From: a virus | Lineage: Duplodnaviria; Heunggongvirae; Uroviricota; Caudoviricetes | IMG/VR virus record: IMGVR_UViG_640753025_000001 | Span: 1-50,042 of that record | Strand: one strand, 5' to 3' | Length of the DNA: 50,042 nucleotides | Notes under the pieces: model-generated | What the model saw: the letters and a program-made list of their open reading frames with translations, nothing else | Told to the model about the DNA's origin: nothing | Database searches by the model: none | Shown here: in pieces, positions 1-50,042 of the stretch | How positions within the stretch are numbered: position 1 is the first letter of the stretch | Layout: the number at the start of each line of letters is the position of its first letter | Made by a program: the position numbers and the translations under genes

Positions 1-1254
1 ATGCTGGAACAAATGGGCATTGCCGCGAAGCAAGCCTCGTATAAATTAGCGCAACTCTCCAGCCGCGAAAAAAATCGCGTGCTGGAAAAAATCGCCGATG
101 AACTGGAAGCACAAAGCGAAATCATCCTCAACGCTAACGCCCAGGATGTTGCTGACGCGCGTGCCAATGGCCTTGGCGAAGCGATGCTTGACCGTCTGGC
201 ACTGACGCCCGCACGGCTGAAAGGCATTGCCGATGATGTGCGCCAGGTGTGTAACCTCGCCGATCCGGTGGGGCAGGTAATCGATGGCAGCGTACTGGAC
301 AGCGGCCTGCGTCTTGAGCGTCGTCGCGTACCGCTGGGGGTTATTGGCGTGATTTATGAAGCGCGCCCGAACGTGACGGTTGATGTCGCTTCGCTGTGCC
401 TGAAAACCGGTAATGCGGTGATCCTGCGCGGTGGCAAAGAAACGTGTCGCACTAACGCTGCAACGGTGGCGGTGATTCAGGACGCCCTGAAATCCTGCGG
501 CTTACCGGCGGGTGCCGTGCAGGCGATTGATAATCCTGACCGTGCGCTGGTCAGTGAAATGCTGCGTATGGATAAATACATCGACATGCTGATCCCGCGT
601 GGTGGCGCTGGTTTGCATAAACTGTGCCGTGAACAGTCGACAATCCCGGTGATCACAGGTGGTATAGGCGTATGCCATATTTACGTTGATGAAAGTGTAG
701 AGATCGCTGAAGCATTAAAAGTGATCGTCAACGCGAAAACTCAGCGTCCGAGCACATGTAATACGGTTGAAACGTTGCTGGTGAATAAAAACATCGCCGA
801 TAGCTTCCTGCCCGCATTAAGCAAACAAATGGCGGAAAGCGGCGTGACATTACACGCAGATGCAGCTGCACTGGCGCAGTTGCAGGCAGGCCCTGCGAAG
901 GTGGTTGCTGTTAAAGCCGAAGAGTATGACGATGAGTTTCTGTCATTAGATTTGAACGTCAAAATCGTCAGCGATCTTGACGATGCCATCGCCCATATTC
1001 GTGAACACGGCACACAACACTCCGATGCGATCCTGACCCGCGATATGCGCAACGCCCAGCGTTTTGTTAACGAAGTGGATTCGTCCGCTGTTTACGTTAA
1101 CGCCTCTACGCGTTTTACCGACGGCGGCCAGTTTGGTCTGGGTGCGGAAGTGGCGGTAAGCACACAAAAACTCCACGCGCGTGGCCCAATGGGGCTGGAA
1201 GCACTGACCACTTACAAGTGGATCGGCATTGGTGATTACACCATTCGTGCGTAA
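1..1254 (+). CDS. proA: gamma-glutamyl phosphate reductase
   Basis: 417-aa ORF recognised as enterobacterial ProA; lies directly upstream of thrW as in E. coli. Confidence 0.93.
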
Positions 1255-1368
1255 ATAAAACCGGGTGATGCAAAAGTAGCCATTTGATTCACAAGGCCAT
1301 TGACGCATCGCCCGGTTAGTTTTAACCTTGTCCACCGTGATTCACGTTCGTGAACATGTCCTTTCAGG

Positions 1369-1444
1369 GCCGATATAGCTCAGTTGGTAGAGCAGCGCAT
1401 TCGTAATGCGAAGGTCGTAGGTTCGACTCCTATTATCGGCACCA
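1369..1444 (+). tRNA. thrW: tRNA-Thr (anticodon CGU), thrW-type
   Basis: 76-nt sequence GCCGATATAGCTCAGTTGGTAGAGCAGCGCATTCGTAATGCGAAGGTCGTAGGTTCGACTCCTATTATCGGCACCA with encoded CCA end. Confidence 0.9.
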
Positions 1445-1447
1445 TTT
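1399..1447. repeat. attL core: 49-bp direct repeat covering the tRNA 3' end
   Basis: ATTCGTAATGCGAAGGTCGTAGGTTCGACTCCTATTATCGGCACCATTT is repeated exactly at 43256..43304; flanks diverge on both sides. Confidence 0.8.
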
Positions 1448-1458
1448 AAATCAATAAG

Positions 1459-2619
1459 TTACCTCGCATTTAAGTAAACCACGTTCTCCTCTTGTGCCGT
1501 ATTTGTGCCATTGCGACTTATAATCGCATCGATTTTGCTTGCGTGCTCGGTGAGATGCCCGGCTGAAAGGTGGGCGTATCTTTGAACCATTTCGAGAGTT
1601 TCCCATCCTCCCATCTCTTTAAGTGCAAGAAGAGAGACACCAGACTGAACCAGCCAGCTTGCCCAGGTATGCCTCAGGTCATGGAAGCGGAAGTTGCTAA
1701 TGCCTGCCCGCTTTAACGCTCCCTTCCATGCCTTGTTGCTGTCGGTTCTCATCTTCCTTACCGCTGCTGTTTTTGTTCCGTCGCTTCGGTAGGCAGGTTT
1801 GGTGTGGACAAACACCCATCTCTTATGGAGACCCTGCTGTTTTCTTAATATCTGGCATGCGGTTTCGTTAAGAGGAACTCCGATCGCATTGCCAGCTTTT
1901 GTTTCATCAGGGTGCATCCATGCCATTTTCTTATCCAGATCGACCTGTGACCACTCAAGGTCTGTAACGTTGGAACGGCGAAGGCCTGTCGTGATTGCAA
2001 ACATGACCACAGGGAAGAAATGAGGAGCAATTTCTGCAAACAGGCGCTTCGATTCCTCCTCTGTAAGCCATCTGATTCGTCCATTCTTAACGCGTGGTGT
2101 TGATATTTTGGGCGCCCTGTCAAGCCATCCCCATTCAACAGCCATATTGAGAATAGCGCGAAGTATTGCCAGATGCCGCGTCTTCGTTCCTTTGCTTGCC
2201 AGCTTTGGTTTATACTCCGGCACTGGCTTGCCAAGCCGCAAACACCTGTCCCGGCTCATTTCCCAGTTCAGGCGATGGCGGCGGTTTTCCATCCCGTCTA
2301 CCGCCTCCATTATTTTTTCTGTTGTTATGTCTGAGAGAATGGTTTCTCTGAAGTGCAACATCCAGAACGATATAATGCTCTTGTCATCATCAATGGACTT
2401 CTTATCCGATTTCTCACGCAGCCACCGTATGCAGGCTTCCTTGAATAGCTTTTTCGGTGATTCCCCGAGATTTTTTACTCTCCACGCTTCTGCTTTCAGA
2501 CGATCGTGAAGTTCTTGCGCTTGCCTTTTGTCCGATGTTTCAAGAGAGCGTCTAACTCTTGATCCATCTGGCGCGACGAAATCGCAGTGCCACGTGCCAC
2601 CGCGTAGTTTGATTGACAT
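1459..2619 (-). CDS. int: tyrosine integrase, P22 Int-like
   Basis: 386-aa ORF with HDLRHTW and RYAHL catalytic region; 3' end 12 bp from attL. Confidence 0.9.
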   Translation of the reverse strand: MSIKLRGGTWHCDFVAPDGSRVRRSLETSDKRQAQELHDRLKAEAWRVKNLGESPKKLFKEACIRWLREKSDKKSIDDDKSIISFWMLHFRETILSDITTEKIMEAVDGMENRRHRLNWEMSRDRCLRLGKPVPEYKPKLASKGTKTRHLAILRAILNMAVEWGWLDRAPKISTPRVKNGRIRWLTEEESKRLFAEIAPHFFPVVMFAITTGLRRSNVTDLEWSQVDLDKKMAWMHPDETKAGNAIGVPLNETACQILRKQQGLHKRWVFVHTKPAYRSDGTKTAAVRKMRTDSNKAWKGALKRAGISNFRFHDLRHTWASWLVQSGVSLLALKEMGGWETLEMVQRYAHLSAGHLTEHASKIDAIISRNGTNTAQEENVVYLNAR

Positions 2620-2843
2620 GCTTTAACCTCCTGCACATCAACCGCATTCACCGCGCTATTGTGTCTCACAGACTTAAGCGCCGCAATGCAGTCTGACTTG
2701 CAAATGCGATATGGACTTTTAGGTTTATCTGGATTTATCTTTGCGGCCTGAAGTCGTCCACTTCGTATCCACTGTGTGATAGTGCCTTTGTCTACCTTCA
2801 GATACGACGCAGCTTCTTCACGAGTGAAGATTTCTTCTTCCAC
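2496..2843 (-). CDS. xis: excisionase-like protein
   Basis: 115-aa ORF upstream of and overlapping int start; N-terminus MEEEIFTREEAASYLKV typical of P22-type Xis. Confidence 0.7.
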   Translation of the reverse strand: MEEEIFTREEAASYLKVDKGTITQWIRSGRLQAAKINPDKPKSPYRICKSDCIAALKSVRHNSAVNAVDVQEVKACQSNYAVARGTAISSRQMDQELDALLKHRTKGKRKNFTIV

Positions 2844-2928
2844 CTGGAATCTCCATTTGTTGGATTGACATTATTGCGGTAGGTCTGGATATCTTGAGAA
2901 ATGAACAGGCCTCATCGAGTGTGAGGCG

Positions 2929-3273
2929 TTAGTCCTTGCGTAGCTCGCTGATTCTTCTGTAAGTCTGTGGTGCTTTGTTTCCGTGTATCTTCATTTCAGA
3001 CTTCAACAGAGCAACGAGGGAATCCCATTCGTTGAGGATGCCTTTGAATGTCGGAACGCGCTTTGCAACCTTGTCGAATGAATCTCTGATTTCTGGAATC
3101 TGCTCAACAAGTGCAACGCATCGCCGGAAGTCTGCTGCGTCATGGGGAGCGCCGAAGTGATGACCATAGATATTCTTTTTCAGTCCACATGCGATTGAGG
3201 CAAGAGTTGCGCTACTGATGCCAACATCGCCAGTCGATTGCCATTTCAAAACCTTCATAGCCAAATCTGACAT
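2929..3273 (-). CDS. hypothetical phage protein
   Basis: 114-aa ORF, co-oriented with the early-left operon. Confidence 0.5.
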   Translation of the reverse strand: MSDLAMKVLKWQSTGDVGISSATLASIACGLKKNIYGHHFGAPHDAADFRRCVALVEQIPEIRDSFDKVAKRVPTFKGILNEWDSLVALLKSEMKIHGNKAPQTYRRISELRKD

Positions 3274-3460
3274 TTCTTGTCTCCATAAAACAAAACCCGC
3301 CGTAGCGAGTTCAGATAAAAGAAATCCCCGCGAGTGCGAGGATTGTTAGTTGCTATCTGCTGCTTCCTTGGTCATTACCATATCCACCCAATTTCACCAG
3401 ACATGATTCTCGCAATCACTATTATCACCAAAGTGATAATCACAACTTTAACTGGCGGCA

Positions 3461-4102
3461 TCATTCACCATCCTGCTCCGGCGGTTCTGGCAGCGGCATC
3501 CAGTGAGTTACGTCATCCAAGATATTTCCTGATAAATACGTGAAAGCTCTATATTTTTTGTAATCAATTGGATTTACAACCCAGTTCCAATATGCGGCCA
3601 CGATTTCACCTTGACTAAATGCCAGTAACATTTTGGTGTCTTCCGGCATTCGATCACTACAGCTTATCCAACTACCCGGAGTTACCGGAGAGTTGCCGCG
3701 TTCTTTAATGTGCAAGCGAGGCTCACCATCTTTTGGTTCAGGCCACTGGCGTTCCATGTTGATCTTCAATTTATTTTCCATAGCAGCGGTAATTTCAGCA
3801 TCACTGATACCAGCACGGCGCTGTGCATCCCACAACAGAAACTGCATATCAGCCCACTCGCTAAGATCGTCTGGTTCGGCTGCGGCTTCCAGTGCCTCTT
3901 TTGAGAGATGTTTCAGCGGACCAATGGGGCCAACGCAGCCAAATGTGGAGTCAGACCATTTGGCATGCTCGTGGCGAATCTGTTCGCGTTCCAGTGATGC
4001 CAGTGCAATTCGTGCCAGTTCCATTTGTTCGCCACGAGTAAGTCCGTTATCAAGCGGATTTTTAATGAATAATTTGATACGTTCTTTGGTTATAGCGCTC
4101 AT
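3461..4102 (-). CDS. phage protein, DUF551-like C-terminus
   Basis: ORF with AAGGAG RBS before ATG at 4102 (MSAITKE); C-terminal WMPLPEPP motif recalled from DUF551 proteins. Confidence 0.5.
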   Translation of the reverse strand: MSAITKERIKLFIKNPLDNGLTRGEQMELARIALASLEREQIRHEHAKWSDSTFGCVGPIGPLKHLSKEALEAAAEPDDLSEWADMQFLLWDAQRRAGISDAEITAAMENKLKINMERQWPEPKDGEPRLHIKERGNSPVTPGSWISCSDRMPEDTKMLLAFSQGEIVAAYWNWVVNPIDYKKYRAFTYLSGNILDDVTHWMPLPEPPEQDGE

Positions 4103-4103
4103 A

Positions 4104-4796
4104 TCACTCTCCTTTGATGCGAATGCCAGCGGTGCGGGAATCATTCCATCGCTTTACTTCTTCACGAATTACGTCAATGCATTCTTTCGAATCCATTAGG
4201 TAATCTTCATCAAAAAGACGTTCCTGTTCGTTTTCTATCGCAACAATGATTGCTTCAACTAACTTTTGTGCCTGAGAATCACTTTCTAACTCTGCTATGC
4301 GCTTCTCTGCGGCTTCCAACTTCTCGCGCATATCGTCAACGTACTCGACCAGAGATCCGCCAGCAGGAATTTCGCACTCCTCGACCAGTTGGAAGTAGAT
4401 ATCAGCTGCGGCCCGTGTGTTGCTATGCCTAGCGTCGCCCATCTCACCTTCACGAAGAGCATCGCGTTCGGCGGTAAGATTGGCTATTTTGCTGTCTTTG
4501 CCTTCCAGCTCAACTCTCAGCTTCCCAACCGTAAGAGCAATATCCTCGTTCTCCTGGTCACGGCGTTTGATGTATTGCTGGTTTCTTTCCCGTTCATCCA
4601 GTAGTGCCAGCACGGTTTCTGGTCCGGCCAGAAATTTGAAGGCGTTGAGCGCATCAATATCCACACCGTAATCTTTAAGTTCCTGTTCACTTAACAAATC
4701 ATCATCAGCTGGCAACATTAACAGGCGTTCCATTGCTGGAATTGCACGTTCCGCCGCCTCACGTAGTGCCTGATAGTCAATTGTCATACTCGCCAT
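4104..4796 (-). CDS. Ea22-like coiled-coil protein
   Basis: 230-aa acidic ORF rich in heptad-like E/L/K segments; position matches lambdoid ea22; start may be 4787. Confidence 0.5.
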   Translation of the reverse strand: MASMTIDYQALREAAERAIPAMERLLMLPADDDLLSEQELKDYGVDIDALNAFKFLAGPETVLALLDERERNQQYIKRRDQENEDIALTVGKLRVELEGKDSKIANLTAERDALREGEMGDARHSNTRAAADIYFQLVEECEIPAGGSLVEYVDDMREKLEAAEKRIAELESDSQAQKLVEAIIVAIENEQERLFDEDYLMDSKECIDVIREEVKRWNDSRTAGIRIKGE

Positions 4797-5428
4797 CCCT
4801 CACAGTTGTAATCACTACAGCCTTCAAAATCATATGGGCTGTACTGCCAGGTGATTTTTCCGCAATGCGGACAATTCCAACGCACCTTCCCGCTTCGCGA
4901 CTTCTTTCTTCTGTTCTGCTCTTTCAACCAGTCAGGCATGACCAAACCTGCGCCCTGAACCATTGTTCTGCGGTTAAAGTTATTGATATTGAACGTCCGG
5001 CGCTTTGCTGCATCAGCAATGGAAAATGGCAACCAAACTATTCCTGGTTCGTTTTTGTTGGCGACGCTAAAGATGGTCGCTTTACTGAAGTCATCTGTTG
5101 GCAATCCACCGTGTTGAAGCCAGTAAACATCGTTGCCGTTCCAGCTACCTTTTTTGTAGGCCACATACGCAGTGCAATCTGACTCAATCAGGCTTTCTGT
5201 GGGGATGTACTGGCAATCAACGTGCCACACAGCCATTGCATCCACGCTATCAGCGCAAACAGGCTGATCGATATCTCGTCCACAATTCCAGGCTTTTTGG
5301 GCTTCTTCCAGCGTGTAAACATGAGCGCGATCGATATCAGAACTGTAACCATTGCCGTTATGGCAATGGAATGAGGCGTTATTACCCACAGTTTCACGCA
5401 AGCACATCATGTAAAAGCGGTTATTCAC
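4784..5428 (-). CDS. hypothetical Cys-rich phage protein
   Basis: 214-aa ORF with C-terminal CPHCG...CSDYNCEGW cysteine cluster; GTG start after AAAGGAGG. Confidence 0.5.
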
Positions 5429-5592
5429 TGGTTGCCTCCTTTACGCCACATCGCATTCAGATATTTGTTTTGATTTACTGATGGAAAAGAATTTCTCTTA
5501 AGCAATTCCTCTCTCGATGGCATTGGCTTTACGCGTTGGCGAATAATCATTTCTGCCGGAAGAATGCCGGGATTGTATGCAAGTCCTCTCAT
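5425..5592 (-). CDS. small hypothetical protein (55 aa)
   Basis: ATG at 5592 preceded by AAAGAGGAA RBS; below the ORF-track size cutoff. Confidence 0.3.
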
Positions 5593-5608
5593 GGTAAATT
5601 CCTCTTTG

Positions 5609-5923
5609 TTAATTTATTCGTATGCCTGCTCTTTCTTCATCGAGTTTTTTTAGCTTGTATCGCATAGCCCTTACTGAATAAATTGAGCGGCAGGTTGCAA
5701 TTGCTATTTCTTCTGCGGAGAACTTACCGAAAAGTGATACTTCGGCTCTTGTCCATCGTCTTCCACGAAGTCGGCTAACAATGTCAGCGCCAATCCTTGT
5801 TGCTTTCGCCATTACTGCTTTTTCAGTCCTTTCCAGTTTTTCAGCGATAACTTCAACTGGCATTGTCGCCGCTACTTCGCGTAAGAAATCGACTTCCCAT
5901 TTCTCCCATGGATTCTTTTTCAT
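5609..5923 (-). CDS. hypothetical phage protein
   Basis: 104-aa basic ORF in early-left operon. Confidence 0.5.
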
Positions 5924-6325
5924 AGGCGATACCGTTATTTGATAAGAAGTGAAGGTTTCCCAACTTTGAGTTGAGCGCCGGGGATATTTATTCCTGCTTT
6001 TAGTTGGTGTTTGATTGCCAGTTTGTCGGCTTTAATTGTTGTTTCAAACTCAACGTATTCTGGAGGAAGGGCGCTTGAGTCGATGATTTCTACAGTTTCT
6101 GACGGTTTGCGGATTGTTACCTGGTGAATACCTGCTCGAATCTTTTTCTTTCCAACCATTTCAAGCGATGACGCTATATACGTCATAATGCTATCAATCT
6201 TATTTTGAATTACTGCTGCTCTTTCATTCAGTGACTTTGCCTCTTCCTTGAGGCGTTCAGCATAACCATGAATCGCCACGGGTTTAACAGACACCTCAGA
6301 GTCATTTAAGATGGCTTAAAGAGAG

Positions 6326-6610
6326 GTGCCCATGAGCGGTAAGCGTTATCCCGAAGAGTTTAAAACTGAAGCAGTCAAACAGGTTGTTGATCGCGGTTAT
6401 TCTGTTGCCAGCGTTGCAACACGTCTCGATATCACCACCCACAGCCTTTATGCCTGGATAAAGAAGTACGGTCCGGATTCTTCCACTAATAAAGAACAGT
6501 CAGATGCTCAGGCCGAGATCCGCCGTCTCCAGAAAGAGCTGAAACGGGTTACCGACGAACGGGACATATTAAAAAAAGCCGCGGCGTACTTCGCAAAGCT
6601 GTCCGACTGA
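6326..6610 (+). CDS. IS3-family transposase OrfA (HTH)
   Basis: 94-aa ORF; A-run (TTAAAAAAAGCC) near 3' end consistent with a -1 frameshift site. Confidence 0.9.
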   Translation: MPMSGKRYPEEFKTEAVKQVVDRGYSVASVATRLDITTHSLYAWIKKYGPDSSTNKEQSDAQAEIRRLQKELKRVTDERDILKKAAAYFAKLSD

Positions 6611-6666
6611 GGTACGCCTTTATCCGTGACAACTCCTGTTGCTGGCCTGTTCGCCTGCTCTGTCGG

Positions 6667-7479
6667 GTGCTGGATGTTCATCCCAGTGGTTTTTACGCCT
6701 GGCTTCAGCAGCCGCATTCACAACGCCATCAGGCAGACCTGAGACTGACAGGACAGATTAAACAGTTCTGGCTGGAATCGGGATGCGTCTATGGTTATCG
6801 CAAAATCCATCTGGATTTGCGTGACAGCGGGCAACAGTGCGGAGTAAACAGAGTCTGGAGACTGATGAAACGTGTCGGAATAAAGGCTCAGGTCGGATAC
6901 CGAAGCCCGCGGGCACGTAAAGGCGAGGCCAGTATCGTGTCACCCAACAGGCTCCAGCGACAGTTCAATCCGGATGCTCCTGATGAGCGTTGGGTAACGG
7001 ACATAACCTACATCAGGACCCACGAAGGCTGGCTGTATCTTGCCGTTGTTGTTGATCTGTTCTCACGCAAAATTATCGGCTGGTCCATGCAATCCCGGAT
7101 GACAAAGGACATTGTCCTGAACGCACTGCTGATGGCTGTATGGCGGCGTAATCCCGAAAAACAGGTGCTGGTTCATTCGGATCAGGGCAGTCAGTACACA
7201 AGCCATGAGTGGCAGTCGTTCCTGAAATCACACGGCCTGGAGGGTAGCATGAGCCGTCGCGGTAACTGCCATGATAATGCGGTTGCAGAAAGTTTTTTCC
7301 AGTTGTTGAAACGTGAACGGATAAAGAAAAAGATCTACGGAACGCGGGAAGAAGCCCGCAGTGATATTTTTGATTACATCGAAATGTTTTATAACAGTAA
7401 GCGTCGGCATGGTTCTAGCGAACAGATGTCACCGACAGAATATGAAAACCAGTATTATCAACGGCTCGGAAGTGTCTAG
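6667..7479 (+). CDS. IS3-family transposase OrfB (DDE catalytic domain)
   Basis: 270-aa ORF from first Met; expected expression as OrfAB fusion by frameshift. Confidence 0.9.
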   Translation: MLDVHPSGFYAWLQQPHSQRHQADLRLTGQIKQFWLESGCVYGYRKIHLDLRDSGQQCGVNRVWRLMKRVGIKAQVGYRSPRARKGEASIVSPNRLQRQFNPDAPDERWVTDITYIRTHEGWLYLAVVVDLFSRKIIGWSMQSRMTKDIVLNALLMAVWRRNPEKQVLVHSDQGSQYTSHEWQSFLKSHGLEGSMSRRGNCHDNAVAESFFQLLKRERIKKKIYGTREEARSDIFDYIEMFYNSKRRHGSSEQMSPTEYENQYYQRLGSV

Positions 7480-7632
7480 ATTATCCGTGGCGATTCACCA
7501 GACTCATTTTTAATAATGGCAAGAAGTTGCTCTATTTTATCGGTAAATTCTCCTTCCATGCCTTCTATTGTGTCAGCAATCATCTCTGGCTCTAAATCTG
7601 AATCCATCAATTTTGCGTATTCATTGGCAATT

Positions 7633-8535
7633 TCATACAGTTTGCTCACTGGCAACCTCCAGTTTCGCTTTGCATTCTGCGTAAATGGCTTGTATGTTCT
7701 GCTGCAATTTCATTCCAGATGTCAGGCGATATGCTTCTGCAAAATATCTCTTCAAATCATCCATGTTTTCAGCCTGAGTCATTTCATCACAAAGAAGTTG
7801 TGCTTTTTCCATTATTTCCTGCTGGCGTTTCCGTTCATCTTCGCGGATATCTTCCTCTGATTTGTGCGGCATAACTGGTTCCTGATGCATACCTTCATCT
7901 TCGTTAAGCAGGTGAATGGCATTATCCAGTCGCTGGGCTTTAGGCCAGTATTTGCTGGCGCGTTTAACTATTGTTTTACGTGCCATCTCTTCCCAGAATG
8001 TTTTCCACGGTCCATTCTTTGCCTTGCTCGTTGCTTCCACAGCTTTAATTTCTGCCAGACTCATTTCTTCAGTCAGGTAGTCACCATCTGCTGTTTTAAC
8101 CGTACAATAACCACCAACAATAGAGCCTCGCTCACCAAATGCGTTGTATTTGTGGGTTGGTGCTGAATCAAGGCCATTTGATTCATAGGTGTCGTTTGAG
8201 TACACCAGTTTGCATTGCCCCCACTTAATTGATCCTGTCGATTGCGCAAGATGAAGTAACCCCATGTAACTGATATCAAGGCAAACCATGCCGTCGCGCG
8301 GAACCAGATAAGCCAGTTTGCTAGCCGGGTTTAAGGTGATACCGATCGCCGCAACATTGATGATGGCGTTCTGTGCGCTGGTTGGATTTGCCAGTGCCGT
8401 TTTAGCCAGGTAATCATTTTTCTGGAAATACTGAATTGCAAACTGGCTTTCCTTAGCCCATGTCACCGTCTGTTCAGTCAATGCTCCGCAGAATAACTGC
8501 TCCTGCTGTTTAACGAATTCAACGATATTGCTCAT
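7633..8535 (-). CDS. recT: recombinase RecT
   Basis: 300-aa ORF recognised as RecT family single-strand annealing protein. Confidence 0.88.
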   Translation of the reverse strand: MSNIVEFVKQQEQLFCGALTEQTVTWAKESQFAIQYFQKNDYLAKTALANPTSAQNAIINVAAIGITLNPASKLAYLVPRDGMVCLDISYMGLLHLAQSTGSIKWGQCKLVYSNDTYESNGLDSAPTHKYNAFGERGSIVGGYCTVKTADGDYLTEEMSLAEIKAVEATSKAKNGPWKTFWEEMARKTIVKRASKYWPKAQRLDNAIHLLNEDEGMHQEPVMPHKSEEDIREDERKRQQEIMEKAQLLCDEMTQAENMDDLKRYFAEAYRLTSGMKLQQNIQAIYAECKAKLEVASEQTV

Positions 8536-8843
8536 GCTGCTTCTCCATAAATGTGTCTGCGTTTGAATATTGCGAAGGCATATTCAGCCTTAACTCTTTC
8601 GTTTATTGCATCCCAGAACCATTCAGCGGCTTTTTCCTGATAGTTACAGTCATCATCTTCCAGCCAGTCGATAGCGTCCTTAGTGTGTTCATCTGGTTTA
8701 TATGAGCGAAGCATTTCGCTTATTGGGTCGCAACGTTTGCAGAGACGATCAACTTCACTGTTGATTCGTTCGTAATCTTCATCAGTAAAACTTGCGATTA
8801 TTTGCGATATTTCACGCTTATCATTCAGAGTCAGAATCATCAT
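8532..8843 (-). CDS. hypothetical phage protein
   Basis: 103-aa ORF overlapping recT start by 4 nt. Confidence 0.5.
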   Translation of the reverse strand: MMILTLNDKREISQIIASFTDEDYERINSEVDRLCKRCDPISEMLRSYKPDEHTKDAIDWLEDDDCNYQEKAAEWFWDAINERVKAEYAFAIFKRRHIYGEAA

Positions 8844-8924
8844 CTTTCTCCTGTTCTTTGTGCTGATTGAGCATTTTGTTCATCTGACGAATGAATTCTT
8901 CGTCTGACCAGTTATCTGTAAAAC

Positions 8925-9095
8925 TCATGGACGGCCTTGTTGTTTCAAAATATCCCAAATCTTTTCGAGCAAGCTTTTCATTCTTGGTTGTTTAAAGTCT
9001 GCTCCGGTTAGAATGTTTTTTCGTGAATGCTGTACCGATAAAATCGGGTTGAAAGGGCGAACCGATGCCGCCCCTGCAATAGCGAACTGTTGCAT
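8925..9095 (-). CDS. small hypothetical protein
   Basis: ATG at 9095 (MQQFAIAG) preceded by AAGGAG; ORF-track version extends further upstream. Confidence 0.35.
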   Translation of the reverse strand: MQQFAIAGAASVRPFNPILSVQHSRKNILTGADFKQPRMKSLLEKIWDILKQQGRP

Positions 9096-9170
9096 AGGAT
9101 GCTCCTTCTGTTTGATTGCATAACGAAAACGCCTCGAGTGAAGCGTTATTGGTATGCGGTAAAGCCGCAC

Positions 9171-9539
9171 TCAGGCGGCCTTGATAGTCATATCATCTGA
9201 ATCAAATATTCCTGATGTATCGATATCGGTAATTCTTATTCCTTCACTACCATCCATTGGAGGCCATCCTTCCTGACCATTTCCATCATTCCAGTCGAAC
9301 TCACACACAACACCATATGCATTTAAGTCGCTTGAAATTGCTATAAGCAGAGCATGTTGCGCTAGCATGATTAATACAGCATTTAATACAGAGCCGTGTT
9401 TTTTGAGTCTGTATTCAGAGTCTGACCAGAAATTATTAATCTGGTGAAGTTTTTCCTCTGTCATTACGTCATGGTCGATTTCAATTTCTATTGATGCTTT
9501 CCAGTCGTAATCAATGATGTATTTTTTGATGTTTGACAT
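9171..9539 (-). CDS. hypothetical phage protein
   Basis: 122-aa ORF. Confidence 0.5.
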   Translation of the reverse strand: MSNIKKYIIDYDWKASIEIEIDHDVMTEEKLHQINNFWSDSEYRLKKHGSVLNAVLIMLAQHALLIAISSDLNAYGVVCEFDWNDGNGQEGWPPMDGSEGIRITDIDTSGIFDSDDMTIKAA

Positions 9540-9721
9540 CTGTTCATATCCTCATAGATAAAAAATTGCACTCACATTGGAGGGCAAAGAAGATTTCCAA
9601 TAATCAGAACAAGTCGGCTCCTGTTTAGTTACGAGCGACATTGCTCCGTGTATTCACTCGTTGGAATGAATACACAGTGCAGTGTTTATTCTGTTGTTTA
9701 TGCCAAAAATGAAGGCCACCA

Positions 9722-9973
9722 TCAGGCAGCCTTGTTGTAAATGTTGCAGGTATCAAGTAAGTAATTAGATGGAGCGCCATAAATTATGAATTCATCGTTT
9801 GTCGGGTCCATCTCCATCTCTTGGCCTATTGCCATTCTTGCGTCAGTGTCATCAGCGGCGAAGCATAAAACAGCCCACGCACCCATTGTTTTAAAAAGAA
9901 CTGCAATTGGCTGTGGTTTTACTGAATTTGCGTTAGCGCGAAAATCATAAATCGCACTTTCATGAAATTCCAT
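9722..9973 (-). CDS. hypothetical phage protein
   Basis: 83-aa ORF. Confidence 0.45.
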   Translation of the reverse strand: MEFHESAIYDFRANANSVKPQPIAVLFKTMGAWAVLCFAADDTDARMAIGQEMEMDPTNDEFIIYGAPSNYLLDTCNIYNKAA

Positions 9974-10083
9974 ATATCACCTCAAATAAGTGGTTTGCTA
10001 CCTAATTTCATTTTCTGGCGACCAACACAAGTCACGCCCATTTCACTGCGTGGCTTGCGGTAGTAAATTAAGTTTGTTCAGAC

Positions 10084-10106
10084 AATAAAAAACCCACCGA
10101 AGTGGG
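10084..10106 (-). terminator. rho-independent terminator (tL-like)
   Basis: On minus strand: GC stem CCCAC/GTGGG with TTCG loop followed by T-run, just downstream of ORF 10107..10451. Confidence 0.5.
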
Positions 10107-10451
10107 CTATGACCATTTTTTATTTGGATTTCGTTGGTGAGCGTGATTAACAACTCTGTGCATGACATCCTCATATTTTTCATCTTCAATTTTTTCGACA
10201 TCGCGAGGAAATGGTGTTGCTAATGCTTTGTCAACTTTGTCCATTGGTTCTTCATTAATCTTATATTCAGGACCGTCATCTATAGCATTAAATCCAGGTG
10301 TTACACCGTTTTTTAATGCATATGCTATCCTTTTTTCCCATCTCGCTATTCTCCTCCTGTCTCGAGATGTAAGACCTCTATCAGATACTTTTCTGTTTTG
10401 TCCGCGGTCAGGATTAACATAAATAGTCTTTTTCACCATAAGCATACTCAA
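10107..10451 (-). CDS. hypothetical phage protein
   Basis: 114-aa ORF downstream of N. Confidence 0.5.
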   Translation of the reverse strand: MSMLMVKKTIYVNPDRGQNRKVSDRGLTSRDRRRIARWEKRIAYALKNGVTPGFNAIDDGPEYKINEEPMDKVDKALATPFPRDVEKIEDEKYEDVMHRVVNHAHQRNPNKKWS

Positions 10452-10753
10452 TAAGCACCGTACGGTAGTTTACTGTACAATTTTATTTTTTGGACTGCAT
10501 GTATTTTGTTTCCTAATGGGTTTGAATCTTTGTAATAAATACTTCTATTTTTTCGAACGACTTCTTCTTTCTTCTTGCAGCAAAGGCTTCCTAGTGATGC
10601 TGCTTTGTCTGCTCTGACGCAACCAGAGAGCTTTAGCGCAATTTTTCGCGCCAGTGCTTCATTACTGCGTCGCTCGGCAATAAGTTCTGCTCTGCGAGCT
10701 TTGTAGCGGCTTTTTGCCGTACCTTTGGATTCTTTCCAGACAATGGTTACCAT
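10448..10753 (-). CDS. N: N-like transcription antiterminator
   Basis: ATG at 10753 after AAGGAG; arginine-rich motif KSRYKARRAELIAERR near N-terminus; first gene of the leftward operon after nutL. Confidence 0.6.
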   Translation of the reverse strand: MVTIVWKESKGTAKSRYKARRAELIAERRSNEALARKIALKLSGCVRADKAASLGSLCCKKKEEVVRKNRSIYYKDSNPLGNKIHAVQKIKLYSKLPYGAY

Positions 10754-10863
10754 GATGGTCTCCTTTAAGTGGCTTTGGCGCATGACGCGTCGAGGTGCTT
10801 ATCTTCTCGATCGCTGTCTTGCAGCTGCAATTCGCGCCATCCCCAAAACCACTCAAGTTCTGG

Positions 10864-10903
10864 TCTCAACGGTTAGGTTGAGAGTCCGTCGATGTTAAAG
10901 AGC
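10864..10903 (-). promoter_or_regulatory. nutL-like site (boxA + boxB hairpin)
   Basis: Minus-strand GCTCTTTAAC (boxA) then hairpin TCTCAAC-CTAACC-GTTGAGA; loop CTAACC shared with nutR candidate. Confidence 0.45.
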
Positions 10904-11040
10904 CTGCCAATCTGTTCCGTTTGGCTTCCAGCGTCCTGCTGATGGCTTAAATTTAAGACTTCTTAATTTATTGGTCAAGTGCATTTTTGAAGAAAACTTA
11001 ATTTTATGGGCGTGAATTTAGTTTGTCTTTGATTTTTAAC

Positions 11041-11067
11041 GGGAAATAAAAAAGGGGCGAAAGCCCC
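11041..11067 (-). terminator. rho-independent terminator after repressor gene
   Basis: Hairpin GGGGCGAAAGCCCC with minus-strand T-run directly after the repressor stop. Confidence 0.6.
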
Positions 11068-11718
11068 TTAAGGAAGGTTTGCTAGCTTGGCATCAACGAC
11101 AACGCCAATGATTTTACAGTTCCCATTGATTTCAATCATTGGGTATTGTGGATTGAGTGGTTTCAGGAATTTTCTACCGGCATCAATAACTAACTTTTTG
11201 AATGTCGCCTCGTTTTCTCCTTCAAGTTTGGCGACTACCAGCTTTCCATTACGTGGTTCGACTTCTGGGTCGACGAGAATAATCATCCCCTCAGGAATAC
11301 TCAGTCCTGCCGGGGCAGTCATTGAATCGCCTTTAACGTCGAGCCAAAAAGAGTCTTCAGAACAATCTACCGTTGTGTCGTACCAGTTATCTATTGCACG
11401 CCTATGATATGGCTCTACAGCTTCCATCCAACATCCTGCGCTTACCCAACTAATTAGAGGATACGAACCTCTTGGATCATGCCTGCTGTGATAGGCAATG
11501 TTTGAAAGACTATCCTCTCCTTTCAACAGGTAATCAGGGGAGCACTGCAAAGCCTTGGCTAAGGCCAATAGGTTTTCGCCATTGGGCTCAGTTTCAGATC
11601 GCTCCCATTGGGAAATAGCAACATTAGACACGCCAACCATCTTGCCAAGGGCAGCCTGCCTAATCTTGAGTTCTTTTCTGCGAGCGCGAATACGCTCACC
11701 CATCAGTTGTGTATTCAT
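11068..11718 (-). CDS. c2: prophage repressor, P22 C2 / lambda CI type (HTH + S24 peptidase)
   Basis: 216-aa ORF; N-terminal HTH, C-terminal S24 domain with intact KGDSM Ser and FKKL Lys; recalled as near-identical to P22 C2. Confidence 0.88.
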   Translation of the reverse strand: MNTQLMGERIRARRKELKIRQAALGKMVGVSNVAISQWERSETEPNGENLLALAKALQCSPDYLLKGEDSLSNIAYHSRHDPRGSYPLISWVSAGCWMEAVEPYHRRAIDNWYDTTVDCSEDSFWLDVKGDSMTAPAGLSIPEGMIILVDPEVEPRNGKLVVAKLEGENEATFKKLVIDAGRKFLKPLNPQYPMIEINGNCKIIGVVVDAKLANLP

Positions 11719-11798
11719 AGTTAAGACATCTTAAATAAACTTGACTTAAGATTCCTTTGGTGGATAATTTAAGTGTTCTTTAATTTCGGAGCGAGTCT
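11719..11798. promoter_or_regulatory. divergent repressor/cro promoter-operator region
   Basis: TTGACT-N17-GATAAT promoter towards cro; several TTAAG/CTTAA half-site-like repeats; individual operators not resolved. Confidence 0.5.
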
Positions 11799-11984
11799 AT
11801 GTACAAAAAAGATGTTATTGACCACTTCGGAACCCAGCGTGCTGTTGCTAAAGCACTAGGCATTAGCGATGCAGCAGTCTCTCAGTGGAAAGAAGTTATC
11901 CCAGAGAAAGACGCCTATCGATTGGAAATCGTTACAGCTGGCGCCCTGAAGTATCAAGAAAGTGCTTACCGCCAAGCGGCATAA
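11799..11984 (+). CDS. cro: Cro
   Basis: 61-aa HTH protein divergent from the repressor. Confidence 0.85.
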   Translation: MYKKDVIDHFGTQRAVAKALGISDAAVSQWKEVIPEKDAYRLEIVTAGALKYQESAYRQAA

Positions 11985-11990
11985 GCAAAT

Positions 11991-12031
11991 TGCTCTTTAA
12001 CAGTTCTGGCCTTTCACCTCTAACCGGGTGA
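11991..12031 (+). promoter_or_regulatory. nutR-like site (boxA + boxB hairpin)
   Basis: TGCTCTTTAACAG (boxA) then hairpin TCACC-TCTAACCG-GGTGA just after cro. Confidence 0.45.
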
Positions 12032-12099
12032 GCAAACATCAGCGGCAAATCCATTGGGTGTGCCGCTATAACTCAATATCAATATAGGAAAATTAACAA

Positions 12100-12396
12100 A
12101 TGGCACAAGCAAGCTACAGCAAGCCAACACAGCGAGAAATTGATCGCGCTGAAACAGATTTACTCATCAACCTGTCAACGCTTACCCAGCGCGGTCTGGC
12201 AAAGATGATTGGCTGTCATGAATCGAAGATAAGCAGAACGGACTGGAGATTTATTGCTTCGGTCTTGTGTGCTTTCGGAATGGCATCAGACATCAGTCCG
12301 ATTAGCAGGGCTTTTAAGTATGCGCTTGATGAAATCACAAAGAAAAAATCCCCGGCTGCCACCGAGGATTTTAAGCAAATTGATATGCAATTCTGA
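12100..12396 (+). CDS. CII-like (P22 c1-type) transcriptional activator
   Basis: 98-aa HTH ORF in cII position. Confidence 0.65.
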
Positions 12397-12428
12397 GGGA
12401 ATTACTGGATCAATCCACAGGAGTAATT

Positions 12429-12575
12429 ATGACAAAACAACTCAGTCCTTACCAGGACAAAATTCACAAACACATACTACGTGATCGCTTCCTGTCCAGC
12501 TTCAAGCAGCCTGGTCGATTCCGGGCTGAGTTGGAAAAAGTGAAGCTGATGCAGAAGGAGAAAGGTCATGAGTAA
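12429..12575 (+). CDS. small hypothetical protein (48 aa)
   Basis: ATG at 12429 after AGGAG; stop overlaps O start; below ORF-track cutoff. Confidence 0.4.
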
Positions 12576-13467
12576 CATATCTAATCTAGCCGAAGCCAGA
12601 GAGGCCAGAAGGCTACAACAACCGCATCAAAGCAGCGGTAAGGGGTATGCCTTGCTGCACCGTAAAATTATGGATGTGCCGTTTTACAAGGACGCAGAAG
12701 CAGCGCATCTGTGGGTTCACTTAATCCTCAAAGCAAAGCATACGCCTGAGTATGTAATGACTGACGCAGGAGAAATTCTGGTAGGCAGAGGGAAGCTACT
12801 TGGCGGTAGAAACTCTCTGGCGTTTGAAACAGGACTCAAACCAGATCGCGTTCAGTACCTGCTTAGAAAGTTCAAAAAACTCGGCATGATTGACTGGGTT
12901 TCACACGGTAAATTCTCAGTTTTCTCGGTAGAGAAATATGACGATTATCAGTCAAATTTTGTACCAGCAGATTACCAGCAAATTACCACCTCAAAGCCAG
13001 CAATACCATTGCCTGTAAGCAATACTGTACCAGCAGATTACCAGCAAATTACCACAGATAAAGAATATAATAATATTATCTCTAATACTGACGTATTAGA
13101 GAGTGCCACAGCAGACAAAAAGTCTGACAAGAAAAAACCTTCCGTCAGCTGTCAGGATGTAGTCGATGCTTACCACGAAATCCTTCCTGAAGCGCCAAGA
13201 ATCCGCGCACTGAATGACAAGCGTAAAAACCAGATCCGAACGTTCTGGCGCAAAGCCGGAGTGATAACCCGCCAGCTTGACGGGCATGGGTTCACGATGC
13301 AGGACTGGAGAAATTATTTGAGCTACGTAGGCGAAAATTGCCGATGGATGTTCGAAGAACGCCCAAACCATCAACGCGGAACCGTCTGGCACAAAAAGGG
13401 ATTTGATTTCCTGCTTAACGATAATACCTACCTGAAAGTTCGTGAGGGTGAACACGATGACCGATAA
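12568..13467 (+). CDS. replication initiator (O-like) with internal iterons
   Basis: 299-aa ORF immediately upstream of helicase; contains repeated peptide [10 protein letters not shown] from the DNA iterons. Confidence 0.75.
12961..13055 (+). repeat. origin iterons: two 29-bp direct repeats
   Basis: GTACCAGCAGATTACCAGCAAATTACCAC at 12961..12989 and 13027..13055, each with internal ATTACCA repeat, followed by AT-rich stretch. Confidence 0.55.
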
Positions 13468-14893
13468 TTTTTATGCGCCGCCCCATAGCATCGAGGCAGA
13501 GCAGGCGGTGATTGGTGGATTGCTTCTGGATGATGACAGCAGTGAGCGCGTCCAGAAAGTTCTGGCGATGCTGAAGCCTGATTCATTTTACAGCCGACCA
13601 CACAAAATCATTTTCGAAGAAATAACCAGAATGCACCGGGAGCAAAAGCCAGTAGATGGCCTGACGCTTTTCGATGAACTGGAGCGTAAATCGTTAACGG
13701 CGTCTGTTGGCGGTTTTGCTTATATCGCTGAGATCGCAAAGAACACGCCAAGCGCCGCAAACATCGTTGCCTATGCAATGCAGGTTCGCGAAACCGCAAT
13801 GGAACGCTACGCCATCAACCGCATGACTGAAGCGACGGAATTGCTCTATTCCCGCAACGGAATGACTGCAACGCAGAAGTACGAAGCTATTCAGGCGATT
13901 TTCACGCAACTGACAGACCATGCAAAAACCGGATCGCGTCGCGGCCTTCGCTCATTTGGTGAGGTCATGGAAGACTGGGTTAGCGACCTTGAGAAGCGAT
14001 TTGACCCGTCAGGCGAACAACGAGGAATGAGCACAGGGATCCCATCTCTGGACAGGATGCTGTCACCGAAAGGTCTGGTGAAAGGCTCTCTGTTCGTCAT
14101 TGGCGCTCGCCCTAAGATGGGGAAAACGACGCTATACAGCCAGATGGCAATCAACTGCGCAGTGCATGAGAAAAAGCCCGCTCTGATGTTCAGTCTTGAA
14201 ATGCCTGGCGACCAGATACTGGAAAAGCTGGTAGGACAGAAGTCAGGTGTTAACCCGAATATTTTTTACCTTCCGGCGACAAATGACGCCGATGACGGCT
14301 ATCAGGGTGATTACGATGGTGACTTCAACAGGGCGATCGAAACAGCCAATCGCTTGAGTGAAATCGACATGCTTTACATCGACGACACGCCGGGATTATC
14401 TCTGGCTCAAATCGTCAGCGAAAGCCGTCGAATCAAGCGAGAAAAAGGATGTGTTGGCATGATTCTGGTCGATTACCTGACACTAATGACCGCTGAGAAG
14501 GCCGATCGCAACGACCTTGCTTACGGCATGATCACCAAAGGACTGAAGAACCTTGCCAAAGAGCTTGATTGCGTTGTTGTGCTTCTGACACAGCTTAACC
14601 GCGCACTGGAAAGCCGAACCAATAAACGCCCATTACCAAGTGACTCACGAGATACAGGGCAGATTGAACAGGATTGCGATTATTGGGTGGGGATCCATCG
14701 TGAAGGTGCTTTTGATGACAGTGTTCCACCTGGTGAAACCGAACTAATCCTTCGTCTCAATCGTCATGGCAATACCGGCACGGTGTATTGCATTCAGGCA
14801 AATGGCGCTATTTATGACACAGACCAACAGTCTGCTGAAATGCGCCGCCGTGAACGCGAGGAACCGCAATCCAAGAAGAAAGGAGGATTCTGA
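13457..14893 (+). CDS. replicative DNA helicase, DnaB-like
   Basis: Walker A GARPKMGKT and DnaB-type C-terminal domain; ATG at 13457 overlaps O stop. Confidence 0.9.
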   Translation: MTDNFYAPPHSIEAEQAVIGGLLLDDDSSERVQKVLAMLKPDSFYSRPHKIIFEEITRMHREQKPVDGLTLFDELERKSLTASVGGFAYIAEIAKNTPSAANIVAYAMQVRETAMERYAINRMTEATELLYSRNGMTATQKYEAIQAIFTQLTDHAKTGSRRGLRSFGEVMEDWVSDLEKRFDPSGEQRGMSTGIPSLDRMLSPKGLVKGSLFVIGARPKMGKTTLYSQMAINCAVHEKKPALMFSLEMPGDQILEKLVGQKSGVNPNIFYLPATNDADDGYQGDYDGDFNRAIETANRLSEIDMLYIDDTPGLSLAQIVSESRRIKREKGCVGMILVDYLTLMTAEKADRNDLAYGMITKGLKNLAKELDCVVVLLTQLNRALESRTNKRPLPSDSRDTGQIEQDCDYWVGIHREGAFDDSVPPGETELILRLNRHGNTGTVYCIQANGAIYDTDQQSAEMRRREREEPQSKKKGGF

Positions 14894-14969
14894 TGACCAT
14901 CTACATCACTGAGCTAATAACAGGCCTGCTGGTAATCGCAGGCCTTTTTATTTGGGGGAGAGGGAAGTC

Positions 14970-15410
14970 ATGAAAAAACTAACCTTTGAAATTCGATCTC
15001 CGGCACATCAGCAAAACGCTATTCACGCAGTACAGCAAATCCTTCCAGACCCAACCAAACCAATCGTAGTAACCATTCAGGAGCGCAACCGCAGCTTAGA
15101 CCAAAATCGGAAGCTTTGGGCTTGCCTTGGTGACGTTTCGCGTCAGGTTGAATGGCATGGTCGCTGGCTGGATGCAGAAAGCTGGAAGTGCGTTTTTACA
15201 GCAGCATTAAAGCAGCAGGACGTTGTTCCTAACCTTGCCGGGAATGGCTTTGTGGTAATAGGCCAGTCAACCAGCAGGATGCGTGTAAGCGAATTTGCGG
15301 AGCTATTAGAGCTTATACAGGCATTCGGTACAGAGCGTGGCGTTAAGTGGTCAGACGAAGCGCGACTGGCTCTCGAATGGAAAGCGCGATGGGGAGATCG
15401 GGCAGCATGA
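14970..15410 (+). CDS. ninB: NinB
   Basis: ATG at 14970 ([20 protein letters not shown]); recognised as lambdoid NinB. Confidence 0.8.
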
Positions 15411-15580
15411 TGCGATGTTATCGGTGCGGTGAATGCAAAGAAGATAACCGCTTCCGACCAAATCAACCTTACTGGAATCGATGGTGTCTCCGGTGTGAAA
15501 GAACACCAACAGGGGTGTTGCCACTACCGCAGGAAAAGGAGGACGTGTGGCGAGACAGCGACGAAGTATCACCGACATAA
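15407..15580 (+). CDS. small Cys-rich (zinc-ribbon-like) nin-region protein, NinD-like
   Basis: 57-aa [13 protein letters not shown]...CLRC with two CxxC pairs; start overlaps ninB stop. Confidence 0.45.
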
Positions 15581-15723
15581 TCTGCGAAAACTGCAAATAC
15601 CTTCCAACGAAGCGCTCCAGAAATAAATGCAAGCCAATCCCAAAAGAATCTGACGTAAAAACCTTCAATTACACAGCTCACCTGTGGGATATCCGGTGGC
15701 TAAGATATCGTGCGAGGAAATGA
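15547..15723 (+). CDS. ninE: NinE
   Basis: GTG start after AGGAGGA; 58 aa (V)[29 protein letters not shown]...; missed by ORF track (non-ATG start). Confidence 0.65.
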
Positions 15724-16085
15724 CAATGGATTATTCACAGTTAAGTGATTTTGAAATTAACGTGGCGGTATTCGAAGCCATTCATAACGGATCACCGGAT
15801 TACAAAGAAGGTGAGAATGGCGATATGGTGTTTGTCTCATTTGAGGGAGACATTGTAAACGGAGACGCAGTTGAAGTAGAAGTTGAGCGCGGATCCTTTA
15901 ACCCATGCGCAAACCCAGCAGACGCATGGCCGATTATTGAAAAATACAGGATTAGCATTATCAATCTCGATGAAGACGAGTGGGGTGCACGCGGTGTGGC
16001 CTACTGTAAATCTAAGCGAGCTATACATGAAAATCCCCTCCGCTCCGCCATGATTGTCTTTCTCATGATGCAGAGAATCCAATAA
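15720..16085 (+). CDS. hypothetical nin-region protein
   Basis: ATG at 15720 overlapping ninE stop (MTMDYSQ...). Confidence 0.55.
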
Positions 16086-16261
16086 TGATTAGCCCATCCC
16101 AATCCATTCAATACCAGAAAGAAAGCGTCGAGCGGGCTTTAACGTGCGCTAACTGCGGTCAGAAGCTGCATGTGCTTGAAGTTCACGTGTGTGAGCACTG
16201 CTGCGCAGAACTGATGAGCGATCCGAATAGCTCAATGTACGAGGAAGAAGACGATGAGTGA
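16085..16261 (+). CDS. ninF: NinF
   Basis: 58-aa [40 protein letters not shown]...; below ORF-track cutoff. Confidence 0.65.
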   Translation: MISPSQSIQYQKESVERALTCANCGQKLHVLEVHVCEHCCAELMSDPNSSMYEEEDDE

Positions 16262-16523
16262 TTTCTCTGAGCTTATTTCCTTCAAAAAAGACAGAGAAGA
16301 AATGCGGACTGAATCTGTCTATTACGTTCAACACCGGAATAAACGCTCGGTGCTTGATCAGGAGCTGGTTATTACCGGAGACCTGGCATTCAGAACATAT
16401 AAGGCCAGCATGGAAATGAAGGATTTACCTAAATGTGGTTCTGAAAGAGAAGCCGCGTTAAAGCTGGCAGAGTGGATGCAGAGAATGGCTGCTGCAATTG
16501 AGAATTACTGGAGTGAACCATAA
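16254..16523 (+). CDS. hypothetical nin-region protein
   Basis: 89-aa ORF, ATG overlapping ninF stop. Confidence 0.55.
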   Translation: MSDFSELISFKKDREEMRTESVYYVQHRNKRSVLDQELVITGDLAFRTYKASMEMKDLPKCGSEREAALKLAEWMQRMAAAIENYWSEP

Positions 16524-16813
16524 TGGCTAACCTACGCAAAGAAGCGCGCGGCAGAGAATGCCAGGTACGTATTTACGGCGTATGCAATGGCAATCCTGAA
16601 ACTACAGTTCTGGCACATTACCGGATGGCTGGAATTTGCGGAACGGGAATGAAGCCTGACGACCTGATCGGCGCATGGGCTTGTAGCGCGTGTCACGATG
16701 AAATCGACCGACGCACCCATAATCTCGACAACAAAGACGCCAGACTTTACCACCTCGAAGGCGTGATCAGGACGCAGGCGATACTGCTGAAGGAGGGGAA
16801 GATTAAGCCATGA
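16523..16813 (+). CDS. Cys-rich nin-region protein (putative zinc-binding)
   Basis: 96-aa ORF with CxVxxYGVC...CxxCH cysteine pattern. Confidence 0.55.
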   Translation: MANLRKEARGRECQVRIYGVCNGNPETTVLAHYRMAGICGTGMKPDDLIGAWACSACHDEIDRRTHNLDNKDARLYHLEGVIRTQAILLKEGKIKP

Positions 16814-17172
16814 ACGAATATCAGTTTGTGCTTCCATACCCGCCGTCGGTGAACACCTACTGGCGAAGACGGGGAAGCCAATACTACATCAGCGCTAAAG
16901 GCCAGAAATACCGAAAAGATGTACAGCAAATAATCCGCCAACTCAAGTTAGACATTTTCACCAAATCAAGACTCCGCATCAAAGTCATCGCAGACGTTCC
17001 AGACTCCCGCCGCCGCGACCTCGACAACATCCTGAAAGGTTTACTCGACTCCCTTATCCACGCCGGATTTGCGGAAGACGACGAGCAATTCGATGACATT
17101 CGCGTAATTCGTGGCGTGAAAGTACCAGGCGGAAGGCTTGGAATAAAAATCACCGAACTGGAGAACGCATGA
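16810..17172 (+). CDS. rusA: Holliday junction resolvase RusA
   Basis: 120 aa with RRRDLDN motif and overall collinearity with RusA. Confidence 0.88.
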   Translation: MNEYQFVLPYPPSVNTYWRRRGSQYYISAKGQKYRKDVQQIIRQLKLDIFTKSRLRIKVIADVPDSRRRDLDNILKGLLDSLIHAGFAEDDEQFDDIRVIRGVKVPGGRLGIKITELENA

Positions 17173-17357
17173 ACGCCACAATTCAAACGATACCAGAGCT
17201 TCTTATCCAGACACGAGGCAATCAGACCGAAGTGGCGAGGATGCTTTCCTGCGCAAGAGGAACAGTGCTCAAGTACAACCGAGACAGCAAAGGCGAGCGT
17301 CACGTAATAGTTAACGGCGTCCTGATGGTCAAACAGGGCAAAAGGGGAAGGCCATGA
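17169..17357 (+). CDS. ninH: NinH-like protein
   Basis: 62-aa ORF between rusA and Q. Confidence 0.55.
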   Translation: MNATIQTIPELLIQTRGNQTEVARMLSCARGTVLKYNRDSKGERHVIVNGVLMVKQGKRGRP

Positions 17358-17977
17358 GACTCGAAAGCGTAGCTAAATTTCATTCGCCAAAAAGCCCGAT
17401 GATGAGCGACTCACCACGGGCTACGGCTTCTGACTCTCTTTCCGGTACTGATGTGATGGCTGCTATGGGGATGGCGCAATCACAAGCCGGATTCGGAATG
17501 GCTGCATTCTGCGGTAAGCATGAACTCAGCCAGAACGACAAACAAAAGGCTATCAACTATCTGATGCAATTTGCACACAAGGTATCGGGGAAATACCGTG
17601 GTGTGGCAAAGCTCGAAGGAAATACTAAGGCAAAGGTGCTGCAAGTGCTCGCAACATTCGCTTATGCGGATTATTGCCGTAGTGCCGCGACGCCGGGCGC
17701 AAGATGCAGAGATTGTCACGGTACAGGCCGTGCGGTTGATATAGCAAAAACAGAGCAGTGGGGGAGAGTTGTTGAGAAAGAGTGCGGAAGATGCAAAGGC
17801 GTCGGCTATTCAAGGATGCCAGCAAGCGCCGCATATCGCGCTGTAACGATGCTAATCCCAAATCTTACTCAACCCACCTGGTCACGCACTGTTAAGCCGC
17901 TGTATGACGCTCTGGTGGTGCAATGCCACAAAGAAGAGTCAATCGCAGACAACATTTTGAATGCGGTCACACGTTAG
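17354..17977 (+). CDS. Q: late-gene antiterminator Q (lambda type)
   Basis: 207-aa ORF recognised as lambda Q, with zinc-finger CRDCHGTG...CGRCKG. Confidence 0.9.
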   Translation: MRLESVAKFHSPKSPMMSDSPRATASDSLSGTDVMAAMGMAQSQAGFGMAAFCGKHELSQNDKQKAINYLMQFAHKVSGKYRGVAKLEGNTKAKVLQVLATFAYADYCRSAATPGARCRDCHGTGRAVDIAKTEQWGRVVEKECGRCKGVGYSRMPASAAYRAVTMLIPNLTQPTWSRTVKPLYDALVVQCHKEESIADNILNAVTR

Positions 17978-18019
17978 CAGCATGATTGCCACGGATGGCA
18001 ACATATTAACGGCATGATA

Positions 18020-18048
18020 TTGACTTTTTGAATAAAGTTGGGTAAATT
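18020..18048 (+). promoter_or_regulatory. late promoter pR' (start of 6S RNA / qut region)
   Basis: TTGACT (18020..18025) - 17 bp - TAAATT (18043..18048); region recalled as lambda pR'. Confidence 0.6.
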
Positions 18049-18191
18049 TGACCCAACGATGGGTTAATTCGCTCGTTGTGGTAGTGAGATGAAAAGAGGC
18101 GGCGCTTACTACCGATTCCGTCTAGTTGGTCACTTCGACGTATCGTCTGGAACTCCAACCATCGCAGGCTGAGAGGTCTGCAAAATGCAAT

Positions 18192-18248
18192 CCCGAAACA
18201 GTTCGCAGGTAATAGTTAGAGCCTGCATAACGGTTTCGGGATTTTTTA
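18192..18248 (+). terminator. tR' terminator (end of 6S RNA)
   Basis: Long hairpin CCCGAAAC...GTTTCGGG followed by ATTTTTTAT. Confidence 0.75.
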
Positions 18249-18799
18249 TATCTGCACAACAGGTAAGAGCATTAAAGAACTGGCAAAGAGCTTAACGGTC
18301 TGCGAAAGCATTTCTTAGTGGCACAACTGGCCGGTACAACTGAGTGCTCTTTCCGGTGTGGTGAATGCGCAGGCTGATGCGCGCAGGAGAGCTTCGGAAG
18401 AACAAGGTGCCTGTATACAAGCCGGAGATCAGCGCCGGCCACCACAGCCAAATCCACCCAGAGCAAAACCGTTGTTCATCCTTACCATTCCCTCAGTATT
18501 TTGGGCTACAACCCTCAGCCCATTTTTTAAAGCGTACTTCCACCAAGAACCAGACCTAACCAACTCATTGCTGACACTCTGTGGATACGGTTGTCTAGTG
18601 CGCTTTAAAAAAGAAAACCCAGCATCAATGGCTGGGCTTCGTGATATGAGCGGCATGTATTGTTGGCGCAATCCACGCCTGATTTGCTCATGAATGCGGT
18701 CACGAACAAACCCGTTACAAATCAACCGTAACCCGGATTTGTTCGAGCGACCATATCCATAATTCCTAATTTGAACAGATCCCCTTCTGGGGGTAAGAC

Positions 18800-19123
18800 A
18801 TGAAGATGCCAGAAAAACATGACCTGTTAGCCGCCATTCTCGCGGCAAAGGAACAAGGCATCGGGGCAATCCTTGCGTTTGCAATGGCGTACCTTCGCGG
18901 CAGATATAATGGCGGTGCGTTTACAAAAACAGTAATCGACGCAACGATGTGCGCCATTATCGCCTGGTTCATTCGTGACCTTCTCGACTTCGCCGGGCTA
19001 AGTAGCAATCTCGCTTATATAACGAGCGTGTTTATCGGCTACATCGGTACTGACTCGATTGGTTCGCTTATCAAACGCTTCGCTGCTAAAAAAGCCGGAG
19101 TAGAAGATGGTGGAAATCAATAA
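18800..19123 (+). CDS. S: holin S (lambda type, dual start)
   Basis: 107-aa ORF beginning MKMPEKHD (Met1/Met3 dual-start); recognised as lambda S. Confidence 0.93.
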
Positions 19124-19583
19124 TCAACGTAAGGCGTTCCTCGATATGCTGGCGTGGTCAGAGGGAACTGATAACGGACGTCAGAAAACCAGGAATCATG
19201 GTTATGACGTCATTGTTGGCGGAGAGCTATTCACTGATTACTCCGATCACCCTCGCAAACTTGTCACGCTAAACCCCAAACTCAAATCAACAGCAGCCGG
19301 GCGTTACCAGCTTCTTTCCCGTTGGTGGGATGCCTATCGTAAGCAGCTTGGCCTGAAAGACTTCTCTCCCAAAAGCCAGGACGCTGTGGCATTGCAGCAG
19401 ATTAAGGAGCGTGGCGCTTTGCCGATGATTGATCGCGGTGATATCCGTCAGGCTATCGACCGTTGCAGCAATATCTGGGCTTCACTGCCGGGCGCTGGTT
19501 ATGGTCAGTTCGAGCATAAAGTTGACAGCCTGATTGCAAAATTCAAAGAGGCTGGCGGAACGGTCAGAGAGATTGAGGTATGA
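19107..19583 (+). CDS. R: endolysin R (lytic transglycosylase)
   Basis: 158-aa ORF recognised as lambda R. Confidence 0.93.
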
Positions 19584-20017
19584 GCAGATTAACCGCGATT
19601 ATCTCCGCTCTGATTATCTGCATCATCGTCTGTCTGTCATGGGCTGTTAATCATTACCGTGATAACGCCATCGCCTACAAAGACCAGCGCGATAAAGCCA
19701 CATCCATCATCGCTGATATGCAGAAGCGTCAACGTGATGTAGCAGAACTCGACGCAAGATATACAAAGGAACTTGCTGATGCTAACGCGACTATCGAAAG
19801 TCTCCGTGCTGATGTTTCTGCTGGGCGTAAGCGCCTGCAAGTCGCCGCCACCTGTGCAAAGTCAACGACCGGAGCCAGCAGCATGGGCGATGGAGAAAGC
19901 CCAAGACTTACAGCAGATGCTGAACTCAATTATTACCGTCTCCGAAGTGGAATCGACAGGATAACCGCGCAGGTTAACTACCTGCAGGAATACATCAGGA
20001 CGCAATGCCTGAAATAA
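19580..20017 (+). CDS. Rz: spanin inner-membrane subunit Rz
   Basis: 145 aa, N-terminal TM segment then coiled coil. Confidence 0.88.
19773..19964 (+). CDS. Rz1: spanin outer-membrane lipoprotein Rz1 (embedded in Rz)
   Basis: 63-aa ORF in +1 frame inside Rz; lipobox LLGVSAC then Pro-rich segment. Confidence 0.8.
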
Positions 20018-20048
20018 TTTTTTTGCAAATCACAAAGTCCATTTAATG

Positions 20049-20076
20049 AGCCTCGCGGTGCGGGGCTTTTTTATAT
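20049..20076 (+). terminator. rho-independent terminator after lysis cassette
   Basis: Hairpin AGCCTCGC-GGT-GCGGGGCT followed by TTTTTT. Confidence 0.55.
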
Positions 20077-20216
20077 CTGAGTTTCACAGCGCATCTCACG
20101 CGCATATTAACGAGAGCCTTTCAGTAAGCGAGCCTGAGAAAAGCCGTTATAGGTGGCGACCTCTCTCGGGCGGCTTTTCTGTGAGACAGGCTCACTTTCT
20201 AAAAGGTAAAGACGCT

Positions 20217-20735
20217 ATGAATCATCAATTGGCTAATCTCGATTTCCGGGACATGGTGGTTGTTTCTGGTGATCGCGTGATCACAACCTCCCGCAAGGTA
20301 GCAGCTTACTTCGACAAGCAGCATCACCACATCATTCAGAAAATCGAAAAGCTAGACTGTTCGGATGAATTTCTAACCAGCAACTTTTCGCGGGTTACCT
20401 ATGAACACAAGGGTAATCAGTATGTTGAATATGAAATTTCCAAAGACGGCGCGATGTACATCATCATGTCGTTTACCGGCAAAAAAGCTGCCGCCATCAA
20501 AGAGGCGTTTATCAAAGCATTTAATTGGATGCGTGACAGGCTGATGGAGTTGGCTCACTCATACCAAAGAGAGCACAACGAGTTAATGCTGGAGTTCATG
20601 AAGGAAAAGGATGTTGCCAGTATGTCAGGACGCTTGCTGAGCCGCTGGGGCAGGATCAAAAAACCGCAACTCATAGCAAGAATCGAAAGGCTTGAGCAGC
20701 AGGCGCAAATATCGATCCCCGGACTGCCAAAGTGA
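20217..20735 (+). CDS. rha: Rha-family phage regulatory protein
   Basis: ATG at 20217; N-terminal VVVSGDRVITTSRKVAAYFDKQHHHIIQKIEKL matches the Rha pattern as I recall it. Confidence 0.65.
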   Translation: MNHQLANLDFRDMVVVSGDRVITTSRKVAAYFDKQHHHIIQKIEKLDCSDEFLTSNFSRVTYEHKGNQYVEYEISKDGAMYIIMSFTGKKAAAIKEAFIKAFNWMRDRLMELAHSYQREHNELMLEFMKEKDVASMSGRLLSRWGRIKKPQLIARIERLEQQAQISIPGLPK

Positions 20736-21089
20736 CCATTCCAAAGCCCATCTACAGGTGGGCTTGATAATGAAACCGTGATTTACATCCCTCACAATCC
20801 AGGTATGTAAAAGCTGGATCATGCGAGAACGGATTTAACTAAATCTGTGCGCCACCAGTTAACGGCAGTACCACGAAACAACCCAAGCCAGTAAGTGGGG
20901 AAATAACACTGGCAGCCACTGAAAGATGAACCCCCTGCCTTATGGCAAAAAAGATTCTTTGTGTTGGCGGACTGATGGAAAGACATCGGTTATTGCAGAG
21001 GCCATTCAATGAGTGGTCTCGACAATGGCTTATACCATACACGGGATAACTTAACTGATATCCCTTTTAACGGATAAACGGAGCCAATA

Positions 21090-21332
21090 ATGGCAGAGAT
21101 TATTCCCATGACTGAAGAACAGAAATTCCAGTTAGAGATTTACAAACTGGTCATGAACCAGAACGCAGCCGCAGAAGAAGCATTTCAGTTCATTGGCACT
21201 GACGAGCTGAAGCTTGAGCTATTCAAAATTCACTTCCAGTCAGGTGGCGCTAATTCAGATATCACGACCCGCACTATCGAAGCGGTGCGTAAATCGAAGG
21301 AAGCGTTAGACCTGTTCACTACCGGAGCATAA
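21090..21332 (+). CDS. hypothetical protein upstream of terminase
   Basis: 80-aa ORF. Confidence 0.45.
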   Translation: MAEIIPMTEEQKFQLEIYKLVMNQNAAAEEAFQFIGTDELKLELFKIHFQSGGANSDITTRTIEAVRKSKEALDLFTTGA

Positions 21333-21334
21333 AC

Positions 21335-21775
21335 ATGGCGCGCCCAACAAAGTATCAAGAGGCGTATGCCGAACAGGCACGCAAACTGTGCTTGCTGGGC
21401 TACACCGATGCAGAGCTTGCTGATTTCTTCGAAGTCAGTGAGTCAACTATTAACAAGTGGAAGCTTGATTATCCTGAGTTTTCGGAGTCCATAAAAAAGG
21501 GTAAGGCCGTCGCTGATGCAGAAGTTAGTGACCGTCTTTATCAACGCGCTATGGGCTTCGTGGCTCCAGACATCGATATTCGTGTTATTGAAAACAGAAT
21601 TGTCGAAACTCCGCTTGAGAAGTATTACCCGCCTGATACAACCGCCGCCATCTTCTGGCTTAAGAACCGACAGAAGGATAAATGGCGCGACAAGGTTGAT
21701 CACGAGCTAACAGGCAAAGACGGCGGCGCAATCCAGATTGAAACATCACCGATGAGCACTCTATTCGGAAAATGA
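21335..21775 (+). CDS. terminase small subunit
   Basis: 146-aa ORF with HTH-like N-terminus, overlapping start of large terminase. Confidence 0.8.
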   Translation: MARPTKYQEAYAEQARKLCLLGYTDAELADFFEVSESTINKWKLDYPEFSESIKKGKAVADAEVSDRLYQRAMGFVAPDIDIRVIENRIVETPLEKYYPPDTTAAIFWLKNRQKDKWRDKVDHELTGKDGGAIQIETSPMSTLFGK

Positions 21776-23187
21776 CCTCGATTAATCCTATCTTTGAACC
21801 GTTCATTGAGGCGCATCGCTACAAAGTCGCCAAAGGCGGTCGAGGTAGCGGTAAGTCATGGGCAATTGCGAGGCTGCTTGTTGAAGCGGCGCGTCGGCAG
21901 CCAGTGCGTATTCTTTGCGCTCGTGAACTGCAAAACAGTATCAGCGATTCGGTAATCCGGTTGCTTGAAGATACCATCGAGCGTGAAGGGTATTCGGCTG
22001 AGTTTGAAATTCAGCGTTCCATGATTCGTCATCTCGGAACGAATGCTGAATTCATGTTCTACGGCATCAAAAACAACCCGACGAAGATTAAATCGCTCGA
22101 AGGCATTGATATCTGCTGGGTGGAAGAAGCGGAAGCGGTAACGAAGGAATCATGGGATATCCTGATACCAACCATCCGTAAGCCGTTCTCTGAAATATGG
22201 GTGAGCTTTAACCCGAAGAACATACTCGACGATACCTATCAGCGATTCGTTGTAAATCCTCCCGATGATATTTGCCTGCTGACGGTGAACTACACCGACA
22301 ACCCGCACTTTCCTGAAGTTCTCCGTCTGGAGATGGAAGAGTGTAAACGCAGAAACCCGACACTGTATCGTCACATCTGGCTTGGTGAGCCAGTAAGCGC
22401 AAGTGATATGGCAATCATCAAACGTGAATGGCTTGAAGCCGCAACCGATGCGCACAAGAAACTCGGATGGAAAGCGAAAGGCGCTGTTGTCTCTGCACAT
22501 GATCCATCAGATACAGGGCCAGATGCTAAAGGTTACGCATCGCGCCACGGTTCGGTAGTTAAGCGCATTGCCGAAGGTCTGCTGATGGACATCAACGATG
22601 GTGCTGACTGGGCTACTTCGCTGGCGATTGAAGACGGCGCTGACCACTACCTGTGGGATGGTGATGGTGTTGGTGCCGGGCTACGCAGACAGACAACGGA
22701 AGCGTTCTCCGGCAAGAAAATCACCGCCACGATGTTCAAGGGCAGCGAATCGCCATTCGATGAAGATGCACCGTATCAGGCCGGAGCATGGGCCGATGAA
22801 GTCGTACAGGGCGACAACGTTCGCACTATTGGCGATGTATTCCGCAATAAGCGAGCGCAATTCTATTACGCGCTGGCTGACAGGCTGTATCTGACATATC
22901 GGGCGGTTGTTCATGGTGAGTATGCAGACCCCGACGACATGCTGAGTTTCGACAAAGAAGCGATAGGCGAGAAGATGCTGGAGAAGCTGTTTGCAGAACT
23001 GACGCAGATTCAGCGCAAATTCAATAACAACGGGAAGCTGGAGCTAATGACTAAGGTCGAAATGAAGCAGAAGCTCGGTATTCCATCTCCTAACCTGGCT
23101 GATGCGCTGATGATGTGTATGCATTGCCCGGAGTCGGCTGCGCAACCCGACTATTCCAGTTACTCAATTCCTTGTGGTGTAGGTTGA
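21772..23187 (+). CDS. terminase large subunit
   Basis: Walker A GGRGSGKS near N-terminus, C-terminal nuclease region. Confidence 0.93.
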   Translation: MTSINPIFEPFIEAHRYKVAKGGRGSGKSWAIARLLVEAARRQPVRILCARELQNSISDSVIRLLEDTIEREGYSAEFEIQRSMIRHLGTNAEFMFYGIKNNPTKIKSLEGIDICWVEEAEAVTKESWDILIPTIRKPFSEIWVSFNPKNILDDTYQRFVVNPPDDICLLTVNYTDNPHFPEVLRLEMEECKRRNPTLYRHIWLGEPVSASDMAIIKREWLEAATDAHKKLGWKAKGAVVSAHDPSDTGPDAKGYASRHGSVVKRIAEGLLMDINDGADWATSLAIEDGADHYLWDGDGVGAGLRRQTTEAFSGKKITATMFKGSESPFDEDAPYQAGAWADEVVQGDNVRTIGDVFRNKRAQFYYALADRLYLTYRAVVHGEYADPDDMLSFDKEAIGEKMLEKLFAELTQIQRKFNNNGKLELMTKVEMKQKLGIPSPNLADALMMCMHCPESAAQPDYSSYSIPCGVG

Positions 23188-23188
23188 T

Positions 23189-25387
23189 ATGGCAGAAAAA
23201 AAGATGACTGACTGGCATCGCAAGGTGCTGTGCAACTTTGATAATGCCTGGTCAGCAACGCAGGATATGCGTGAGCAGATTATTGAGGCTCAACGTTTCG
23301 TCAGGGTGTCCGGCGCACAGTGGGAAGGCAGCACAAACGCTGGTTACTCATTTGATGAAGGCAGGTTTGAGCATTATCCGCGTTTTGAACTGAATAAGAT
23401 TGCCCGTGAATGTGATCGCATCATTGGCGAGTATCGACAGAATCGCATCAGCGTTAAATTCAGGCCGAAGGACGATAAGGCATCGGAAGCGTTAGCCGAA
23501 AAGATGAACGGCAAATTCCGCGCTGACTATCAGGAAACATCCGGTGGCGAAGCGTGTGATAACGCATTTGATGATGCCGTAACGGGTGGATTCGGTTGTT
23601 TCCGCATGTGTGCCGATTACGAAGATGAAATGGATCCGAGTAACGAGCAGCGACGCATCAGCCTTCTTCCTGTTTACGACCCAGCGACATGCGTCTTCTT
23701 CGATCAGGACAGCAAGCAATATGACCGTTCTGATGCTATGTGGGCTATGGAAATGTTCTCCATGACGCCTAAAGCGTTCGAGGCTGAATACCCTGATTCC
23801 ATCGCGGCAAGCCTTTCTCGTGATGACACTGGTACTCAGTATGACTGGTCAACGCCCGATGCCATCTATGTTGGACGCTACTACGAAGTTCGCATAGAGA
23901 AGGTGAAGCTCACGGCGTGGCGCAACCCTGTTAGCGGAGAAACGGCAATTTATGATGAAGAGCAAATCAAAGATATTGTCGACGAGCTGACCGATGGTGC
24001 ATTCGAACTGATTGGCGAGCGAACGGTGAAGAAGCGCCGCGTTTATTGCGGTCTTCTGTCTGGCGCTGAATGGCTGGAAGAACCTAAGCGTATTCCGGGC
24101 GAACATATTCCTCTCATCCCGGTATATGGGCGTCGCTCATTTGTTGATAATCAGGAGCGAATCGAAGGCCACGCAGCAAAAGCGATGGATGCACAGCGTC
24201 TTGAGAACCTGATGGTTTCCATGATTGCAGATAACGCTACTCAGGCTGGCGGTGATGGCATTCCTGTAGTTGATGTTGACATGATTCCTGGTCCTCTCGC
24301 CACTCATTGGGCGGAGCGCAACAAAAAGCGCCCGGCGTTCCTGCCGATGGTCAGTCTGAAAAACAAAAACGGAGATATTACTGCGCAGGCTCAGGTCAGC
24401 AGTTATACGCCTCCGACACAAATGCCTCCAGCTCTTGCCGGGCTATTGCAGTACACCGGAACGGCTATTCAGCAAATTACAGGTGCGTCGCAGATTGAGA
24501 ACATGCCGAGCAACGTCGCCACCGATACCGTTGATAGCATCTTTAACCGGATGGACACGCAGTCCTATATCTACATGGACAACATGGCTAAATCCATGCG
24601 TCGCGCTGGCGTTGTGTGGCTTTCTATGGCGCGTGAGGTCTATGGCAGTGATACGCCGATGCGTATCGTTAATGAGGACGGCAGCGATGACGTGGCGTTG
24701 ATGACTGGTGAAGTGGTTGACCGTCAGACAGGGCAGGTTATCGCGCTTAACGACCTTTCGCAGGGTAACTATGAAGTGACTGTCGATGTCGGTCAGTCGT
24801 TCGCTACTCGCCGTGATGCAACGGTTAAGTCGTTACTTTCCATGCTGGCACTTATCCCACCAGGAACGCCGAAGCACGATCTTGTATCGTCGATGATTCT
24901 CGACAATATGGACGGCGAAGGGATGGACGACCTTAAAGAATACAACCGCAATCAGTTGCTTCTGTCTGGCGTTATCAAGCCGAGAACGCCTGAAGAACAG
25001 CAGATGGTTGAACAGGCGAAACAACAACAGGCCAGTCAGCCAGATCCGGCTATGGTTGCTGCGCAAGGTCAGCTTCTTGCTGGTCAGGCTGAATTGCAGA
25101 AAGCGCAGAACGAGCAGGCAGCCATTCAGGTTAAAGCATTCCAGGCACAGACTGATGCTCAGGTTGCAGCGGCAAACGTTGTGAAAATCCTCGCATCTGC
25201 CGATAGCCAGCAGAAATCTGATATCCGCGAGGCTCTGAAACTGCTCGGACAGTTCCAGCAACAGCAAGGAGATAATGCCCGTGCTGATGCAGAGCTTGTC
25301 CTGAAAAGTCAGGCACAGGGCCATGCGCAGCGCATGGACATCAGCAGCATCCTGCAAAAATCAACTCAGCAACAACCACAGCAGTAA
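23189..25387 (+). CDS. portal protein (P22 gp1-like)
   Basis: 732 aa; collinear with P22 portal as recalled, including Q/A-rich C-terminal barrel. Confidence 0.93.
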   Translation: MAEKKMTDWHRKVLCNFDNAWSATQDMREQIIEAQRFVRVSGAQWEGSTNAGYSFDEGRFEHYPRFELNKIARECDRIIGEYRQNRISVKFRPKDDKASEALAEKMNGKFRADYQETSGGEACDNAFDDAVTGGFGCFRMCADYEDEMDPSNEQRRISLLPVYDPATCVFFDQDSKQYDRSDAMWAMEMFSMTPKAFEAEYPDSIAASLSRDDTGTQYDWSTPDAIYVGRYYEVRIEKVKLTAWRNPVSGETAIYDEEQIKDIVDELTDGAFELIGERTVKKRRVYCGLLSGAEWLEEPKRIPGEHIPLIPVYGRRSFVDNQERIEGHAAKAMDAQRLENLMVSMIADNATQAGGDGIPVVDVDMIPGPLATHWAERNKKRPAFLPMVSLKNKNGDITAQAQVSSYTPPTQMPPALAGLLQYTGTAIQQITGASQIENMPSNVATDTVDSIFNRMDTQSYIYMDNMAKSMRRAGVVWLSMAREVYGSDTPMRIVNEDGSDDVALMTGEVVDRQTGQVIALNDLSQGNYEVTVDVGQSFATRRDATVKSLLSMLALIPPGTPKHDLVSSMILDNMDGEGMDDLKEYNRNQLLLSGVIKPRTPEEQQMVEQAKQQQASQPDPAMVAAQGQLLAGQAELQKAQNEQAAIQVKAFQAQTDAQVAAANVVKILASADSQQKSDIREALKLLGQFQQQQGDNARADAELVLKSQAQGHAQRMDISSILQKSTQQQPQQ

Positions 25388-25477
25388 TTAACCCATAACG
25401 TGCAATGGCTGTCTTTATGAGGCCTGGCACCCTATTGCCTTCCGATGGGCTGAACATCGAGTAAACAGGGGTAACAA

Positions 25478-26371
25478 ATGGACCAGATGGCAGAAAACAC
25501 ACCAGAAGTTGAAATCGAAACCGACGCGTCAGAGCAGATTCCTGATGATGTCGAACTGGCTGAAGAAGTCGAAACAGAAGATGGCAGTGAGTCCTCCGGC
25601 AATGATGCAGAGGAAGCTACTGAAACTGATGACGACGAATCAGAACAGGAATTCTACTTTGGTGACGAAAAGCTGGATTCGCCAACCAGCGAAGATGGCG
25701 CAGAGCATGGACTGGTAAAACACCTGCGCAAGACGATTAAAGAGAAAGACCGCGAGCTGAAAGAGCTGATGCGTCAGTCCCAGAAACCCGTCGAGCAGCA
25801 GCCGGTAATCACTCAACCACCGCGAATGCCAAAACTGGACGATGAGGACATCGGTTTCGATGAAGAAATCTACCAGCAACGCATGGCTAAGTGGGCAGAG
25901 GATAACGGCAAGTACCAGCAACAGGAGATGGCTCGCAAGCAGAAGGAGCAGGAGCTTCAGGCTGCCTATCAAGAGCGATTATCCAAATATCAGCAACGTG
26001 TTAAGGCTCTCAAAGTTCCTGGCTATCAGGAAGCTGAGCAGGCCGTACTCGAGGAAATCCCCATCGAGACACAAAACGCGATCCTGTTTGAGTCAGAGAA
26101 GCCGGAAATCGTTGTTCTGGCACTCGGTCGCAACGCTGAACTGCGCAAGCAACTGGCAGAAGCTACCAACCCCGTAGCAATTGGTCGTCTTCTGGAACGT
26201 ATCGAATCGAAGGCCAGAATCATGCCAAAAGCAAAAACCACGGCAGCCACAACCCCGACAGTTAAGGGGAGCAACGGCGCAGTAATCAATAACCTCGACA
26301 AACTGAAAGCCAAGGCGCTGGAAACTGGTGACTGGACGCCGTATTTCGCCGCTAAAAAGGCAAAAAAATAA
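25478..26371 (+). CDS. scaffolding protein (P22 gp8-like)
   Basis: 297-aa acidic, helix-rich ORF between portal and coat. Confidence 0.8.
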   Translation: MDQMAENTPEVEIETDASEQIPDDVELAEEVETEDGSESSGNDAEEATETDDDESEQEFYFGDEKLDSPTSEDGAEHGLVKHLRKTIKEKDRELKELMRQSQKPVEQQPVITQPPRMPKLDDEDIGFDEEIYQQRMAKWAEDNGKYQQQEMARKQKEQELQAAYQERLSKYQQRVKALKVPGYQEAEQAVLEEIPIETQNAILFESEKPEIVVLALGRNAELRKQLAEATNPVAIGRLLERIESKARIMPKAKTTAATTPTVKGSNGAVINNLDKLKAKALETGDWTPYFAAKKAKK

Positions 26372-26389
26372 CCTATCGGAGCATTAAGC

Positions 26390-27643
26390 ATGGCTAACCA
26401 ATTAGCAAAAGACCTTGAAATCATGTTCGAAAACTACGTTGAAGGCTTTGAGGCCGCCTGCGTAGTTTCCCGTAACGCTAAAAAATTCCGTCCCGGTGAT
26501 ACAGCAATGCAGCGAGCAGGTGATGTTCTGTATCGTCCGCAGCATTACCACATGAACATTGAGGAAGGCCTCGATCTCAGCAGCAAAACGCCAACAGCAC
26601 TGGTTCAGCGCCTTGTTCCTTCTGTGTTCAAGGAGCCGAAAAACATTCTGTACACTCTGGATGCGCGTGAAATGCGTGACCCGGAACATAAAACTGAAGC
26701 TGGTCGCGCCGCAGGTATGCGCCTTGCTGCACAGATTGACTCTGACCTGATTTCCATGGTTACGCAGCGTGCTACTAACGTGATCACGATGGCTGACTCA
26801 ACCACAGGTTCACAGGGCCGTGATTTGTGGAACTGTGCGGCAGGTATTGATGCCACCATGACGGCGATTGGTGTACCTCAGGGTATCAACCGTCGCTCTT
26901 TCTGGAACCCCTTCAACTACAAAGACCTTGCTGGCGAGCTTGGTCACCGTGCCTATGCTCAGGGCACAACCCTGACAGCATACGAAAAAGCGCAAATCCC
27001 TCCGGTTGCGTCCTTCGATAGCTACAAGACCGATATTTCTGGTCGTGTTCCGAAGGGTACAGCAACTTCCATTACGCTGGCAGCAGCACCTGCGCACAAG
27101 GTTGAAGCCAAAGATGCTAACGATATGCCAGTGGATAACCGACAGGGGACCATTACGGTATCTGCTGAAGGTTTGCAGGTTGGCGATGCGTTTACCATCG
27201 CAGGGGTGAATTCTGTACACCAGATCACCAAAGATACCACCGGGCAGCCGCAGGTATTCCGCGTTCTGGCAGTAAGCGGAACGACAGTAACTATCTCCCC
27301 GAAAATTCTGCCGCCTGACAACGCGGATGTCGCCAGCCGACCATATGCAAACGTTGATGCTAATGCGGCAAGTAGCGCAGCAATCACCATTCTCAACAAA
27401 AATGCCGCACCGGCTAACCTGTTCTGGGCTGATGGTTCTGTTGAACTGATGTACGGCAAGCTGGCGTTCCCGACTGGTCAGGGTCCACAGGTAATGACAG
27501 CAACCACCGAGCAGGGCGCTACGCTGATCATGTCTTACGCCTTCGACCACATCAAAGGTGTAACCACTGCGCGTTTCACCACCCTGTACGGTTGCTCTGT
27601 ACTTGTTCCTGAATATACGGGCATCGTTATTGCCGGGCAGTAA
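26390..27643 (+). CDS. major capsid (coat) protein (P22 gp5-like)
   Basis: 417-aa ORF in coat position and of P22 coat size. Confidence 0.85.
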   Translation: MANQLAKDLEIMFENYVEGFEAACVVSRNAKKFRPGDTAMQRAGDVLYRPQHYHMNIEEGLDLSSKTPTALVQRLVPSVFKEPKNILYTLDAREMRDPEHKTEAGRAAGMRLAAQIDSDLISMVTQRATNVITMADSTTGSQGRDLWNCAAGIDATMTAIGVPQGINRRSFWNPFNYKDLAGELGHRAYAQGTTLTAYEKAQIPPVASFDSYKTDISGRVPKGTATSITLAAAPAHKVEAKDANDMPVDNRQGTITVSAEGLQVGDAFTIAGVNSVHQITKDTTGQPQVFRVLAVSGTTVTISPKILPPDNADVASRPYANVDANAASSAAITILNKNAAPANLFWADGSVELMYGKLAFPTGQGPQVMTATTEQGATLIMSYAFDHIKGVTTARFTTLYGCSVLVPEYTGIVIAGQ

Positions 27644-27684
27644 TTTTGGTGGGGCTTCGGCCCCATTTTTATTGGGAGAAGACA

Positions 27685-27873
27685 ATGGCACGAACAATGC
27701 TCTATAAGCCTGGCAACATGATCACCTGTGGTCAGTTTGCTGTCGATTACATCATTGTTGATGACGAAGAAGTTAAATCTCACCTGAAAAAAGGTTGGGT
27801 AAAAACTCCTGAAGAAACCGCAACGAAGCAAAAAGTGGCTAAGGCGGAAGAAGATGGCGAAAACGAAGGGTGA
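27685..27873 (+). CDS. small hypothetical protein after coat
   Basis: 62-aa ORF from ATG at 27685. Confidence 0.4.
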   Translation: MARTMLYKPGNMITCGQFAVDYIIVDDEEVKSHLKKGWVKTPEETATKQKVAKAEEDGENEG

Positions 27874-28315
27874 TCTCGTTCTAAAGGCTTTACGAAAAGC
27901 CGGGCTGTATTCCAATGCCACGTTGACAGATGCTGACCCTCAGGCAATTGAAGATGCCATTAATGACCTCGAAGACATGATGGCAGCATGGCAGGCGAAA
28001 GGTATCGAGCTTGGGTATCAGTTTGCTGATACAGAAAACGGCATCATGCCGTTACCTGACGATGATTCAGGTATCCCTGCATGGGCAAATGATGGCGTCG
28101 CTTTGAAACTCGCTGTGCAAGTGTGCATGGATAACGTCATTCAGCCGTCAGACGCTCTCCTTACCGCTGCTGACAGTGCATATCAAACAATCTGTATCGC
28201 TTTAACCAAAATACCACCACTTGAGCGGCGAAATGATATGCCTCGCGGTAGTGGTAACAAAAGCGCGTTTACGTGGAATCGGTTTTACATCGAGAAAGAT
28301 GATCCGAGTACGTGA
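27854..28315 (+). CDS. head completion / tail adaptor protein (P22 gp4-like)
   Basis: 153 aa; KGDLV..ALRKAG N-terminus resembles P22 gp4. Confidence 0.8.
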   Translation: MAKTKGDLVLKALRKAGLYSNATLTDADPQAIEDAINDLEDMMAAWQAKGIELGYQFADTENGIMPLPDDDSGIPAWANDGVALKLAVQVCMDNVIQPSDALLTAADSAYQTICIALTKIPPLERRNDMPRGSGNKSAFTWNRFYIEKDDPST

Positions 28316-28324
28316 GGTGAATAA

Positions 28325-29743
28325 ATGCCGATTCAGCAACTTCCGCTTATGAAAGGTGTCGGCAAAGACTTCCGAAACGCCGACTATATCGACTATCTGC
28401 CAGTGAATATGCTGGCTACACCCAAAGAAATCCTGAACAGCAGCGGATATCTTCGCTCATTCCCGGGCATTGCCAAACGCTCTGATGTGAACGGCGTATC
28501 TCGCGGCGTCGAGTACAACATGGCGCAGAGTGCTGTTTATCGCGTATGTGGTGGCAAGCTGTATAAGGGCGAAAGTGAAGTCGGTGACGTCGCCGGAAGT
28601 GGTCGCGTATCAATGGCGCATGGTCGAACATCTCAGGCTGTAGGCGTTAATGGTCAACTGGTCGAGTATCGCTATGATGGTACGGTTAAAACCGTCTCAA
28701 ACTGGCCTACAGACAGCGGATTCACACAGTACGAGTTAGGTTCAGTTCGCGATATTACGCGCTTACGTGGGCGTTATGCGTGGTCAAAAGACGGCACTGA
28801 TTCATGGTTTATCACTGACCTTGAAGACGAATCGCATCCTGACCGATACAGCGCACAATATCGTGCTGAGTCTCAGCCTGACGGCATCATTGGCATCGGA
28901 ACATGGCGAGACTTCATCGTCTGCTTTGGTTCATCGACGATTGAATATTTCTCCCTGACTGGTGCAACCACCGTTGGTGCAGCTTTGTATGTCGCACAGC
29001 CATCACTGATGGTGCAAAAAGGCATCGCCGGGACTTACTGCAAAACGCCATTCGCTGATTCTTATGCGTTCATCAGCAATCCGGCAACTGGTGCGCCGTC
29101 TGTATACATCATCGGCTCCGGTCAGGTATCACCAATCGCTAGCGCGAGCATTGAGAAAATCCTCCGCTCCTACACTGCTGATGAACTGGCTGATGGTGTG
29201 ATGGAATCGCTGCGATTTGATGCTCATGAGTTGCTGATTATCCACCTTCCGCGCCATGTTCTCGTGTACGACGCATCTTCAAGCGCCAATGGTCCGCAAT
29301 GGTGTGTGTTGAAAACTGGCCTGTATGACGATGTGTACCGCGCTATCGACTTCATTTACGAAGGCAATCAGATAACGTGCGGCGATAAGCTGGAATCGGT
29401 GACCGGGAAATTGCAGTTCGACATCAGCAGCCAGTACGACAAGCAACAGGAACACCTGCTGTTTACTCCGTTGTTCAAAGCGGATAACGCCAGATGCTTC
29501 GATCTGGAGGTGGAATCATCCACTGGCGTAGCTCAGTACGCCGACCGCCTGTTCCTCTCTGCAACCACTGACGGCATAAATTACGGACGTGAGCAGATGA
29601 TTGAACAGAATGAACCGTTCGTTTACGACAAACGTGTTTTGTGGAAGCGAGTAGGGCGCATCAGGAAAAATGTCGGCTTCAAATTGCGCGTTATCACGAA
29701 GTCACCTGTCACTCTGTCTGGCTGCCAGATAAGGATTGAGTAA
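28325..29743 (+). CDS. tail hub protein (P22 gp10-like)
   Basis: 472 aa, same length and position as P22 gp10. Confidence 0.85.
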
Positions 29744-30696
29744 TGGCGGATTCGAATCTCAATGTGCCGGTAATCATTCAGGCTACACGGCTCGACACAT
29801 CAGTCCTTCCACGCAATATCTTCTCGCAGTCGTATCTGCTGTACGTTATCGCACAGGGCACTGATGTTGGTAACGTGGCTAACAAAGCCAACGAGGCCGG
29901 ACAGGGCGCTTATGATGCACAGGTCAGGAACGATGAGCAGGATGTCACCCTTGCAGACCATGAATCCAGAATTGAAGCTGCTGAAGCAACTCTCATCAAT
30001 CATGAACATAGAATTGCAGCAGCGGAAAGCACTCTTGCAGAACATGAAACAAGGATTACGGATGCTGAAACAGAGCTGGCTGATCACGAGACGCGAATTG
30101 CTGCCAATGAATCTGAGTTAGCAAACCATGATGCGCGCATAACTCAGAATACAGCCGATATCGACGCACTTGATACCAGGCTCACAGCGGCAGAGGGAAG
30201 TATTTCGACGCTACAAAGCACAGTTGGTGATCACTCAACAAGAATATCTGCGCTTGAGTATGCCACCACTCGCAAGAAATCAGAGGTTGTTTACTCTGGC
30301 GTATCTGTAACCATCCCGACAGCGCCGACCAACCTTGTTAGCCTGCTGAAAACGCTCACTCCGTCATCCGGCACGTTGGCACCATTCTTCGACACCGTTA
30401 ACAACAAGATGGTTGTGTTCAACGAGAACAAAACCCTGTTCTTCAAGCTGTCGATTGTCGGGACGTGGCCCAGTGGAACCGCCAACAGGTCAATGCAGCT
30501 AACCTTTTCCGGCTCTGTTCCTGACACACTGGTAAGCAGTCGCAACTCGGCGACAACGACCGATAACATCCTGTTAGCTACGTTCTTCAGCGTGGATAAA
30601 GACGGCTTTCTTGCCACAAATGGCAGCACGTTAACCATTCAGTCGAATGGTGCGGCGTTTACTGCCACAACCATCAAGATAATCGCGGAGCAGTAA
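29743..30696 (+). CDS. tail needle (P22 gp26-like) with extended C-terminal knob
   Basis: 317 aa; heptad array [49 protein letters not shown] then ~170-aa C-terminal domain. Confidence 0.8.
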
Positions 30697-31151
30697 TGAT
30701 TCAGTTCAAACCAACGCGAAACATCGACCTGATAGAAGCCGTGGGAAATCACCCCGACATTATCACCGGGAGCAACAACGGTGATGGATACGACTACAAG
30801 CCTGAATGCCGTTACTTCGAGGTGAACGTGCACGGGCAGTTCGGCGGCATTGTTTACTATCAGGAGATTCAGCCGCTGACATTCGATTGCCACGCCATGT
30901 ACCTGCCAGAGGTTCGTGGATTCAGCAAGGAAATCGGGCTGGCGTTCTGGCGATACATTCTGACTAACACCACCGTTCAGTGCGTAACATCGTTCGCTGC
31001 ACGCAAATTCCGCCACGGTCAGATGTACTGCGCAATGATTGGCCTTAAGCGTGTAGGAACAATCAAGAAATACTTCAAAGGCGTGGATGACGTGACTTTT
31101 TACAGCGCCACACGCGAAGAACTAATCGACTTCCTGAATCACGGGAGATAG
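30696..31151 (+). CDS. gp14-like head/tail assembly protein
   Basis: 151-aa ORF in gp14 position. Confidence 0.6.
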   Translation: MIQFKPTRNIDLIEAVGNHPDIITGSNNGDGYDYKPECRYFEVNVHGQFGGIVYYQEIQPLTFDCHAMYLPEVRGFSKEIGLAFWRYILTNTTVQCVTSFAARKFRHGQMYCAMIGLKRVGTIKKYFKGVDDVTFYSATREELIDFLNHGR

Positions 31152-31153
31152 CC

Positions 31154-31846
31154 ATGTTATATGCATTTAAGCTGGGCAGAAAACTGCGCGGCGAGGAACC
31201 TTATTGCCCTGAAAAAGGCGGGAAAGGTGGCAGTTCTGATAAAAGCGCAAAGTATGCAGCAGAAGCTCAGAAGTATGCCGCAGACCTGCAAAATCAGCAG
31301 TTCAACACCATCATGAACAACCTGAAGCCGTTTACTCCTCTGGCTGATAAGTATGTCGGCAGCCTCGAGAACTTATCGTCTCTGGAAGGGCAAGGTCAGG
31401 CACTTAACCAGTATTACAACTCTCAGCAGTATAAAGACCTTGCAGGTCAGGCTCGCTATCAGAGTCTGGCGGCAGCGGAAGCAACAGGTGGATTGGGTTC
31501 CACCGCAACCAGTAATCAGTTAGCAGCAATCGCACCAACGCTTGGTCAGCAATGGCTATCTGGACAAATGAACAATTACAACAACCTGGCAAATATCGGT
31601 CTTGGCGCTCTTCAGGGGCAGGCAAACGCCGGGCAAACATATGCCAACAACATGAGTCAGATTTCACAGCAAAGCGCGGCGCTGGCTGCGGCAAACGCCA
31701 ACCGACCGTCAGCATTGCAGCAGGGTGTTAGTGGTGCTGCATCCGGTGCGCTTTTGGGTGGTGGCATAGCCAGTGCTCTCGAGCTATCAACTCCGTGGGG
31801 TGCTGGTATTGGTGCTGGTCTTGGTCTGCTTGGTTCACTGTTTTAA
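31154..31846 (+). CDS. ejection protein (P22 gp7-like)
   Basis: 230 aa, Gly/Ala-rich C-terminus. Confidence 0.75.
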   Translation: MLYAFKLGRKLRGEEPYCPEKGGKGGSSDKSAKYAAEAQKYAADLQNQQFNTIMNNLKPFTPLADKYVGSLENLSSLEGQGQALNQYYNSQQYKDLAGQARYQSLAAAEATGGLGSTATSNQLAAIAPTLGQQWLSGQMNNYNNLANIGLGALQGQANAGQTYANNMSQISQQSAALAAANANRPSALQQGVSGAASGALLGGGIASALELSTPWGAGIGAGLGLLGSLF

Positions 31847-31856
31847 GGGGTAATCA

Positions 31857-33242
31857 ATGGCTACGTGGCAACAGGGTATTAATTCTGGTGGGTTTCTTGC
31901 TGGCATCGGTGCGCAAAATGAGAATGCGCCAAAGGCAAGCGACATTAACGCAACGCTTGGTCTGATCCGCGAAAACAATGAACTGGCTCGCTCAGGTGCA
32001 AATAACGTTGGTCTGACCGCGTTACGTGGTCTGGCTGGAGTTGCTGATATTTACAAGCAGGAACAGCAACAGAAAGCGATTAATGCGTTCAATAAGGTTC
32101 ATGCTGATGCATGGGCTTCTGGTGATCCATCGGGACTATTTAAGTTTGCCCAGGAAAATCCAGCGTTTGTTGCACAGGCACAACAGGCGTTTTCTGGTCT
32201 TAATGATCAGCAACGCAACGATATGGGCGATTTAGCCATGAGGGCTAACGTCGCTCTTTCTCAGGGACCGGAAGCCTACAGTAAATTCATTACTGACAAC
32301 AAGGACAGGTTAAATCGCGTTGGTGCTAATGCTGACTGGATGATTCAGACAGGTATCCAGAATCCAGAGCAGCTATCACACATGCTGACTACTATGTCTC
32401 TCGGTGCGCTTGGACCAGAAAAGGCGTTTGCTGTTCAGGATAAGATGGCTGGTCGTGAAATTGACCGAGGCAGGCTGGCAGAGACAATCCGCAGCAATCA
32501 GGCTGGCGAGGCACTTCAGGCGAGAGGGCAAAACCTTTCCTATCAGTCAGCAATGACTGGACACGGACTTGCAGCAGAAAGACTGGCACTTGATAAGCAG
32601 AAATTCGGTTTTGAAGTACAACAGGCACAAAAGAAGGCCGATGAACTTATTAATGCTGCGCCAAAACTATCCGTGAACATGGAAAAGGCTATAGAAAAAT
32701 CAGCAGGTGATGCGGCAGCTAGTCGTAATGCTGCCGATTCAATGACAACGCTTGCTGACACGCTTGAGAAGGAGAAGCCAACTCCTGGTTTGTTCGGTAA
32801 CGCTGAAAATATGTTCACTAAGCTTACGGGGCAAGATAACTACCTCCGAGATATGCGGATTAGATTCAACCAACTAGCCAATGCGCAGGCAACCAAGCTT
32901 CTCCCCCCCGGCCCTGCATCAGATAAGGATATTGAGTTTGCAAGGAAAGGCATTCCAAGCGAAACGGATAATCCAATGGTCATGGCTCGATGGTTAAGGG
33001 GTATGGCAAAAATGGAAAGTAATAACGCGAAGTTCAACGAGTTTAGGTCAGAGTGGATGAGTGCAAATGGCAGCCCAGGACAATCTGATCGCAACCGAAA
33101 CATCATGGGGATGGATGTTAAGAAGGGTGAATCATTGAACTCTGCGGCAAAACGTTTTCTTTCCTCAAGTTATGGCGATAGCCAACCTCAACAGCAATTG
33201 TCCGATGACGAATTAATTAGCAAATATCTCGGAGGGCAGTAA
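31857..33242 (+). CDS. ejection protein (P22 gp20-like)
   Basis: 461-aa ORF in gp20 position. Confidence 0.75.
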
Positions 33243-35068
33243 TGGCCTATAGTCGTGAACAGTTGATGACGGCGTTAAGGAATGCTGATGCTGCCGGCGA
33301 TACTGAGGGGGCACGTCGCATTGCTCAGATGCTGTCTTCTGGTGATCAATCCACTCAAAACCAATCGCAGCCAGAAGAACAATCTCTGGTGGGAAAAGCT
33401 ACTGACTGGCTCACTGGTGGTCAAAGTGCAGGGCAAATTGCAGAACAGGCTGGCCGTGGTCTGGTAAACATACCATTTGACGTATTGCAGGGTGGCGCAA
33501 GTCTGATTAATGCAATCAGCCAGGGTCTTGGTGGCCCCAAGGTTTTGGATGATGTTTATCGTCCAGTAGATCGACCAACAGACCCTTATGCGCAAGCTGG
33601 AGAAACAATTGGCGGGTATTTAGTTCCAGGAGTTGGAACGGCAGGAAGCATGGCTATTGGATCACTGGCAGAGGCCGCAAATCAGAAAGGCGATTTCGCA
33701 CAAAATGCAGCCAAAAATGCCGGAGTTAACCTTGCCGCTCAGGGTGTTCTTTCCGCAGCAGCAAAGGGAATAGGGCGTGGAATAACGGCTATAAAAGGTG
33801 ATATTGCGCCAGAAGTGGCGAAGAAAATTGCCACATCAGAATCGATGGGCGTGACACCAATGACATCTGATGTTATCCCGCCGAAAAATGCTTTCACTCG
33901 TGGCCTTACTCAGGATGCCGAGGGGGCTTTGCTCGGGACAGGCTCAAAGAGAGCGGAGCAATATGCAACGCGTAGTAAACTGGTAAGCAATTATTTTGAC
34001 CGTTTTGGTGAGTACAACCCTGATGATGTGGTGAAATCTCTTACCACCACGTTAAGGGGGCGGAAGGATGCCGCTGGCGCTGTTATCAATGACGTCACCA
34101 ATAAAATGGGTAATGCCGCAGTTGATACCACAAATACCATGAATGCTCTGAATACAGCGATCGCAAGACAGGAACGGCTTGGGACGTCTGCCAATCAAAG
34201 CCTGCTTACATCCTTGCGTAACCTACGTGAAGAATTAGCAAACCCTGCAACTGATTTGGATGTTACGTTTGATCTCTTGCGTCAGCACAGAACAGCATTT
34301 AGATCTAATGTTCAGGGAGATGCTATGGTCTTCCCCAACCAGGCAAAAGCAGCTACCAATATGGTAGAGAATGCAATGTCAAAAGACCTTCGTAACGCAG
34401 TTGCTAAAAACCTCGGTGCATCAGACGCAGCAAAATACCTTAAAGCAAATTCCGATTATGCAAACGTTTATAATAAGGTGCTTAATAAAAACATTGCCAA
34501 CAAGCTCAACAAGGCAAGCAGTGAAGCCAGTCCTGAACTTATAAATACCGTTGTATTAAGCAGAAAACCATCTGACGTGAAACGAATCTGGAGCGCACTG
34601 GATGATAAAGGGAAAGATGCTATGCGTGCAGCTTACGTCAGCAAAATAGCGGAAAAGGCCGGCGACTCTCCAGCCAAGTTCATCACTGAAGTTAATAAGC
34701 TGAAATCTCAGTCAGGAGGTGAAATTTACAACACTATTTTTTCTGGAAAGCACATGAAAGAACTTGATGCTCTTAATGAAGTTCTACAGCAAACAGCAAG
34801 GTCAGACACCGCAAATGTAGTAACTCAGACGGGGCAATCGCAAGCCAACAGGATAAGGACGATTGGCGCAACTGCGACTCTTGGCGTATCAATGGGGCTT
34901 GAGGCTGGTTTCGGTGCAATGATGCGCTTGTATGAGTCCAAAGCAGCAAGGAATGCGCTCTTACGTCTGGCAAACACTAAAGCTGGAACGCCAGCCTATG
35001 AAAGAGCGCTGAATAACGCCGCAAATGCCATCAGACCAATACTTGCCAATGATGCAACTGATCGCTAA
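33242..35068 (+). CDS. ejection protein (P22 gp16-like)
   Basis: 608-aa ORF in gp16 position. Confidence 0.8.
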
Positions 35069-35089
35069 GGGTTGATGTCATGGATGTTG

Positions 35090-35728
35090 TTAATTGCGAA
35101 TGGAATCGCGGAACTCTTTGCTTGATAGAAAAGGATCTGTTCTCCTTAACTCATCATAGTTTTTATTAAACTTTCTTGCTTCACCTGGGTATCTGTTGAA
35201 CAAAACATTGCAGAAAAAAGAGAGCAATAACTCACATATGAATGCTAATACCCTGAAAAATAAAGGTATAAAAAGAAGGGAAGGTTCATTGAAGTCTCTA
35301 TTCCAAACAAAATAGACAATCATCCCGACATACCAAATTGATATCCCTATACTGATGATTGTTCCAACAGAGGTAACTACGATCCCGATTAAGTCGGACA
35401 GTCTGTTTGCCAGTAACTCATTTGAGTATCTTGCAATCATATACCGCCAACATTTTGCAATATCATCCTGATCTGTAGAGTCTTCTGGAATAGCTAGGCT
35501 TCTACATATTGAAGTAGCTCTTTTTTTCTCAACTCTTTTTGAGATCCATCCATTAAAGAGATACATCAACACCTGCGTTGCTATTCCTGCACCAAGTGAT
35601 ATCAAAGACATCCCCAAAAATCTCCATCCTGGAGATAGTGACTGGTACTGCCAAACAAAAAAAATTAAAAAACCCAATGAGCCTATGACATAGGCTGATG
35701 TATCGCTATATATATCTATTTTTTTCAT
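35090..35728 (-). CDS. membrane protein in sieA position (putative superinfection exclusion)
   Basis: ATG at 35728 (MKKIDIYSD) after AAGGAG; about four hydrophobic segments; AT-rich gene between gp16 and the immI-like region. Confidence 0.55.
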   Translation of the reverse strand: MKKIDIYSDTSAYVIGSLGFLIFFVWQYQSLSPGWRFLGMSLISLGAGIATQVLMYLFNGWISKRVEKKRATSICRSLAIPEDSTDQDDIAKCWRYMIARYSNELLANRLSDLIGIVVTSVGTIISIGISIWYVGMIVYFVWNRDFNEPSLLFIPLFFRVLAFICELLLSFFCNVLFNRYPGEARKFNKNYDELRRTDPFLSSKEFRDSIRN

Positions 35729-35792
35729 TGAGTAGCCACTCCTTAGTTTTGAGCAGAACACCGGATGATAATGTGTCGCTTCCTAAAGGATA

Positions 35793-36434
35793 TCAAAGCA
35801 ACGGGATTTCAAGGTAAACTGCGGTTGCCAAAATACTAACATCTTCATTTCTAACAAGAATATTAGGATACATTGGGTTTAGGGATACTAAGTTTGTCTC
35901 TATTTCACCAATGTAAACCTGCTTGAAGCTCAATATTTGCTCTTTATCCAATGATGCTATTACATAATCTTTGCTTTTAGCTTTTACTAGAGGGCTGAAC
36001 GTGACAACTGATCCTCTGGGAAAGCTAATACCTGAACTTGTAGTCATAGCTTCACCTTCAATAGTCAATGCAAATGCAGAGTCACCAACATTGTATATTG
36101 CCGGATGAAATCTAGACGATGAATGTTCACCTGTGTTTAGGTAATGCATAACTTCATCTAGTTTGAGGATTGGTATTTGCTTTACCAGAACGTCAGGCAT
36201 GACGTTTTTTGTTCCAGGCCCCTGACCTTCACCCAGAGCTAACCACTCAGCCGTAGTGCCTAATGCGTTGGCTAATGCCTGCAATACACGAAGCCGTGGT
36301 TTAGCCTCACCACCCTCGTATGCAGCTATTTGACGTTGAACAACACCAGCTAATTTTGACAACTGCGCCTGCGTCATACCCCTGGACTGTCTTGCCAGAG
36401 ATACTCTTGATGGGAATTGATCGTCAAAATTCAT
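35793..36434 (-). CDS. second CI-like repressor (HTH + S24-like domain, Ser to Ala at nucleophile)
   Basis: 213 aa; HTH GMTQAQLSKLAGV; C-terminal domain aligns to CI/C2 but has GEAM (Ala129, codon 36048..36050) where CI/C2 have GNSM/GDSM. Confidence 0.8.
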   Translation of the reverse strand: MNFDDQFPSRVSLARQSRGMTQAQLSKLAGVVQRQIAAYEGGEAKPRLRVLQALANALGTTAEWLALGEGQGPGTKNVMPDVLVKQIPILKLDEVMHYLNTGEHSSSRFHPAIYNVGDSAFALTIEGEAMTTSSGISFPRGSVVTFSPLVKAKSKDYVIASLDKEQILSFKQVYIGEIETNLVSLNPMYPNILVRNEDVSILATAVYLEIPLL

Positions 36435-36455
36435 TAGTTCACCATAAAAAATTCA

Positions 36456-36484
36456 TTGACTCATACTGAGTGTGAGTGAATAAT
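36456..36484 (+). promoter_or_regulatory. Pant-like promoter for arc-ant operon
   Basis: TTGACT - 17 bp - AATAAT; spacer holds tandem TGAGTGTGAGTG. Confidence 0.5.
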
Positions 36485-36532
36485 CAAACTACAAAAAGTG
36501 AGATTATGAGTTTTTCAAAAACAGGAGTGCAT

Positions 36533-36706
36533 AATGACTGAAAAGATATCTTCCATCAAGCCGCGTCAGGTTCGTTTTACAGAAAAGGTTGATTCACATA
36601 TCCGCGAATCAGCAAAAAGATGCCATAGGTCAATTCAGGCAGAGATAGCTTATCGAATGGAGTTATTGATGAAACTTGAGGCAAAGGGCGATGTTGTCAT
36701 CCAATA
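36533..36706 (+). CDS. arc: Arc-like ribbon-helix-helix repressor
   Basis: 57 aa; RQVRFTEKVDSHIRESAKRCHRSIQAEIAYRM fits Arc/Mnt pattern; below ORF-track cutoff. Confidence 0.65.
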
Positions 36707-36780
36707 AAAATAGTGAAGCCCGGCAGTGCGCGAACACAAACCGGGCCTCTATGTCAGTAACCGTATGCAAGGAAACTAAC

Positions 36781-37407
36781 ATGAATATTGTAGCAAAATC
36801 AGATTACAACTTCCACGGAGTTGAGTTGGTGCCCACCCGTGATATGCATGGTGTTTGGTTTACATCATCTAATATTGCATCTGCACTTAAATATGCAAAT
36901 AGCCGTGCAGTAACAATGATTTATAACAAGTATAGCGATGAGTTTAGCGCCGGAATGACTCAGGTACTCGAAGTGAGTACCTCAGGAAATTATCGCAAAA
37001 AAGTGCGAGTTTTCTCACTACGCGGTGCCCACCTAATCGCGATGTTTGCTCGCACTCCGGTAGCCAAAGAGTTCCGCCGCTGGGTGCTGGATATTTTGGA
37101 TCGGCAGGCAGAATGCTCACCGATTGCAAAACAGTTTACTGACGAAGAACTGGTTAATCTCTGCTACTTACAATTGTGGATGGAGAAGAGTCAACAAATG
37201 TGCAAACACATCTACCCAGGAATGAAGCAAATTGGTTCTGAGCTTTCAGGAAGAATTTACGATATTGCATATGAGACTCGCTATATGTCAGAAGAAACCA
37301 AGAAATCACTTCTTCGTGAAATGAAGAATCTTGATACCAACAATTTTGTCGTAAAGAACGCTCAGCCAATGCTGACAAAACTGCGCGGCGAGGAATGGAT
37401 TCATTGA
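36781..37407 (+). CDS. ant: antirepressor (Bro-N domain)
   Basis: ATG at 36781 after AAGGAA; N-terminal domain (HGVELVPTRDMHGVWFTS...) resembles phage antirepressor N-domain. Confidence 0.7.
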   Translation: MNIVAKSDYNFHGVELVPTRDMHGVWFTSSNIASALKYANSRAVTMIYNKYSDEFSAGMTQVLEVSTSGNYRKKVRVFSLRGAHLIAMFARTPVAKEFRRWVLDILDRQAECSPIAKQFTDEELVNLCYLQLWMEKSQQMCKHIYPGMKQIGSELSGRIYDIAYETRYMSEETKKSLLREMKNLDTNNFVVKNAQPMLTKLRGEEWIH

Positions 37408-38143
37408 TTGGTGCGCCGGACGGCGCAAAAAGAAAACCGCCAGTGTGCTGCTGGCGGCCTATGTCACACCCTTACTACCACATAAGGAATGCCTAATGAC
37501 TTTGAAGAATGTAGCAAACATCGGATCCGTTGTCACGGATAAAACCATTGACAGCCAAAGTCTTCTGATGATGGTTAATGAAGCTCGCAAGTTATGTGGA
37601 GAGCCATCAGTACGTAACAACAAATTCATCGAGAAAATTGAGGATGAATTGGAGGGCGAGACCTACACAAAAAGTGTAGGTCGGAAAAACGGGGCTGACA
37701 TTGATGTTATCTCCATGACTATCAAGCAGGCGCTTCGTGTTGCTGCTCGCGAATCTAAAGCAGTTCGCCGAACACTTGTAGACAAACTTGAAAGTATGCA
37801 AGAAGCGCACATTAAAAGCGGTAAATCGTCGAGTGGACTTGTTGAGTATCGCCAGGCTCGAACATTGAAAATGACGGTTGAAGCTGTTACCAATCTGTTA
37901 GATTTGATGCCAAATCTTGCGCCGGAAGCAAAGCAGACTGCGGCAGCAAGCATAATCAACCCGATAGTTGGTTTTAATGCAATACCTCTTCCAGCAATAG
38001 AAGAGCATTACTACTCAGCAGGGGAGGTTGCAGAGCAGCTTGGAGTAACGGCAAACAAGATTGGTCGCATTGCTAACGCAAACAACTGAATCGCCACGGG
38101 TTTAACAGACACCTCAGAGTCATTTAAGATGGCTTAAAGAGAG

Positions 38144-38428
38144 GTGCCCATGAGCGGTAAGCGTTATCCCGAAGAGTTTAAAACTGAAGCAGTCAAACAG
38201 GTTGTTGATCGCGGTTATTCTGTTGCCAGCGTTGCAACACGTCTCGATATCACCACCCACAGCCTTTATGCCTGGATAAAGAAGTACGGTCCGGATTCTT
38301 CCACTAATAAAGAACAGTCAGATGCTCAGGCCGAGATCCGCCGTCTCCAGAAAGAGCTGAAACGGGTTACCGACGAACGGGACATATTAAAAAAAGCCGC
38401 GGCGTACTTCGCAAAGCTGTCCGACTGA
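38144..38428 (+). CDS. IS3-family transposase OrfA
   Basis: Identical protein to 6326..6610. Confidence 0.9.
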   Translation: MPMSGKRYPEEFKTEAVKQVVDRGYSVASVATRLDITTHSLYAWIKKYGPDSSTNKEQSDAQAEIRRLQKELKRVTDERDILKKAAAYFAKLSD

Positions 38429-38484
38429 GGTACGCCTTTATCCGTGACAACTCCTGTTGCTGGCCTGTTCGCCTGCTCTGTCGG

Positions 38485-39297
38485 GTGCTGGATGTTCATC
38501 CCAGTGGTTTTTACGCCTGGCTTCAGCAGCCGCATTCACAACGCCATCAGGCAGACCTGAGACTGACAGGACAGATTAAACAGTTCTGGCTGGAATCGGG
38601 ATGCGTCTATGGTTATCGCAAAATCCATCTGGATTTGCGTGACAGCGGGCAACAGTGCGGAGTAAACAGAGTCTGGAGACTGATGAAACGTGTCGGAATA
38701 AAGGCTCAGGTCGGATACCGAAGCCCGCGGGCACGTAAAGGCGAGGCCAGTATCGTGTCACCCAACAGGCTCCAGCGACAGTTCAATCCGGATGCTCCTG
38801 ATGAGCGTTGGGTAACGGACATAACCTACATCAGGACCCACGAAGGCTGGCTGTATCTTGCCGTTGTTGTTGATCTGTTCTCACGCAAAATTATCGGCTG
38901 GTCCATGCAATCCCGGATGACAAAGGACATTGTCCTGAACGCACTGCTGATGGCTGTATGGCGGCGTAATCCCGAAAAACAGGTGCTGGTTCATTCGGAT
39001 CAGGGCAGTCAGTACACAAGCCATGAGTGGCAGTCGTTCCTGAAATCACACGGCCTGGAGGGTAGCATGAGCCGTCGCGGTAACTGCCATGATAATGCGG
39101 TTGCAGAAAGTTTTTTCCAGTTGTTGAAACGTGAACGGATAAAGAAAAAGATCTACGGAACGCGGGAAGAAGCCCGCAGTGATATTTTTGATTACATCGA
39201 AATGTTTTATAACAGTAAGCGTCGGCATGGTTCTAGCGAACAGATGTCACCGACAGAATATGAAAACCAGTATTATCAACGGCTCGGAAGTGTCTAG
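38485..39297 (+). CDS. IS3-family transposase OrfB
   Basis: Identical protein to 6667..7479. Confidence 0.9.
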   Translation: MLDVHPSGFYAWLQQPHSQRHQADLRLTGQIKQFWLESGCVYGYRKIHLDLRDSGQQCGVNRVWRLMKRVGIKAQVGYRSPRARKGEASIVSPNRLQRQFNPDAPDERWVTDITYIRTHEGWLYLAVVVDLFSRKIIGWSMQSRMTKDIVLNALLMAVWRRNPEKQVLVHSDQGSQYTSHEWQSFLKSHGLEGSMSRRGNCHDNAVAESFFQLLKRERIKKKIYGTREEARSDIFDYIEMFYNSKRRHGSSEQMSPTEYENQYYQRLGSV

Positions 39298-39471
39298 ATT
39301 ATCCGTGGCGATTCAAACCTCAAAACTGAGCAGTACGGGAAGTTCTTCCTGGATAAATCGGCGCATTCCAGCAAACAGGTAGAGGCGTTCCGTTACAATT
39401 CTGAAGGCGTTAAAGCACTACAACACCTGCTACATGGCTCAAATGTGGCGTAACATTTTATAATGAAAACT

Positions 39472-39497
39472 AAACCCGCTTAATCGCGGGTTTTTTC
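39472..39497 (+). terminator. rho-independent terminator ending the arc-ant operon
   Basis: Hairpin AAACCCGC-TTAATC-GCGGGTTT followed by TTTTC. Confidence 0.65.
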
Positions 39498-39767
39498 TTT
39501 CCTTAGAATTTCAGCCGCAACTTCTTTTACTCGTTCCGAGATTAATGAGGCCAGCCTCTCTTCTTCATCACGATACCCGCTTACAGGTGATGGTTTGGAG
39601 AGTGATTCTTCCATCGTAGCCACAATTTCAGAATTGATAGACCTGTTATTCATTTTTGCACGCTGCTTAATCTTAGCGTGCAACTCGTGTGTAAGCCTCA
39701 AGTGGAACTGCGCCTCATCGTATTTGCTGTACATCATCAATGCCTCACCAAATGGGTGGAATGGCAT
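39480..39767 (-). CDS. mnt: Mnt-like ribbon-helix-helix repressor
   Basis: 95-aa ORF; LRLTHELHAKIKQRAKMNNRSINSEIVATMEESLSKPSPVSGYRDEEERLA matches the P22 Mnt pattern as recalled; true start may be an internal Met. Confidence 0.65.
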   Translation of the reverse strand: MPFHPFGEALMMYSKYDEAQFHLRLTHELHAKIKQRAKMNNRSINSEIVATMEESLSKPSPVSGYRDEEERLASLISERVKEVAAEILRKEKTRD

Positions 39768-39867
39768 CGTAACCTACTGGATAAATCAACAATCGTACCA
39801 TTTCGGTATGTAACTATAGCTTACCGCAGCTCTGCTGTGGGGACTAATTGCGCCAGGAGCACATCAA

Positions 39868-41778
39868 ATGACTGACACCAATTACCTGATCTCTATGCCG
39901 TCTACACCTTTTTCGGCGCCACGAGCATTTAAATCAGTGGCGAACGGGAAAATCTATATCGGAAACCCTGACACTGACCCGGTAAATCCTGCTAACCAAA
40001 TTCCGGTATATGCCGTTAATGAGAATGGATCCGAGGTTCAGGTTTCTCAGCCAATCATCATTAACGCTGGAGGCTTCCCTGTTTATAACGGGCAGATTAT
40101 GAAGTTCATCACCAAACAGAACTTCAGCATGGCGGTGTATGATGCATATGGGGCGCAGCAGTTTTACTGGATTAATGTTGCAAATATGGACCCAAACTCT
40201 GCGTATCTGGAAGCGGTTAATGATGTTCTTGCAATGCTGGGCTCAAGCGATGGCGCAAAACTGATAGGTGGAATGAGCTTTCTTACAGCGGAAATGTACT
40301 CTCATCTTGTTGAAGGGATGGACTGGAGGAAAGCAATTCAAGCTGCTATAGACCAAGCTCACCAGAACTATTTAGCCGGAAGCGGCCCAACCAATATTCT
40401 CATTGGAGGTGAATTCTCCGTTACTCTCAATCCTAATTCAACTTTGATACCTGGTGAGGTTGCTGCGGGTCGAGGTGCGCTGTGTATGCGTAGTGGTGTA
40501 ACACTGATGGGCGGCGGAGCAATCACGCTTGATGGCAATTTTACTGGCTCAGCCAGCGGCGCAATCATTACAAACTGGGAAGGCGCCGCCGATAACTGCA
40601 AGATTCAGGGGATCACGCTTAACGGCAGCCGTGGCACCGCTGCCGGAACGGGGATTACCTGCATTAATATCTTGGACTCGGATAATGTCACTATTGATAA
40701 CGTTAAGGCGATAGATAGCACTTCTGGAGGGATTTATTTACGCCGAGCTAACAATACGGTTTATGGCTGTTCTAACTCAAGAATTATGAACTGCTACGTT
40801 CACAACGTTGAATATATTGGCATTCAGTGTGAACGCCCCAACGGGATGACCATTACGGGATGTGCCGTAGCCTCCTGCGGTGATAATGGCATTGATATCT
40901 TTGGTAACGTAACTGACGAATCTGGACAGGGAGTTGCGGAGGATGTTGTTGTTAGTAATAACACTATCCGTGATGTAAGCGTAGGAGTGTTCATCGAATC
41001 ATGCGGAAACGTGGCAATATCTTCGTGCCGTATTTCAGGATTTAGTAACTCTGGTGTTTTCTTTAACCGGATAAATACAGCTGCGTATAATTGTTCTGTA
41101 ATTGGATGCACGATAACAGGGGCGGATATTACCTCCAGCCAGGGCATCCGCTGGAAGAATGCAGTTGGTTACACTCGCGTTTATAACAACACACTAAAAA
41201 ACTGTATTGACTCCTTTGTGACAACTGGAGGGATGATTTACGTTGATATTGGGGTGAATAACCATGAAAGCATTGGCAGGTGTTTTCTTTACGTTCCCAA
41301 AAAATCTAACGGATGTGTCTATACAAGAATGGTTCAGCAGGTCTACAACGGAGTTCAGACAGATGGCATACCGTACAACACGACACCTCGTGGTTGGCCA
41401 TCCGCAAACAACACTAGGTACTATCGCTGTTCATTCACCGCGCCGTACATGATGTATTCCGCTACGACTGGGGAAGATAACCTCATTCGGGCTACAGGCA
41501 ATTTGCCATTCAACAGTGGCTGGGGGCCTGCTTACTCGCTATACAATACGATTGTTTCTGGAGAAACAGTAATAGCCATGGGGAGCTCGCTACTGTCTGC
41601 CGGTGAATACATGCTAATAAACGGTTATTATTATTTAGTTTATAGCGTCACATCATCCTATGCTGTAGTAAGGAAATGGGATGTATCCAGTCAGGACTAT
41701 ATTGCCGGAGACTACACATCTTATTTAAATAGCGCATACGCATATTCCATCTTCAGAGCTGCTTGGGGAACACTATGA
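39868..41778 (+). CDS. tailspike protein (P22-type head-binding domain + divergent receptor-binding domain)
   Basis: 636 aa; N-terminal ~110 aa (FKSVANGKIYIGNPDTDPVNPANQIPVY) collinear with P22 gp9; remainder Gly/Asn/Ser/Thr-rich with repeated short strands. Confidence 0.88.
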   Translation: MTDTNYLISMPSTPFSAPRAFKSVANGKIYIGNPDTDPVNPANQIPVYAVNENGSEVQVSQPIIINAGGFPVYNGQIMKFITKQNFSMAVYDAYGAQQFYWINVANMDPNSAYLEAVNDVLAMLGSSDGAKLIGGMSFLTAEMYSHLVEGMDWRKAIQAAIDQAHQNYLAGSGPTNILIGGEFSVTLNPNSTLIPGEVAAGRGALCMRSGVTLMGGGAITLDGNFTGSASGAIITNWEGAADNCKIQGITLNGSRGTAAGTGITCINILDSDNVTIDNVKAIDSTSGGIYLRRANNTVYGCSNSRIMNCYVHNVEYIGIQCERPNGMTITGCAVASCGDNGIDIFGNVTDESGQGVAEDVVVSNNTIRDVSVGVFIESCGNVAISSCRISGFSNSGVFFNRINTAAYNCSVIGCTITGADITSSQGIRWKNAVGYTRVYNNTLKNCIDSFVTTGGMIYVDIGVNNHESIGRCFLYVPKKSNGCVYTRMVQQVYNGVQTDGIPYNTTPRGWPSANNTRYYRCSFTAPYMMYSATTGEDNLIRATGNLPFNSGWGPAYSLYNTIVSGETVIAMGSSLLSAGEYMLINGYYYLVYSVTSSYAVVRKWDVSSQDYIAGDYTSYLNSAYAYSIFRAAWGTL

Positions 41779-42026
41779 CTTACATGAAAGGTGATTACAT
41801 ATCGACGAACTCTCGCTATGGCGAATCGAAGGTAGGATGTTTTGCCTACATAGATGACACCGTGAAAGATGGAGATCTTTATATCAGTGCTATCGGAATT
41901 TATGATGGAGAGGGCAAGGAAAATAAAATATTCGATTTCAACGTAGTAACTCTCAGTGGAGAACCTGATGATGTGTTTTCTTTGGCTAAAGAAACATACC
42001 TGAGCAATTTCTCAATAATTGATTAA
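41775..42026 (+). CDS. small hypothetical protein translationally coupled to tailspike
   Basis: ATG at 41775 overlaps tailspike TGA (ATGA); 83 aa. Confidence 0.45.
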   Translation: MTYMKGDYISTNSRYGESKVGCFAYIDDTVKDGDLYISAIGIYDGEGKENKIFDFNVVTLSGEPDDVFSLAKETYLSNFSIID

Positions 42027-42207
42027 TAATCACCACTAGGCTTTGATGGCAGAGCATTTAAACCAATGAACCTTCCAGTGCCGTAGCCAATACTTCAACA
42101 GATGGAATTCATTGGCTGAACGCCAACAAAGTCATATGATTCAGTAACATTTCCGGTTACTACCATTGATAGTCGCAACATCTATTGATCTTCCCTTACA
42201 GTAAAAC

Positions 42208-42227
42208 TACTGTATATAAAAACAGTA
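42208..42227 (+). promoter_or_regulatory. LexA (SOS) box
   Basis: TACTGTATATAAAAACAGTA fits CTGT-N8-ACAG; 18 bp upstream of ATG 42246. Confidence 0.7.
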
Positions 42228-42245
42228 ATCATCAGAGGGAAGATC

Positions 42246-42485
42246 ATGCACCGTCAGTCAGACATCTATCAGGCTTTCCGCGAGTCGGTATTGCGCAACT
42301 CCAAAGGCTACCAGTATCTGCATACAAAGGATTTTGTGTCAGCGCTGCTCCGGCGTGGGCTGCACTTTACCGACTCAGAGGCTAATGCGTGGATATCTAG
42401 AGAGCAGACGTACTTTGTCGACAAAACCACCGACCATAGCGAAAACCGTTTGTGGATGATGGCTAACATGGGGAGGGTTTTGTAA
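42246..42485 (+). CDS. hypothetical protein, first gene of LexA-box operon
   Basis: 79-aa ORF after AGAGGGAAG; stop overlaps next start (TAATG). Confidence 0.55.
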   Translation: MHRQSDIYQAFRESVLRNSKGYQYLHTKDFVSALLRRGLHFTDSEANAWISREQTYFVDKTTDHSENRLWMMANMGRVL

Positions 42486-42802
42486 TGGGCTTTCCTTCAC
42501 CCGCAGCGGACTACGTCGAGCAGCGACTGTCCGTTAACTCGATATGCAATGTTGGTCCTAACACCCGCGTTTTCGAAAGGGATGGCGGTTATGTTGTGCT
42601 GGATATCTCCCTGAAGCCAAAGCAGGGTAGTCAGGTTCTGATCCAGCACGGCGGCGGGACTGAGCTTGCCACGTTGAGAGGGAGGGCCCTGATTACTGAA
42701 GACGGCGAAGCGATTGAAGGCGAGGCCCTGGATGATATCACTGTCGCCGGCGTGGTGACACACACCATCATCGATGTGAGAAGTGACAGCGTAGCGGTAT
42801 AA
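42485..42802 (+). CDS. UmuD'-like protein (S24 fold, no Ser/Lys dyad, starts at the UmuD' N-terminus)
   Basis: 105 aa starting MGFPSPAADYVEQR, the segment just after the UmuD Cys-Gly cleavage site; GDSM Ser and catalytic Lys positions not conserved. Confidence 0.6.
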   Translation: MGFPSPAADYVEQRLSVNSICNVGPNTRVFERDGGYVVLDISLKPKQGSQVLIQHGGGTELATLRGRALITEDGEAIEGEALDDITVAGVVTHTIIDVRSDSVAV

Positions 42803-42833
42803 GGCAGGCTTTTTAGTGGCCTGCCGCTTTTGA

Positions 42834-43064
42834 TTACTGTGTCTTTTCGTCCAGCCAGTCCGCCCACCACTGCATCATTTCTCTGCGTTTATCGAGATAC
42901 TGAGCATGGTTGTATATTCCACGCACAGATCCGCCGTTGGCATGAGCGAGTTGCACTTCGATAGTTTCGTGATGCACCAAGTGATCAAAGTAATGAAATT
43001 TAACATCCAAGCCTCCATCGATCGATACTTGCGGTAGTTGATAAGGAAAAACTATGGTACACAA
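42834..43064 (-). pseudogene. C-terminal fragment of a P4-type tyrosine integrase
   Basis: EVQLAHANGGSVRGIYNHAQYLDKRREMMQWWADWLD aligns with the C-terminus of the intact integrase at 43465..44673; no N-terminal/catalytic part. Confidence 0.6.
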
Positions 43065-43255
43065 AGCGTTGCACTGGATTGCAAGGCTTTGTGCTCTTCT
43101 GTGGATGTGTGGCTACATGTTTGAAGATCGTTGTGCCGAATTTGTGACATACACATGACAACATCATGCATCAACTTTCTGTTTGTGCCATCAACTATAG
43201 CTTAGTGAATGCGGTTAATGCTTGCTAAAACAGATAGTTATGATTGGTGCTACAG

Positions 43256-43304
43256 ATTCGTAATGCGAAGGTCGTAGGTTCGACTCCTATTATCGGCACC
43301 ATTT
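43256..43304. repeat. attR core: 49-bp direct repeat (displaced 3' part of thrW)
   Basis: Exact copy of 1399..1447. Confidence 0.8.
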
Positions 43305-43464
43305 CAAACTCTTCCCAAGTCTACCGAAATCAACTAAAAGCTCGTATACTGCGGTTTCTGGCCCGTATCTTATCTCCTGTTATCAACTAGACTCAACCGA
43401 AATCAAGTCGCAGTTGGGGGCATAAGTGGGGGCATTTTGTGTTCGGTCTAGGGAGATGCCCCCA

Positions 43465-44673
43465 ATGAAACTTAATGCGCGACAGGTAGACGCAGCTAAA
43501 CCCAGAGAGAAAGCCTATAAGCTGGCAGATGGTGCTGGTTTGTATCTTGAGGTTGTTCCCTCTGGTTCCAGATACTGGCGGATGAAATATCGCTTCAATG
43601 GAAAAGAGAAGCGTATGGCCTTTGGTGTCTATCCGGCAGTGTCCCTTGCACAAGCGAGGGCACTGCGTGACGACGCCAAGAAAAAGCTTGCCGAAGGTAT
43701 CGATCCATCGCTTGCCAAGAAAGAAGAAAAGCTGGTTCGAGATGTGCAGCTAAATAATACGTTTCAGGCTGTGGCACTTGAATGGCATGGAACGAAGGTG
43801 AGCCGATGGTCAGAAGGTTATGCCTCGGACATTATCGAAGCCTTTAATAAAGATATTTTTCCCTATATTGGCCAACAACCGGTGAATGAAATCAAACCGC
43901 TGGTTCTGCTTAATGTGCTGCGTCGAATTGAAAGCCGTGGCGCGACAGAGAAGGCCAAGAAGGTTCGCCAGCGTTGCAGCGAAGTCTTTCGTTACGCCAT
44001 CGTAACCGGTCGTGCGGAATACAATCCTGCAGCGGATCTTACCAGCGCGATGTCAGGGCATGAATCGAAGCATTATCCCTTCCTTACTGTTGAGGAGTTA
44101 CCAGACTTTTTTAAAGCTCTCGCAGGCTACACAGGAAGCCCGTTAGTTGTTCTTGCGGCACGTCTGCTGATCCTCACGGGAGTTCGCACTGGCGAACTCC
44201 GAGGTGCTTTCTGGAGTGAGTTTGATCTTGAAAAAGCGGTGTGGGAGATACCTGCCGAGCGTATGAAGATGAAACGGCCTCACCTTGTCCCCCTCTCTAC
44301 CCAAGCGCTGGAAATCGTACAGCAACTCAAAGTGATGTCAGGGCAATATCCACTGGTGTTCCCGGGACGTAATGATCCCCGCAAGACGATGAGTGAAGCG
44401 AGTATTAATCAGGTTTTTAAGCGGATTGGATATACGGGGAGGGTAACGGGGCATGGTTTCCGTCACACGATGAGTACGATTTTGCATGAGGAAGGTTTCA
44501 ATACAGCGTGGATTGAAACCCAGCTGGCTCACGTTGATAAAAATGCGATTCGTGGGACGTATAACCATGCGTTGTATTTGGAAGGACGTAGGGAGATGAT
44601 GCAGTGGTATGCGGACTATATAAACGCTAATCATAATTCATGTATTTCTTTGCTGGTGAACGCTACAAAGTAG
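43465..44673 (+). CDS. int: tyrosine integrase, P4 type
   Basis: ATG at 43465 after GGGAGA; catalytic HGFRHT and RGTYNHALY regions; begins 160 bp after the tRNA 3' repeat, reading away from it. Confidence 0.9.
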   Translation: MKLNARQVDAAKPREKAYKLADGAGLYLEVVPSGSRYWRMKYRFNGKEKRMAFGVYPAVSLAQARALRDDAKKKLAEGIDPSLAKKEEKLVRDVQLNNTFQAVALEWHGTKVSRWSEGYASDIIEAFNKDIFPYIGQQPVNEIKPLVLLNVLRRIESRGATEKAKKVRQRCSEVFRYAIVTGRAEYNPAADLTSAMSGHESKHYPFLTVEELPDFFKALAGYTGSPLVVLAARLLILTGVRTGELRGAFWSEFDLEKAVWEIPAERMKMKRPHLVPLSTQALEIVQQLKVMSGQYPLVFPGRNDPRKTMSEASINQVFKRIGYTGRVTGHGFRHTMSTILHEEGFNTAWIETQLAHVDKNAIRGTYNHALYLEGRREMMQWYADYINANHNSCISLLVNATK

Positions 44674-44914
44674 ATTTGACGTGATGATAGGATTGATTAG
44701 GAAAATGACCTAAAACCGTATATTTTGATACTTAAGTTTAAACATTAGCCCTATATCCGATCGCCCTTTGTTACCTACACTTCTATCTTTTTTAGGTTCT
44801 AGGGCTGAAAGATTTGAAGATAAGTTTATAAATATCAATAGATTACATGATTGTGTTGGTTCTTGGGTAGCCGTAACGCCTAGGGCGGTAGCGTACTTAA
44901 GATGAGTATAAAAA

Positions 44915-46123
44915 ATGAACAGTAACTATATGCCATTCACACAACGAGATAGTCTCGGAAGATACTATACAAAAGAATCCATAAGTGCATTATTGGTTTC
45001 TCAGATGAAAGCTGAAAAAGTCAATAATATTATTGATTTAGCTTCTGGTGAGGGGAGCTTAACCTATGCTGCTTTAGACCGATGGAAGAATGCAGAAGCA
45101 TATTCTTTGGATATAGAATCTCGGATGTCAAAAAAAGTATGTGATAATCTTACTCATATTGTAACAGATGCCCTTGTTCATTCATTTCCTGAAATGCTTG
45201 CCCGACATCAAGGAAATTTTGATGTTGCAGTATGTAATCCTCCATTCACTCTCCCTGAATGGAGGGATGATTATTTTAAAATCATTAGTGAGATTGGCGC
45301 AGATAAATATATATCTGTCTCAAAATATGTCCCAGCAGAGATAATATTTATATCTCAAGTCATCAGGTTTCTTAAAAAGGGCGGTGAGGCTGGAATAATT
45401 TTACCTGATGGTATATTTACAGCAAGAAAGTTTATAGGTTTAAGACGATATTTATTGAATGAACATTCAATTACAAAAGTCATTGAATTGCCTAGGAATA
45501 TCTTCAAAAGGACAGAGGCTAAAACACATATTTTAATTTTTAATAAAAAAATTATGCCTCATCATAAAATACAATTACATTGTATAACTAAAGATGGGGA
45601 ATTGTCGCCTCCTGTTTTAATTAGAAAAGAAGATGCGGTTGAGAGAATGGACTACTCTTATCATTATAATAAAAATGAAGGTAAAGGGTTTAGCACAATA
45701 GGGATGCTTAAAAATATTTCAATTTTTAGAGGTAGGTTTAATTCAAAGGAAATTACGGAACATGTTTTTCATACGACAAAATTTAGTGGTGATGAAAAGT
45801 ACATTAAATTCCACTGCAACTCTGTAGAAGAATTGAAGCCATCAAAATTAGATGTCATTGCTAAGCCTGGTGATATATTAATAGCAAGAGTTGGGCGAAA
45901 TTTTCATAAAAAAATATTGTTTGTTGAGAGCGGCTATTCTTATATCAGTGACTGTATTTTTCTGATACGAGCCTCTGGTGGAGATAAGAAAAAACTATTT
46001 GATTTTCTTTGTTCTCAAGATGGGCAAGAGGAATTATCTCGAGCGAGTAGTGGTGTAGCCGCACAACATATTACAATGGATGCATTAAAAAAAATACATC
46101 TTGTAAGGATTAAACATGACTGA
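44915..46123 (+). CDS. N6-adenine DNA methyltransferase, gamma class
   Basis: 402 aa; GRYYTKESI (motif X-like), IIDLASGEGSLT (AdoMet motif I), CNPPF (motif IV, 45236..45247); ~160-aa C-terminal putative recognition domain; AT-rich. Confidence 0.8.
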   Translation: MNSNYMPFTQRDSLGRYYTKESISALLVSQMKAEKVNNIIDLASGEGSLTYAALDRWKNAEAYSLDIESRMSKKVCDNLTHIVTDALVHSFPEMLARHQGNFDVAVCNPPFTLPEWRDDYFKIISEIGADKYISVSKYVPAEIIFISQVIRFLKKGGEAGIILPDGIFTARKFIGLRRYLLNEHSITKVIELPRNIFKRTEAKTHILIFNKKIMPHHKIQLHCITKDGELSPPVLIRKEDAVERMDYSYHYNKNEGKGFSTIGMLKNISIFRGRFNSKEITEHVFHTTKFSGDEKYIKFHCNSVEELKPSKLDVIAKPGDILIARVGRNFHKKILFVESGYSYISDCIFLIRASGGDKKKLFDFLCSQDGQEELSRASSGVAAQHITMDALKKIHLVRIKHD

Positions 46124-47822
46124 TGTGGAATTAGATAGTAATTTTCTTATCGAGGAACGAGCTGATTATATTGATGAGGATACGATAAAAAATAATACTA
46201 TCAGATCTGGAGAGTTTTTCGATATTATACATAATGCTCTTATATCCCCAGGCATCAAACTTATAGTTGGTCCTAGGGGATGTGGTAAAACACATTTGAT
46301 GCGTTATGCTTGGGTTGAATGTAAAAACGATGATAACGCACCATTACCACTCTATGTTTCTTTTAATAAATATTTTAAGTTAGAGCCGCTTTTAAAAAAT
46401 AAACCAAATGCAATTGATCTCTTTCATAAATGGGTATTAGCAAAGATACTACTCTCTGCTTATGAAATTGCTTGCGATATTGAAGATTCTGAATATCTTG
46501 ATTTGTCAACGATACTCATAGCGGATAAAGAGTTCCTAATTAATTTAATCGTAAGGCTTGAGCAGGGTCTTTCGCCATCATTAGAACAAGAAAACATTGT
46601 TCAATTGATCAGTGTTTCTTCTGTCATATCCTCGTTGAGTTCACTATGTGATTGGCTTGAACGTAAAAGAGTCATTATTTTATTAGACGATGCAGCAATA
46701 AGCTTAACTCCTGAATATCTTTACGAGTTTTTTGATATTGTACGTAGTCTAAAAACCTCAAAAATAGCTTTAAAGGCATCGGTTTATCCTGGAACAACCG
46801 AATATGGCCCAAGGTTTCATGTTGCTCATGATGCTGAAACAATTGATGCTTGGATTTCGGTACAGCACCCTAATTATTCCTCAGTGATGGATGCTATAGC
46901 GCAGGCAAGGTTTCCTGGGTATGATGGCATTCCGGATGACTTGAAAGAGTTATTTAAATTCTCAGCATTTGGTATTCCACGTTCTTTTTTGATGATGTTA
47001 AGAGATTATCAAACAACTTTAAGTCAGACAACTCAGCAAAAATTTAATAAAATAATTGAAAGGTATGTTGAGCTTAGACTCAGCGAATACAGTTCACTAA
47101 AAGATAAGCTACCTCGATTGTTTGACATTGTTTCATTAGGTGAATCACTTTTATTAAAAGTAGTCGAATTACTCAAGGAAAGTAACTCCCAATATAAAGA
47201 AGAGAAACAAGTCATAATCGGTATAGAGAAAAATGATAATGTTTATTTTTCTCGACTCACTAAGCTATTAATTGAAACAGGGCTTTTTTATAATCTTCCT
47301 GATATTTCTCATGGTGATGGGCGTACTTATGAAAGATATATACCTCATTATGCTTTATTAATAAAGGAAAGAGTGTTTAACGAAGGAAGTAGAGGTTTTT
47401 CTCCTTCTCAGATTATTCAAAAAATACTAAGAAAGAATGCTAAGCATCCTGTCAGAAGAAACATTTCATCATTATTCAATGCTGAGCAACTTGCGAGACT
47501 TAAACTAACTTTACCTCCATGCAATAACTGCAAGACTCCGCGATTGACTGACAATCAAAAATTTTGCCATCATTGTGGGAATCAATTGATTGATGAGTCG
47601 GCCTATAATCAGTGCATGTCTATTCCACTGTCAAAAGTACCACATCTAACATCTTGGCAAATGCAAAAACTATCTGGGCTGGAAAAAGTAAAAACTATAG
47701 GAGATGTATTGTCTTTACAAGACCCTGGGAGTGAGTTAAGAAAAATTCACAGAATAGGACCCAAAATTGCCAATAAAATTATGGACAAAGTGTTATTACA
47801 TGTTGAAGAGTTTTTGTCTTAA
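46116..47822 (+). CDS. P-loop ATPase with C-terminal zinc ribbon and helix-hairpin-helix
   Basis: 568 aa; Walker A GPRGCGKTH (46269..46295), Walker B-like VIILLDDA, CNNCKTP...CHHCGNQL (from ~47519), HhH IHRIGPKIANKI; start overlaps MTase stop. Confidence 0.7.
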   Translation: MTDVELDSNFLIEERADYIDEDTIKNNTIRSGEFFDIIHNALISPGIKLIVGPRGCGKTHLMRYAWVECKNDDNAPLPLYVSFNKYFKLEPLLKNKPNAIDLFHKWVLAKILLSAYEIACDIEDSEYLDLSTILIADKEFLINLIVRLEQGLSPSLEQENIVQLISVSSVISSLSSLCDWLERKRVIILLDDAAISLTPEYLYEFFDIVRSLKTSKIALKASVYPGTTEYGPRFHVAHDAETIDAWISVQHPNYSSVMDAIAQARFPGYDGIPDDLKELFKFSAFGIPRSFLMMLRDYQTTLSQTTQQKFNKIIERYVELRLSEYSSLKDKLPRLFDIVSLGESLLLKVVELLKESNSQYKEEKQVIIGIEKNDNVYFSRLTKLLIETGLFYNLPDISHGDGRTYERYIPHYALLIKERVFNEGSRGFSPSQIIQKILRKNAKHPVRRNISSLFNAEQLARLKLTLPPCNNCKTPRLTDNQKFCHHCGNQLIDESAYNQCMSIPLSKVPHLTSWQMQKLSGLEKVKTIGDVLSLQDPGSELRKIHRIGPKIANKIMDKVLLHVEEFLS

Positions 47823-47892
47823 TTTTGATGGCATGTACTTGTCAATCGTGTCTTTCTTATCTGAAAAGTTTAATTTAAAAAGAGTCGGGAAA

Positions 47893-48870
47893 ATGGAACT
47901 AGAATCAAAAGAGGATTATGAAGAGACCACTCATCATAATGTGGCGTCCTCAGTTGTCACTGCAACCCATGATAACTTAGATGGAAGAGAGTTTTTTGAA
48001 CTATGTAGTAATCCAGCTCTAGTTTTTTCGTTTGAGACACACAAAAAATTTAATGAGTTACCTGTTGATAGCAAGGAATCCCCGTTAGATCTTTTTATAG
48101 CTAATACAAAGCAACTTCACTTGTTAAGATCTGGTGATATTTCAAACACATTAAGCCATCTGTTGTTATTAGGTTATGTGTCTGCAGCCGAAAGTTATTT
48201 GCGAGCTCTTATCAGAAATCTAATTAATCATGATGAATATATACAGTCTATAGTTTCTGATAAGGCCGTTAGTTATGCAGCGGCACAACACCATAAAAAG
48301 GAGTTATTACCAGAAGCTTTACTTGAGGACTTTTCATTGGCAAGCCCTTATAATGTTTTTGAAACATTAAAGGACATTATTGGAATGAAAGGACAACGAC
48401 CAATCGAAATGATGAAATGCTCAAGCGAATTCATGAAAGTTTGCGAGTTAAGGCATTGTTGTGTTCATCGATTTGGTAAGTTGGGTTCGAAAAATGCAAT
48501 CCGACTAGGATTGGCTGAACATATGAAGCACTTAGAAAAACCGATAATACTCAATAATGATGATCTCGAGCAAATCGCATTTATTGTTGAGAATTTTATT
48601 AGAACTTTGAATAATACCGTTTTCAAATTTATAATTAATCGTACAGTTGAGAACAAAAATAAGGAAAAAGGAGGGGAAAGACTATATGATTCTGAATGGA
48701 CATGGGTGTTTGAAAAAGATATAAGTCGATACGAAAAGTATTATTCAATATTTAGTGCCAAAAACGATACCCTTCCCGGATTATCATTACAGGATTCATA
48801 TCAACTTTTTGTTAATGCATATAAGCCTAAACTTCCTGCAAGAAAAAATAAAAAAACTGAAGAAAATTAA
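47893..48870 (+). CDS. hypothetical protein with Rx4H (HEPN-like) motif
   Basis: 325 aa from ATG 47893; RHCCVH at 48451..48468; AT-rich; alternative in-frame starts at 47767 and 47833. Confidence 0.5.
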   Translation: MELESKEDYEETTHHNVASSVVTATHDNLDGREFFELCSNPALVFSFETHKKFNELPVDSKESPLDLFIANTKQLHLLRSGDISNTLSHLLLLGYVSAAESYLRALIRNLINHDEYIQSIVSDKAVSYAAAQHHKKELLPEALLEDFSLASPYNVFETLKDIIGMKGQRPIEMMKCSSEFMKVCELRHCCVHRFGKLGSKNAIRLGLAEHMKHLEKPIILNNDDLEQIAFIVENFIRTLNNTVFKFIINRTVENKNKEKGGERLYDSEWTWVFEKDISRYEKYYSIFSAKNDTLPGLSLQDSYQLFVNAYKPKLPARKNKKTEEN

Positions 48871-49070
48871 CGCCACTACTATCTGAAAATATTAGTAATT
48901 TTTACTTGAAATGGCAGGGCGTTATTTTTTTTGATTGAATATGGGTAATGTTAAATATCTAATCATTTGAAACTTCTAGCTATATTAATAAATGTAATGT
49001 GTGAATGATGATGGTGCTTGCTTTAACTATAGATTGTTATTCCATATAGAAATTAGGTAATGACTCCAAC

Positions 49071-49574
49071 TTATTGATAGTGTTTTATGTTCAGATAATG
49101 CCCGATGACCTTGTCATGCAGCTCCACCGATTTTGAGAACGACAGTGACTTCCGTCCCAGCCTTGCCAGATGTTGTCTCAGATTCAGATTATGTCGCTCA
49201 ATGCGCTGAGTGTAACGCTTGCTGATAACGTGCAGCTTTCCCTTCAGGCGTGATTCATACAGCGGCCAGCCATCCGTCATCCATACCACGACCTCAAAGG
49301 CCGACAGCAGGCTCAGAAGACGCTCCAGTGTGGCCAGAGTGCGTTCACCGAAGACGTGCGCCACAACCGTCCTCCGTATCCTGTCATACGCGTAAAACAG
49401 CCAGCGCTGACGTGATTTAGCACCGACGTAGCCCCACTGTTCGTCCATTTCAGCGCAGACAATCACATCACTGCCCGGTTGTATGCGCGAGGTTACCGAC
49501 TGCGGCCTGAGTTTTTTAAGTGACGTAAAACCGTGTTGAGGCCAACGCCCATAATGCGTGCACTGGCGCGACAT
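49071..49574 (-). CDS. insB: IS1 InsB (expressed as InsAB' by frameshift)
   Basis: 167-aa ORF recognised as IS1 InsB. Confidence 0.9.
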
Positions 49575-49768
49575 CCGACGCCATTCATGGCCATATCAAT
49601 GATTTTCTGGTGCGTACCGGGCTGAGAGGCGGTGTAAGTGAACTGTAGTTGCCATGTTTTACGGCAATGAGAGCAGAGATAGCGCTGATGTCCGGCAGTG
49701 CTTTTGCCGTTACGCACCACGCCTTCAGTAGCGGAGCAGGAAGGACATCTGATGGAAATGGAAGCCAC
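49493..49768 (-). CDS. insA: IS1 InsA
   Basis: 91-aa ORF recognised as IS1 InsA. Confidence 0.9.
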
Positions 49769-49823
49769 GCAAGCACCTTAAAATCACCATCATACACTAA
49801 ATCAGTAAGTTGGCAGCATTACC

Positions 49824-50042
49824 CAAAATCAACAAGCTCAGTTTCATCCAGCTCAACAAATTCAAGTATTTTTTCTTTCGCATTTTTTCTTTCGCATCGG
49901 CATCGCGGTTTTGTTTTTTCAAATACGTCTGAAAATACTCACATGCTTTCGCAAAACTCATTGTGTAAATCATTGCCGCATATCGTAGTGCCTGTAACTC
50001 CATATGCGTCCCCGTTTCATCACGTTTTAATTCGATAACCAC
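49824..50042 (-). pseudogene. partial ORF running into IS1, unknown function
   Basis: Minus-strand frame enters from beyond the window edge and continues across the IS1 end at 49823. Confidence 0.3.

What the first reader, a model, noticed from the sequence alone, without database searches (positions are those of the whole stretch)
35793..36434. Second CI-like repressor in the immI-like region has Ala at the S24 nucleophile position
Where P22 carries mnt, this prophage has a 213-aa HTH + S24-domain repressor divergent from arc-ant. The S24 domain aligns well with CI/C2 (DSAF..E-G-x-x-M..FK) but reads GEAM instead of GDSM/GNSM (Ala129), while the Lys is kept. That predicts a repressor that dimerises but cannot autocleave, making control of the antirepressor operon insensitive to SOS. 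The intact C2-type repressor at 11068..11718 keeps the Ser.
Basis: seen in the sequence. Interest (0 to 1): 0.6.

Follow-up and report, generated by a model that had tools for sequence, protein, structure and literature searches.

The report
Catalytically dead CI-like repressor guarding antirepressor genes
A P22-like prophage of E. coli HS carries a second lambda-CI-type repressor that has lost both the catalytic serine and the cut site needed for DNA-damage-triggered self-destruction, and it belongs to a widespread family that sits next to antirepressor genes and has lost these features many times; this is a tidy new variant of a known theme, not a new kind of system.

Summary
ORF 35793..36434(-) encodes a 213-aa HTH_3 + Peptidase_S24 protein. 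Ala129 sits in the column of LexA Ser119, lambda CI Ser149 and UmuD Ser60. Lys171 sits in the general-base column.

The gene is under strong purifying selection (CTD dN/dS about 0.02-0.04) and is identical in the plaque-forming phage JEP4.

It is one part of a mobile three-part cassette: this repressor, a divergent 57-aa Arc/Mnt-type RHH gene, then antirepressor genes. The cassette occurs in P22-like, lambda-like and HK97-like prophages of Enterobacterales.

Among 122 distinct relatives:
- only 2 keep Ala-Gly;
- Ser is replaced in 30 and Lys in 32;
- at least 10 independent changes occurred at each catalytic column.

Best reading: an SOS-blind maintenance repressor that plays the role of P22 Mnt. 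This part is inferred, not tested.

The claim that it stands "where P22 carries mnt" is right for position only. A true Mnt homologue survives at 39480..39767 beside the tailspike gene. The C2-type repressor at 11068..11718 has the full site and dyad, and the prophage is mitomycin-inducible.

Verdict: new variant of a known kind, moderate interest.

The parts
35793..36434 (-). Gene for the 213-aa HTH_3 + S24-fold repressor. It has Ala129 at the nucleophile position, Lys171 retained, and Val95-Met96 in place of Ala-Gly.
36435..36533 (.). 99-bp divergent control region. Its length and layout are conserved across the family.
36456..36484 (+). Pant-like sigma-70 promoter, TTGACT-17-AATAAT (10 of 12). 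The -35 block CATTGAC(T/A)CA is the most conserved element of the region in relatives.
36459..36471 (.). 13-bp near-palindrome ACTCATaCTGAGT inside the promoter spacer; candidate operator. The TGAGTG tandem at 36467..36478 overlaps its right arm.
   Evidence: Relatives carry different dyads at the same position.
36497..36515 (.). Conserved element AGTGAGATTATGAGTTTTT, at about +6 to +25 of the rightward promoter, with TGAG repeats 8 bp apart. Candidate second operator or part of the leftward promoter.
36534..36707 (+). 57-aa Arc/Mnt-type ribbon-helix-helix gene, first gene of the rightward operon.
36781..37407 (+). Antirepressor-type gene (Bro-N + P22_AR_C; phrog_245 'anti-repressor Ant').
37496..38089 (+). 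Second antirepressor-like gene (phrog_1726). Its 3' end is cut off by the IS3 insertion, and RefSeq flags it as a pseudogene.
35090..35728 (-). SieA-like membrane protein, 64 nt downstream of the repressor stop and on the same strand. It is a lineage-specific add-on (8 of 27 near-identical loci; absent from JEP4).
38144..39297 (+). IS3-family insertion sequence interrupting the cassette.
39480..39767 (-). True Mnt homologue (Arc family), divergent from the tailspike gene at 39868..41778.
11068..11718 (-). Primary C2/CI-type immunity repressor with intact Ala-Gly, Ser and Lys.

Best explanation
The gene encodes a lambda-CI/P22-C2-type repressor whose C-terminal LexA-like (S24) domain is kept as a folded oligomerisation module but is a pseudo-protease. 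The nucleophile Ser is Ala129 and the Ala-Gly scissile bond is Val95-Met96, so RecA-stimulated self-cleavage is not possible. The protein is the leftward half of a mobile 'ant moron' cassette.

Proposed mechanism: from the 99-bp control region it represses a strong rightward promoter. That promoter drives a small Arc-type RHH repressor and one or two antirepressor genes. In a lysogen it therefore does the job that Mnt does in P22 immI. It keeps antirepressor off whether or not the SOS response is on. SOS induction of the prophage runs only through the intact C2-type repressor at immC.

Shown here: fold, residue columns, loss of the cleavage site, purifying selection, conserved gene arrangement, and recurrent loss of the dyad in relatives. 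Inferred: DNA binding at this region, repression of the ant operon, dimerisation, SOS-blindness in vivo.
For: Residue columns and fold. Established knowledge (from memory): LexA S119A and G85D are non-cleavable; PDB entries 1jhh and 1jhf are those mutants.

Selection: CTD dN/dS is 0.006/0.145 and 0.003/0.172 against close relatives, and the Ala codon GCT is kept.

Context:
- A divergent Arc-like ~57-aa gene lies about 100 bp upstream in about 50 of 66 distinct loci.
- The next gene carries Bro-N, P22_AR_N/C, ANT, KilA-N or pRha domains across the 43 distinct loci scanned.
- The cassette sits in lambda-like tail regions, HK97-like prophages and next to integrases, as well as in P22-like phages.
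- An Mnt homologue lies within 4 kb in only 9 of 66 distinct loci, so the cassette usually works without Mnt.

Arc-like identity: the profile hits AmrZ (3.8e-5), Mnt (3.6e-3) and Arc (2.5e-2) in PDB. Pfam Arc matches 10 of 18 relatives.

Family decay: of 122 distinct members, 2 have Ala-Gly, 92 have Ser and 90 have Lys. There are at least 11 and 10 changes at the two catalytic columns on an NJ tree. The catalytic columns rank 23rd and 25th of 127 CTD columns, below structural neighbours (M130 100%, F121 99%). The cleavage-site columns rank 83rd and 116th.

Other points:
- No LexA box in 36435..36533.
- Promoter TTGACT-17-AATAAT with a dyad in its spacer.
- Villafane et al. 2008 (PMC2629481) catalogued this prophage as HS-1. 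They noted that its ant genes must be controlled differently from P22.
Against: No experiment bears on cleavage, DNA binding or repression. The operator could not be assigned: the dyads in the promoter spacer differ between clades although the HTH recognition helix (RQIAAYE) is nearly invariant, so the dyads may belong to the Arc-like protein instead. No convincing leftward promoter for the repressor gene was found by the consensus scan. Ser and Lys are still kept in about 75% of relatives, well above the median column (0.41). Some family members may therefore still use the dyad, which weakens a family-wide 'dead enzyme' claim, though not the claim for this protein. A true Mnt homologue in the same prophage could share or take over control in this lineage.
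Confidence: 0.72

Rival explanations
1. The protein is still SOS-sensitive. It self-cleaves with another nucleophile (Thr131, Thr132, Ser133 or Ser134) or at a non-canonical site, or another S24 protease cuts it in trans.
For: Four hydroxyl residues follow the motif (EGEAMTTSS). Lys171 is kept. About 75% of relatives keep Ser and Lys although they lack Ala-Gly, which could mean cleavage at non-canonical sites in the family.
Against: The G-x-S-M register is fixed by M130 (100%) and G127 (84%), and by the structure match to lambda CI. Ser-to-Ala at this position abolishes cleavage in LexA and lambda CI (established knowledge). The cleavage-loop segment is unconstrained in the family (columns rank 83rd and 116th of 127) and is modelled as a helix rather than the canonical loop. 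Pfam does not match the N-terminal 22 profile positions.
Confidence: 0.05
2. The HTH-S24 protein is not the lysogenic keeper of the ant operon. The Arc-like protein and/or the Mnt homologue control ant. This protein regulates something else (for example its own gene plus sieA), or acts mainly during infection.
For: A true Mnt homologue is present. A sieA-like gene lies directly downstream on the same strand. The variable dyads in the promoter spacer fit the variable RHH better than the conserved HTH.
Against: Mnt is absent from the flanks of 57 of 66 distinct loci, and sieA-like is found only in some HS-type loci. The one constant partner of the repressor gene is the divergent Arc-like/antirepressor operon, at a fixed spacing of about 99 bp.
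Confidence: 0.15
3. It is a decaying relic of a once-functional CI gene, acquired by recombination and no longer used.
For: Loss of the catalytic Ser and the cleavage site looks like decay. The neighbouring antirepressor-like gene is broken by an IS3.
Against: The reading frame is intact in 28 E. coli genomes, in Salmonella, in 25 viral contigs and in a plaque-forming phage. dN/dS is about 0.02-0.04 in both domains. Structural core residues are 90-100% conserved across a family at 33-48% identity.
Confidence: 0.03

Closest known systems
Lambda CI / P22 C2 / 434 CI repressors (HTH_3 + LexA-like S24 domain)
   Same: Same two-domain architecture. Best sequence and structure matches are lambda CI (3bdn, 2ho0, 1f39) and the 434 repressor N-domain. 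The Lys general base and the hydrophobic core of the S24 fold are kept.
   Different: Ala replaces the nucleophile Ser and Val-Met replaces Ala-Gly. It is not at immC and does not face cro. Instead it faces an Arc-like/antirepressor operon in the late-region 'ant moron'. The prophage has a separate, intact C2 at 11068..11718.
P22 immI (mnt / arc / ant, with sieA nearby)
   Same: Same place in the genome, between gene 16 and the tailspike gene and next to a sieA-like gene. Same logic: a leftward maintenance repressor is divergent from a rightward operon that begins with a small RHH repressor and continues with antirepressor. P22 Mnt is likewise not an SOS target (established knowledge).
   Different: The leftward repressor is an HTH + S24-fold protein, not an RHH tetramer. 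The Arc-like protein is only distantly related to Arc. The antirepressor has Bro-N in place of P22_AR_N. An sar-type antisense RNA was not looked for. A true Mnt homologue sits separately beside the tailspike gene.
Non-cleavable prophage repressors controlled by antirepressors (Gifsy GfoR/GtgR, DicA, RacR; Lemire et al. 2011, PMC3121763)
   Same: They are repressors that cannot be inactivated by RecA-stimulated self-cleavage, within circuits that involve antirepressors.
   Different: Those are short proteins (about 150 aa) that lack the C-terminal domain altogether. They are the primary immunity repressors and the targets of antirepressors. Here the S24 fold is kept but disarmed, and the protein is proposed to control antirepressor synthesis.
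Engineered non-cleavable mutants LexA S119A / G85D and lambda CI ind-
   Same: The natural protein carries the equivalent of both classes of mutation at once (nucleophile and scissile site).
   Different: Here the changes are natural, fixed and under purifying selection.

Membership tests
Peptidase S24 / LexA superfamily (self-cleaving repressors) | LexA-like beta-fold C-terminal domain | tested here: met
   Pfam PF00717 at 1.3e-12. AF2 model with pLDDT 86 matches the lambda CI CTD at TM 0.77-0.84 and rmsd 2.1-2.4 A.
Peptidase S24 / LexA superfamily (self-cleaving repressors) | Nucleophilic Ser in the G-x-S-M motif | tested here: not met
   Ala129 (codon GCT) aligns with LexA S119, lambda S149 and UmuD S60.
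Peptidase S24 / LexA superfamily (self-cleaving repressors) | Lys general base | tested here: met
   Lys171 aligns with LexA K156 and lambda K192.
Peptidase S24 / LexA superfamily (self-cleaving repressors) | Ala-Gly (or Cys-Gly) scissile bond in a cleavage-site loop | tested here: not met
   The column holds Val95-Met96. The Pfam match starts at profile position 23. Only 2 of 122 relatives have Ala-Gly.
Peptidase S24 / LexA superfamily (self-cleaving repressors) | RecA*-stimulated or alkaline self-cleavage | not testable with these tools
   Needs purified protein or a western blot after mitomycin C.
Lambdoid primary immunity repressor (CI/C2) | N-terminal Cro/CI-type HTH | tested here: met
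   HTH_3 at 9.3e-13; 434 repressor N-domain at 4e-6.
Lambdoid primary immunity repressor (CI/C2) | Located at immC, divergent from cro, between the PL and PR operons | tested here: not met
   It lies between gene 16 and the tailspike gene. The immC repressor is the separate gene at 11068..11718, with a cro-like gene at 11799.
P22-type immI module | Leftward maintenance repressor divergent from a rightward operon that starts with an Arc-type RHH and continues with antirepressor | tested here: met
   Gene order and strands. The RHH profile hits Arc, Mnt and AmrZ. Ant-type domains are present.
P22-type immI module | The maintenance repressor is Mnt, an RHH tetramer | tested here: not met
   The protein is HTH + S24 fold. 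The true Mnt homologue is elsewhere, at 39480..39767.
P22-type immI module | sar antisense RNA across the arc-ant junction | not tested
   The consensus scan found no promoter on the minus strand near 36700-36800. No dedicated search was made.

The most novel reading that the evidence does not exclude
These proteins form a large, so far unnamed family of LexA-superfamily pseudo-proteases that act as dedicated gatekeepers of mobile antirepressor cassettes. Lineages have repeatedly switched from an SOS-cleavable state (still seen in P0016, which has Ala-Gly, Ser and Lys in the same cassette) to an SOS-blind state. The disarmed active-site cleft may have been re-used to sense a non-SOS signal, such as a protein or peptide from a superinfecting phage. 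That would give prophages a second induction input that does not depend on DNA damage.
Probability: 0.12. Interest if true: 0.75.

Novelty: new variant of a known kind. Interest (0 to 1): 0.45.

Why it matters
It answers a question left open in 2008 for this very prophage (HS-1, also called phiHS4): how its antirepressor genes are controlled without a recognisable arc. It identifies a distant Arc-type gene and a disarmed CI-type repressor as the control pair.

It gives a natural, selected example of a LexA-fold pseudo-enzyme. Its relatives show repeated, independent loss of self-cleavage features, which makes the family a useful system for asking why some phage circuits are wired to SOS and others are insulated from it.

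In practice, genome annotation that labels such proteins 'LexA family' or 'repressor C2' and infers SOS inducibility from the S24 domain would be misleading.

Tried and rejected
- **LexA box in the control region.** None was found in 36435..36533. The only perfect box in the window is at 42210..42225, which is unrelated.
- **Structured leader RNA.** The fold of 36485..36545 is no better than shuffles, z = 0.24.
- **Defence-system membership.** PADLOC gives only generic HTH matches (RmrA, CapH) for the repressor and nothing for its neighbours.
- **Curated family name.** No NCBIfam model reaches its cut-off. PHROGs places the protein in the broad phrog_4 'transcriptional repressor'.
- **Operator assignment.** Dyads are found in the promoter spacer in most loci, but their sequences differ between clades and no single half-site emerged. 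The 13-bp palindrome has no significant second copy in the window.
- **Leftward promoter.** The consensus scan finds none at 9 of 12 or better in the intergenic region.
- **The 57-aa protein alone against PDB.** Only a marginal hit, E = 0.8; a family profile was needed.
- **Literature.** Searches for described S24-fold repressors lacking the catalytic Ser in antirepressor cassettes found none. The library does not cover subscription journals.
- **Pseudogene reading.** Rejected on dN/dS.

Full report
**What is there.** The window is 100% identical, over the 748 nt searched, to the P22-like prophage of E. coli HS (NC_009800.1). That prophage was catalogued as HS-1 by Villafane et al. 2008 (PMC2629481). 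A 2026 preprint calls it phiHS4 and shows that it is mitomycin-inducible.

ORF 35793..36434(-) is real. It starts with ATG, encodes 213 aa and matches RefSeq WP_001008290.1. Pfam finds HTH_3 at residues 14-65 (9.3e-13) and Peptidase_S24 at 108-206 (1.3e-12). The S24 match starts at profile position 23, so the N-terminal part of the profile that holds the cleavage site is not matched.

**The residue columns.** Three independent alignments agree.
- phmmer against PDB aligns EGeAMtt with lambda CI EGnSMta, and sFKq with tFKk.
It puts Ala129 under LexA S119, lambda S149 and UmuD S60. It puts Lys171 under LexA K156, lambda K192 and UmuD K97. It puts the canonical V-x-A-G site under D-E-V-M, so Val95-Met96 replace Ala-Gly.
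- An AF2 model (pLDDT 86.4) has lambda CI as its best structural match: 3bdn at E 1.5e-11, and the CTD entries at TM 0.77-0.84 and rmsd 2.1-2.4 A.

M130 is the majority residue in 100% and G127 in 84% of 122 distinct relatives. That fixes the register, so no Ser or Thr can be slid into the nucleophile column. It is also incomplete, because the scissile site is missing as well.

**Not an error, not a relic.** The identical protein is encoded by the plaque-forming phage JEP4. It is also found in 28 of 5,426 complete E. coli genomes, in Salmonella (P0001) and in 25 IMG/VR contigs. Against two close relatives with dS of 0.15-0.2, the C-terminal domain has dN of 0.003-0.006, so dN/dS is about 0.02-0.04. 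The Ala codon GCT is kept. The 81%-identical relative in L003 has TCT, which encodes Ser.

**Surroundings.** The order from left to right mirrors P22 immI.

| Coordinates | Strand | Feature |
|---|---|---|
| 33242..35068 | + | gene-16-type DNA-transfer gene |
| 35090..35728 | - | SieA-like membrane protein (phrog_7745, 6.5e-21) |
| 35793..36434 | - | the repressor |
| 36435..36533 | . | 99-bp control region |
| 36534..36707 | + | 57-aa ORF |
| 36781..37407 | + | Bro-N + P22_AR_C antirepressor-type gene |
| 37496..38089 | + | second antirepressor-like gene, cut by IS3 |
| 38144..39297 | + | IS3 element |
| 39480..39767 | - | true Mnt homologue |
| 39868..41778 | + | tailspike gene |

The Mnt homologue shares 'SKPSPVSGYRDEEERLA' with P22 Mnt as I recall the latter. 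So the mnt slot relative to arc-ant is occupied by the HTH-S24 gene, but mnt itself has not been replaced.

The 57-aa ORF matches PDB only marginally on its own. A profile of 18 relatives hits AmrZ (3.8e-5), Mnt (3.6e-3) and Arc (2.5e-2). Pfam Arc matches 10 of the 18. The 2008 statement that HS-1 lacks arc therefore no longer holds.

**A conserved mobile cassette.** Homologue searches and locus retrieval gave 112 loci with 66 distinct repressor sequences among the first 110.
- In about 50 of the 66, an Arc-like ~57-aa gene lies about 100 bp upstream on the other strand.
- Among the first genes after it in 43 distinct loci, 23 carry Bro-N, 12 P22_AR_N, 12 P22_AR_C, 5 ANT, 4 KilA-N and 2 pRha.
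- The cassette sits inside a lambda-like tail operon (L003), an HK97-like prophage (L005), next to integrases (L006-8) and at prophage ends (L111).
- An Mnt homologue is within 4 kb in only 9 of 66 distinct loci. The sieA-like gene occurs in only 8 of 27 HS-type loci.

The constant unit is repressor + Arc-like + antirepressor.

**Family-wide erosion of the protease.** Among 122 distinct relatives at 33% identity or more, only 2 keep Ala-Gly (P0016 and P0048).

| Column | Majority residue | Replacements |
|---|---|---|
| Nucleophile (129) | Ser, 92 | Ala 24; Gly, Asp or Thr 6 |
| General base (171) | Lys, 90 | Arg 28; Val or Met 4 |

On an NJ tree rooted on canonical CI-type outgroups (all Ala-Gly/Ser/Lys), at least 11 and 10 changes are needed at the two catalytic columns.

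The catalytic columns rank 23rd and 25th of 127 C-terminal columns. They fall below structural neighbours such as M130 (100%) and F121 (99%). The cleavage-site columns rank 83rd and 116th. This is the pattern of a fold kept for structure, with catalysis dispensable.

Thirty-seven members keep Ala at P1 with Gly replaced. That fits several independent losses from a cleavable ancestor as well as it fits a single loss. P0016 has all three features and sits in the same cassette type, in a prophage that also has its own CI. An SOS-cleavable version of the cassette therefore probably exists.

Within the query's own clade, P0002, P0004 and P0005 have Ala and P0003 has Ser. This implies either a reversal or recombination in P0003, or repeated loss.

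**Control region.** A strong rightward promoter, TTGACT-17-AATAAT, lies at 36456..36484 (10 of 12). A 13-bp near-palindrome, ACTCATaCTGAGT, lies in its spacer at 36459..36471. A conserved element, AGTGAGATTATGAGTTTTT (36497..36515), follows the -10 hexamer.

Relatives keep the 99-bp layout and usually have a dyad in the same spacer, but with different sequences. The HTH recognition helix (RQIAAYE) is nearly invariant, whereas the RHH beta-strand varies. I therefore cannot say which protein binds which element. There is no LexA box in this region.

**Most likely mechanism.** The protein binds the control region through its HTH. It probably binds as a dimer or higher oligomer through the disarmed S24 domain, and it keeps the Arc-like/antirepressor operon off in the lysogen. 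With neither nucleophile nor scissile bond it cannot respond to RecA*, so antirepressor synthesis is insulated from SOS, as it is with Mnt in P22. SOS induction of the prophage goes through the intact C2 repressor (VSAG, GDSM, FKK). This is consistent with the observed mitomycin induction.

Confidence is about 0.9 that the protein cannot self-cleave and about 0.7 for the regulatory role.

**Comparison and novelty.** The protein works like Mnt but is built like CI. It fails two defining features of self-cleaving S24 proteins, and it fails the immC location test for a primary immunity repressor.

The non-cleavable prophage repressors I could find described (Gifsy GfoR/GtgR, DicA, RacR; PMC3121763) lack the C-terminal domain altogether. 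Stx-phage CI clades with the S24 domain all keep the Ser (PMC8951638). I found no description of this family or of its recurrent disarming, within a library that omits most subscription journals. Only 2 of 50,697 deposited phage genomes carry a relative.

This is a new variant of a known kind. It is useful and coherent, and a phage-regulation specialist would find it only mildly surprising.

Noticed in passing
window 42208..42802: A perfect consensus LexA box (TACTGTATATAAAAACAGTA; core at 42210..42225) lies about 20 nt upstream of a 79-aa ORF with no family match (42246..42485). A 105-aa UmuD'/HumD-like ORF (42485..42802; phrog_3469 at 1e-45) follows, with its start overlapping the first ORF's stop. 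It begins MGFPSPAADYVEQR, the UmuD sequence just after the Cys-Gly site, and appears to lack the GDSM motif. This looks like an SOS-regulated accessory operon encoding a second S24-related, probably non-catalytic protein in the same prophage.
   Followed up: partly
window 39480..39867: A true Mnt homologue (95 aa, Arc family) is divergent from the tailspike gene across a 100-bp spacer, with no arc or ant between them. This resembles the mnt-only 'ant morons' described for ST64T and ST104. What it regulates here is unknown.
   Followed up: partly
window 37496..39297: An IS3-family element (38144..39297, with a programmed frameshift in the RefSeq annotation) truncates the second antirepressor-like gene (phrog_1726). 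In phage JEP4 the corresponding region is uninterrupted, with a full-length 'KilA protein' gene plus one more ORF.
   Followed up: partly
window 35090..35728: A SieA-like superinfection-exclusion membrane protein lies directly downstream of the repressor gene on the same strand and may be co-transcribed with it. It is present in only 8 of 27 near-identical loci and absent from JEP4.
   Followed up: partly
L111:4988-5809 (P0016) and P0048: Two family members keep Ala-Gly, Ser and Lys together. P0016 lies in the same Arc-like + P22_AR_N cassette, in a prophage that also has its own CI. These are candidates for an SOS-cleavable version of the antirepressor gatekeeper.
   Followed up: partly
L001 (JEP4) 6055..6624: The JEP4 record annotates this gene as 'repressor protein C2' with a start codon 72 nt too far downstream. 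The N-terminus MNFDDxFPxRV is conserved across the family. Most RefSeq records call it only 'helix-turn-helix domain-containing protein'.
   Followed up: yes
relatives P0012-P0021 and their loci: Many relatives (260-300 aa) carry a C-terminal extension of about 50-70 aa after the S24 domain, with a conserved predicted helix (…ERLxxLExKLDxLLxLL…). The E. coli HS protein lacks it. Its function is unknown.
   Followed up: no

What the first reader, a model, noticed from the sequence alone, without database searches (positions are those of the whole stretch)
36435..39767. Unusual immI-like architecture: CI-like repressor, arc, split antirepressor, and an Mnt-like gene convergent on the operon
The order is CI-like repressor (minus), Pant-like promoter, arc, a Bro-N antirepressor, a second gene with ANT/KilA-C-like C-terminus (IS-disrupted), a strong terminator, then an Mnt-like RHH repressor on the opposite strand directly upstream of the tailspike gene. 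In P22 as I recall it, mnt is divergent from arc-ant. Here the Mnt-like gene has moved to the tailspike side and a different repressor occupies its place.
Basis: partly seen in the sequence, partly recalled or inferred. Interest (0 to 1): 0.45.

Follow-up and report, generated by a model that had tools for sequence, protein, structure and literature searches.

The report
Two-module antirepressor region in P22-like prophage
The region between the DNA-injection gene and the tailspike gene of the P22-like prophage of E. coli HS joins a self-contained antirepressor operon, which has its own CI-type repressor, to a separate and widespread "orphan" Mnt repressor unit; this layout was already mapped in 2008 and recurs in other phages, so it is a real but only modestly new variant of P22's second immunity region.

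Summary
The window is E. coli HS, and the region is the "ant moron" of prophage HS-1, already drawn with its IS3 insertion by Villafane et al. 2008 (PMC2629481).

Two points need correcting. The antirepressor is not split: Ant1 (Bro-N + P22_AR_C) is complete, and Ant2 is a separate 241-aa gene cut by a 1229-bp IS. The Mnt-like gene has not "moved". Mnt-like, its operator and the tailspike gene form a unit found in about 6% of complete E. coli genomes, mostly without any ant gene (Sf101, ST64T/L, B7A). Its operator is absent from the ant promoter.

The ant operon forms its own cassette: a CI-type repressor (catalytic Ser replaced by Ala, no Ala-Gly site) divergent from a 57-aa Arc-sized ribbon-helix-helix (RHH) protein, then a sar-like antisense RNA, Ant1, a second antisense unit, and Ant2. 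This cassette recurs in other phage types and genera. The full order occurs in phage JEP4, in at least 25 complete E. coli genomes and in a distant Leclercia-type prophage.

Verdict: new variant of a known kind, moderate interest.

The parts
33242..35068 (+). gp16-like DNA-transfer (ejection) protein; left border of the 'ant moron'
   Evidence: phrog_770 4e-263; annotated as DNA transfer protein
35090..35761 (-). SieA-like superinfection-exclusion gene, same strand as and downstream of the CI-like gene (PGAP start at 35728)
   Evidence: phrog_7745 SieA-like 7.5e-21; same position as sieA in P22
35793..36434 (-). CI/LexA-type repressor (213 aa) with an HTH domain and an S24-fold C-terminal domain. 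The catalytic Ser is replaced by Ala (IEGEAMT), the Lys is kept, and there is no Ala-Gly cleavage site. Inferred maintenance repressor of the ant operon and functional substitute for Mnt.
   Evidence: Pfam HTH_3 and Peptidase_S24; alignment to lambda CI structures and to the prophage's own immC repressor; family alignment; always divergent from antirepressor genes in five other contexts
36435..36533 (.). Divergent control region. Pant-like promoter: -35 at 36456-36461, -10 at 36479-36484. 19-bp near-palindrome ACTCATACTGAGTGTGAGT at 36459-36477, in the promoter spacer. Conserved downstream element GTGAGATTATGAGT at about 36497-36512. These are candidate operators for the CI-like and RHH proteins; which protein binds which is unresolved.
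   Evidence: alignment of diverged cassettes
36534..36707 (+). 57-aa Arc-sized probable ribbon-helix-helix (RHH) protein, first gene of the ant operon (Arc analogue)
   Evidence: phrog_10182; Pfam ParD_like 8e-4, below cut-off; AmrZ E 0.8; hhalign against an Arc/Mnt profile, probability 48%, E 1.8e-4, in register; replaced as a unit by a 57-aa annotated Arc-family gene in variant B; 81-93% conserved across Enterobacterales
36704..36781 (-). sar-like antisense RNA 1. It is complementary to the Ant1 ribosome-binding site, has a 3' GC hairpin and U-run, and has an extended -10 TGCTACAAT at 36787-36795 (-).
   Evidence: two-hairpin fold, z = -6.6, like P22 sar; a covariance model built from P22, eps34 and SPN3UB sar hits here at 22.5 bits, E about 0.005, the best hit in the window, and hits antisense-upstream of ant in 7 other loci; the stem covaries. 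The Rfam sar model does not hit.
36781..37407 (+). Ant1: complete antirepressor (Bro-N + P22_AR_C), 208 aa
   Evidence: Pfam; phrog_245 anti-repressor Ant 4e-54
37426..37536 (-). Candidate antisense unit 2. Promoter GTGACA-17-TACATT with TG (37536-37508) lies inside the first codons of Ant2. Terminator hairpin and U-run at 37460-37434. The transcript would cover the Ant2 ribosome-binding site and start codon.
   Evidence: fold; the same antisense terminator lies 3' of Ant1 in L021, L017 and SPN3UB although the downstream gene differs; TGCTAYAWT occurs only twice in the window, both at ant starts
37496..38086 (+). Ant2, 5' part (197 codons): antirepressor-family gene interrupted by the IS
   Evidence: phrog_1726 anti-repressor 4e-75; removing the IS restores 241 aa, matching JEP4_17; 1541 homologs; fold matches to viral antirepressor/KilAC proteins
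38087..39315 (+). IS3-family insertion sequence (1229 bp; orfA/orfB with frameshift; inverted repeats TGAATCGCCACGG; target duplication AAC at 38084-38086 and 39316-39318)
   Evidence: Pfam HTH_Tnp_1 and rve; boundaries from the JEP4 comparison; identical copy at 6269-7497
39316..39453 (+). Ant2, 3' part (44 codons plus stop). The 73-aa ORF that follows Ant2 in JEP4 and EC17CM7 is absent here.
39472..39493 (.). Bidirectional intrinsic terminator shared by the ant operon (+) and the Mnt-like gene (-)
39480..39737 (-). Mnt homolog (85 aa from MMYSKY; the ORF is open up to 39767), under strong purifying selection
   Evidence: Pfam Arc 5e-15; 45% identical to P22 Mnt over the RHH and C-terminal regions; dN/dS 0.03-0.05; start inferred from the SD sequence GGTGAGG, the JEP4 annotation and P22 geometry
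39738..39815 (.). Conserved Mnt-like control region with the candidate operator GTACCATTTCGGTAT (39795-39809). Candidate leftward promoters: TTGTTG/TACGAT, or the extended -10 TGGTACGAT. No convincing rightward promoter.
   Evidence: alignment of 9 loci; same position as the ST64T palindrome AGACCACCGTGGTCT and P22 Omnt; unique in the window; promoter scan
39824..39840 (+). Conserved 7-bp hairpin in the tailspike leader ('boundary sequence' region)
   Evidence: present twice in P22
39868..41778 (+). Tailspike gene (P22-type head-binding domain plus beta-helix); right border
   Evidence: Pfam Head_binding 1e-44

Best explanation
The region is a mosaic of two self-contained regulatory modules that lie side by side in the 'ant moron' of a P22-like prophage.

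Module A (35793-39453) is an immI-type antirepressor cassette.
- A strong Pant-like promoter drives four elements in order: a 57-aa Arc-like RHH protein, Ant1, Ant2 and, in relatives, a 73-aa ORF.
- In the lysogen this promoter is held off by the divergently transcribed CI-type repressor. That protein cannot self-cleave (Ser replaced by Ala, no Ala-Gly site). It therefore plays the SOS-insensitive 'maintenance' role that Mnt plays in P22.
- After infection the operon fires briefly. It is then shut down by the RHH protein, as Arc does in P22.
- Translation of each antirepressor is damped by its own sar-type antisense RNA, started from an extended -10 promoter embedded in the first codons of the gene.
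- In E. coli HS, Ant2 is inactivated by an IS.

Module B (39480-39867) is an orphan Mnt homolog with its own operator, placed between its gene and the tailspike gene. It regulates its own promoter region, and possibly transcription entering the tailspike gene. It does not regulate module A.

Shown here: the gene identities, the loss of the catalytic Ser and of the cleavage site, cassette-wise exchange, linkage of the CI-like gene with ant genes, sar homology, independence and conservation of module B, and absence of its operator at the ant promoter.

Inferred: who binds where, the repression logic, the actual transcripts, and the targets of Ant1 and Ant2.
For: Gene content and order.

P22 reference map.

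Loss of the catalytic Ser and of the cleavage site. The prophage's primary immC repressor at 11068-11718 keeps a full S24 domain.

Cassette behaviour:
- In variant B the left repressor, promoter and small RHH gene are replaced as a block, and identity resumes exactly at the RHH stop codon.
- The trio CI-like / 57-aa RHH / antirepressor recurs in a Leclercia-type P22-like prophage with the same overall order at 45% identity, in siphovirus tail regions and at prophage ends.
- The two proteins share contigs.

sar:
- Fold, z = -6.6.
- An independent covariance model hits at E about 0.005 in the right place and on the right strand, and likewise in 7 other loci.
- Compensatory pairs in the stem.

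Second antisense unit.

Module B independence:
- 327 of 5426 genomes have the Mnt-like gene, against 25 with the whole architecture.
- Ant-less contexts.
- Operator at a position homologous to the ST64T and P22 operators.
- Operator unique in the window.
- 119 of 119 viral contigs have the tailspike to the right of the operator.
- dN/dS 0.03-0.05.
Against: - No binding or expression data exist for any component.
- The RHH assignment of the 57-aa protein is weak. It is below the Pfam cut-off, hhalign gives 48%, and the AlphaFold monomer model was an uninformative single helix.
- The Rfam sar model does not recognise the antisense element.
- Operators at the ant promoter are only candidates, and the spacer palindrome is not conserved in diverged cassettes.
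- No sigma-70 match of 9/12 or better exists in either direction in the Mnt-like/tailspike intergenic region, so what Mnt-like controls is unknown.
- A diverged or half-site Mnt-like operator in module A cannot be excluded by a search allowing at most 3 mismatches.
- Most members of the CI-like family keep the Ser-Lys dyad, so 'non-cleavable' applies only to the HS subclade.
Confidence: 0.65

Rival explanations
1. One reading: a single rearranged immI circuit. The Mnt-like gene was relocated to the tailspike side but still co-regulates the arc-ant operon in trans, together with the CI-like repressor.
For: Mnt-like is a true Mnt homolog. It is convergent on the operon and shares its terminator. 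The combination is kept in JEP4, in at least 25 E. coli genomes and in a distant Leclercia-type prophage.
Against: Its conserved operator is unique in the window and absent from the ant promoter. The same Mnt-like/operator/tailspike unit mostly occurs without ant. In variant B the operator-like palindrome at the ant promoter is a different sequence.
Confidence: 0.08
2. SOS-coupled antirepressor switch: the CI-like protein is a LexA-like, RecA-cleavable repressor, so DNA damage releases Ant1 and Ant2 to induce the prophage. This would resemble LexA-controlled antirepressors of Gifsy phages or Tum of phage 186 (recalled from memory, not checked here).
For: HTH plus S24 architecture. Most family members keep the GDSM Ser and the Lys. 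Some are annotated 'LexA family'.
Against: In HS and its closest relatives the nucleophile Ser is Ala, and the position that aligns with the Ala-Gly site of the immC repressor reads Val-Met. The prophage's primary repressor already has a complete S24 domain, so no extra SOS input is needed.
Confidence: 0.05
3. Decaying remnant: the region is non-functional debris in a defective prophage, and the gene order has no regulatory meaning.
For: Ant2 is IS-disrupted. A second IS copy interrupts an early gene. The 73-aa ORF is missing. A partial integrase lies downstream.
Against: All other ORFs are intact and are identical or near-identical to those in other genomes and in the viable phage JEP4. Mnt-like is under strong purifying selection. 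The architecture is conserved at 45% protein identity in another genus.
Confidence: 0.1
4. Module B is the functionally important part. The orphan Mnt either gates transcription into the tailspike gene (a relic Pant or a roadblock), or it acts as a stand-alone immunity factor that silences ant operons of superinfecting relatives.
For: The operator is always immediately upstream of the tailspike. Its geometry matches P22 mnt-Omnt. There is purifying selection in ant-less prophages. The phage L paper leaves the role of orphan mnt open. Villafane et al. note that P22 Mnt and Arc may modulate tailspike levels.
Against: No conserved rightward promoter was found. None of the 119 operator-bearing contigs places the operator in front of arc or ant, which argues against the anti-Ant immunity idea for this specificity.
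Confidence: 0.3

Closest known systems
Phage P22 immI region (mnt, arc, sar, ant)
   Same: Same location, between gene 16/sieA and gene 9. A strong promoter drives a small RHH gene and then an antirepressor. A divergent maintenance repressor uses overlapping face-to-face promoters. A sar-type antisense RNA lies across the ant ribosome-binding site. A terminator precedes the tailspike.
   Different: The divergent repressor is a CI/S24-fold protein, not Mnt. There are two antirepressor-type genes, each with an antisense unit. The small RHH protein is only distantly Arc-like. The Mnt homolog lies on the far side of the operon with an operator of its own.
'Mnt-only' ant morons of ST64T, ST104, phage L, Sf101, IME10 and the E. 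coli B7A prophage
   Same: An Mnt homolog transcribed away from, and immediately upstream of, the tailspike, with a palindromic operator at the same position and the same downstream boundary sequence.
   Different: Those phages have no antirepressor. HS-1 has a complete ant cassette inserted to the left of the Mnt gene.
HS-1 'ant moron' in Villafane et al. 2008 (BMC Microbiol 8:227, Fig. 3)
   Same: It is this very locus, drawn with the IS3 insertion. The authors noted putative antirepressor genes and concluded that control must differ from P22.
   Different: They reported an apparent lack of arc. They did not describe the CI-type repressor's dead active site, the sar-like RNAs or the independence of the Mnt unit.
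Mnt-Arc-Ant cassettes of lambdoid siphoviruses (e.g. Salmonella phage SPN3UB gp19-gp22)
   Same: Same Ant1 (94% DNA identity), the same antisense terminator 3' of Ant1, a sar homolog, and a second regulatory-type gene downstream.
   Different: Classical Mnt-like and Arc-like regulators; the second gene is an ORF6N protein; the location is different.
LexA-controlled antirepressors (Gifsy-1/3, phage 186 Tum); recalled from memory, not tested here
   Same: An antirepressor gene under a LexA/CI-fold repressor.
   Different: Here the repressor is phage-encoded, divergent from the operon and, in the HS subclade, lacks the nucleophile. SOS coupling is therefore unlikely.

Membership tests
P22-type immI region | Antirepressor gene located between gene 16 and the tailspike gene | tested here: met
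   Ant1 has Bro-N + P22_AR_C and matches phrog_245; flanked by gp16-like and Head_binding tailspike genes
P22-type immI region | Arc (RHH) as first gene of the ant operon | tested here: inconclusive
   A 57-aa ORF sits in the right place. Support is weak: ParD_like 8e-4 (below cut-off), hhalign 48% / E 1.8e-4, AlphaFold monomer uninformative. It is swapped for an annotated Arc-family gene in variant B.
P22-type immI region | Mnt repressor divergent from arc-ant, with its operator overlapping Pant | tested here: not met
   The divergent gene is CI-like. The Mnt-like operator GTACCATTTCGGTAT is found only at 39795-39809.
P22-type immI region | sar antisense RNA across the ant translation start | tested here: inconclusive
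   Rfam RF00262 gives no hit at E<=10, although it hits P22 at 97.8 bits. A model built here from P22, eps34 and SPN3UB hits 36704-36781(-) at 22.5 bits, E about 0.005. Fold z = -6.6.
LexA/CI self-cleaving (S24) repressors | N-terminal HTH plus C-terminal S24-fold domain | tested here: met
   HTH_3 9e-13; Peptidase_S24 1e-12, covering profile positions 23-116
LexA/CI self-cleaving (S24) repressors | Ser-Lys catalytic dyad | tested here: not met
   The Ser position is Ala (IEGEAMT against lambda VEGNSMT); the Lys is kept
LexA/CI self-cleaving (S24) repressors | Ala-Gly (or Cys-Gly) scissile bond in the linker | tested here: not met
   The position that aligns with the immC repressor's S-A-G reads E-V-M
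Mnt repressor family | N-terminal Arc-type RHH domain plus a C-terminal oligomerisation segment homologous to P22 Mnt | tested here: met
   Pfam Arc 4.8e-15; 45% identity to P22 Mnt over residues 17-89, including SKPSPV.GYR
Mnt repressor family | Binds a palindromic operator and represses Pant | not testable with these tools
   A candidate operator lies at a homologous position, but there is no Pant or ant next to it
IS3 family insertion sequence | orfA (HTH) and orfB (DDE rve) with a frameshift, terminal inverted repeats, 3-bp target duplication | tested here: met
   Pfam HTH_Tnp_1 and rve; PGAP annotates a programmed frameshift; inverted repeats TGAATCGCCACGG and target duplication AAC
ANT/KilAC antirepressor C-terminal domain (for Ant2) | Match to Pfam ANT (PF03374) or an equivalent model | tested here: not met
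   No Pfam or NCBIfam hit. Fold-level matches to viral proteins named antirepressor or KilAC at E 3e-8 to 1e-5, with low TM-scores. The C-terminal ~70 aa resemble MerR/Xis-type winged helix domains.

The most novel reading that the evidence does not exclude
Three linked ideas remain open.

1. A family of CI/S24-fold repressors, in one subclade with a dead active site, has taken over Mnt's job as the SOS-blind guardian of antirepressor operons. It travels with a conserved 57-aa RHH partner as a mobile 'immunity-I' cassette among unrelated phage types.

2. Every antirepressor-type gene in such cassettes (P22_AR_N, Bro-N, phrog_1726, Rha and ORF6N proteins) carries an antisense extended -10 promoter (TGCTAYAWT) within its first codons. 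If so, sar-type antisense control is a general, gene-by-gene feature rather than a P22 peculiarity.

3. The widespread orphan Mnt next to the tailspike is a selected regulator of transcription at or into the tailspike gene, not a decaying remnant. This would answer a question left open for phages L and ST64T.
Probability: 0.3. Interest if true: 0.55.

Novelty: new variant of a known kind. Interest (0 to 1): 0.35.

Why it matters
P22 immI is a textbook regulatory circuit (Mnt, Arc, sar, Ant). This locus shows that the same logic is built from interchangeable parts. A CI-fold repressor can replace Mnt, antirepressor genes can be stacked with one antisense RNA each, and the Mnt/operator unit persists on its own beside the tailspike in about 6% of E. 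coli genomes. If confirmed, this would explain how antirepressor cassettes move between phage types with their regulators. It would also give a testable role to the 'orphan mnt' genes whose function the literature leaves open. Antirepressors can cross-induce resident prophages, so knowing what keeps them silent bears on prophage stability in commensal and pathogenic E. coli. The practical importance is modest, and the map itself was already published.

Tried and rejected
- Rfam scans of the region gave only sub-threshold RyhB and SymR matches and no sar hit.
- The AlphaFold monomer model of the 57-aa protein was a single long helix (pLDDT 84). It is useless for deciding on an RHH fold, so I ran no fold search on it.
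- My first hhalign comparison was circular, because the query was in the target alignment. I repeated it without the query.
- Searching the window for a second Mnt-like operator with up to 3 mismatches gave only chance-level hits at 3625, 13791 and 27147.
- I tested the idea that the orphan Mnt guards against ant operons carrying the same operator. In 119 IMG/VR contigs with the exact 16-mer, none has arc or ant to the right.
- I looked for a rightward, tailspike-directed sigma-70 promoter across 10 homologous intergenic regions. None is conserved.
- VSe13's small 'antirepressor' next to its Mnt-like gene is unrelated to Ant1 and Ant2.
- The second gene of SPN3UB (ORF6N) is unrelated to Ant2.
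- Sequence searches of Ant2 against Pfam and NCBIfam found nothing, and a Foldseek search of its AlphaFold model against PDB structures gave no significant full-length match.
- Casjens & Grose 2016 and Casjens & Thuman-Commike 2011 are not in the held library.

Full report
**What the window is**

The 5-kb stretch around the finding is 100% identical to the E. coli HS chromosome. It lies inside a P22-like (Lederbergvirus-type) prophage. A gp16-like ejection protein gene lies to the left and a tailspike with a P22-type head-binding domain lies to the right.

This interval is what Villafane et al. 2008 called the "ant moron". Their Figure 3 already draws the E. coli HS prophage ("HS-1", CP000802) with an IS3 insertion. 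It also draws the B7A prophage. Their text says HS-1 has putative antirepressor genes but apparently no arc, so control "differs from P22" (PMC2629481).

**Checking the observation**

- CI-like repressor, 35793-36434 (-): HTH_3 and Peptidase_S24.
- The best sigma-70 match of the region, TTGACT-17-AATAAT, 36456-36484.
- A 57-aa ORF, 36534-36707.
- Ant1, 36781-37407: Bro-N + P22_AR_C, phrog_245.
- A second gene from 37496, matching phrog_1726 "anti-repressor".
- An IS3-family element.
- A bidirectional terminator, 39472-39493.
- An Mnt homolog, 39480-39767 (-): Pfam Arc 5e-15, 45% identical to P22 Mnt.
- The tailspike, 39868-41778.

Comparison with phage JEP4 fixes the IS at 38087-39315. It is 1229 bp long, with inverted repeats TGAATCGCCACGG and a target duplication AAC. 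Removing it restores a 241-aa protein collinear with JEP4_17.

Two details need correction. First, the antirepressor is not "split": Ant1 is a complete two-domain protein and Ant2 is a separate gene. Second, Ant2's "ANT/KilA-C-like" C-terminus has no Pfam or NCBIfam support. An AlphaFold model of an intact homolog (pLDDT 71) does match viral proteins named antirepressor or KilAC at E 3e-8 to 1e-5. Its last ~70 residues resemble MerR/Xis-type winged helices.

**How common the order is**

P22, epsilon34 and CUS-3 have the classical order, with mnt divergent from (arc-)ant, followed by gene 9. Sf6 has nothing between gene 16 and the tailspike.

The HS order without the IS is found in:
- the isolated phage JEP4;
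- E. coli EC17CM7;
- 25 of 5426 complete E. coli genomes at 80% or more coverage;
- a Leclercia-type P22-like prophage, where the CI-like protein is only 45% identical and the second gene is a Rha protein.

The order is therefore a minority arrangement, but it is recurrent and evolutionarily stable.

**The Mnt-like gene has not moved**

The Mnt-like gene and the first ~50 bp upstream of it occur in 327 of 5426 E. coli genomes. In B7A, 2015C-4944, P15-25 and phage Sf101 the gene sits between gene 16 and the tailspike with no antirepressor at all. ST64T (and phage L) likewise have mnt immediately upstream of, and divergent from, gene 9.

An alignment of nine loci shows a block that is invariant across nearly all of its length, from the Mnt-like start to 39815. 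It contains GTACCATTTCGGTAT at 39795-39809. In ST64T the perfect palindrome AGACCACCGTGGTCT lies at the same position. In P22, Omnt lies 63 bp from the mnt ATG. Here the distance is 65 bp if the start is 39737. This geometry, an SD sequence GGTGAGG and the JEP4 annotation all argue that the protein is 85 aa.

The operator occurs nowhere else in the window at up to 3 mismatches above chance. In 119 IMG/VR contigs carrying the exact 16-mer, the tailspike N-terminus is always to the right. About 80% of them lack Ant1 and Ant2.

The protein is under strong purifying selection, with dN/dS 0.03-0.05, including against ant-less prophages.

Mnt-like, its operator and the tailspike are therefore an autonomous unit. 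HS-1 carries an ant cassette inserted to its left.

I could not find a conserved rightward promoter. What the unit controls beyond its own gene remains open.

**The ant cassette and its regulators**

The CI-like protein aligns with lambda CI and with the prophage's own immC repressor (11068-11718, full S24 domain). It has Ala where the nucleophilic Ser should be (IEGEAMT against VEGNSMT). It keeps the Lys. It reads Val-Met where the immC repressor has its Ala-Gly site.

In a family alignment of 19 homologs, most keep GDSM. The HS subclade (71-99% identity, three different sequence contexts) and one distant member have Ala. The change therefore looks retained rather than accidental. A repressor that cannot self-cleave is what P22's Mnt is functionally: an SOS-blind maintenance repressor.

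Variant B (pB1.H1.18.c6) shows that the left repressor, the promoter and the small RHH gene are exchanged as one block. Identity resumes exactly at the stop codon of the small gene.

The trio of CI-like, 57-aa protein and antirepressor recurs in several settings. It is found in a siphovirus tail region (L020), next to a different tailspike (L021), at a prophage end (L022) and next to an integrase (L018). This ties the pair functionally to ant genes.

The 57-aa protein is 81-93% conserved across Enterobacterales. Its RHH assignment is only probable.

Candidate operators are:
- a 19-bp near-palindrome in the promoter spacer;
- a conserved TGAG-N4-5-TG(A/C)G element downstream of the -10.

I cannot say which protein binds which.

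**Antisense RNAs**

The minus strand of the RHH-Ant1 spacer folds into the same two-hairpin shape as P22 sar, with z = -6.6 against -5.0 for P22.

Rfam's sar model hits P22 at 98 bits but not this window. A covariance model built only from P22, epsilon34 and SPN3UB sar gives its best window hit at 36704-36781 (-): full length, 22.5 bits, E about 0.005. It also hits antisense-upstream of ant in CUS-3, L017, L021, L022, variant B, JEP4 and L018. The terminator stem shows compensatory changes.

A second unit flanks the Ant2 start. Its promoter is GTGACA-17-TACATT preceded by TG, and its antisense terminator is at 37460-37434. The same terminator follows Ant1 in L021, L017 and SPN3UB, even though the next gene differs in each.

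The 9-mer TGCTAYAWT occurs only twice in the 50-kb window. Both copies are antisense and lie within the first codons of Ant1 and Ant2. The same holds for SPN3UB and L017. P22's Psar -10 has the same form.

These transcripts are predicted, not observed.

**Most likely mechanism**

Module A works like P22 immI with one part swapped.
- The CI-fold repressor keeps the Pant-like promoter off in the lysogen.
- On infection, the RHH protein, Ant1 and Ant2 are made briefly.
- The RHH protein and the two antisense RNAs then limit them.

Module B is an autoregulated orphan Mnt. Its possible effect on transcription into the tailspike gene is untested. I give this two-module reading 0.65.

The rivals are less likely for the reasons given in their entries:
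- Mnt-like still controls the operon;
- the CI-like protein is SOS-cleavable;
- the region is debris.

**Novelty**

The map is published, and the individual protein families are known. The additions here are interpretive:
- an Arc-like candidate where the 2008 paper saw none;
- a catalytically dead CI-fold repressor in Mnt's place, travelling as a cassette;
- a diverged sar plus a second antisense unit;
- evidence that the orphan Mnt unit is conserved and selected, which the phage L paper left open.

I rate this a new variant of a known kind, of moderate interest.

Noticed in passing
window 6269-7497 (+): A second, 100% identical copy of the 1229-bp IS3-family element, with its own target duplication (CCA). 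It interrupts a minus-strand early-region ORF. The two direct copies lie 31.8 kb apart inside the prophage and could mediate a large deletion.
   Followed up: partly
L002 (P22 NC_002371) 8044-8175, i.e. record 16043-16174: P22 carries an 18-codon relic of an Ant2-like gene (RLGNELEGETYKKIVGRK against Ant2 residues 47-64, tblastn E 0.002) between the ant terminator and gene 9. It is flanked by a direct repeat AAAATTCACCGTAGCCAYGCT. This suggests that P22's immI once had a second antirepressor-type gene.
   Followed up: partly
window 39824-39840 (+): A conserved 7-bp hairpin in the tailspike leader, within the 'boundary sequence' shared by P22, ST64T, JEP4 and L017. The wobble changes and one compensatory change fit a plus-strand RNA. 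It has no U-run, so it is not a terminator. Function unknown.
   Followed up: partly
L005 (NZ_CP146561.1, pB1.H1.18.c6) 3885-4031: A 39.9-kb circular record deposited as a plasmid is a complete P22-like phage genome. Its left mnt gene is a truncated pseudogene. It may be a derepressed or replicating phage rather than a plasmid.
   Followed up: no
window 39429-39467, compared with L001 8470-8717: The 73-aa ORF that follows Ant2 in JEP4, EC17CM7 and variant B is absent from HS. It is replaced by about 39 bp of unrelated sequence.
   Followed up: no
window 39792-39800 and homologs: The left half of the Mnt-like operator overlaps a leftward extended -10 (TGGTACGAT in HS; TGGTACTAT in Sf101, B7A and L017). 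This extended -10 is lost in JEP4-type sequences. Those have instead a 2-bp insertion that gives the alternative TTGTTG/TACGAT promoter a 17-bp spacer. The two sequence types may use different Mnt promoters.
   Followed up: partly
window about 42834-42968 (-): RefSeq annotates a partial integrase pseudogene just beyond the genes downstream of the tailspike. A full-length candidate integrase ORF lies at the other prophage end (1459-2619, -).
   Followed up: no
L001 (JEP4) 9121-9311: In JEP4 the conserved tailspike start (ATGACAGAT...) is followed by about 190 bp of AT-rich sequence, and the annotated tailspike starts only at 9311. The head-binding start therefore seems to have been replaced or displaced.
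   Followed up: no

What the first reader, a model, noticed from the sequence alone, without database searches (positions are those of the whole stretch)
37496..39453. IS copy 2 truncates the C-terminal domain of an antirepressor-like gene; the IS supplies the stop codon
The TGA ending the ORF at 38087..38089 is the first three bases of the IS. After removing the IS and one AAC the frame continues 44 codons (LKTEQYGKFFLDKSAHSSKQVEAFRYNSEGVKALQHLLHGSNVA) to a TAA just before a strong terminator. Loss of antirepressor function could stabilise lysogeny or make the prophage non-inducible by this route.
Basis: seen in the sequence. Interest (0 to 1): 0.45.

Follow-up and report, generated by a model that had tools for sequence, protein, structure and literature searches.

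The report
Insertion sequence truncates prophage accessory gene
A jumping gene (an IS3-family insertion sequence) has landed inside a non-essential regulator-like gene of a P22-like prophage in the commensal E. coli strain HS and cut off its conserved DNA-binding tail; this is an ordinary, already annotated gene disruption, and the prophage is still inducible.

Summary
A 1,229-bp IS3-family element (ISEhe3-like, 38087-39315) sits between two copies of AAC. Its first three bases, TGA, end the ORF that starts at 37496 after codon 197. Removing the IS and one AAC restores a 241-codon ORF that ends at TAA 39451-39453, just before a terminator.

The window is the E. coli HS chromosome, and the prophage is the P22-like HS-1/phiHS4. 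The restored protein is 97.5% identical to an intact gene at the same position in the P22-like phage JEP4. It matches PHROG 1726 ('anti-repressor') end to end. Four other genomes carry the empty site. Among 5,426 complete E. coli genomes, only the two HS assemblies carry the gene/IS junction.

The lost 44 residues form the wing and last helix of a predicted MerR-type winged-helix domain, the most conserved part of the family.

'Antirepressor' is only an annotation label. There is no Pfam hit and no experiment, and the P22-Ant-type gene just upstream is intact. RefSeq already marks the gene as a pseudogene. A 2008 paper whose ant-region figure includes the HS prophage marks an IS3 transposon in that figure. 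A 2026 preprint shows phiHS4 is mitomycin-inducible and makes virions, so the predicted non-inducibility is not supported. Low interest.

The parts
37496..38086 (+). 5' part (codons 1-197) of the disrupted 241-codon accessory gene ('orfX', PHROG 1726). It has a KilA-N/Rha-like N-domain, a helical middle region and the first two helices of the C-terminal winged HTH.
   Evidence: PGAP annotates 37496-38086 as a pseudogene 'missing C-terminus'.
38084..38086 (.). Left copy of the 3-bp target-site duplication, AAC (also codon 197, Asn).
   Evidence: Empty sites elsewhere carry a single AAC.
38087..39315 (+). IS3-family insertion sequence, 1,229 bp, ISEhe3-like, copy 2. It lies in the same orientation as orfX, and its first triplet, TGA (38087-38089), is the stop codon of the truncated ORF.
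   Evidence: 100% identical to the copy at 6269-7497. 88.8% identical to the element annotated ISEhe3 in Shigella phage SfIV. NCBIfam transpos_IS3 scores 338.6 bits against a cutoff of 160.
38087..38099 (.). Left terminal inverted repeat, TGAATCGCCACGG. It is 13 bp perfect, with weaker similarity extending to about 40 bp.
38150..39297 (+). Transposase OrfAB. OrfA is 38150-38428 (HTH_Tnp_1). The OrfB frame runs to 39297 (HTH_21, rve, rve_2). The -1 frameshift run A7G lies at 38389-38396.
   Evidence: PGAP notes 'programmed frameshift'.
39303..39315 (.). Right terminal inverted repeat, CCGTGGCGATTCA.
39316..39318 (.). Right copy of the target-site duplication, AAC.
39319..39453 (+). Orphaned 3' remnant of orfX: codons 198-241 plus TAA. 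It encodes the beta-hairpin wing and last helix of the winged HTH. It is undecayed, and its residues are identical to those of the intact allele of E. coli strain 1506.
39472..39493 (.). Bidirectional terminator-like hairpin shared by orfX and the convergent Arc/Mnt-family gene (39480-39767, minus strand).
36781..37407 (+). Context: intact Ant-type gene (Bro-N + P22_AR_C) immediately upstream in the same operon.
6269..7497 (+). Context: identical IS copy 1, target duplication CCA. It splits a 'siphovirus Gp157 family' gene in the early-left operon.

Best explanation
An ISEhe3-like IS3-family insertion sequence transposed into codon 198 of a 241-codon accessory gene. About 12 places in the E. 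coli HS chromosome match this IS, and two identical copies lie in this prophage. The target gene sits in the 'ant moron' (immI-like region, between the ejection-protein genes and the tailspike gene) of the P22-like prophage HS-1/phiHS4, integrated at thrW.

Shown: the insertion duplicated AAC, and the IS end (TGA) closes the frame directly after Asn197. The gene therefore encodes 197 aa with no IS-derived residues. The last 44 codons and the native terminator are stranded 1.2 kb downstream.

Inferred: the lost segment is the beta-hairpin wing plus the final helix of a MerR/excisionase-type winged-HTH domain. It holds six of the ten invariant or nearly invariant residues of the family, so the C-terminal (probably DNA-binding) domain can no longer fold and the gene is a loss-of-function pseudogene.

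The event is recent and strain-specific. The IS copies are identical, the remnant is undecayed, and the junction is found only in HS assemblies. The gene is non-essential for induction and virion production. Whether its product is a true antirepressor is unknown.
Against: No experiment shows that the 197-aa product is inactive. The N-terminal module (residues 1-110) occurs with other C-termini and in some short proteins of 60-160 aa, so it might act alone. The structural model is of moderate confidence (pTM 0.37). The fold-search outputs do not state which query residues align. Foldseek E-values are not significant.
Confidence: 0.88

Rival explanations
1. OrfX is a working antirepressor, and its truncation stabilises lysogeny or removes an induction route for the prophage.
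For: PHROG 1726 is labelled 'anti-repressor'. The gene lies in the same operon as an Ant-type gene in an immI-like region. Its C-module is found fused to Bro-N, Rha, KilA-N, ORF6N, AntA and P22_AR_N domains, which are typical of proteins annotated as antirepressors.
Against: No experimental evidence for antirepression exists for this family, and there is no Pfam or NCBIfam match. The Ant-type gene upstream is intact. The C2-like repressor has the GDSM...K dyad for RecA-stimulated cleavage. [quoted passage not shown] The repressor facing the ant operon has Ala in place of the S24 nucleophile Ser, so an SOS-triggered ant route is not predicted.
Confidence: 0.1
2. The insertion is functionally neutral. 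The truncated 197-aa protein keeps the relevant activity in its N-terminal domain and helical region, and the C-terminal HTH is dispensable.
For: The N-terminal module recombines independently with other C-termini and is seen in short proteins. The truncated ORF keeps its start, its ribosome-binding site and its place in the operon.
Against: The C-terminal 70 residues are the most conserved part of the family. All four close alleles read out in other genomes keep the full C-terminus. Only the two HS assemblies carry the gene/IS junction. Short N-only proteins may be contig-end fragments.
Confidence: 0.15
3. The insertion was selected because OrfX is harmful to the lysogen (a KilA-like host-killing or lysis-promoting function), so that inactivating it benefits the host.
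Against: Intact copies are carried by 81 complete E. coli genomes in apparently normal prophages. This IS has about 12 copies in HS and also hit an unrelated early gene in the same prophage, which is consistent with random insertion during an IS expansion. The KilA name is an annotation only.
Confidence: 0.05

Closest known systems
IS3-family insertion sequences, specifically ISEhe3 (the copy annotated in Shigella phage SfIV)
   Same: Length of 1,229 bp, TG...CA ends, orfA/orfB with an A7G -1 frameshift site, an rve DDE transposase and a 3-bp target duplication. Like the SfIV copy, it sits inside a prophage/phage genome.
   Different: Only 88.8% nucleotide identity to the SfIV copy, so it is a relative or isoform rather than the same element. 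It was not compared with the ISfinder reference sequence.
P22 immI region / 'ant moron' of P22-like phages (mnt, arc, sar, ant); Villafane et al. 2008, PMC2629481
   Same: Same genomic position, between the gene-16 homologue and the tailspike. It has a small RHH gene followed by an Ant-type gene, plus an Arc/Mnt-family gene. The 2008 figure of ant morons includes the HS prophage and marks an IS3 transposon.
   Different: OrfX has no counterpart in P22. The regulator divergent from the operon is a CI-like HTH + S24-like protein rather than Mnt, and the Mnt-like gene lies downstream and convergent.
Modular phage 'antirepressor/KilA/Bro/Rha' regulators (domain shuffling described by Iyer et al. 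2002; from memory, not read here)
   Same: Two-module build: an N-terminal KilA-N/Rha-like domain and a C-terminal HTH module. The same C-module is found behind Bro-N, Rha, KilA-N, ORF6N, AntA and P22_AR_N domains.
   Different: Neither module reaches any Pfam model. The C-module looks like a MerR/excisionase-type winged HTH in fold searches, and it gets no hit to the Pfam ANT/KilAC model.
Intact orthologue JEP4_17 ('KilA protein') of Escherichia phage JEP4
   Same: 97.5% identical over all 241 residues, with the same neighbours.
   Different: JEP4 has no IS and carries an extra 73-codon ORF before mnt.

Membership tests
IS3 family insertion sequence | DDE (rve) transposase made as an OrfAB fusion by -1 programmed frameshift, with an HTH-containing OrfA | tested here: met
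   HTH_Tnp_1 in OrfA (E 1.7e-19). HTH_21, rve (1.4e-33) and rve_2 in OrfB. NCBIfam transpos_IS3 scores 338.6 bits against a cutoff of 160. The A7G run lies at 38389-38396, with OrfB in the -1 frame. PGAP notes 'programmed frameshift'.
IS3 family insertion sequence | Terminal inverted repeats ending 5'-TG...CA-3' and a short (3-5 bp) target-site duplication | tested here: met
   13-bp perfect inverted repeats, TGAATCGCCACGG...CCGTGGCGATTCA. Target duplications are AAC (copy 2) and CCA (copy 1). A single AAC is present in empty sites.
ISEhe3 (same element by the ISfinder convention of about 95% nucleotide identity or more; convention recalled from memory) | Near-identity to the reference ISEhe3 sequence | tested here: inconclusive
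   Same length, but only 88.8% identity to the copy annotated ISEhe3 in phage SfIV. The ISfinder reference is not available here.
P22 Ant-type antirepressor (P22_AR_N / P22_AR_C / AntA domains) | Match to the Pfam P22_AR or AntA models | tested here: not met
   No Pfam hit for the restored 241-aa protein at E<=0.1, nor for its halves at E<=10. The upstream gene does match P22_AR_C (2.8e-14) and Bro-N.
P22 Ant-type antirepressor | Binds and inactivates the prophage repressor | not testable with these tools
   Needs binding or reporter assays. No paper on this family was found.
KilAC/ANT C-terminal domain (PF03374) | Match to the Pfam ANT model | tested here: not met
   No hit in the protein or in 118 family members. 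Only weak HTH_17, HTH_31 and Rv2175c_wHTH hits were seen.
PHROG 1726 ('anti-repressor') | Full-length profile match | tested here: met
   E 2.4e-100, residues 1-241 against profile positions 1-264 of 264. The name is an annotation, not a tested function.
MerR/excisionase-type winged HTH fold (C-terminal domain) | Helix-turn-helix, beta-hairpin wing and following helix, with structural similarity to solved members | tested here: met
KilA-N/APSES fold (N-terminal domain) | Structural or profile similarity to KilA-N/APSES | tested here: inconclusive

The most novel reading that the evidence does not exclude
OrfX could be a genuine second effector of a non-canonical immI circuit: arc-like, ant and orfX under a CI-like repressor whose S24 domain has lost its nucleophile. 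Its IS knock-out would then contribute to a phenotype of phiHS4, for example altered lysogeny frequency or the observed failure of induced virions to form plaques. The evidence here does not exclude this, but nothing supports it beyond gene position and annotation.
Probability: 0.07. Interest if true: 0.4.

Novelty: already known. Interest (0 to 1): 0.1.

Why it matters
It matters little beyond careful annotation. This is a textbook case of a recent IS insertion pseudogenising a prophage accessory gene, in a strain (E. coli HS) now used as a gut-colonisation and phage model. People engineering or inducing phiHS4 should know three things. The prophage carries two IS copies. One gene of the ant region is broken. 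The intact allele, known from phage JEP4 and strain 1506, could be restored to test what this widespread but uncharacterised 'anti-repressor' family (PHROG 1726) actually does.

Tried and rejected
- Pfam, NCBIfam and PADLOC scans of the restored protein and of its halves gave nothing usable, apart from one weak HTH-only PADLOC hit (mad1, E 0.0036).
- A profile search of PDB sequences gave only a spurious hit to a designed HTH repeat.
- The Foldseek PDB search gave no significant full-length match.
- One phage record annotates a homologue as 'Roi'. tblastn of the restored protein against HK022 25000-40751, the part of HK022 where I recalled roi to lie, found nothing at E<=1e-3. A link to HK022 Roi was therefore dropped.
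Alignment with the C2-like repressor shows Ala in place of the nucleophile Ser (IEGEAM against VKGDSM). Self-cleavage is therefore not predicted, and the idea was rejected.
- Literature searches for experimental work on this family in Stx phages or P22-like phages found none.
- An operator search in 36400-36560 found only one weak 11-nt inverted repeat, which was not pursued.

Full report
**1. What is in the sequence**

The region 37200-39800 was read directly. An ORF starts at ATG 37496, with AAGGAA 6 nt upstream, and runs for 197 codons to AAC 38084-38086. The next triplet, TGA 38087-38089, is the first three bases of a 1,229-bp element that ends at 39315.

- The element has 13-bp perfect terminal inverted repeats (TGAATCGCCACGG / CCGTGGCGATTCA).
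- It is flanked by AAC on both sides.
- It is 100% identical over its whole length to a second copy at 6269-7497, which is flanked by CCA.

Deleting the element and one AAC gives a 241-codon ORF. They end at TAA 39451-39453, 18 nt before a terminator-like hairpin with a T-run at 39472-39493.

**2. The mobile element**

It encodes an OrfA with HTH_Tnp_1 and an OrfB with HTH_21, rve and rve_2. It scores 338.6 bits on NCBIfam 'IS3 family transposase', against a cutoff of 160. An A7G slippery run lies at 38389-38396, with OrfB in the -1 frame, and PGAP notes a programmed frameshift.

It has the same length as, and is 88.8% identical to, the element annotated ISEhe3 in Shigella phage SfIV. I therefore call it ISEhe3-like. 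Twelve places in the HS chromosome match a query that included 214 nt of its left end.

**3. Where the window comes from**

The gene/IS junction (37900-38300) is found at 100% identity in only two of 20,395 records. Both are E. coli strain HS. The window corresponds to NZ_CP185286.1 from 1023011 onward: proA, tRNA-Thr, then a P22-like prophage. The prophage is bounded by a 52-nt direct repeat at 1399-1450 and 43256-43307.

PGAP already annotates 37496-38086 as a pseudogene, 'incomplete; missing C-terminus', next to the IS3-family transposase.

Villafane et al. 2008 (PMC2629481) analysed this region of P22-like phages as the 'ant moron'. They included the HS prophage ('HS-1', CP000802), and their figure legend marks 'the presence of a IS3 transposon'. 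I could not see the figure itself. The feature is thus already recorded.

**4. Is the restored form the normal form?**

Yes. Several lines agree:

- The restored protein is 97.5% identical over all 241 residues to JEP4_17 of the P22-like phage JEP4. That gene lies in the same position: repressor, small ORF, ant-type gene, this gene, small ORF, mnt, tailspike.
- In E. coli complete genomes, 81 of 5,426 hold at least 80% of the intact gene.
- Three of those genomes were inspected (strains 1506, E7476, A28). All have a 726-bp ORF in the same operon context.
- JEP4 and these three strains carry the uninterrupted site GCAAACAAC|CTCAAAAC with a single AAC. Strain 1506 has a C-terminus identical to the HS remnant.
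- The 120 best protein clusters in the large database are 220-250 aa. Four of the shorter ones were examined. Three lack only N-terminal residues. One, P0040 (225 aa), ends early, about 16 residues short of the usual C-terminus.

The 3' remnant in HS has not decayed and the two IS copies are identical, so the insertion is recent and specific to HS.

**5. What the gene is**

The restored protein matches PHROG 1726 ('anti-repressor') end to end (E 2.4e-100). It matches no Pfam, NCBIfam or PDB sequence.

An exhaustive search of 1.84 billion cluster representatives shows that the protein is modular. Residues about 1-110 and about 105/140-241 each occur with other partners.

I aligned 117 relatives, chosen because they share the C-module (so their coverage of residues 198-236 is by construction). 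Their N-terminal parts carry Bro-N (29), Phage_pRha (25), KilA-N (13), ORF6N (10), AntA (9) and P22_AR_N (4). Nine give weak HTH_17 hits.

Residues 166-236 are the most conserved block. The mean frequency of the commonest residue there is about 0.6, against 0.30-0.36 for residues 1-165. Of the ten invariant or nearly invariant positions, six lie in the deleted 44 residues: K199, G204, K210, K216, F221 and Y223.

An AlphaFold2 model of the 98%-identical P0001 has pLDDT 72.9 overall and about 80 in the C-domain. It gives H175-182, H186-195, E204-210, E217-223 and H225-236, which is a helix-turn-helix, a beta-hairpin wing and a closing helix.

The IS cuts after residue 197, just past the second helix. 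It removes the wing and the last helix. My inference is that the C-terminal domain, probably DNA-binding, cannot fold. This step is inferred, not shown.

**6. The functional claim**

'Antirepressor' is a database label for this family. I found no experiment on it.

- The gene that carries the P22 antirepressor C-domain (Bro-N + P22_AR_C) is the intact neighbour at 36781-37407.
- The main C2-like repressor (11068-11718) has the GDSM...K catalytic pattern, so direct RecA-stimulated cleavage is expected.
[quoted passage not shown] Its deletion lowers the frequency of lysogeny rather than blocking induction (PMC11016777).
- A 2026 preprint (10.64898/2026.05.19.726188) is the most direct evidence. 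It names the HS P22-like prophage phiHS4 and shows that mitomycin C raises its copy number. Virion-protected phiHS4 DNA and P22-like particles are produced, and a cured strain is readily obtained. No plaques formed on any host tested.

So the prophage, with both IS insertions in place, is inducible. A subtle quantitative effect cannot be excluded.

**7. Alternatives considered**

- The truncated protein may keep an activity in its N-module.
- The insertion might have been selected against a harmful KilA-like function. That rests on an annotation only, and intact copies are common.
- An assembly artefact is excluded by two independent HS assemblies.
- I considered that the HTH + S24 repressor divergent from the operon (35793-36434) could make the ant operon SOS-inducible. 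Its nucleophile Ser is replaced by Ala, so I dropped the idea.
- One phage record labels a homologue 'Roi'. The part of HK022 where I recalled roi to lie gives no tblastn hit.

**8. Verdict**

This is an ordinary, recent, strain-specific IS pseudogenisation of a non-essential prophage accessory gene. RefSeq already flags the gene as a pseudogene, and the 2008 figure legend reports an IS3 transposon among the ant morons it shows. Interest is low. The only residual value is that the intact allele offers a handle for testing what PHROG 1726 proteins do.

Noticed in passing
window 6269-7497 (flanks 5935-6267 and 7482-7649, minus strand): The identical IS copy 1 splits a 'siphovirus Gp157 family' gene in the early-left operon, between recT and the xis/int end. 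It lies opposite to the leftward transcription and could be polar on downstream early-left genes. Nevertheless the prophage excises and replicates, according to the 2026 preprint.
   Followed up: partly
window 35793-36434 (minus strand): The regulator divergent from the arc-ant-orfX operon, in the position of P22 mnt, is a CI-like HTH_3 + Peptidase_S24 protein. Its nucleophile Ser is replaced by Ala (IEGEAM against VKGDSM in the C2-like repressor), while the Lys is kept. It is thus a predicted non-cleavable CI-like repressor in the immI-like region. The identical protein occurs in strain 1506, and JEP4 has a gene annotated 'repressor protein C2' in the same position.
   Followed up: partly
window 35793-36434, compared with loci L006 33-416 and L007 252-404: Near-identical arc-ant-orfX modules have different upstream regulators. 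HS, strain 1506 and JEP4 have the HTH+S24 type. Strains E7476 and A28 have an Arc/Mnt-family gene. This is mosaic swapping of the operon's repressor.
   Followed up: no
window 36534-36707 (+): The 57-codon first ORF of the operon is weakly ribbon-helix-helix (ParD_like E 8e-4, Arc E 0.011). PGAP calls the ORF at the same position in other strains 'Arc family'. Villafane et al. 2008 stated that HS-1 apparently lacks arc.
   Followed up: partly
window 37408-37495: The 88-nt spacer between ant and orfX holds two GC-rich hairpins. One reads as a terminator on the minus strand (37460-37434). This is reminiscent of the sar antisense arrangement in P22 or of a module boundary.
   Followed up: no
window 36456-36484: The best sigma-70-like match of the region (TTGACT, 17 nt, AATAAT; 10 of 12) lies upstream of the small RHH gene and is a candidate Pant. 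An 11-nt imperfect inverted repeat at 36480-36507 overlaps its -10 element.
   Followed up: no
window 42834-42968 and 43465-48870: An integrase remnant lies just inside attR. Beyond the duplicated tRNA-Thr 3' end comes a second tyrosine integrase followed by an HsdM-family methyltransferase, a zinc-ribbon protein and a hypothetical protein. This may be a second island stacked at thrW.
   Followed up: no
window 39480-39767 (minus strand): The Arc/Mnt-family gene lies convergent with orfX and divergent from the tailspike gene. Its 3' end overlaps the bidirectional terminator (39472-39493). PHROGs labels its family 'partition protein ATPase', which looks like a mis-annotation of an RHH protein.
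   Followed up: no

What the first reader, a model, noticed from the sequence alone, without database searches (positions are those of the whole stretch)
39868..42026. Mosaic tailspike plus a translationally coupled small gene
The first ~110 residues match the conserved P22-type head-binding domain, while the rest is a different Gly/Asn/Thr-rich domain, the usual signature of receptor-specificity swapping. An 83-aa ORF overlaps the tailspike stop (ATGA at 41775), which is not part of the P22 layout as I recall it. It could be an assembly factor or a small moron.
Basis: partly seen in the sequence, partly recalled or inferred. Interest (0 to 1): 0.4.

Follow-up and report, generated by a model that had tools for sequence, protein, structure and literature searches.

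The report
Chimeric tailspike with coupled orphan partner gene
A prophage of the gut commensal E. coli HS carries a tailspike made of a P22-type attachment domain fused to a Klebsiella-phage capsule-depolymerase body. The small overlapping gene behind it is a real, conserved orphan gene that always follows this depolymerase body from phage to phage, so it is probably a dedicated partner, though its function is unproven.

Summary
Both observations are correct. The window is E. coli HS prophage phiHS4, a P22-like phage.

**Tailspike (39868-41778).**
- Residues 4-110 are a P22/Sf6 head-binding domain (Pfam E=1e-44).
- Residues ~116-636 are a beta-helix receptor-binding body (RBD). It is 82-95% identical to RBDs in Klebsiella-group phages and prophages, and 44% identical to the proven K47 capsule depolymerase Dep42.

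**The 83-aa ORF (41775-42026).**
- It is a real gene, with dN/dS of 0.12-0.30.
- The TATGA overlap and a GGGG Shine-Dalgarno-like motif are kept in all 15 cassettes examined.
- It occurs only behind this RBD clade. Every clade member checked has it: more than 16 contexts and at least 8 phage backbones, lytic and temperate.
- Homology between backbones starts in the tailspike linker and ends 3 nt after the small ORF's stop.
- It is an acidic, cytoplasmic orphan protein. The AlphaFold2 model is confident (pLDDT 93), but it has no relative of known function by sequence or fold.

**Two complications.**
- More distant RBD relatives (44-58% identity) lack the gene.
- Near-identical RBDs carry alleles only 52% identical, with a breakpoint at the overlap.

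**Reading.** The best reading is a co-translated accessory or assembly partner of this tailspike (about 0.45). The rivals are conflict-type cargo or a receptor-linked function. The mosaic tailspike is ordinary and already noted in a 2026 preprint; the small gene has not been described.

The parts
39877..40197 (+). Tailspike residues 4-110: P22/Sf6-type head-binding (virion attachment) domain
   Evidence: Pfam PF09008 E=1.1e-44. PDB sequence hits Sf6 gp14 and P22 gp9 cover residues 4-117 only. It is shared at 82-99% nt identity with hundreds of E. coli P22-like prophages up to about 40163-40170.
40163..40262 (+). Linker and left recombination junction of the cassette
   Evidence: E. coli P22-like homology ends at 40163-40170. 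Homology to the Klebsiella cassettes begins at 40221 (L007), 40237 (L003) or 40262 (RCIP0012).
40213..41778 (+). Tailspike residues 116-636: receptor-binding body (beta-helix plus C-terminal beta-sandwich), a probable capsule depolymerase
   Evidence: It is 83% identical to the C-terminus of Klebsiella phage RCIP0012 gp202 and 82-95% identical to more than 30 clusters with many different N-termini. It is 44% identical over 515 aa to the K47 depolymerase Dep42/Dpo42 (PMC6901502, PMC7034173). The AlphaFold2 model has pLDDT 86; its fold resembles the AlgE4 A-module and the HK620 and Sf6 tailspikes.
41765..41769 (+). Shine-Dalgarno-like GGGGA inside the last tailspike codons, 5 nt upstream of the small ORF's ATG
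   Evidence: Read directly from the sequence. GGGG[A/G/T] is present at the same place in all 15 cassettes.
41775..41778 (+). ATGA start/stop overlap (translational coupling signal)
   Evidence: Read directly from the sequence. TATGA is conserved in 15 of 15 cassettes across allele types.
41775..42026 (+). 83-aa acidic orphan protein (pI 4.2, net charge about -8, no signal peptide), the obligate neighbour of this RBD clade
   Evidence: Homologues. Always directly behind this RBD. dN/dS 0.12-0.30. AlphaFold2 pLDDT 92.9 with order beta-beta-beta-beta-alpha-beta. No family, PDB or fold match with a known function.
42027..42029 (+). Right end of the mobile cassette
   Evidence: Nucleotide homology to L003 and L007 ends at 42029, 3 nt after the stop. 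Sliding identity falls to background after the small ORF.
39480..39767 (-). Arc-family repressor gene (immI-like region) upstream of and divergent from the tailspike; context only
   Evidence: Pfam Arc E=4.8e-15; RefSeq annotation.
42246..42825 (+). Downstream 79-aa and 105-aa (UmuD-like) gene pair with a terminator; context, probably the end of the transcription unit
   Evidence: phrog_3893 and phrog_3469. The first + strand terminator-like site after the tailspike is at 42803-42825, and none lies between the tailspike and the small ORF.

Best explanation
This is the receptor-binding cassette of the P22-like prophage phiHS4 of E. coli HS.

**Shown**
- The tailspike is a chimera. A P22/Sf6-type head-binding domain is joined through a linker to a beta-helix capsule-depolymerase-type body that circulates among Klebsiella-group phages.
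- The 83-aa gene is a real gene under purifying selection.
- The unit that moves between phage backbones is "RBD plus small gene".

**Inferred**
- The small gene is translated from the tailspike mRNA by termination-reinitiation, using the ATGA overlap and the SD-like GGGGA inside the last tailspike codons. The protein is therefore made late and together with the tailspike.
- This acidic cytoplasmic alpha/beta protein then acts on the tailspike body. It may act as a holdase or assembly helper for the RBD, or as an accessory subunit that docks on it.
- The conserved core and the RYG / FNVGT motifs would carry that contact, and the variable loops would not.
- The receptor of the RBD is probably a Klebsiella-type K47 (or K47-like) capsule.
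For: **Linkage**
- Every member of the small-protein family for which a genomic context was retrieved lies directly behind an RBD 82-95% identical to the window's, always with a 4-nt overlap.
- The backbones are: P22-like (window, E. coli A3, XJ23PTE1); siphovirus-like Klebsiella prophages; a second Klebsiella/Samsonia prophage type; prophages with a Tail_spike_N anchor; a T7-terminase-type prophage; an N4/SU10-like 72-kb phage; and the 160-kb lytic phage RCIP0012.
- Conversely, every RBD of this clade that was checked has the gene.

**Cassette boundaries.** Homology runs from the tailspike linker to 3 nt past the small ORF's stop.

**Replacement, not loss.** L016 and L026 have RBDs 98-100% identical in nucleotides right up to the stop codon. 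Their small-ORF alleles are only 52% identical. Recombination at the junction swapped one allele for another rather than removing the gene.

**Coupling signals.** TATGA and the GGGG motif are conserved in 15 of 15 cassettes. No promoter-like or terminator-like site separates the two genes.

**Position in lytic phages.** The gene lies inside the tailspike gene cluster, between tailspike genes.

**Real protein.** dN/dS is 0.12-0.30 and the AlphaFold2 fold is confident, pLDDT 92.9.

**Precedent from established knowledge.** Fibre genes are followed by their chaperone genes: T4 g37-g38, lambda stf-tfa, P2 H-G.

**Receptor**
- The RBD is 44% identical to Dep42/Dpo42, which are experimentally K47-specific.
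- All four E. coli records with this tailspike are among only 13 of 20,395 records that carry the K47 wzx-wzy genes. The prophages sit in different chromosomal contexts.
Against: - **Relatives do without it.** RBD homologues at 58% (T7-like, L024), 46% (P22-like, L025) and 44% (Przondovirus Dep42) identity have no such gene. Dep42 is active when expressed alone in E. coli (PMC6901502). The fold therefore does not need a helper in general.
- **Weak co-variation.** Near-identical RBDs work with alleles only 52% identical, so there is little sign of a co-evolving interface.
- **Lower G+C.** The small ORF has 35-42% G+C against 43-49% for the RBD, as accessory cargo often has.
- **No known relative.** It resembles no known chaperone, and no fusion to a tailspike was found among 1.84 billion representative proteins.
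- **No direct evidence.** No binding evidence could be produced here, because no multimer prediction was available.
- **Receptor.** The preprint 10.64898/2026.05.19.726188 found no plaques of induced phiHS4 on cured HS or on a K47 Klebsiella.
Confidence: 0.45

Rival explanations
1. Conflict-type cargo. The small protein would be an anti-defence or superinfection-exclusion factor that sits in the variable slot behind the tailspike gene and is carried along with the RBD cassette. It would have no action on the tailspike itself.
For: - It is small and very acidic (pI about 4.1-4.3), as many phage inhibitor proteins are.
- It has anciently diverged allele types that are shuffled by recombination with sharp boundaries.
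- Its G+C is lower than its neighbour's.
- In the prophage it lies in the accessory region next to the attachment-site end, beside a moron-like 79/105-aa pair.
- RBD relatives do without it.
Against: - It is never found away from this one RBD clade, and never missing from it, across at least 8 backbones with saturated dS. Recombination at the junction replaces it rather than losing it.
- It has no promoter or terminator of its own, and the start/stop overlap is conserved.
- In lytic phages it is embedded in the late tailspike cluster, not in early regions.
- There is no PADLOC hit, although that library covers defence rather than anti-defence.
Confidence: 0.25
2. Receptor-linked function. The protein would act on the host's capsule pathway, for example by damping synthesis or export of the polysaccharide that this RBD recognises. 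That would stop progeny being trapped, or exclude phages of the same specificity. It would be a cytoplasmic analogue of the T5 llp-pb5 pairing, or of the O-antigen conversion genes next to P22-like tailspikes.
For: - It is strictly coupled to a receptor-specificity module rather than to a phage backbone.
- Genes that mask or modify the receptor are known to sit next to RBP genes (established knowledge: T5 llp/oad, P22 gtrABC).
- The 83-aa gene has been found only in phages and prophages of capsule- or EPS-rich Enterobacterales (Klebsiella species, Samsonia, K47 E. coli).
- Other, sequence-unrelated small ORFs behind tailspikes occur in phages of Klebsiella, Serratia, Erwinia and Enterobacter and in the O101-specific coliphage Mimir124.
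Against: - It has no signal peptide, lipobox or membrane segment.
- It is made late and coupled to a structural gene.
- Other K47-directed RBDs lack it: Dep42, and the tailspike of the P22-like prophage in the K47 strain AR Bank #0346.
- The receptor itself is only inferred.
Confidence: 0.15
3. Virion component. The protein would stay bound to the distal (C-terminal) domains of the tailspike in the particle and contribute to receptor contact, as gp38 does at the fibre tip of T2-type phages.
For: - Coupled translation suggests production in proportion to the tailspike (inference).
- DepoCatalog (PMC13385381) models the Dep42 class with three separate, non-trimerised C-terminal domains (a 'tripod'), which would leave free surfaces.
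- The AlphaFold2 model here has a separate C-terminal beta-sandwich after a low-confidence linker.
Against: - No virion proteome is available.
- Dep42-type enzymes bind and cut capsule on their own (PMC6901502).
- Alleles 52% identical pair with identical RBDs.
Confidence: 0.1
4. Not a gene: a chance ORF in the 3' region of the tailspike transcript.
For: It is short, has no family assignment, and has low G+C.
Against: - It is conserved as an intact ORF of 83-84 codons (up to 88 as called) down to 36-38% identity.
- dN/dS is well below 1.
- The start context is conserved.
- The predicted fold is confident.
Confidence: 0.02

Closest known systems
P22 gp9 / Sf6 gp14 / HK620 tailspikes (P22-like podovirus tailspikes)
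   Same: - The N-terminal head-binding domain is shared (Pfam E=1e-44; PDB hits to residues 4-117).
- The gene sits after the ejection-protein genes and the immI-like region of a P22-like prophage.
- The body is a right-handed beta-helix, and Foldseek hits HK620 and Sf6.
   Different: - The body has no sequence similarity to theirs (12-15% identity in structural alignments).
- Its sequence relatives are Klebsiella capsule depolymerases, not O-antigen endoglycosidases.
- Those phages have no coupled small gene behind the tailspike.
K47 capsule depolymerase Dep42 (phage SH-KP152226) / Dpo42 (IME205), Przondovirus
   Same: It is 44% identical over 515 residues, covering the whole body including the C-terminal domain. 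These enzymes are experimentally K47-specific (PMC6901502, PMC7034173), and every E. coli host of this prophage tailspike carries K47 cps genes.
   Different: - The N-terminal anchor is T7-type rather than P22-type.
- No small ORF follows: there is an 18-nt gap and then the second RBP gene.
- Identical specificity is not shown at 44% identity.
Tail-fibre assembly chaperones encoded just downstream of fibre genes (T4 gp38, lambda/Mu Tfa, P2 gpG)
   Same: The layout is the same: a small gene directly behind the receptor-binding gene, exchanged together with the receptor-binding end of that gene.
   Different: - There is no sequence, Pfam or fold similarity.
- It is half their size.
- The client would be a beta-helix tailspike rather than a fibre. 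Such spikes are generally thought to fold unaided or with an intramolecular chaperone.
phrog_7836: ~86-91-aa proteins of unknown function behind tailspike or depolymerase genes (Taipeivirus UPM 2146 and RCIP0012, Gamaleyavirus Mimir124, Erwinia phage Pavtok)
   Same: Size, acidity and position match. They sit directly after a tailspike gene, and in RCIP0012 and the N4-like contig L012 they sit in the same gene cluster as this family.
   Different: No profile-profile similarity was found (hhalign probability below 1%). They follow at least four unrelated RBD types rather than one, and are separated by a short spacer instead of an overlap.

Membership tests
P22-like tailspike (gp9 family) | N-terminal head-binding domain (PF09008) | tested here: met
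   Residues 4-110, E=1.1e-44. PDB hits to Sf6 gp14 and P22 gp9 N-domains.
P22-like tailspike (gp9 family) | Right-handed parallel beta-helix body | tested here: met
   PF13229 at residues 298-449. AlphaFold2 model with pLDDT 86 and Foldseek hits to the HK620 and Sf6 tailspikes at E about 1e-8 to 1e-9.
P22-like tailspike (gp9 family) | Gene position after the ejection-protein genes and immI region of a P22-like genome | tested here: met
   The RefSeq annotation of the HS locus lists P22 capsid, gp4, gp10, needle, DNA-transfer proteins, Arc and then the tailspike.
P22-like tailspike (gp9 family) | Trimeric, binds the virion, cleaves the receptor polysaccharide | not testable with these tools
   This needs biochemistry. 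The preprint 10.64898/2026.05.19.726188 saw podovirus particles after induction but no plaques.
Dep42/Dpo42-type K47 capsule depolymerase | Sequence homology across the whole enzymatic body | tested here: met
   tblastn gives 44% identity over residues 5-519 of the 521-residue body, E about 1e-119.
Dep42/Dpo42-type K47 capsule depolymerase | Activity on K47 capsule | not testable with these tools
   The evidence is circumstantial. All 4 E. coli records with this tailspike are among the 13 of 20,395 that carry K47 wzx-wzy. Against it, the HS lysate gave no plaques on K47 strains in the preprint.
Tail-fibre assembly chaperone (Tfa/gp38 type) | Sequence or fold membership (e.g. Pfam Caudo_TAP) | tested here: not met
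Tail-fibre assembly chaperone (Tfa/gp38 type) | Encoded directly downstream of the RBP gene and exchanged together with its receptor-binding end | tested here: met
Tail-fibre assembly chaperone (Tfa/gp38 type) | Required for folding or trimerisation of the RBP | not testable with these tools
   This needs co-expression or genetics. Relatives at 44-58% identity lack the gene.
Intramolecular chaperone tailspikes (Peptidase_S74 C-terminal domain) | C-terminal S74 auto-cleaving chaperone domain | tested here: not met
   No such Pfam hit in the tailspike. The C-terminus is a beta-sandwich.
Moron (autonomous promoter-gene-terminator unit) | Own promoter and terminator flanking the gene | tested here: not met
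   No promoter-like site lies just upstream and no terminator just downstream; the start overlaps the tailspike stop. These are simple consensus scans only.
phrog_7836 (small proteins behind tailspikes) | HMM or profile match | tested here: not met
   No PHROG hit for the window protein. hhalign of A4 against A5 gives probability 0.04%.
Receptor-masking lipoproteins next to RBP genes (T5 Llp, Cor) | Signal peptide with lipobox | tested here: not met
   The N-terminus MTYMKGDYISTNSRYGES is polar and GRAVY is -0.24. The only Cys (C22) has no hydrophobic leader before it.

The most novel reading that the evidence does not exclude
The 83-aa protein would be the first recognised example of a wider, unstudied class of small acidic proteins encoded directly behind beta-helix capsule-depolymerase tailspikes. 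The class would also include phrog_7836 and the 48-50-aa ORFs of phiEap-2 and IME250. These proteins would act in trans as needed partners of the spikes, in folding, solubility or as a subunit. Leaving them out would be one reason why most prophage depolymerases fail to express on their own (34 of 50 in PMC13123978).
Probability: 0.25. Interest if true: 0.7.

Novelty: new variant of a known kind. Interest (0 to 1): 0.45.

Why it matters
Capsule depolymerases are being developed as antivirulence agents, typing reagents and swappable host-range modules. The unit that nature exchanges here is not the depolymerase body alone but the body plus a coupled 83-aa gene. If the small protein is needed for production or function, then engineering and recombinant expression of such spikes should carry it along.

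That would give a concrete, testable lead for the unexplained failure of many prophage depolymerases to express. If it instead acts on the host or on rival phages, it is a new receptor-linked accessory function.

The chimeric tailspike itself is a routine case of receptor-module swapping. It is already noted for phiHS4 in a 2026 preprint.

Tried and rejected
**Family and structure searches for the small protein: nothing usable**
- Pfam, PHROGs, NCBIfam and PADLOC gave no hit.
- A PDB profile search gave nothing below E=0.78.
- Foldseek against BFVD returned only uncharacterised ~85-100-aa phage proteins, best E=2e-3.
- The afdb50 library was unavailable.

**Whole-library HMM search (1.84 billion representatives)**
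- It found four clusters of true homologues and no fusion to a larger protein.
- The two long 'hits' (P0008, P0011) are low-complexity repeat translations and were discarded.

**Homology to other small ORFs behind tailspikes**
- Homology to phrog_7836 and to the 93-aa ORF of IME250 was tested by hhalign and rejected.

**Frameshift extension of the tailspike**
- This was considered and rejected. The ORF is in the -1 frame, but it has its own conserved ATG and SD-like motif, and no slippery heptamer lies at the junction.

**RNA elements**
- Rfam gave only sub-threshold hits at the terminator at 39472-39493.

**Literature**
- Searches for a trans-acting tailspike or depolymerase chaperone, or any mention of these small ORFs, found nothing.

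**Complex model**
Full report
**1. Observation**

The ORF at 39868-41778 (+) encodes 636 aa. An ATG at 41775 overlaps its TGA stop (ATGA) and opens an 83-aa ORF ending at 42026. Pfam places a Head_binding domain at residues 4-110 (E=1.1e-44) and a Beta_helix domain at 298-449. PDB sequence matches (Sf6 gp14, P22 gp9) cover residues 4-117 only. The remainder has 11.9% Gly, 9.4% Ser, 8.4% Asn and 7.9% Thr.

**2. Source and surroundings**

- The window is 100% identical to the chromosome of E. coli HS.
- The annotated locus is the right arm of a P22-like prophage. In order it carries the capsid gene, gp4, gp10, the needle, DNA-transfer proteins and an immI-like region with an Arc-family gene. Then come the tailspike, the 83-aa ORF (WP_000221849.1, 'hypothetical'), a 79-aa and a 105-aa gene, an integrase fragment, a second integrase and a BREX island.
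- A 2026 preprint (10.64898/2026.05.19.726188) names this prophage phiHS4.
  - It is inducible and makes podovirus particles that form no plaques.
  - Its tailspike clusters with those of Klebsiella Przondovirus phages.
  - HS carries a Klebsiella-type K47 capsule and the O9 antigen.
  - The preprint does not mention the small ORF.

**3. The tailspike is a chimera with a defined junction**

- About 300 E. coli genomes share the arc gene and the head-binding domain at 82-99% nucleotide identity. That homology stops at window 40163-40170, about residue 100.
- Homology to Klebsiella phages and prophages starts at 40221-40262.
- The body (residues 116-636) is 83% identical to the C-terminal 521 residues of gp202 of the 160-kb lytic Klebsiella phage RCIP0012.
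- It is 82-95% identical to more than 30 protein clusters. These range in length from 636 to 943 aa and carry many different N-terminal anchors, including P22 head-binding and Tail_spike_N.
- The AlphaFold2 model of the body has pLDDT 86. It shows a beta-helix followed, after a low-confidence stretch, by a C-terminal beta-sandwich.
- The nearest solved folds are the AlgE4 epimerase A-module and the HK620 and Sf6 tailspikes, at 12-17% identity. No close structure exists.

**4. Probable receptor**

- In the phage collection, after RCIP0012, the next relatives are Przondovirus tail-fibre proteins at 44% identity over the whole body (SH-KP152226 ORF42, IME205 and others).
- Dep42 and Dpo42 are experimentally K47-specific depolymerases and are active when produced alone (PMC6901502, PMC7034173).
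- The K47 wzx-wzy genes of HS occur in only 13 of 20,395 E. coli records. All four records that carry this tailspike (two HS assemblies, A3, XJ23PTE1) are among them.
- The prophages lie in different contexts. A3 has it next to intS and tRNA-Arg. XJ23PTE1 has it next to dacD/sbmC with a different immI region. HS has it next to an integrase fragment and the BREX island.
- This fits K47 or K47-like tropism but does not prove it, because the strains may be related and the preprint saw no plaques on K47 hosts.

**5. The small ORF is a real gene**

- Searches of 5.8 billion and 1.84 billion proteins find a tiny family: 16 clusters at 90% identity and about five at 50%. Members are 83-90 aa and come mostly from Klebsiella.
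- Pairwise dN/dS is 0.12-0.30 where dS is measurable. The adjoining RBD gives about 0.05.
- All 15 cassettes examined keep TATGA at the junction and a GGGG[A/G/T] motif whose last base lies 5 nt before the ATG.
- The protein is acidic (pI 4.05-4.3, net charge -5 to -11) and has no signal peptide.
- AlphaFold2 gives a confident small alpha/beta fold: pLDDT 92.9, four strands, a helix at 64-74 and a last strand.

**6. Linkage to the RBD**

- In every context retrieved, the small gene lies directly behind an RBD of this clade with the 4-nt overlap. The contexts are:
  - siphovirus-like prophages (L003-L006);
  - a second prophage type in Klebsiella and Samsonia (L007-L010, L026, L037);
  - prophages with a Tail_spike_N anchor (L016, L017);
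  - a T7-terminase-type prophage (L014, L027);
  - an N4/SU10-like 72-kb phage (L011, L012);
  - RCIP0012 (L002);
  - seven IMG/VR contigs (L030-L036);
  - three E. coli P22-like prophages.
- Between backbones the nucleotide homology ends at 42029, 3 nt after the stop.
- In the lytic phages the gene sits between tailspike genes.
- RBD homologues outside the clade behave differently:
  - at 58% identity (T7-like, L024), no small ORF;
  - at 46% (P22-like, L025), no small ORF;
  - at 44% (Dep42), no small ORF;
  - at 35-40% (phiEap-2, Serratia IME250), a different overlapping 48-50-aa acidic helical ORF.

**7. Allele shuffling**

- The small protein is far more divergent (36-89% identity) than the RBD (82-96%).
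- Sliding-window comparison shows this is not simply faster drift.
  - L016 and L026 are 98-100% identical in nucleotides from 40485 to the tailspike stop. Identity then drops within one window to 50-60% through the small ORF.
  - The window and L026 show the reverse: the small ORF is 88-94% identical and the RBD 68-90%.
- There are at least three old allele types. Type A covers the window, L003, L007 and L026. Type B covers L016, L014 and L027, with RCIP0012 nearest to this type. Type C covers L011 and L012.
- These types recombine behind near-identical RBDs, with a breakpoint at the overlap. Presence is kept; the particular allele is not.

**8. No known relative**

- Pfam, PHROGs, NCBIfam, PADLOC and a PDB profile search give nothing.
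- BFVD returns only uncharacterised phage proteins of similar size.
- No fusion to a larger protein was found.

**9. Similar arrangements elsewhere**

- phrog_7836 proteins (86-91 aa, function unknown) lie directly behind other tailspike or depolymerase genes. Examples are RCIP0012, Taipeivirus UPM 2146, Gamaleyavirus Mimir124, Erwinia phage Pavtok, and the N4-like contig that also carries this family.
- They show no profile similarity to the 83-aa family.
- They follow at least four unrelated RBD types.
- No paper in the library discusses any of these small ORFs.

**10. Mechanism**

*Shown:* a chimeric tailspike; a conserved coding gene; a mobile unit consisting of RBD plus small gene; conserved coupling signals; and no promoter-like or terminator-like site between the two genes, the first terminator-like site being at 42803-42825.

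*Inferred:*
- Translation occurs by termination-reinitiation, so the protein is produced together with the tailspike.
- Selection acts on the presence of the gene, because recombination replaces it and never removes it.
- The best-fitting role is a dedicated accessory or assembly partner of this RBD clade (confidence about 0.45). It parallels fibre-chaperone gene pairs such as T4 g37-g38, lambda stf-tfa and P2 H-G.

*Main objections:* relatives at 44-58% identity lack the gene, co-variation with the RBD is weak, and the G+C content is lower.

*Rivals:*
- conflict-type cargo (0.25);
- a receptor-linked action on the capsule pathway (0.15);
- a virion-bound subunit (0.1);
- a chance ORF (0.02).

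**11. Verdict**

- The mosaic tailspike is ordinary and already noted for phiHS4.
- The coupled gene is an undescribed orphan with an unusually strict association with one depolymerase body.
- It is a concrete lead for experiments on tailspike production, given that 34 of 50 prophage depolymerases failed to express alone (PMC13123978).
- Its function remains unproven.

Noticed in passing
window 38144-39297 (IS3 family element), splitting the gene that starts at 37445: An IS3 element interrupts an immI-region gene between the ejection-protein genes and the tailspike. The same prophage in E. coli A3 has that gene intact (242 aa) and an intact intS beside tRNA-Arg. The insertion could bear on why induced phiHS4 particles are non-infectious in the 2026 preprint.
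   Followed up: partly
window 42112-42825: A 79-aa (phrog_3893) and a 105-aa UmuD-like (phrog_3469) gene pair has a promoter-like site (42112-42140) and a terminator-like hairpin (42803-42825). Its G+C is 53.5%, against 37-46% next door. This is a classical moron layout, shared at 80-83% nucleotide identity with Klebsiella prophages L003-L006.
   Followed up: partly
L002 10234-10509 and 12957-13220; L012 10611-10871; L018 4001-4267; L019 4001-4336; L020 6001-6261: phrog_7836 proteins (86-91 aa as a rule; Pavtok gp17, L019 4001-4336, is 111 aa; function unknown) are encoded directly after tailspike or depolymerase genes in Taipeivirus, Gamaleyavirus and Erwinia phage Pavtok, behind at least four unrelated receptor-binding bodies. 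They appear never to have been studied.
   Followed up: partly
L003-L006 8285-8557 (- strand), L007 8285-8557, L026 5492-5764; absent at window 42030-42083: In several Klebsiella and Samsonia prophages an orphan 90-aa gene lies on the opposite strand just after the 83-aa gene, with no tailspike of its own. The L003 copy matches phrog_7836 (E=1.4e-07). It may be a remnant of another cassette. E. coli HS lacks it.
   Followed up: no
L022 4051-4203 (Enterobacter phage phiEap-2); L023 4021-4167 and 1762-2043 (Serratia phage IME250): Distant homologues of the receptor-binding body (35-40% identity) are followed by a different overlapping 48-50-aa acidic helical ORF (M-[IK]-[VI]-SDMTK...). A neighbouring IME250 tailspike is followed by an acidic 93-aa ORF.
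   Followed up: partly
L039 46106-49713 (E. coli HS K47-type wzx-wzy): K47-type capsule genes occur in only 13 of 20,395 E. coli records. All records with this tailspike cassette are among them, although the prophages sit at different chromosomal sites.
   Followed up: yes
L014 5843-8264 (Klebsiella michiganensis): The tailspike of this clade is split by a frameshift (615 + 109 aa), while the downstream small gene is intact and identical to that of L027.
   Followed up: no
window 40485-41789 compared with L003, L016, L026, L027, L012: The receptor-binding body is itself a patchwork. Between pairs of cassettes, blocks of 97-100% nucleotide identity alternate with blocks of 66-80%, which indicates frequent recombination inside the gene as well as at its ends.
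   Followed up: partly
window 39472-39493: A bidirectional terminator-like hairpin lies between the IS3 element and the arc gene, upstream of the tailspike. Rfam gives only sub-threshold RyhB/isrK-like scores there (23.5 and 18.6 bits against gathering scores of 55 and 50), which are taken as noise.
   Followed up: yes
window 42834-42968 (- strand) and 43426-44673 (+ strand): A short integrase remnant, full length as intS in E. coli A3, is followed by a second, intact tyrosine integrase, a methyltransferase and a BREX island. The prophage end appears to have been remodelled by insertion of a defence island.
   Followed up: no

What the first reader, a model, noticed from the sequence alone, without database searches (positions are those of the whole stretch)
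42208..42802. LexA-box-controlled two-gene cassette encoding a UmuD'-like protein that begins at the processed N-terminus
A near-consensus SOS box TACTGTATATAAAAACAGTA lies 18 bp upstream of a 79-aa ORF that is translationally coupled (TAATG) to a 105-aa ORF. The second protein starts MGFPSPAADYVEQR, the sequence immediately after the Cys-Gly autocleavage site of UmuD, and lacks the Ser and Lys of the S24 dyad. It is therefore a ready-made UmuD'-like protein made on DNA damage without needing RecA-mediated cleavage. It could feed or titrate the host translesion polymerase, or act as a decoy. The first gene has no recognisable family.
Basis: partly seen in the sequence, partly recalled or inferred. 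Interest (0 to 1): 0.72.

Follow-up and report, generated by a model that had tools for sequence, protein, structure and literature searches.

The report
SOS-controlled prophage UmuD′-like gene pair
A prophage in E. coli HS carries a DNA-damage-inducible two-gene unit encoding a small winged-helix protein and a shortened, catalytically dead, ready-processed relative of the mutagenesis protein UmuD′; it is an uncharacterised variant of the known phage P1 HumD type and is common in Klebsiella and E. coli prophages.

Summary
ORF B is homologous to UmuD′ over the whole domain, not only the arm (hhalign 97.9%, E 3e-13; the predicted structure matches UmuD′ best). Its closest characterised relative is phage P1 HumD, a LexA-controlled, pre-processed UmuD′ that P1's record says complements UmuD′. 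So the central idea is already known. What differs:
- B is a short form (about 105 aa) with a 12-residue deletion that removes the Ser60 loop. It scores below the NCBIfam HumD cut-off and gets no Pfam S24 hit.
- It is almost always preceded by a conserved 79-aa protein (phrog_3893) with a confident winged-helix model and no assignable family.
- Its promoter-operator aligns with the host umuDC promoter and carries the identical 20-bp SOS box.

The pair sits between the tailspike gene and attR of a P22-like prophage. It recurs in prophages of at least 10 enterobacterial genera, under purifying selection, often beside a DinI-like gene. The most likely function is an SOS-induced UmuD′ surrogate or modulator acting on host UmuC/RecA*. 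Whether it activates or inhibits, and what ORF A does, remain untested. Verdict: a new variant of a known kind, of moderate interest.

The parts
42165..42172 (+). Conserved upstream block ATTGATAG (AT..ATAG invariant), function unknown
   Evidence: Invariant in the alignment of 9 cassette promoters and the E. coli HS umuDC promoter.
42185..42190 (+). Probable -35 hexamer TTGATC
   Evidence: TTGATC is invariant in the 10-sequence promoter alignment, which includes host umuDC, and is present in nearly all loci, 17 bp before TACTGT. Assignment as the -35 is inferred.
42208..42213 (+). Probable -10 hexamer TACTGT, inside the left half of the LexA box
   Evidence: Same layout as upstream of the host umuDC operon, TTGATC-N17-TACTGT. 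Inferred; no transcription start has been mapped.
42208..42227 (.). LexA (SOS) box TACTGTATATAAAAACAGTA
   Evidence: Unique in the window. Identical to the 20-mer upstream of E. coli HS umuD. Conserved in all homologous loci compared.
42235..42239 (+). Shine-Dalgarno GAGGG for ORF A
   Evidence: Read from the sequence.
42246..42485 (+). ORF A, 79 aa, winged-helix-fold protein of unknown function (phrog_3893), pI 9.2
   Evidence: PHROG E 9e-39. 847 database relatives to the family profile. AlphaFold2 pLDDT 89.8 with α1-β-α2-α3-β-β order. Only generic winged-helix fold matches. dN/dS 0.16.
42470..42477 (+). Shine-Dalgarno GGGGAGGG for ORF B, embedded in the last codons of ORF A (…NMGRV)
   Evidence: Read from the sequence. 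The matching C-terminal residues of A are conserved across loci.
42485..42802 (+). ORF B, 105 aa, short-form pre-processed UmuD′/HumD-like protein lacking Ser60 and Lys97 (phrog_3469), pI 4.55
   Evidence: PHROG E 1e-45. NCBIfam HumD E 4e-12 but below its cut-off. hhalign against UmuD 97.9%. PDB profile hits are UmuD/UmuD′ only. Model pLDDT 81.6 with UmuD′ as the best fold match, TM about 0.6. dN/dS 0.21.
42803..42835 (+). Intrinsic terminator-like hairpin (8-bp stem, 6 GC pairs) followed by a T-rich tract, closing the two-gene unit
   Evidence: Terminator scan.

Best explanation
This is a self-contained, LexA-repressed cargo operon of a P22-like prophage (att repeats at 1399-1447 and 43256-43304).

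In undamaged cells LexA sits on a umuDC-type operator that overlaps the -10 and keeps the unit silent. After DNA damage, RecA*-driven LexA cleavage derepresses it. Two proteins are then made by coupled translation (one-base stop/start overlap, with the ribosome-binding site for B inside the end of A).

B is a dimer-type UmuD′ look-alike of the phage HumD lineage. It is born without the 24-residue propeptide, so it needs no RecA-mediated processing. Having no use for self-cleavage, it has lost the Ser60 loop and Lys97. It keeps the flexible N-terminal arm (GFPSPAxDYxE) and the β-core.

The most likely action is on the host Pol V pathway. B would engage UmuC and/or the RecA* filament as a ready-made UmuD′ surrogate. 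That would bypass the slow UmuD-to-UmuD′ checkpoint, so lesion bypass is available to the induced prophage and its host early in SOS.

A is a small winged-helix partner that travels with both long and short B forms. I infer that it acts in the same pathway as an adaptor or regulator.

Shown: the anatomy, the homology, the fold, the conserved operator, purifying selection, and the presence of host umuDC. Inferred: LexA control in vivo, binding to UmuC/RecA*, whether the effect is activating or inhibiting, and any A-B contact.
For: - Operator and promoter: identical box and colinear promoter with host umuDC. The box is conserved in all 27 A-containing loci aligned and at P1 humD. The umu operator is among the most tightly LexA-repressed (PMC5342242).
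- Homology of B to UmuD′ over residues 25-137: BLASTP E 2e-11, hhalign 97.9% and E 3e-13, PDB profile hits to UmuD/UmuD′ only, including arm-less 1ay9, and fold matches led by 1i4v/1ay9/1umu.
- Link to HumD: tblastn 36% identity over residues 1-100 and NCBIfam HumD E 4e-12. The P1 record states that HumD functionally complements UmuD′ and has a LexA site.
- The arm is the most constrained part: 79% mean identity against 44% for the rest, and dN/dS 0.125 with saturated synonymous sites. Arm residues F26 and P29 contact RecA in the UmuD-RecA* structure, and arm variants alter RecA-related phenotypes (PMC9926225, PMC5342242).
- The host has intact umuDC, and no umuC-like gene lies next to the cassette in any locus.
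- A graded series exists from UmuD (Ser and Lys), through P1 HumD (Ser and Lys, no propeptide) and HK140/L017 (Thr and Lys), to the short form with the loop deleted. This fits relaxed selection on catalysis once the protein is pre-cleaved.
- The pair is conserved with the same one-base overlap in at least 10 genera.
Against: - B has lost 12, about 5 and about 4 residues relative to UmuD′/HumD. It scores 46 bits against the 120-bit HumD cut-off and gets no Pfam S24 hit. Retention of UmuC binding and dimerisation is therefore unproven.
- The family has its own conserved motif, ITxDGEAIEG, which is absent from UmuD and HumD. This hints at a changed function.
- Only part of the UmuD surface that contacts RecA* is kept. 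The F94 column is Phe in most members but Thr (BLASTP) or Leu (MAFFT) in this copy. Y52, residue 54 and D91 are not conserved (PMC9926225).
- P1 HumD works without any ORF A, so the HumD precedent does not explain the obligatory partner.
- Fold-search E-values are modest (3.7e-3 to 3e-2).
- No expression or phenotype data were found.
Confidence: 0.45

Rival explanations
1. B is a dominant-negative or decoy rather than an activator. It would form inactive heterodimers with host UmuD/UmuD′, or occupy UmuC or the RecA* groove. That would dampen Pol V mutagenesis or retune RecA* co-protease activity (the timing of LexA, UmuD and repressor cleavage) during prophage induction, possibly together with the neighbouring DinI-like protein.
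For: - The catalytic loop is deleted and the core has diverged, while the arm that touches RecA in the UmuD-RecA* structure is kept (PMC9926225).
- A DinI-family gene (Pfam E 1e-22), a known RecA* binder, is transcribed divergently from the same short SOS-box region in at least 9 loci.
- UmuD and UmuD′ exchange subunits readily, and heterodimers redirect UmuD′ to ClpXP (PMC5342242).
- The family-specific ITxDGEAIEG motif suggests a new function.
Against: - The closest characterised relative, HumD, is an activator according to the P1 annotation.
- A simple decoy would not obviously need the conserved partner A.
- The RecA*-contact residues outside the arm are only partly conserved.
Confidence: 0.25
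2. A and B together form a two-polypeptide, non-cleavable LexA-like or UmuDAb-like DNA-binding regulator, with A as the winged-helix DNA-binding subunit and B as the S24-type dimerisation subunit. Made late in SOS, it would re-repress or retarget particular promoters.
For: - A has a confident winged-helix model whose element order parallels the LexA N-terminal domain.
- The A|B gene boundary falls exactly where LexA-type proteins are cleaved, since B starts at the post-cleavage Gly.
- Coupled translation and opposite charges (pI 9.2 and 4.55) are compatible with a complex.
- An extra conserved promoter block, ATTGATAG, has no assigned function.
- Acinetobacter UmuDAb, with its small partner DdrR, shows that UmuD-like proteins can become repressors (abstract of PMC11332147, listed).
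Against: - There is no sequence relationship between A and the LexA N-terminal domain (hhalign probability 0.08).
- Fold matches for A are weak and generic (E 0.1-0.5).
- A is only mildly basic, and the exposed face of its third helix varies between homologues.
- A and B do not co-diverge: r = 0.28, and A genes 97% identical sit before B genes only 26% identical.
- The few apparent A-B fusions are frameshift products.
Confidence: 0.1
3. The unit is a LexA-controlled antirepressor module that triggers prophage induction, in the manner of 186 Tum or the Gifsy antirepressors.
For: - LexA-controlled small genes far from the immunity region are the hallmark of such systems (as summarised in PMC9879122).
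- S24-type domains mediate repressor dimerisation, so a truncated one could in principle poison a CI-type repressor.
Against: - This prophage's C2 repressor is a complete self-cleaving type: HTH plus Peptidase_S24 (E 1e-30) with the Ala-Gly site, the GDSM serine and the FKKL lysine. No antirepressor is needed.
- The prophage already carries an immI Ant/Arc region.
- The same cassette occurs in unrelated phage types, P22-like and λ-like, which argues for a host target.
- The B profile hits only UmuD in the PDB, not CI or LexA.
Confidence: 0.05

Closest known systems
Bacteriophage P1 HumD (and N15 gp26 / phiKO2 gp23), NCBIfam NF051876
   Same: - Phage-encoded UmuD′ homologue that begins at the post-cleavage Gly (MGFPSPAADYVE…).
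- A LexA box lies just upstream.
- There is no cognate umuC.
- 36% identity over residues 1-100.
   Different: - HumD is 129 aa, keeps the Ser and Lys columns, and has no upstream ORF A; it is paired divergently with lxr.
- The window protein is 105 aa, lacks the Ser loop and the Lys, carries the ITxDGEAIEG motif, and scores 46 bits against the 120-bit family cut-off.
E. coli UmuD/UmuD′ (Pol V accessory subunit; PDB 1UMU, 1AY9, 1I4V, 8GMT)
   Same: - Identical 13-residue arm.
- Homologous β-core (hhalign 97.9%; fold TM about 0.6).
- Identical SOS box and colinear promoter.
- One-base overlap with the neighbouring gene, as in umuD-umuC.
   Different: - No propeptide and no cleavage site.
- No Ser60 or Lys97; a 12-residue deletion plus two smaller ones.
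- The partner gene is a 79-aa winged-helix protein placed upstream, not UmuC downstream.
Long-form HumD-like gene of phage HK140 (HK140_027/028) and the Enterobacter hormaechei locus L017
   Same: Same operon design: SOS box, 79-aa ORF A homologue, one-base overlap, UmuD′-like gene, next to a DinI-like gene and attP.
   Different: B there is 129 aa with the loop retained (Thr in place of Ser, Lys kept). It represents the intermediate between HumD and the short form.
impCAB-type plasmid operons (small DinI-like ImpC + UmuD-like ImpA + UmuC-like ImpB)
   Same: A small accessory gene accompanies a UmuD-like gene on a mobile element under SOS control. This comparison rests on my own knowledge; the reference is listed in PMC11541004.
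   Different: - ORF A is not DinI-like (no Pfam DinI hit).
- The DinI-like gene in these phages is a separate, divergently transcribed gene.
- There is no impB/umuC, and ImpA is cleavable.
Acinetobacter UmuDAb + DdrR
   Same: A UmuD-family protein works with a small partner protein encoded next to it (abstract of PMC11332147, listed). That DdrR is about 80 aa is from my own knowledge.
   Different: - UmuDAb is a full-length, cleavable repressor with its own N-terminal DNA-binding region, and the genes are divergent.
- No homology between DdrR and ORF A could be tested here.

Membership tests
HumD-type pre-processed UmuD′ proteins of temperate phages | Protein starts at the residue equivalent to UmuD Gly25 (no propeptide, no cleavage site) | tested here: met
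   M-GFPSPAADYVEQR equals UmuD 25-37 and aligns from position 1 of P1 HumD and of the NCBIfam HumD model.
HumD-type pre-processed UmuD′ proteins of temperate phages | Homology to UmuD′ across the globular domain | tested here: met
   hhalign 97.9% and E 3e-13 over UmuD 25-137. HMM profile against the PDB: UmuD E 6.5e-10, and arm-less 1ay9 E 1.2e-3. Best fold matches are UmuD′.
HumD-type pre-processed UmuD′ proteins of temperate phages | Reaches the curated NCBIfam HumD (NF051876) equivalog cut-off | tested here: not met
   46.3 bits against a cut-off of 120. It is a divergent short-form sister group (PHROG 3469) rather than an equivalog.
HumD-type pre-processed UmuD′ proteins of temperate phages | LexA box upstream, and no cognate umuC in the element | tested here: met
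   Box at 42208-42227. The P1 LexA site is annotated. No umuC-like ORF occurs in any flank.
HumD-type pre-processed UmuD′ proteins of temperate phages | Complements UmuD′ in mutagenesis; binds UmuC and RecA filaments; forms dimers | not testable with these tools
   Needs genetics and biochemistry. No multimer prediction tool was available.
Peptidase S24 (LexA/UmuD/CI self-cleaving proteins) | Ser nucleophile and Lys general base | tested here: not met
   The Ser60 loop is deleted and the Lys97 column is Ala in this copy and in the family consensus.
Peptidase S24 (LexA/UmuD/CI self-cleaving proteins) | Ala/Cys-Gly cleavage site preceded by an N-terminal segment | tested here: not met
   The protein begins at the Gly.
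Peptidase S24 (LexA/UmuD/CI self-cleaving proteins) | Matches Pfam PF00717 at the gathering threshold | tested here: not met
   No Pfam hit at E ≤ 1. The prophage's own C2 repressor scores E 1e-30.
Peptidase S24 (LexA/UmuD/CI self-cleaving proteins) | S24-type β-fold | tested here: met
   AlphaFold2 model with pLDDT 81.6. Eleven of the top 12 Foldseek PDB hits are UmuD′, UmuD, LexA C-domain or λ CI structures, TM 0.37-0.63. E-values are modest.
E. coli LexA (SOS) regulon | 20-bp operator matching TACTG(TA)5CAGTA and placed over the promoter | tested here: met
   18 of 20 matches to the consensus. Identical to the umuDC operator of the same strain, with the same TTGATC-17-TACTGT layout.
E. coli LexA (SOS) regulon | LexA binding and damage-inducible transcription | not testable with these tools
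   No expression data were found.
LexA-like repressor (winged-helix DNA-binding domain + S24 domain), here as two polypeptides | ORF A is homologous to the LexA N-terminal DNA-binding domain | tested here: not met
   hhalign probability 0.08. No Pfam LexA_DNA_bind hit in any of 27 members.
Winged-helix fold (ORF A) | α1-β1-α2-α3-β2-β3 topology with structural matches to winged-helix domains | tested here: inconclusive
   The model is confident (pLDDT 89.8) and the topology fits. All PDB and viral matches are weak (E 0.02-0.5, TM 0.45-0.6) and generic.
LexA-controlled phage antirepressors (186 Tum, Gifsy type) | The resident repressor is non-cleavable and depends on an antirepressor | tested here: not met
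   The C2 repressor has HTH plus a complete S24 domain with the Ala-Gly site, Ser and Lys.
DinI/ImpC family (for ORF A) | Matches Pfam DinI (PF06183) | tested here: not met
   No hit for A. The neighbouring HK140 gene scores E 1e-22.

The most novel reading that the evidence does not exclude
A and B might form a new two-subunit SOS effector. In this reading the winged-helix protein A uses the catalytically dead UmuD′-like dimer B as a scaffold. The complex would either be a RecA-insensitive LexA-like regulator or a RecA*/Pol V modulator that, together with the adjacent phage DinI, lets prophages reset the timing and mutagenic output of the host SOS response. Because the cassette is carried by thousands of Klebsiella and E. 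coli isolates, it could influence stress-induced mutagenesis and the evolution of antibiotic resistance.
Probability: 0.15. Interest if true: 0.75.

Novelty: new variant of a known kind. Interest (0 to 1): 0.45.

Why it matters
Pol V activity is normally held back by slow RecA-dependent processing of UmuD. Mobile elements that deliver a ready-made, or a dominant-negative, UmuD′ under SOS control could raise or lower damage-induced mutagenesis in their hosts.

This short form and its partner are widespread. They occur in 153 of 5,426 complete E. coli genomes and in very large Klebsiella protein clusters. Databases label B inconsistently as 'hypothetical', 'S24/S26 peptidase', 'UV protection protein' or 'DNA polymerase V subunit UmuD', and I found no experimental study.

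Establishing whether it promotes or restrains translesion synthesis, and what the winged-helix partner does, would clarify how prophages manipulate the SOS response in clinically important Enterobacteriaceae.

Tried and rejected
1. The Gifsy-1 STM14_3218-3220 paper (PMC9879122) concerns unrelated genes.
2. The 'split LexA' idea failed on sequence. hhalign of ORF A against LexA gave probability 0.08, and Pfam on 27 ORF A members gave only noise, with WVELL and DUF7669 at E ≥ 0.003.
3. The ORF A profile against PDB sequences found nothing meaningful. ORF A gave nothing in NCBIfam and only a noise-level hit in PADLOC (E 0.035); ORF B gave nothing in PADLOC.
4. Apparent A-B fusion proteins and N-terminally extended B proteins from the representative search are frameshift products, gene-call artefacts or a UmuD-arm chimera. 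None is a genuine fusion.
5. Gene conversion with host umuD does not explain the invariant arm, because its synonymous sites are saturated.
6. The antirepressor role is disfavoured because the resident repressor is self-cleaving.
8. The HumD paper itself (PMC94175) is not held. Its content is cited only through the P1 GenBank annotation and reference lists.
9. The generic promoter scan did not call the cassette promoter. It was inferred from conservation and from the umuDC alignment instead.
Full report
**1. What is in the sequence.**
The window is from the E. coli HS chromosome, with a 100% match over the cassette region queried (window 42150-42830) to NZ_CP185286. It holds a P22-like prophage inserted at tRNA-Thr next to proA. 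The 49-bp att repeats lie at 1399-1447 and 43256-43304.

The finding lies between the tailspike gene (39868-41778) and attR, a variable cargo position in this prophage and in the related phages examined.
- The 20-mer TACTGTATATAAAAACAGTA lies at 42208-42227 and is the only CTGT-N8-ACAG in 50 kb.
- It ends 18 nt before the ATG of a 79-aa ORF (42246-42485).
- That ORF's TAA overlaps the ATG of a 105-aa ORF (42485-42802) as TAATG.
- A GC-rich hairpin with a T tract follows directly (42803-42825).
- Ribosome-binding sites precede both genes. The one for B (GGGGAGGG, 42470-42477) lies inside the last codons of A.

**2. The second protein (B).**
Residues 2-14 are identical to E. coli UmuD 25-37, the first residues of UmuD′. 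The similarity is not confined to this arm:
- BLASTP against the host's own UmuD gives 30% identity over the whole of UmuD′ (E 2e-11).
- A profile of 35 diverse family members aligns to UmuD 25-137 with 97.9% probability (E 3e-13).
- The same profile finds only UmuD/UmuD′ among all PDB sequences (E 6.5e-10). It still finds 1ay9, which lacks the arm (E 1.2e-3).
- An AlphaFold2 model has mean pLDDT 81.6, with the core at 83-93 and the arm low, as expected for a flexible arm. Its best structural matches are UmuD′ (1i4v, 1ay9, 1umu; TM about 0.6), followed by LexA and λ CI C-terminal domains. Foldseek E-values are only 4e-3 to 3e-2.

All alignments place a 12-residue gap over UmuD S57-D68, which removes Ser60. 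They put Ala or another non-Lys residue at the Lys97 column. B gets no Pfam Peptidase_S24 hit at all, whereas the prophage's C2 repressor scores E 1e-30. B is therefore a shortened, catalytically dead, pre-processed UmuD′ homologue.

**3. It belongs to a known kind.**
B matches PHROG 3469 ('UmuD-like protein') end to end (E 1e-45). It also matches the NCBIfam HumD model over its full length, but at 46 bits against a cut-off of 120. tblastn against phage genomes shows a graded series:
- Klebsiella λ-like phages at 80-90% identity.
- mEp390, phiES15 and Erwinia phages at 40-55%.
- P1 HumD at 36% over residues 1-100.

The P1 record annotates humD as functionally complementing UmuD′ and marks a LexA site 20 nt upstream. 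The primary paper (McLenigan et al. 1999) is listed in PMC11541004 but could not be read here. A phage-borne, LexA-controlled, ready-made UmuD′ without its own umuC has thus been known since 1999.

HumD keeps the Ser and Lys columns. The 129-aa HK140/L017 form has Thr and Lys. The roughly 105-aa form has lost the loop. This is what relaxed selection on self-cleavage would produce once the propeptide is gone.

The short form is a small family, with 207 relatives among 1.84 billion cluster representatives. It is essentially absent from plasmids, where the hits are ordinary umuD/HumD genes at 30-36% identity.

**4. The first protein (A).**
A is not an orphan. It matches PHROG 3893 (E 9e-39), and a profile of 25 A sequences finds 847 database relatives, all about 79 aa. 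No Pfam, NCBIfam, PADLOC or PDB-sequence relationship was found.

Its AlphaFold2 model is confident (pLDDT 89.8) and has the winged-helix order α1-β-α2-α3-β-β. Foldseek returns almost only winged-helix domains (ORC WH, Fur, STIV F93, TubR, Z-binding domain), but weakly (E 0.02-0.5). So the fold is winged-helix and no family can be assigned.

A precedes B with the same one-base overlap in:
- Klebsiella phages, phiES15 and HK140.
- mEp390, where it is intact but unannotated.
- Erwinia phages.
- At least 18 of 24 chromosomal loci from Klebsiella, Raoultella, Leclercia, Kosakonia, Silvania, Enterobacter, Superficieibacter, Lelliottia and Huaxiibacter. Most of the rest are decayed copies.

A accompanies both long and short B forms. 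A and B identities correlate only weakly (r = 0.28), and A genes 97% identical sit in front of B genes only 26% identical. B types are therefore exchanged behind the same A, probably by recombination in the conserved arm.

Both genes are under purifying selection, with dN/dS 0.16 for A and 0.21 for B. The arm is the most constrained part (0.125) despite saturated synonymous sites, so its conservation acts on the protein and is not due to recent gene conversion with umuD.

**5. Regulation.**
A CTG-N10-CAG box occurs 18-28 nt upstream of A in all 27 A-containing loci compared. mEp390 has one too.

E. coli HS has an intact umuDC operon. Its operator is the identical 20-mer, and its promoter has the same layout: TTGATC, 17 bp, then TACTGT, which forms the left half of the box. 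Nine cassette promoters align colinearly with the umuDC promoter over about 75 bp, including a further invariant AT..ATAG block of unknown function.

The cassette therefore carries a umuDC-type promoter-operator, a class described as among the most tightly LexA-repressed (PMC5342242). ORF A occupies the position of the 24-codon UmuD propeptide. LexA control is a strong inference, not a measurement.

**6. Neighbourhood.**
In at least 9 loci a DinI-family gene (Pfam E 1e-22) is transcribed divergently from the same short intergenic region. Tail-fibre genes lie upstream and integrase or att downstream. No umuC-like gene is adjacent in any locus.

**7. Mechanism.**
Best supported (about 0.45): an SOS-induced UmuD′ surrogate of the HumD lineage that acts with host UmuC/RecA* without waiting for RecA-mediated UmuD processing.

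The arm, which is the one element kept almost unchanged, is free of the core in UmuD′. It contains F26 and P29, which contact RecA in the UmuD-RecA* structure, and variants within it alter RecA-related phenotypes (PMC9926225, PMC5342242).

Several points count against a simple HumD-like role:
- The deletions in the core.
- The family-specific ITxDGEAIEG motif.
- Incomplete retention of the other RecA*-contact residues.
- The unexplained obligatory partner A.

Rivals:
- A dominant-negative or RecA* modulator (about 0.25). The DinI neighbour and the loss of core features favour this.
- A two-polypeptide LexA-like regulator (about 0.1). The winged-helix fold and the gene boundary at the cleavage position are suggestive. 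The absence of homology to LexA and the lack of co-divergence argue against it.
- An antirepressor (about 0.05). This is disfavoured because the C2 repressor is a complete self-cleaving S24 protein and the cassette occurs in unrelated phage types.

**8. Novelty and verdict.**
New here are the short, dyad-less form, its conserved winged-helix partner, and the umuDC-type promoter. No literature on them was found. I rate it a new variant of a known kind, interest 0.45.

Noticed in passing
window 35793-36434 (-), with 36781-37407 (+) and 39480-39767 (-): The prophage's immI-like region (P22AR-type antirepressor, Arc) contains a second HTH + Peptidase_S24 protein (213 aa; Pfam S24 E 1e-12), besides the C2 repressor at 11068-11718. 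It could be a RecA-cleavable regulator of the antirepressor region rather than a Mnt-type one.
   Followed up: partly
window 6332-7479 and 38150-39297: Two copies of the same IS3-family transposase (same protein accession) interrupt a Gp157-family gene and a gene in the immI region, so the prophage is probably defective.
   Followed up: no
window 42834-43064 (-) and 43256-43304: A remnant of the 3′ end of an HK620/Sf6-type integrase gene (93% DNA identity) lies between the cassette and the 49-bp attR repeat, although the prophage's own integrase is at the other end (1459-2613). This looks like a scar of an earlier or recombined element.
   Followed up: partly
window 43465-48870: Directly after attR comes a second integrase, followed by an HsdM-family methyltransferase, a 568-aa zinc-ribbon protein and a further ORF. 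This looks like a second island, possibly a defence island, inserted in tandem at the same tRNA-Thr site.
   Followed up: no
window 41775-42026 (+): An 83-aa ORF overlaps the tailspike stop codon and has no Pfam or PHROG match. It sits between the tailspike gene and the cassette.
   Followed up: partly
L005 (phage mEp390, JQ182729) 2262-2501: An intact 79-aa ORF A homologue is not annotated in the GenBank record, which instead annotates a 129-nt ORF on the opposite strand (mEp390_025).
   Followed up: yes
protein P0283 (141 aa, representative search): This is a chimera: a UmuD-type N-terminal propeptide with the Cys-Gly cleavage site is fused to a short-form (Ser-loop-deleted) core. It could not cleave itself, and it suggests recombination between umuD and the phage gene within the conserved arm.
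   Followed up: partly
window 42165-42172; L032 36765-36772: An ATTGATAG block (AT..ATAG invariant) about 13 bp upstream of the -35 is shared by the cassette promoters and the host umuDC promoter. Its function is unknown.
   Followed up: partly
L007 1910-2176, and L013, L014, L015, L018, L019, L022, L025, L027: A DinI-family gene is transcribed divergently from the A-B pair, apparently sharing the single SOS box, in many λ-like prophages. It is absent from the window.
   Followed up: partly
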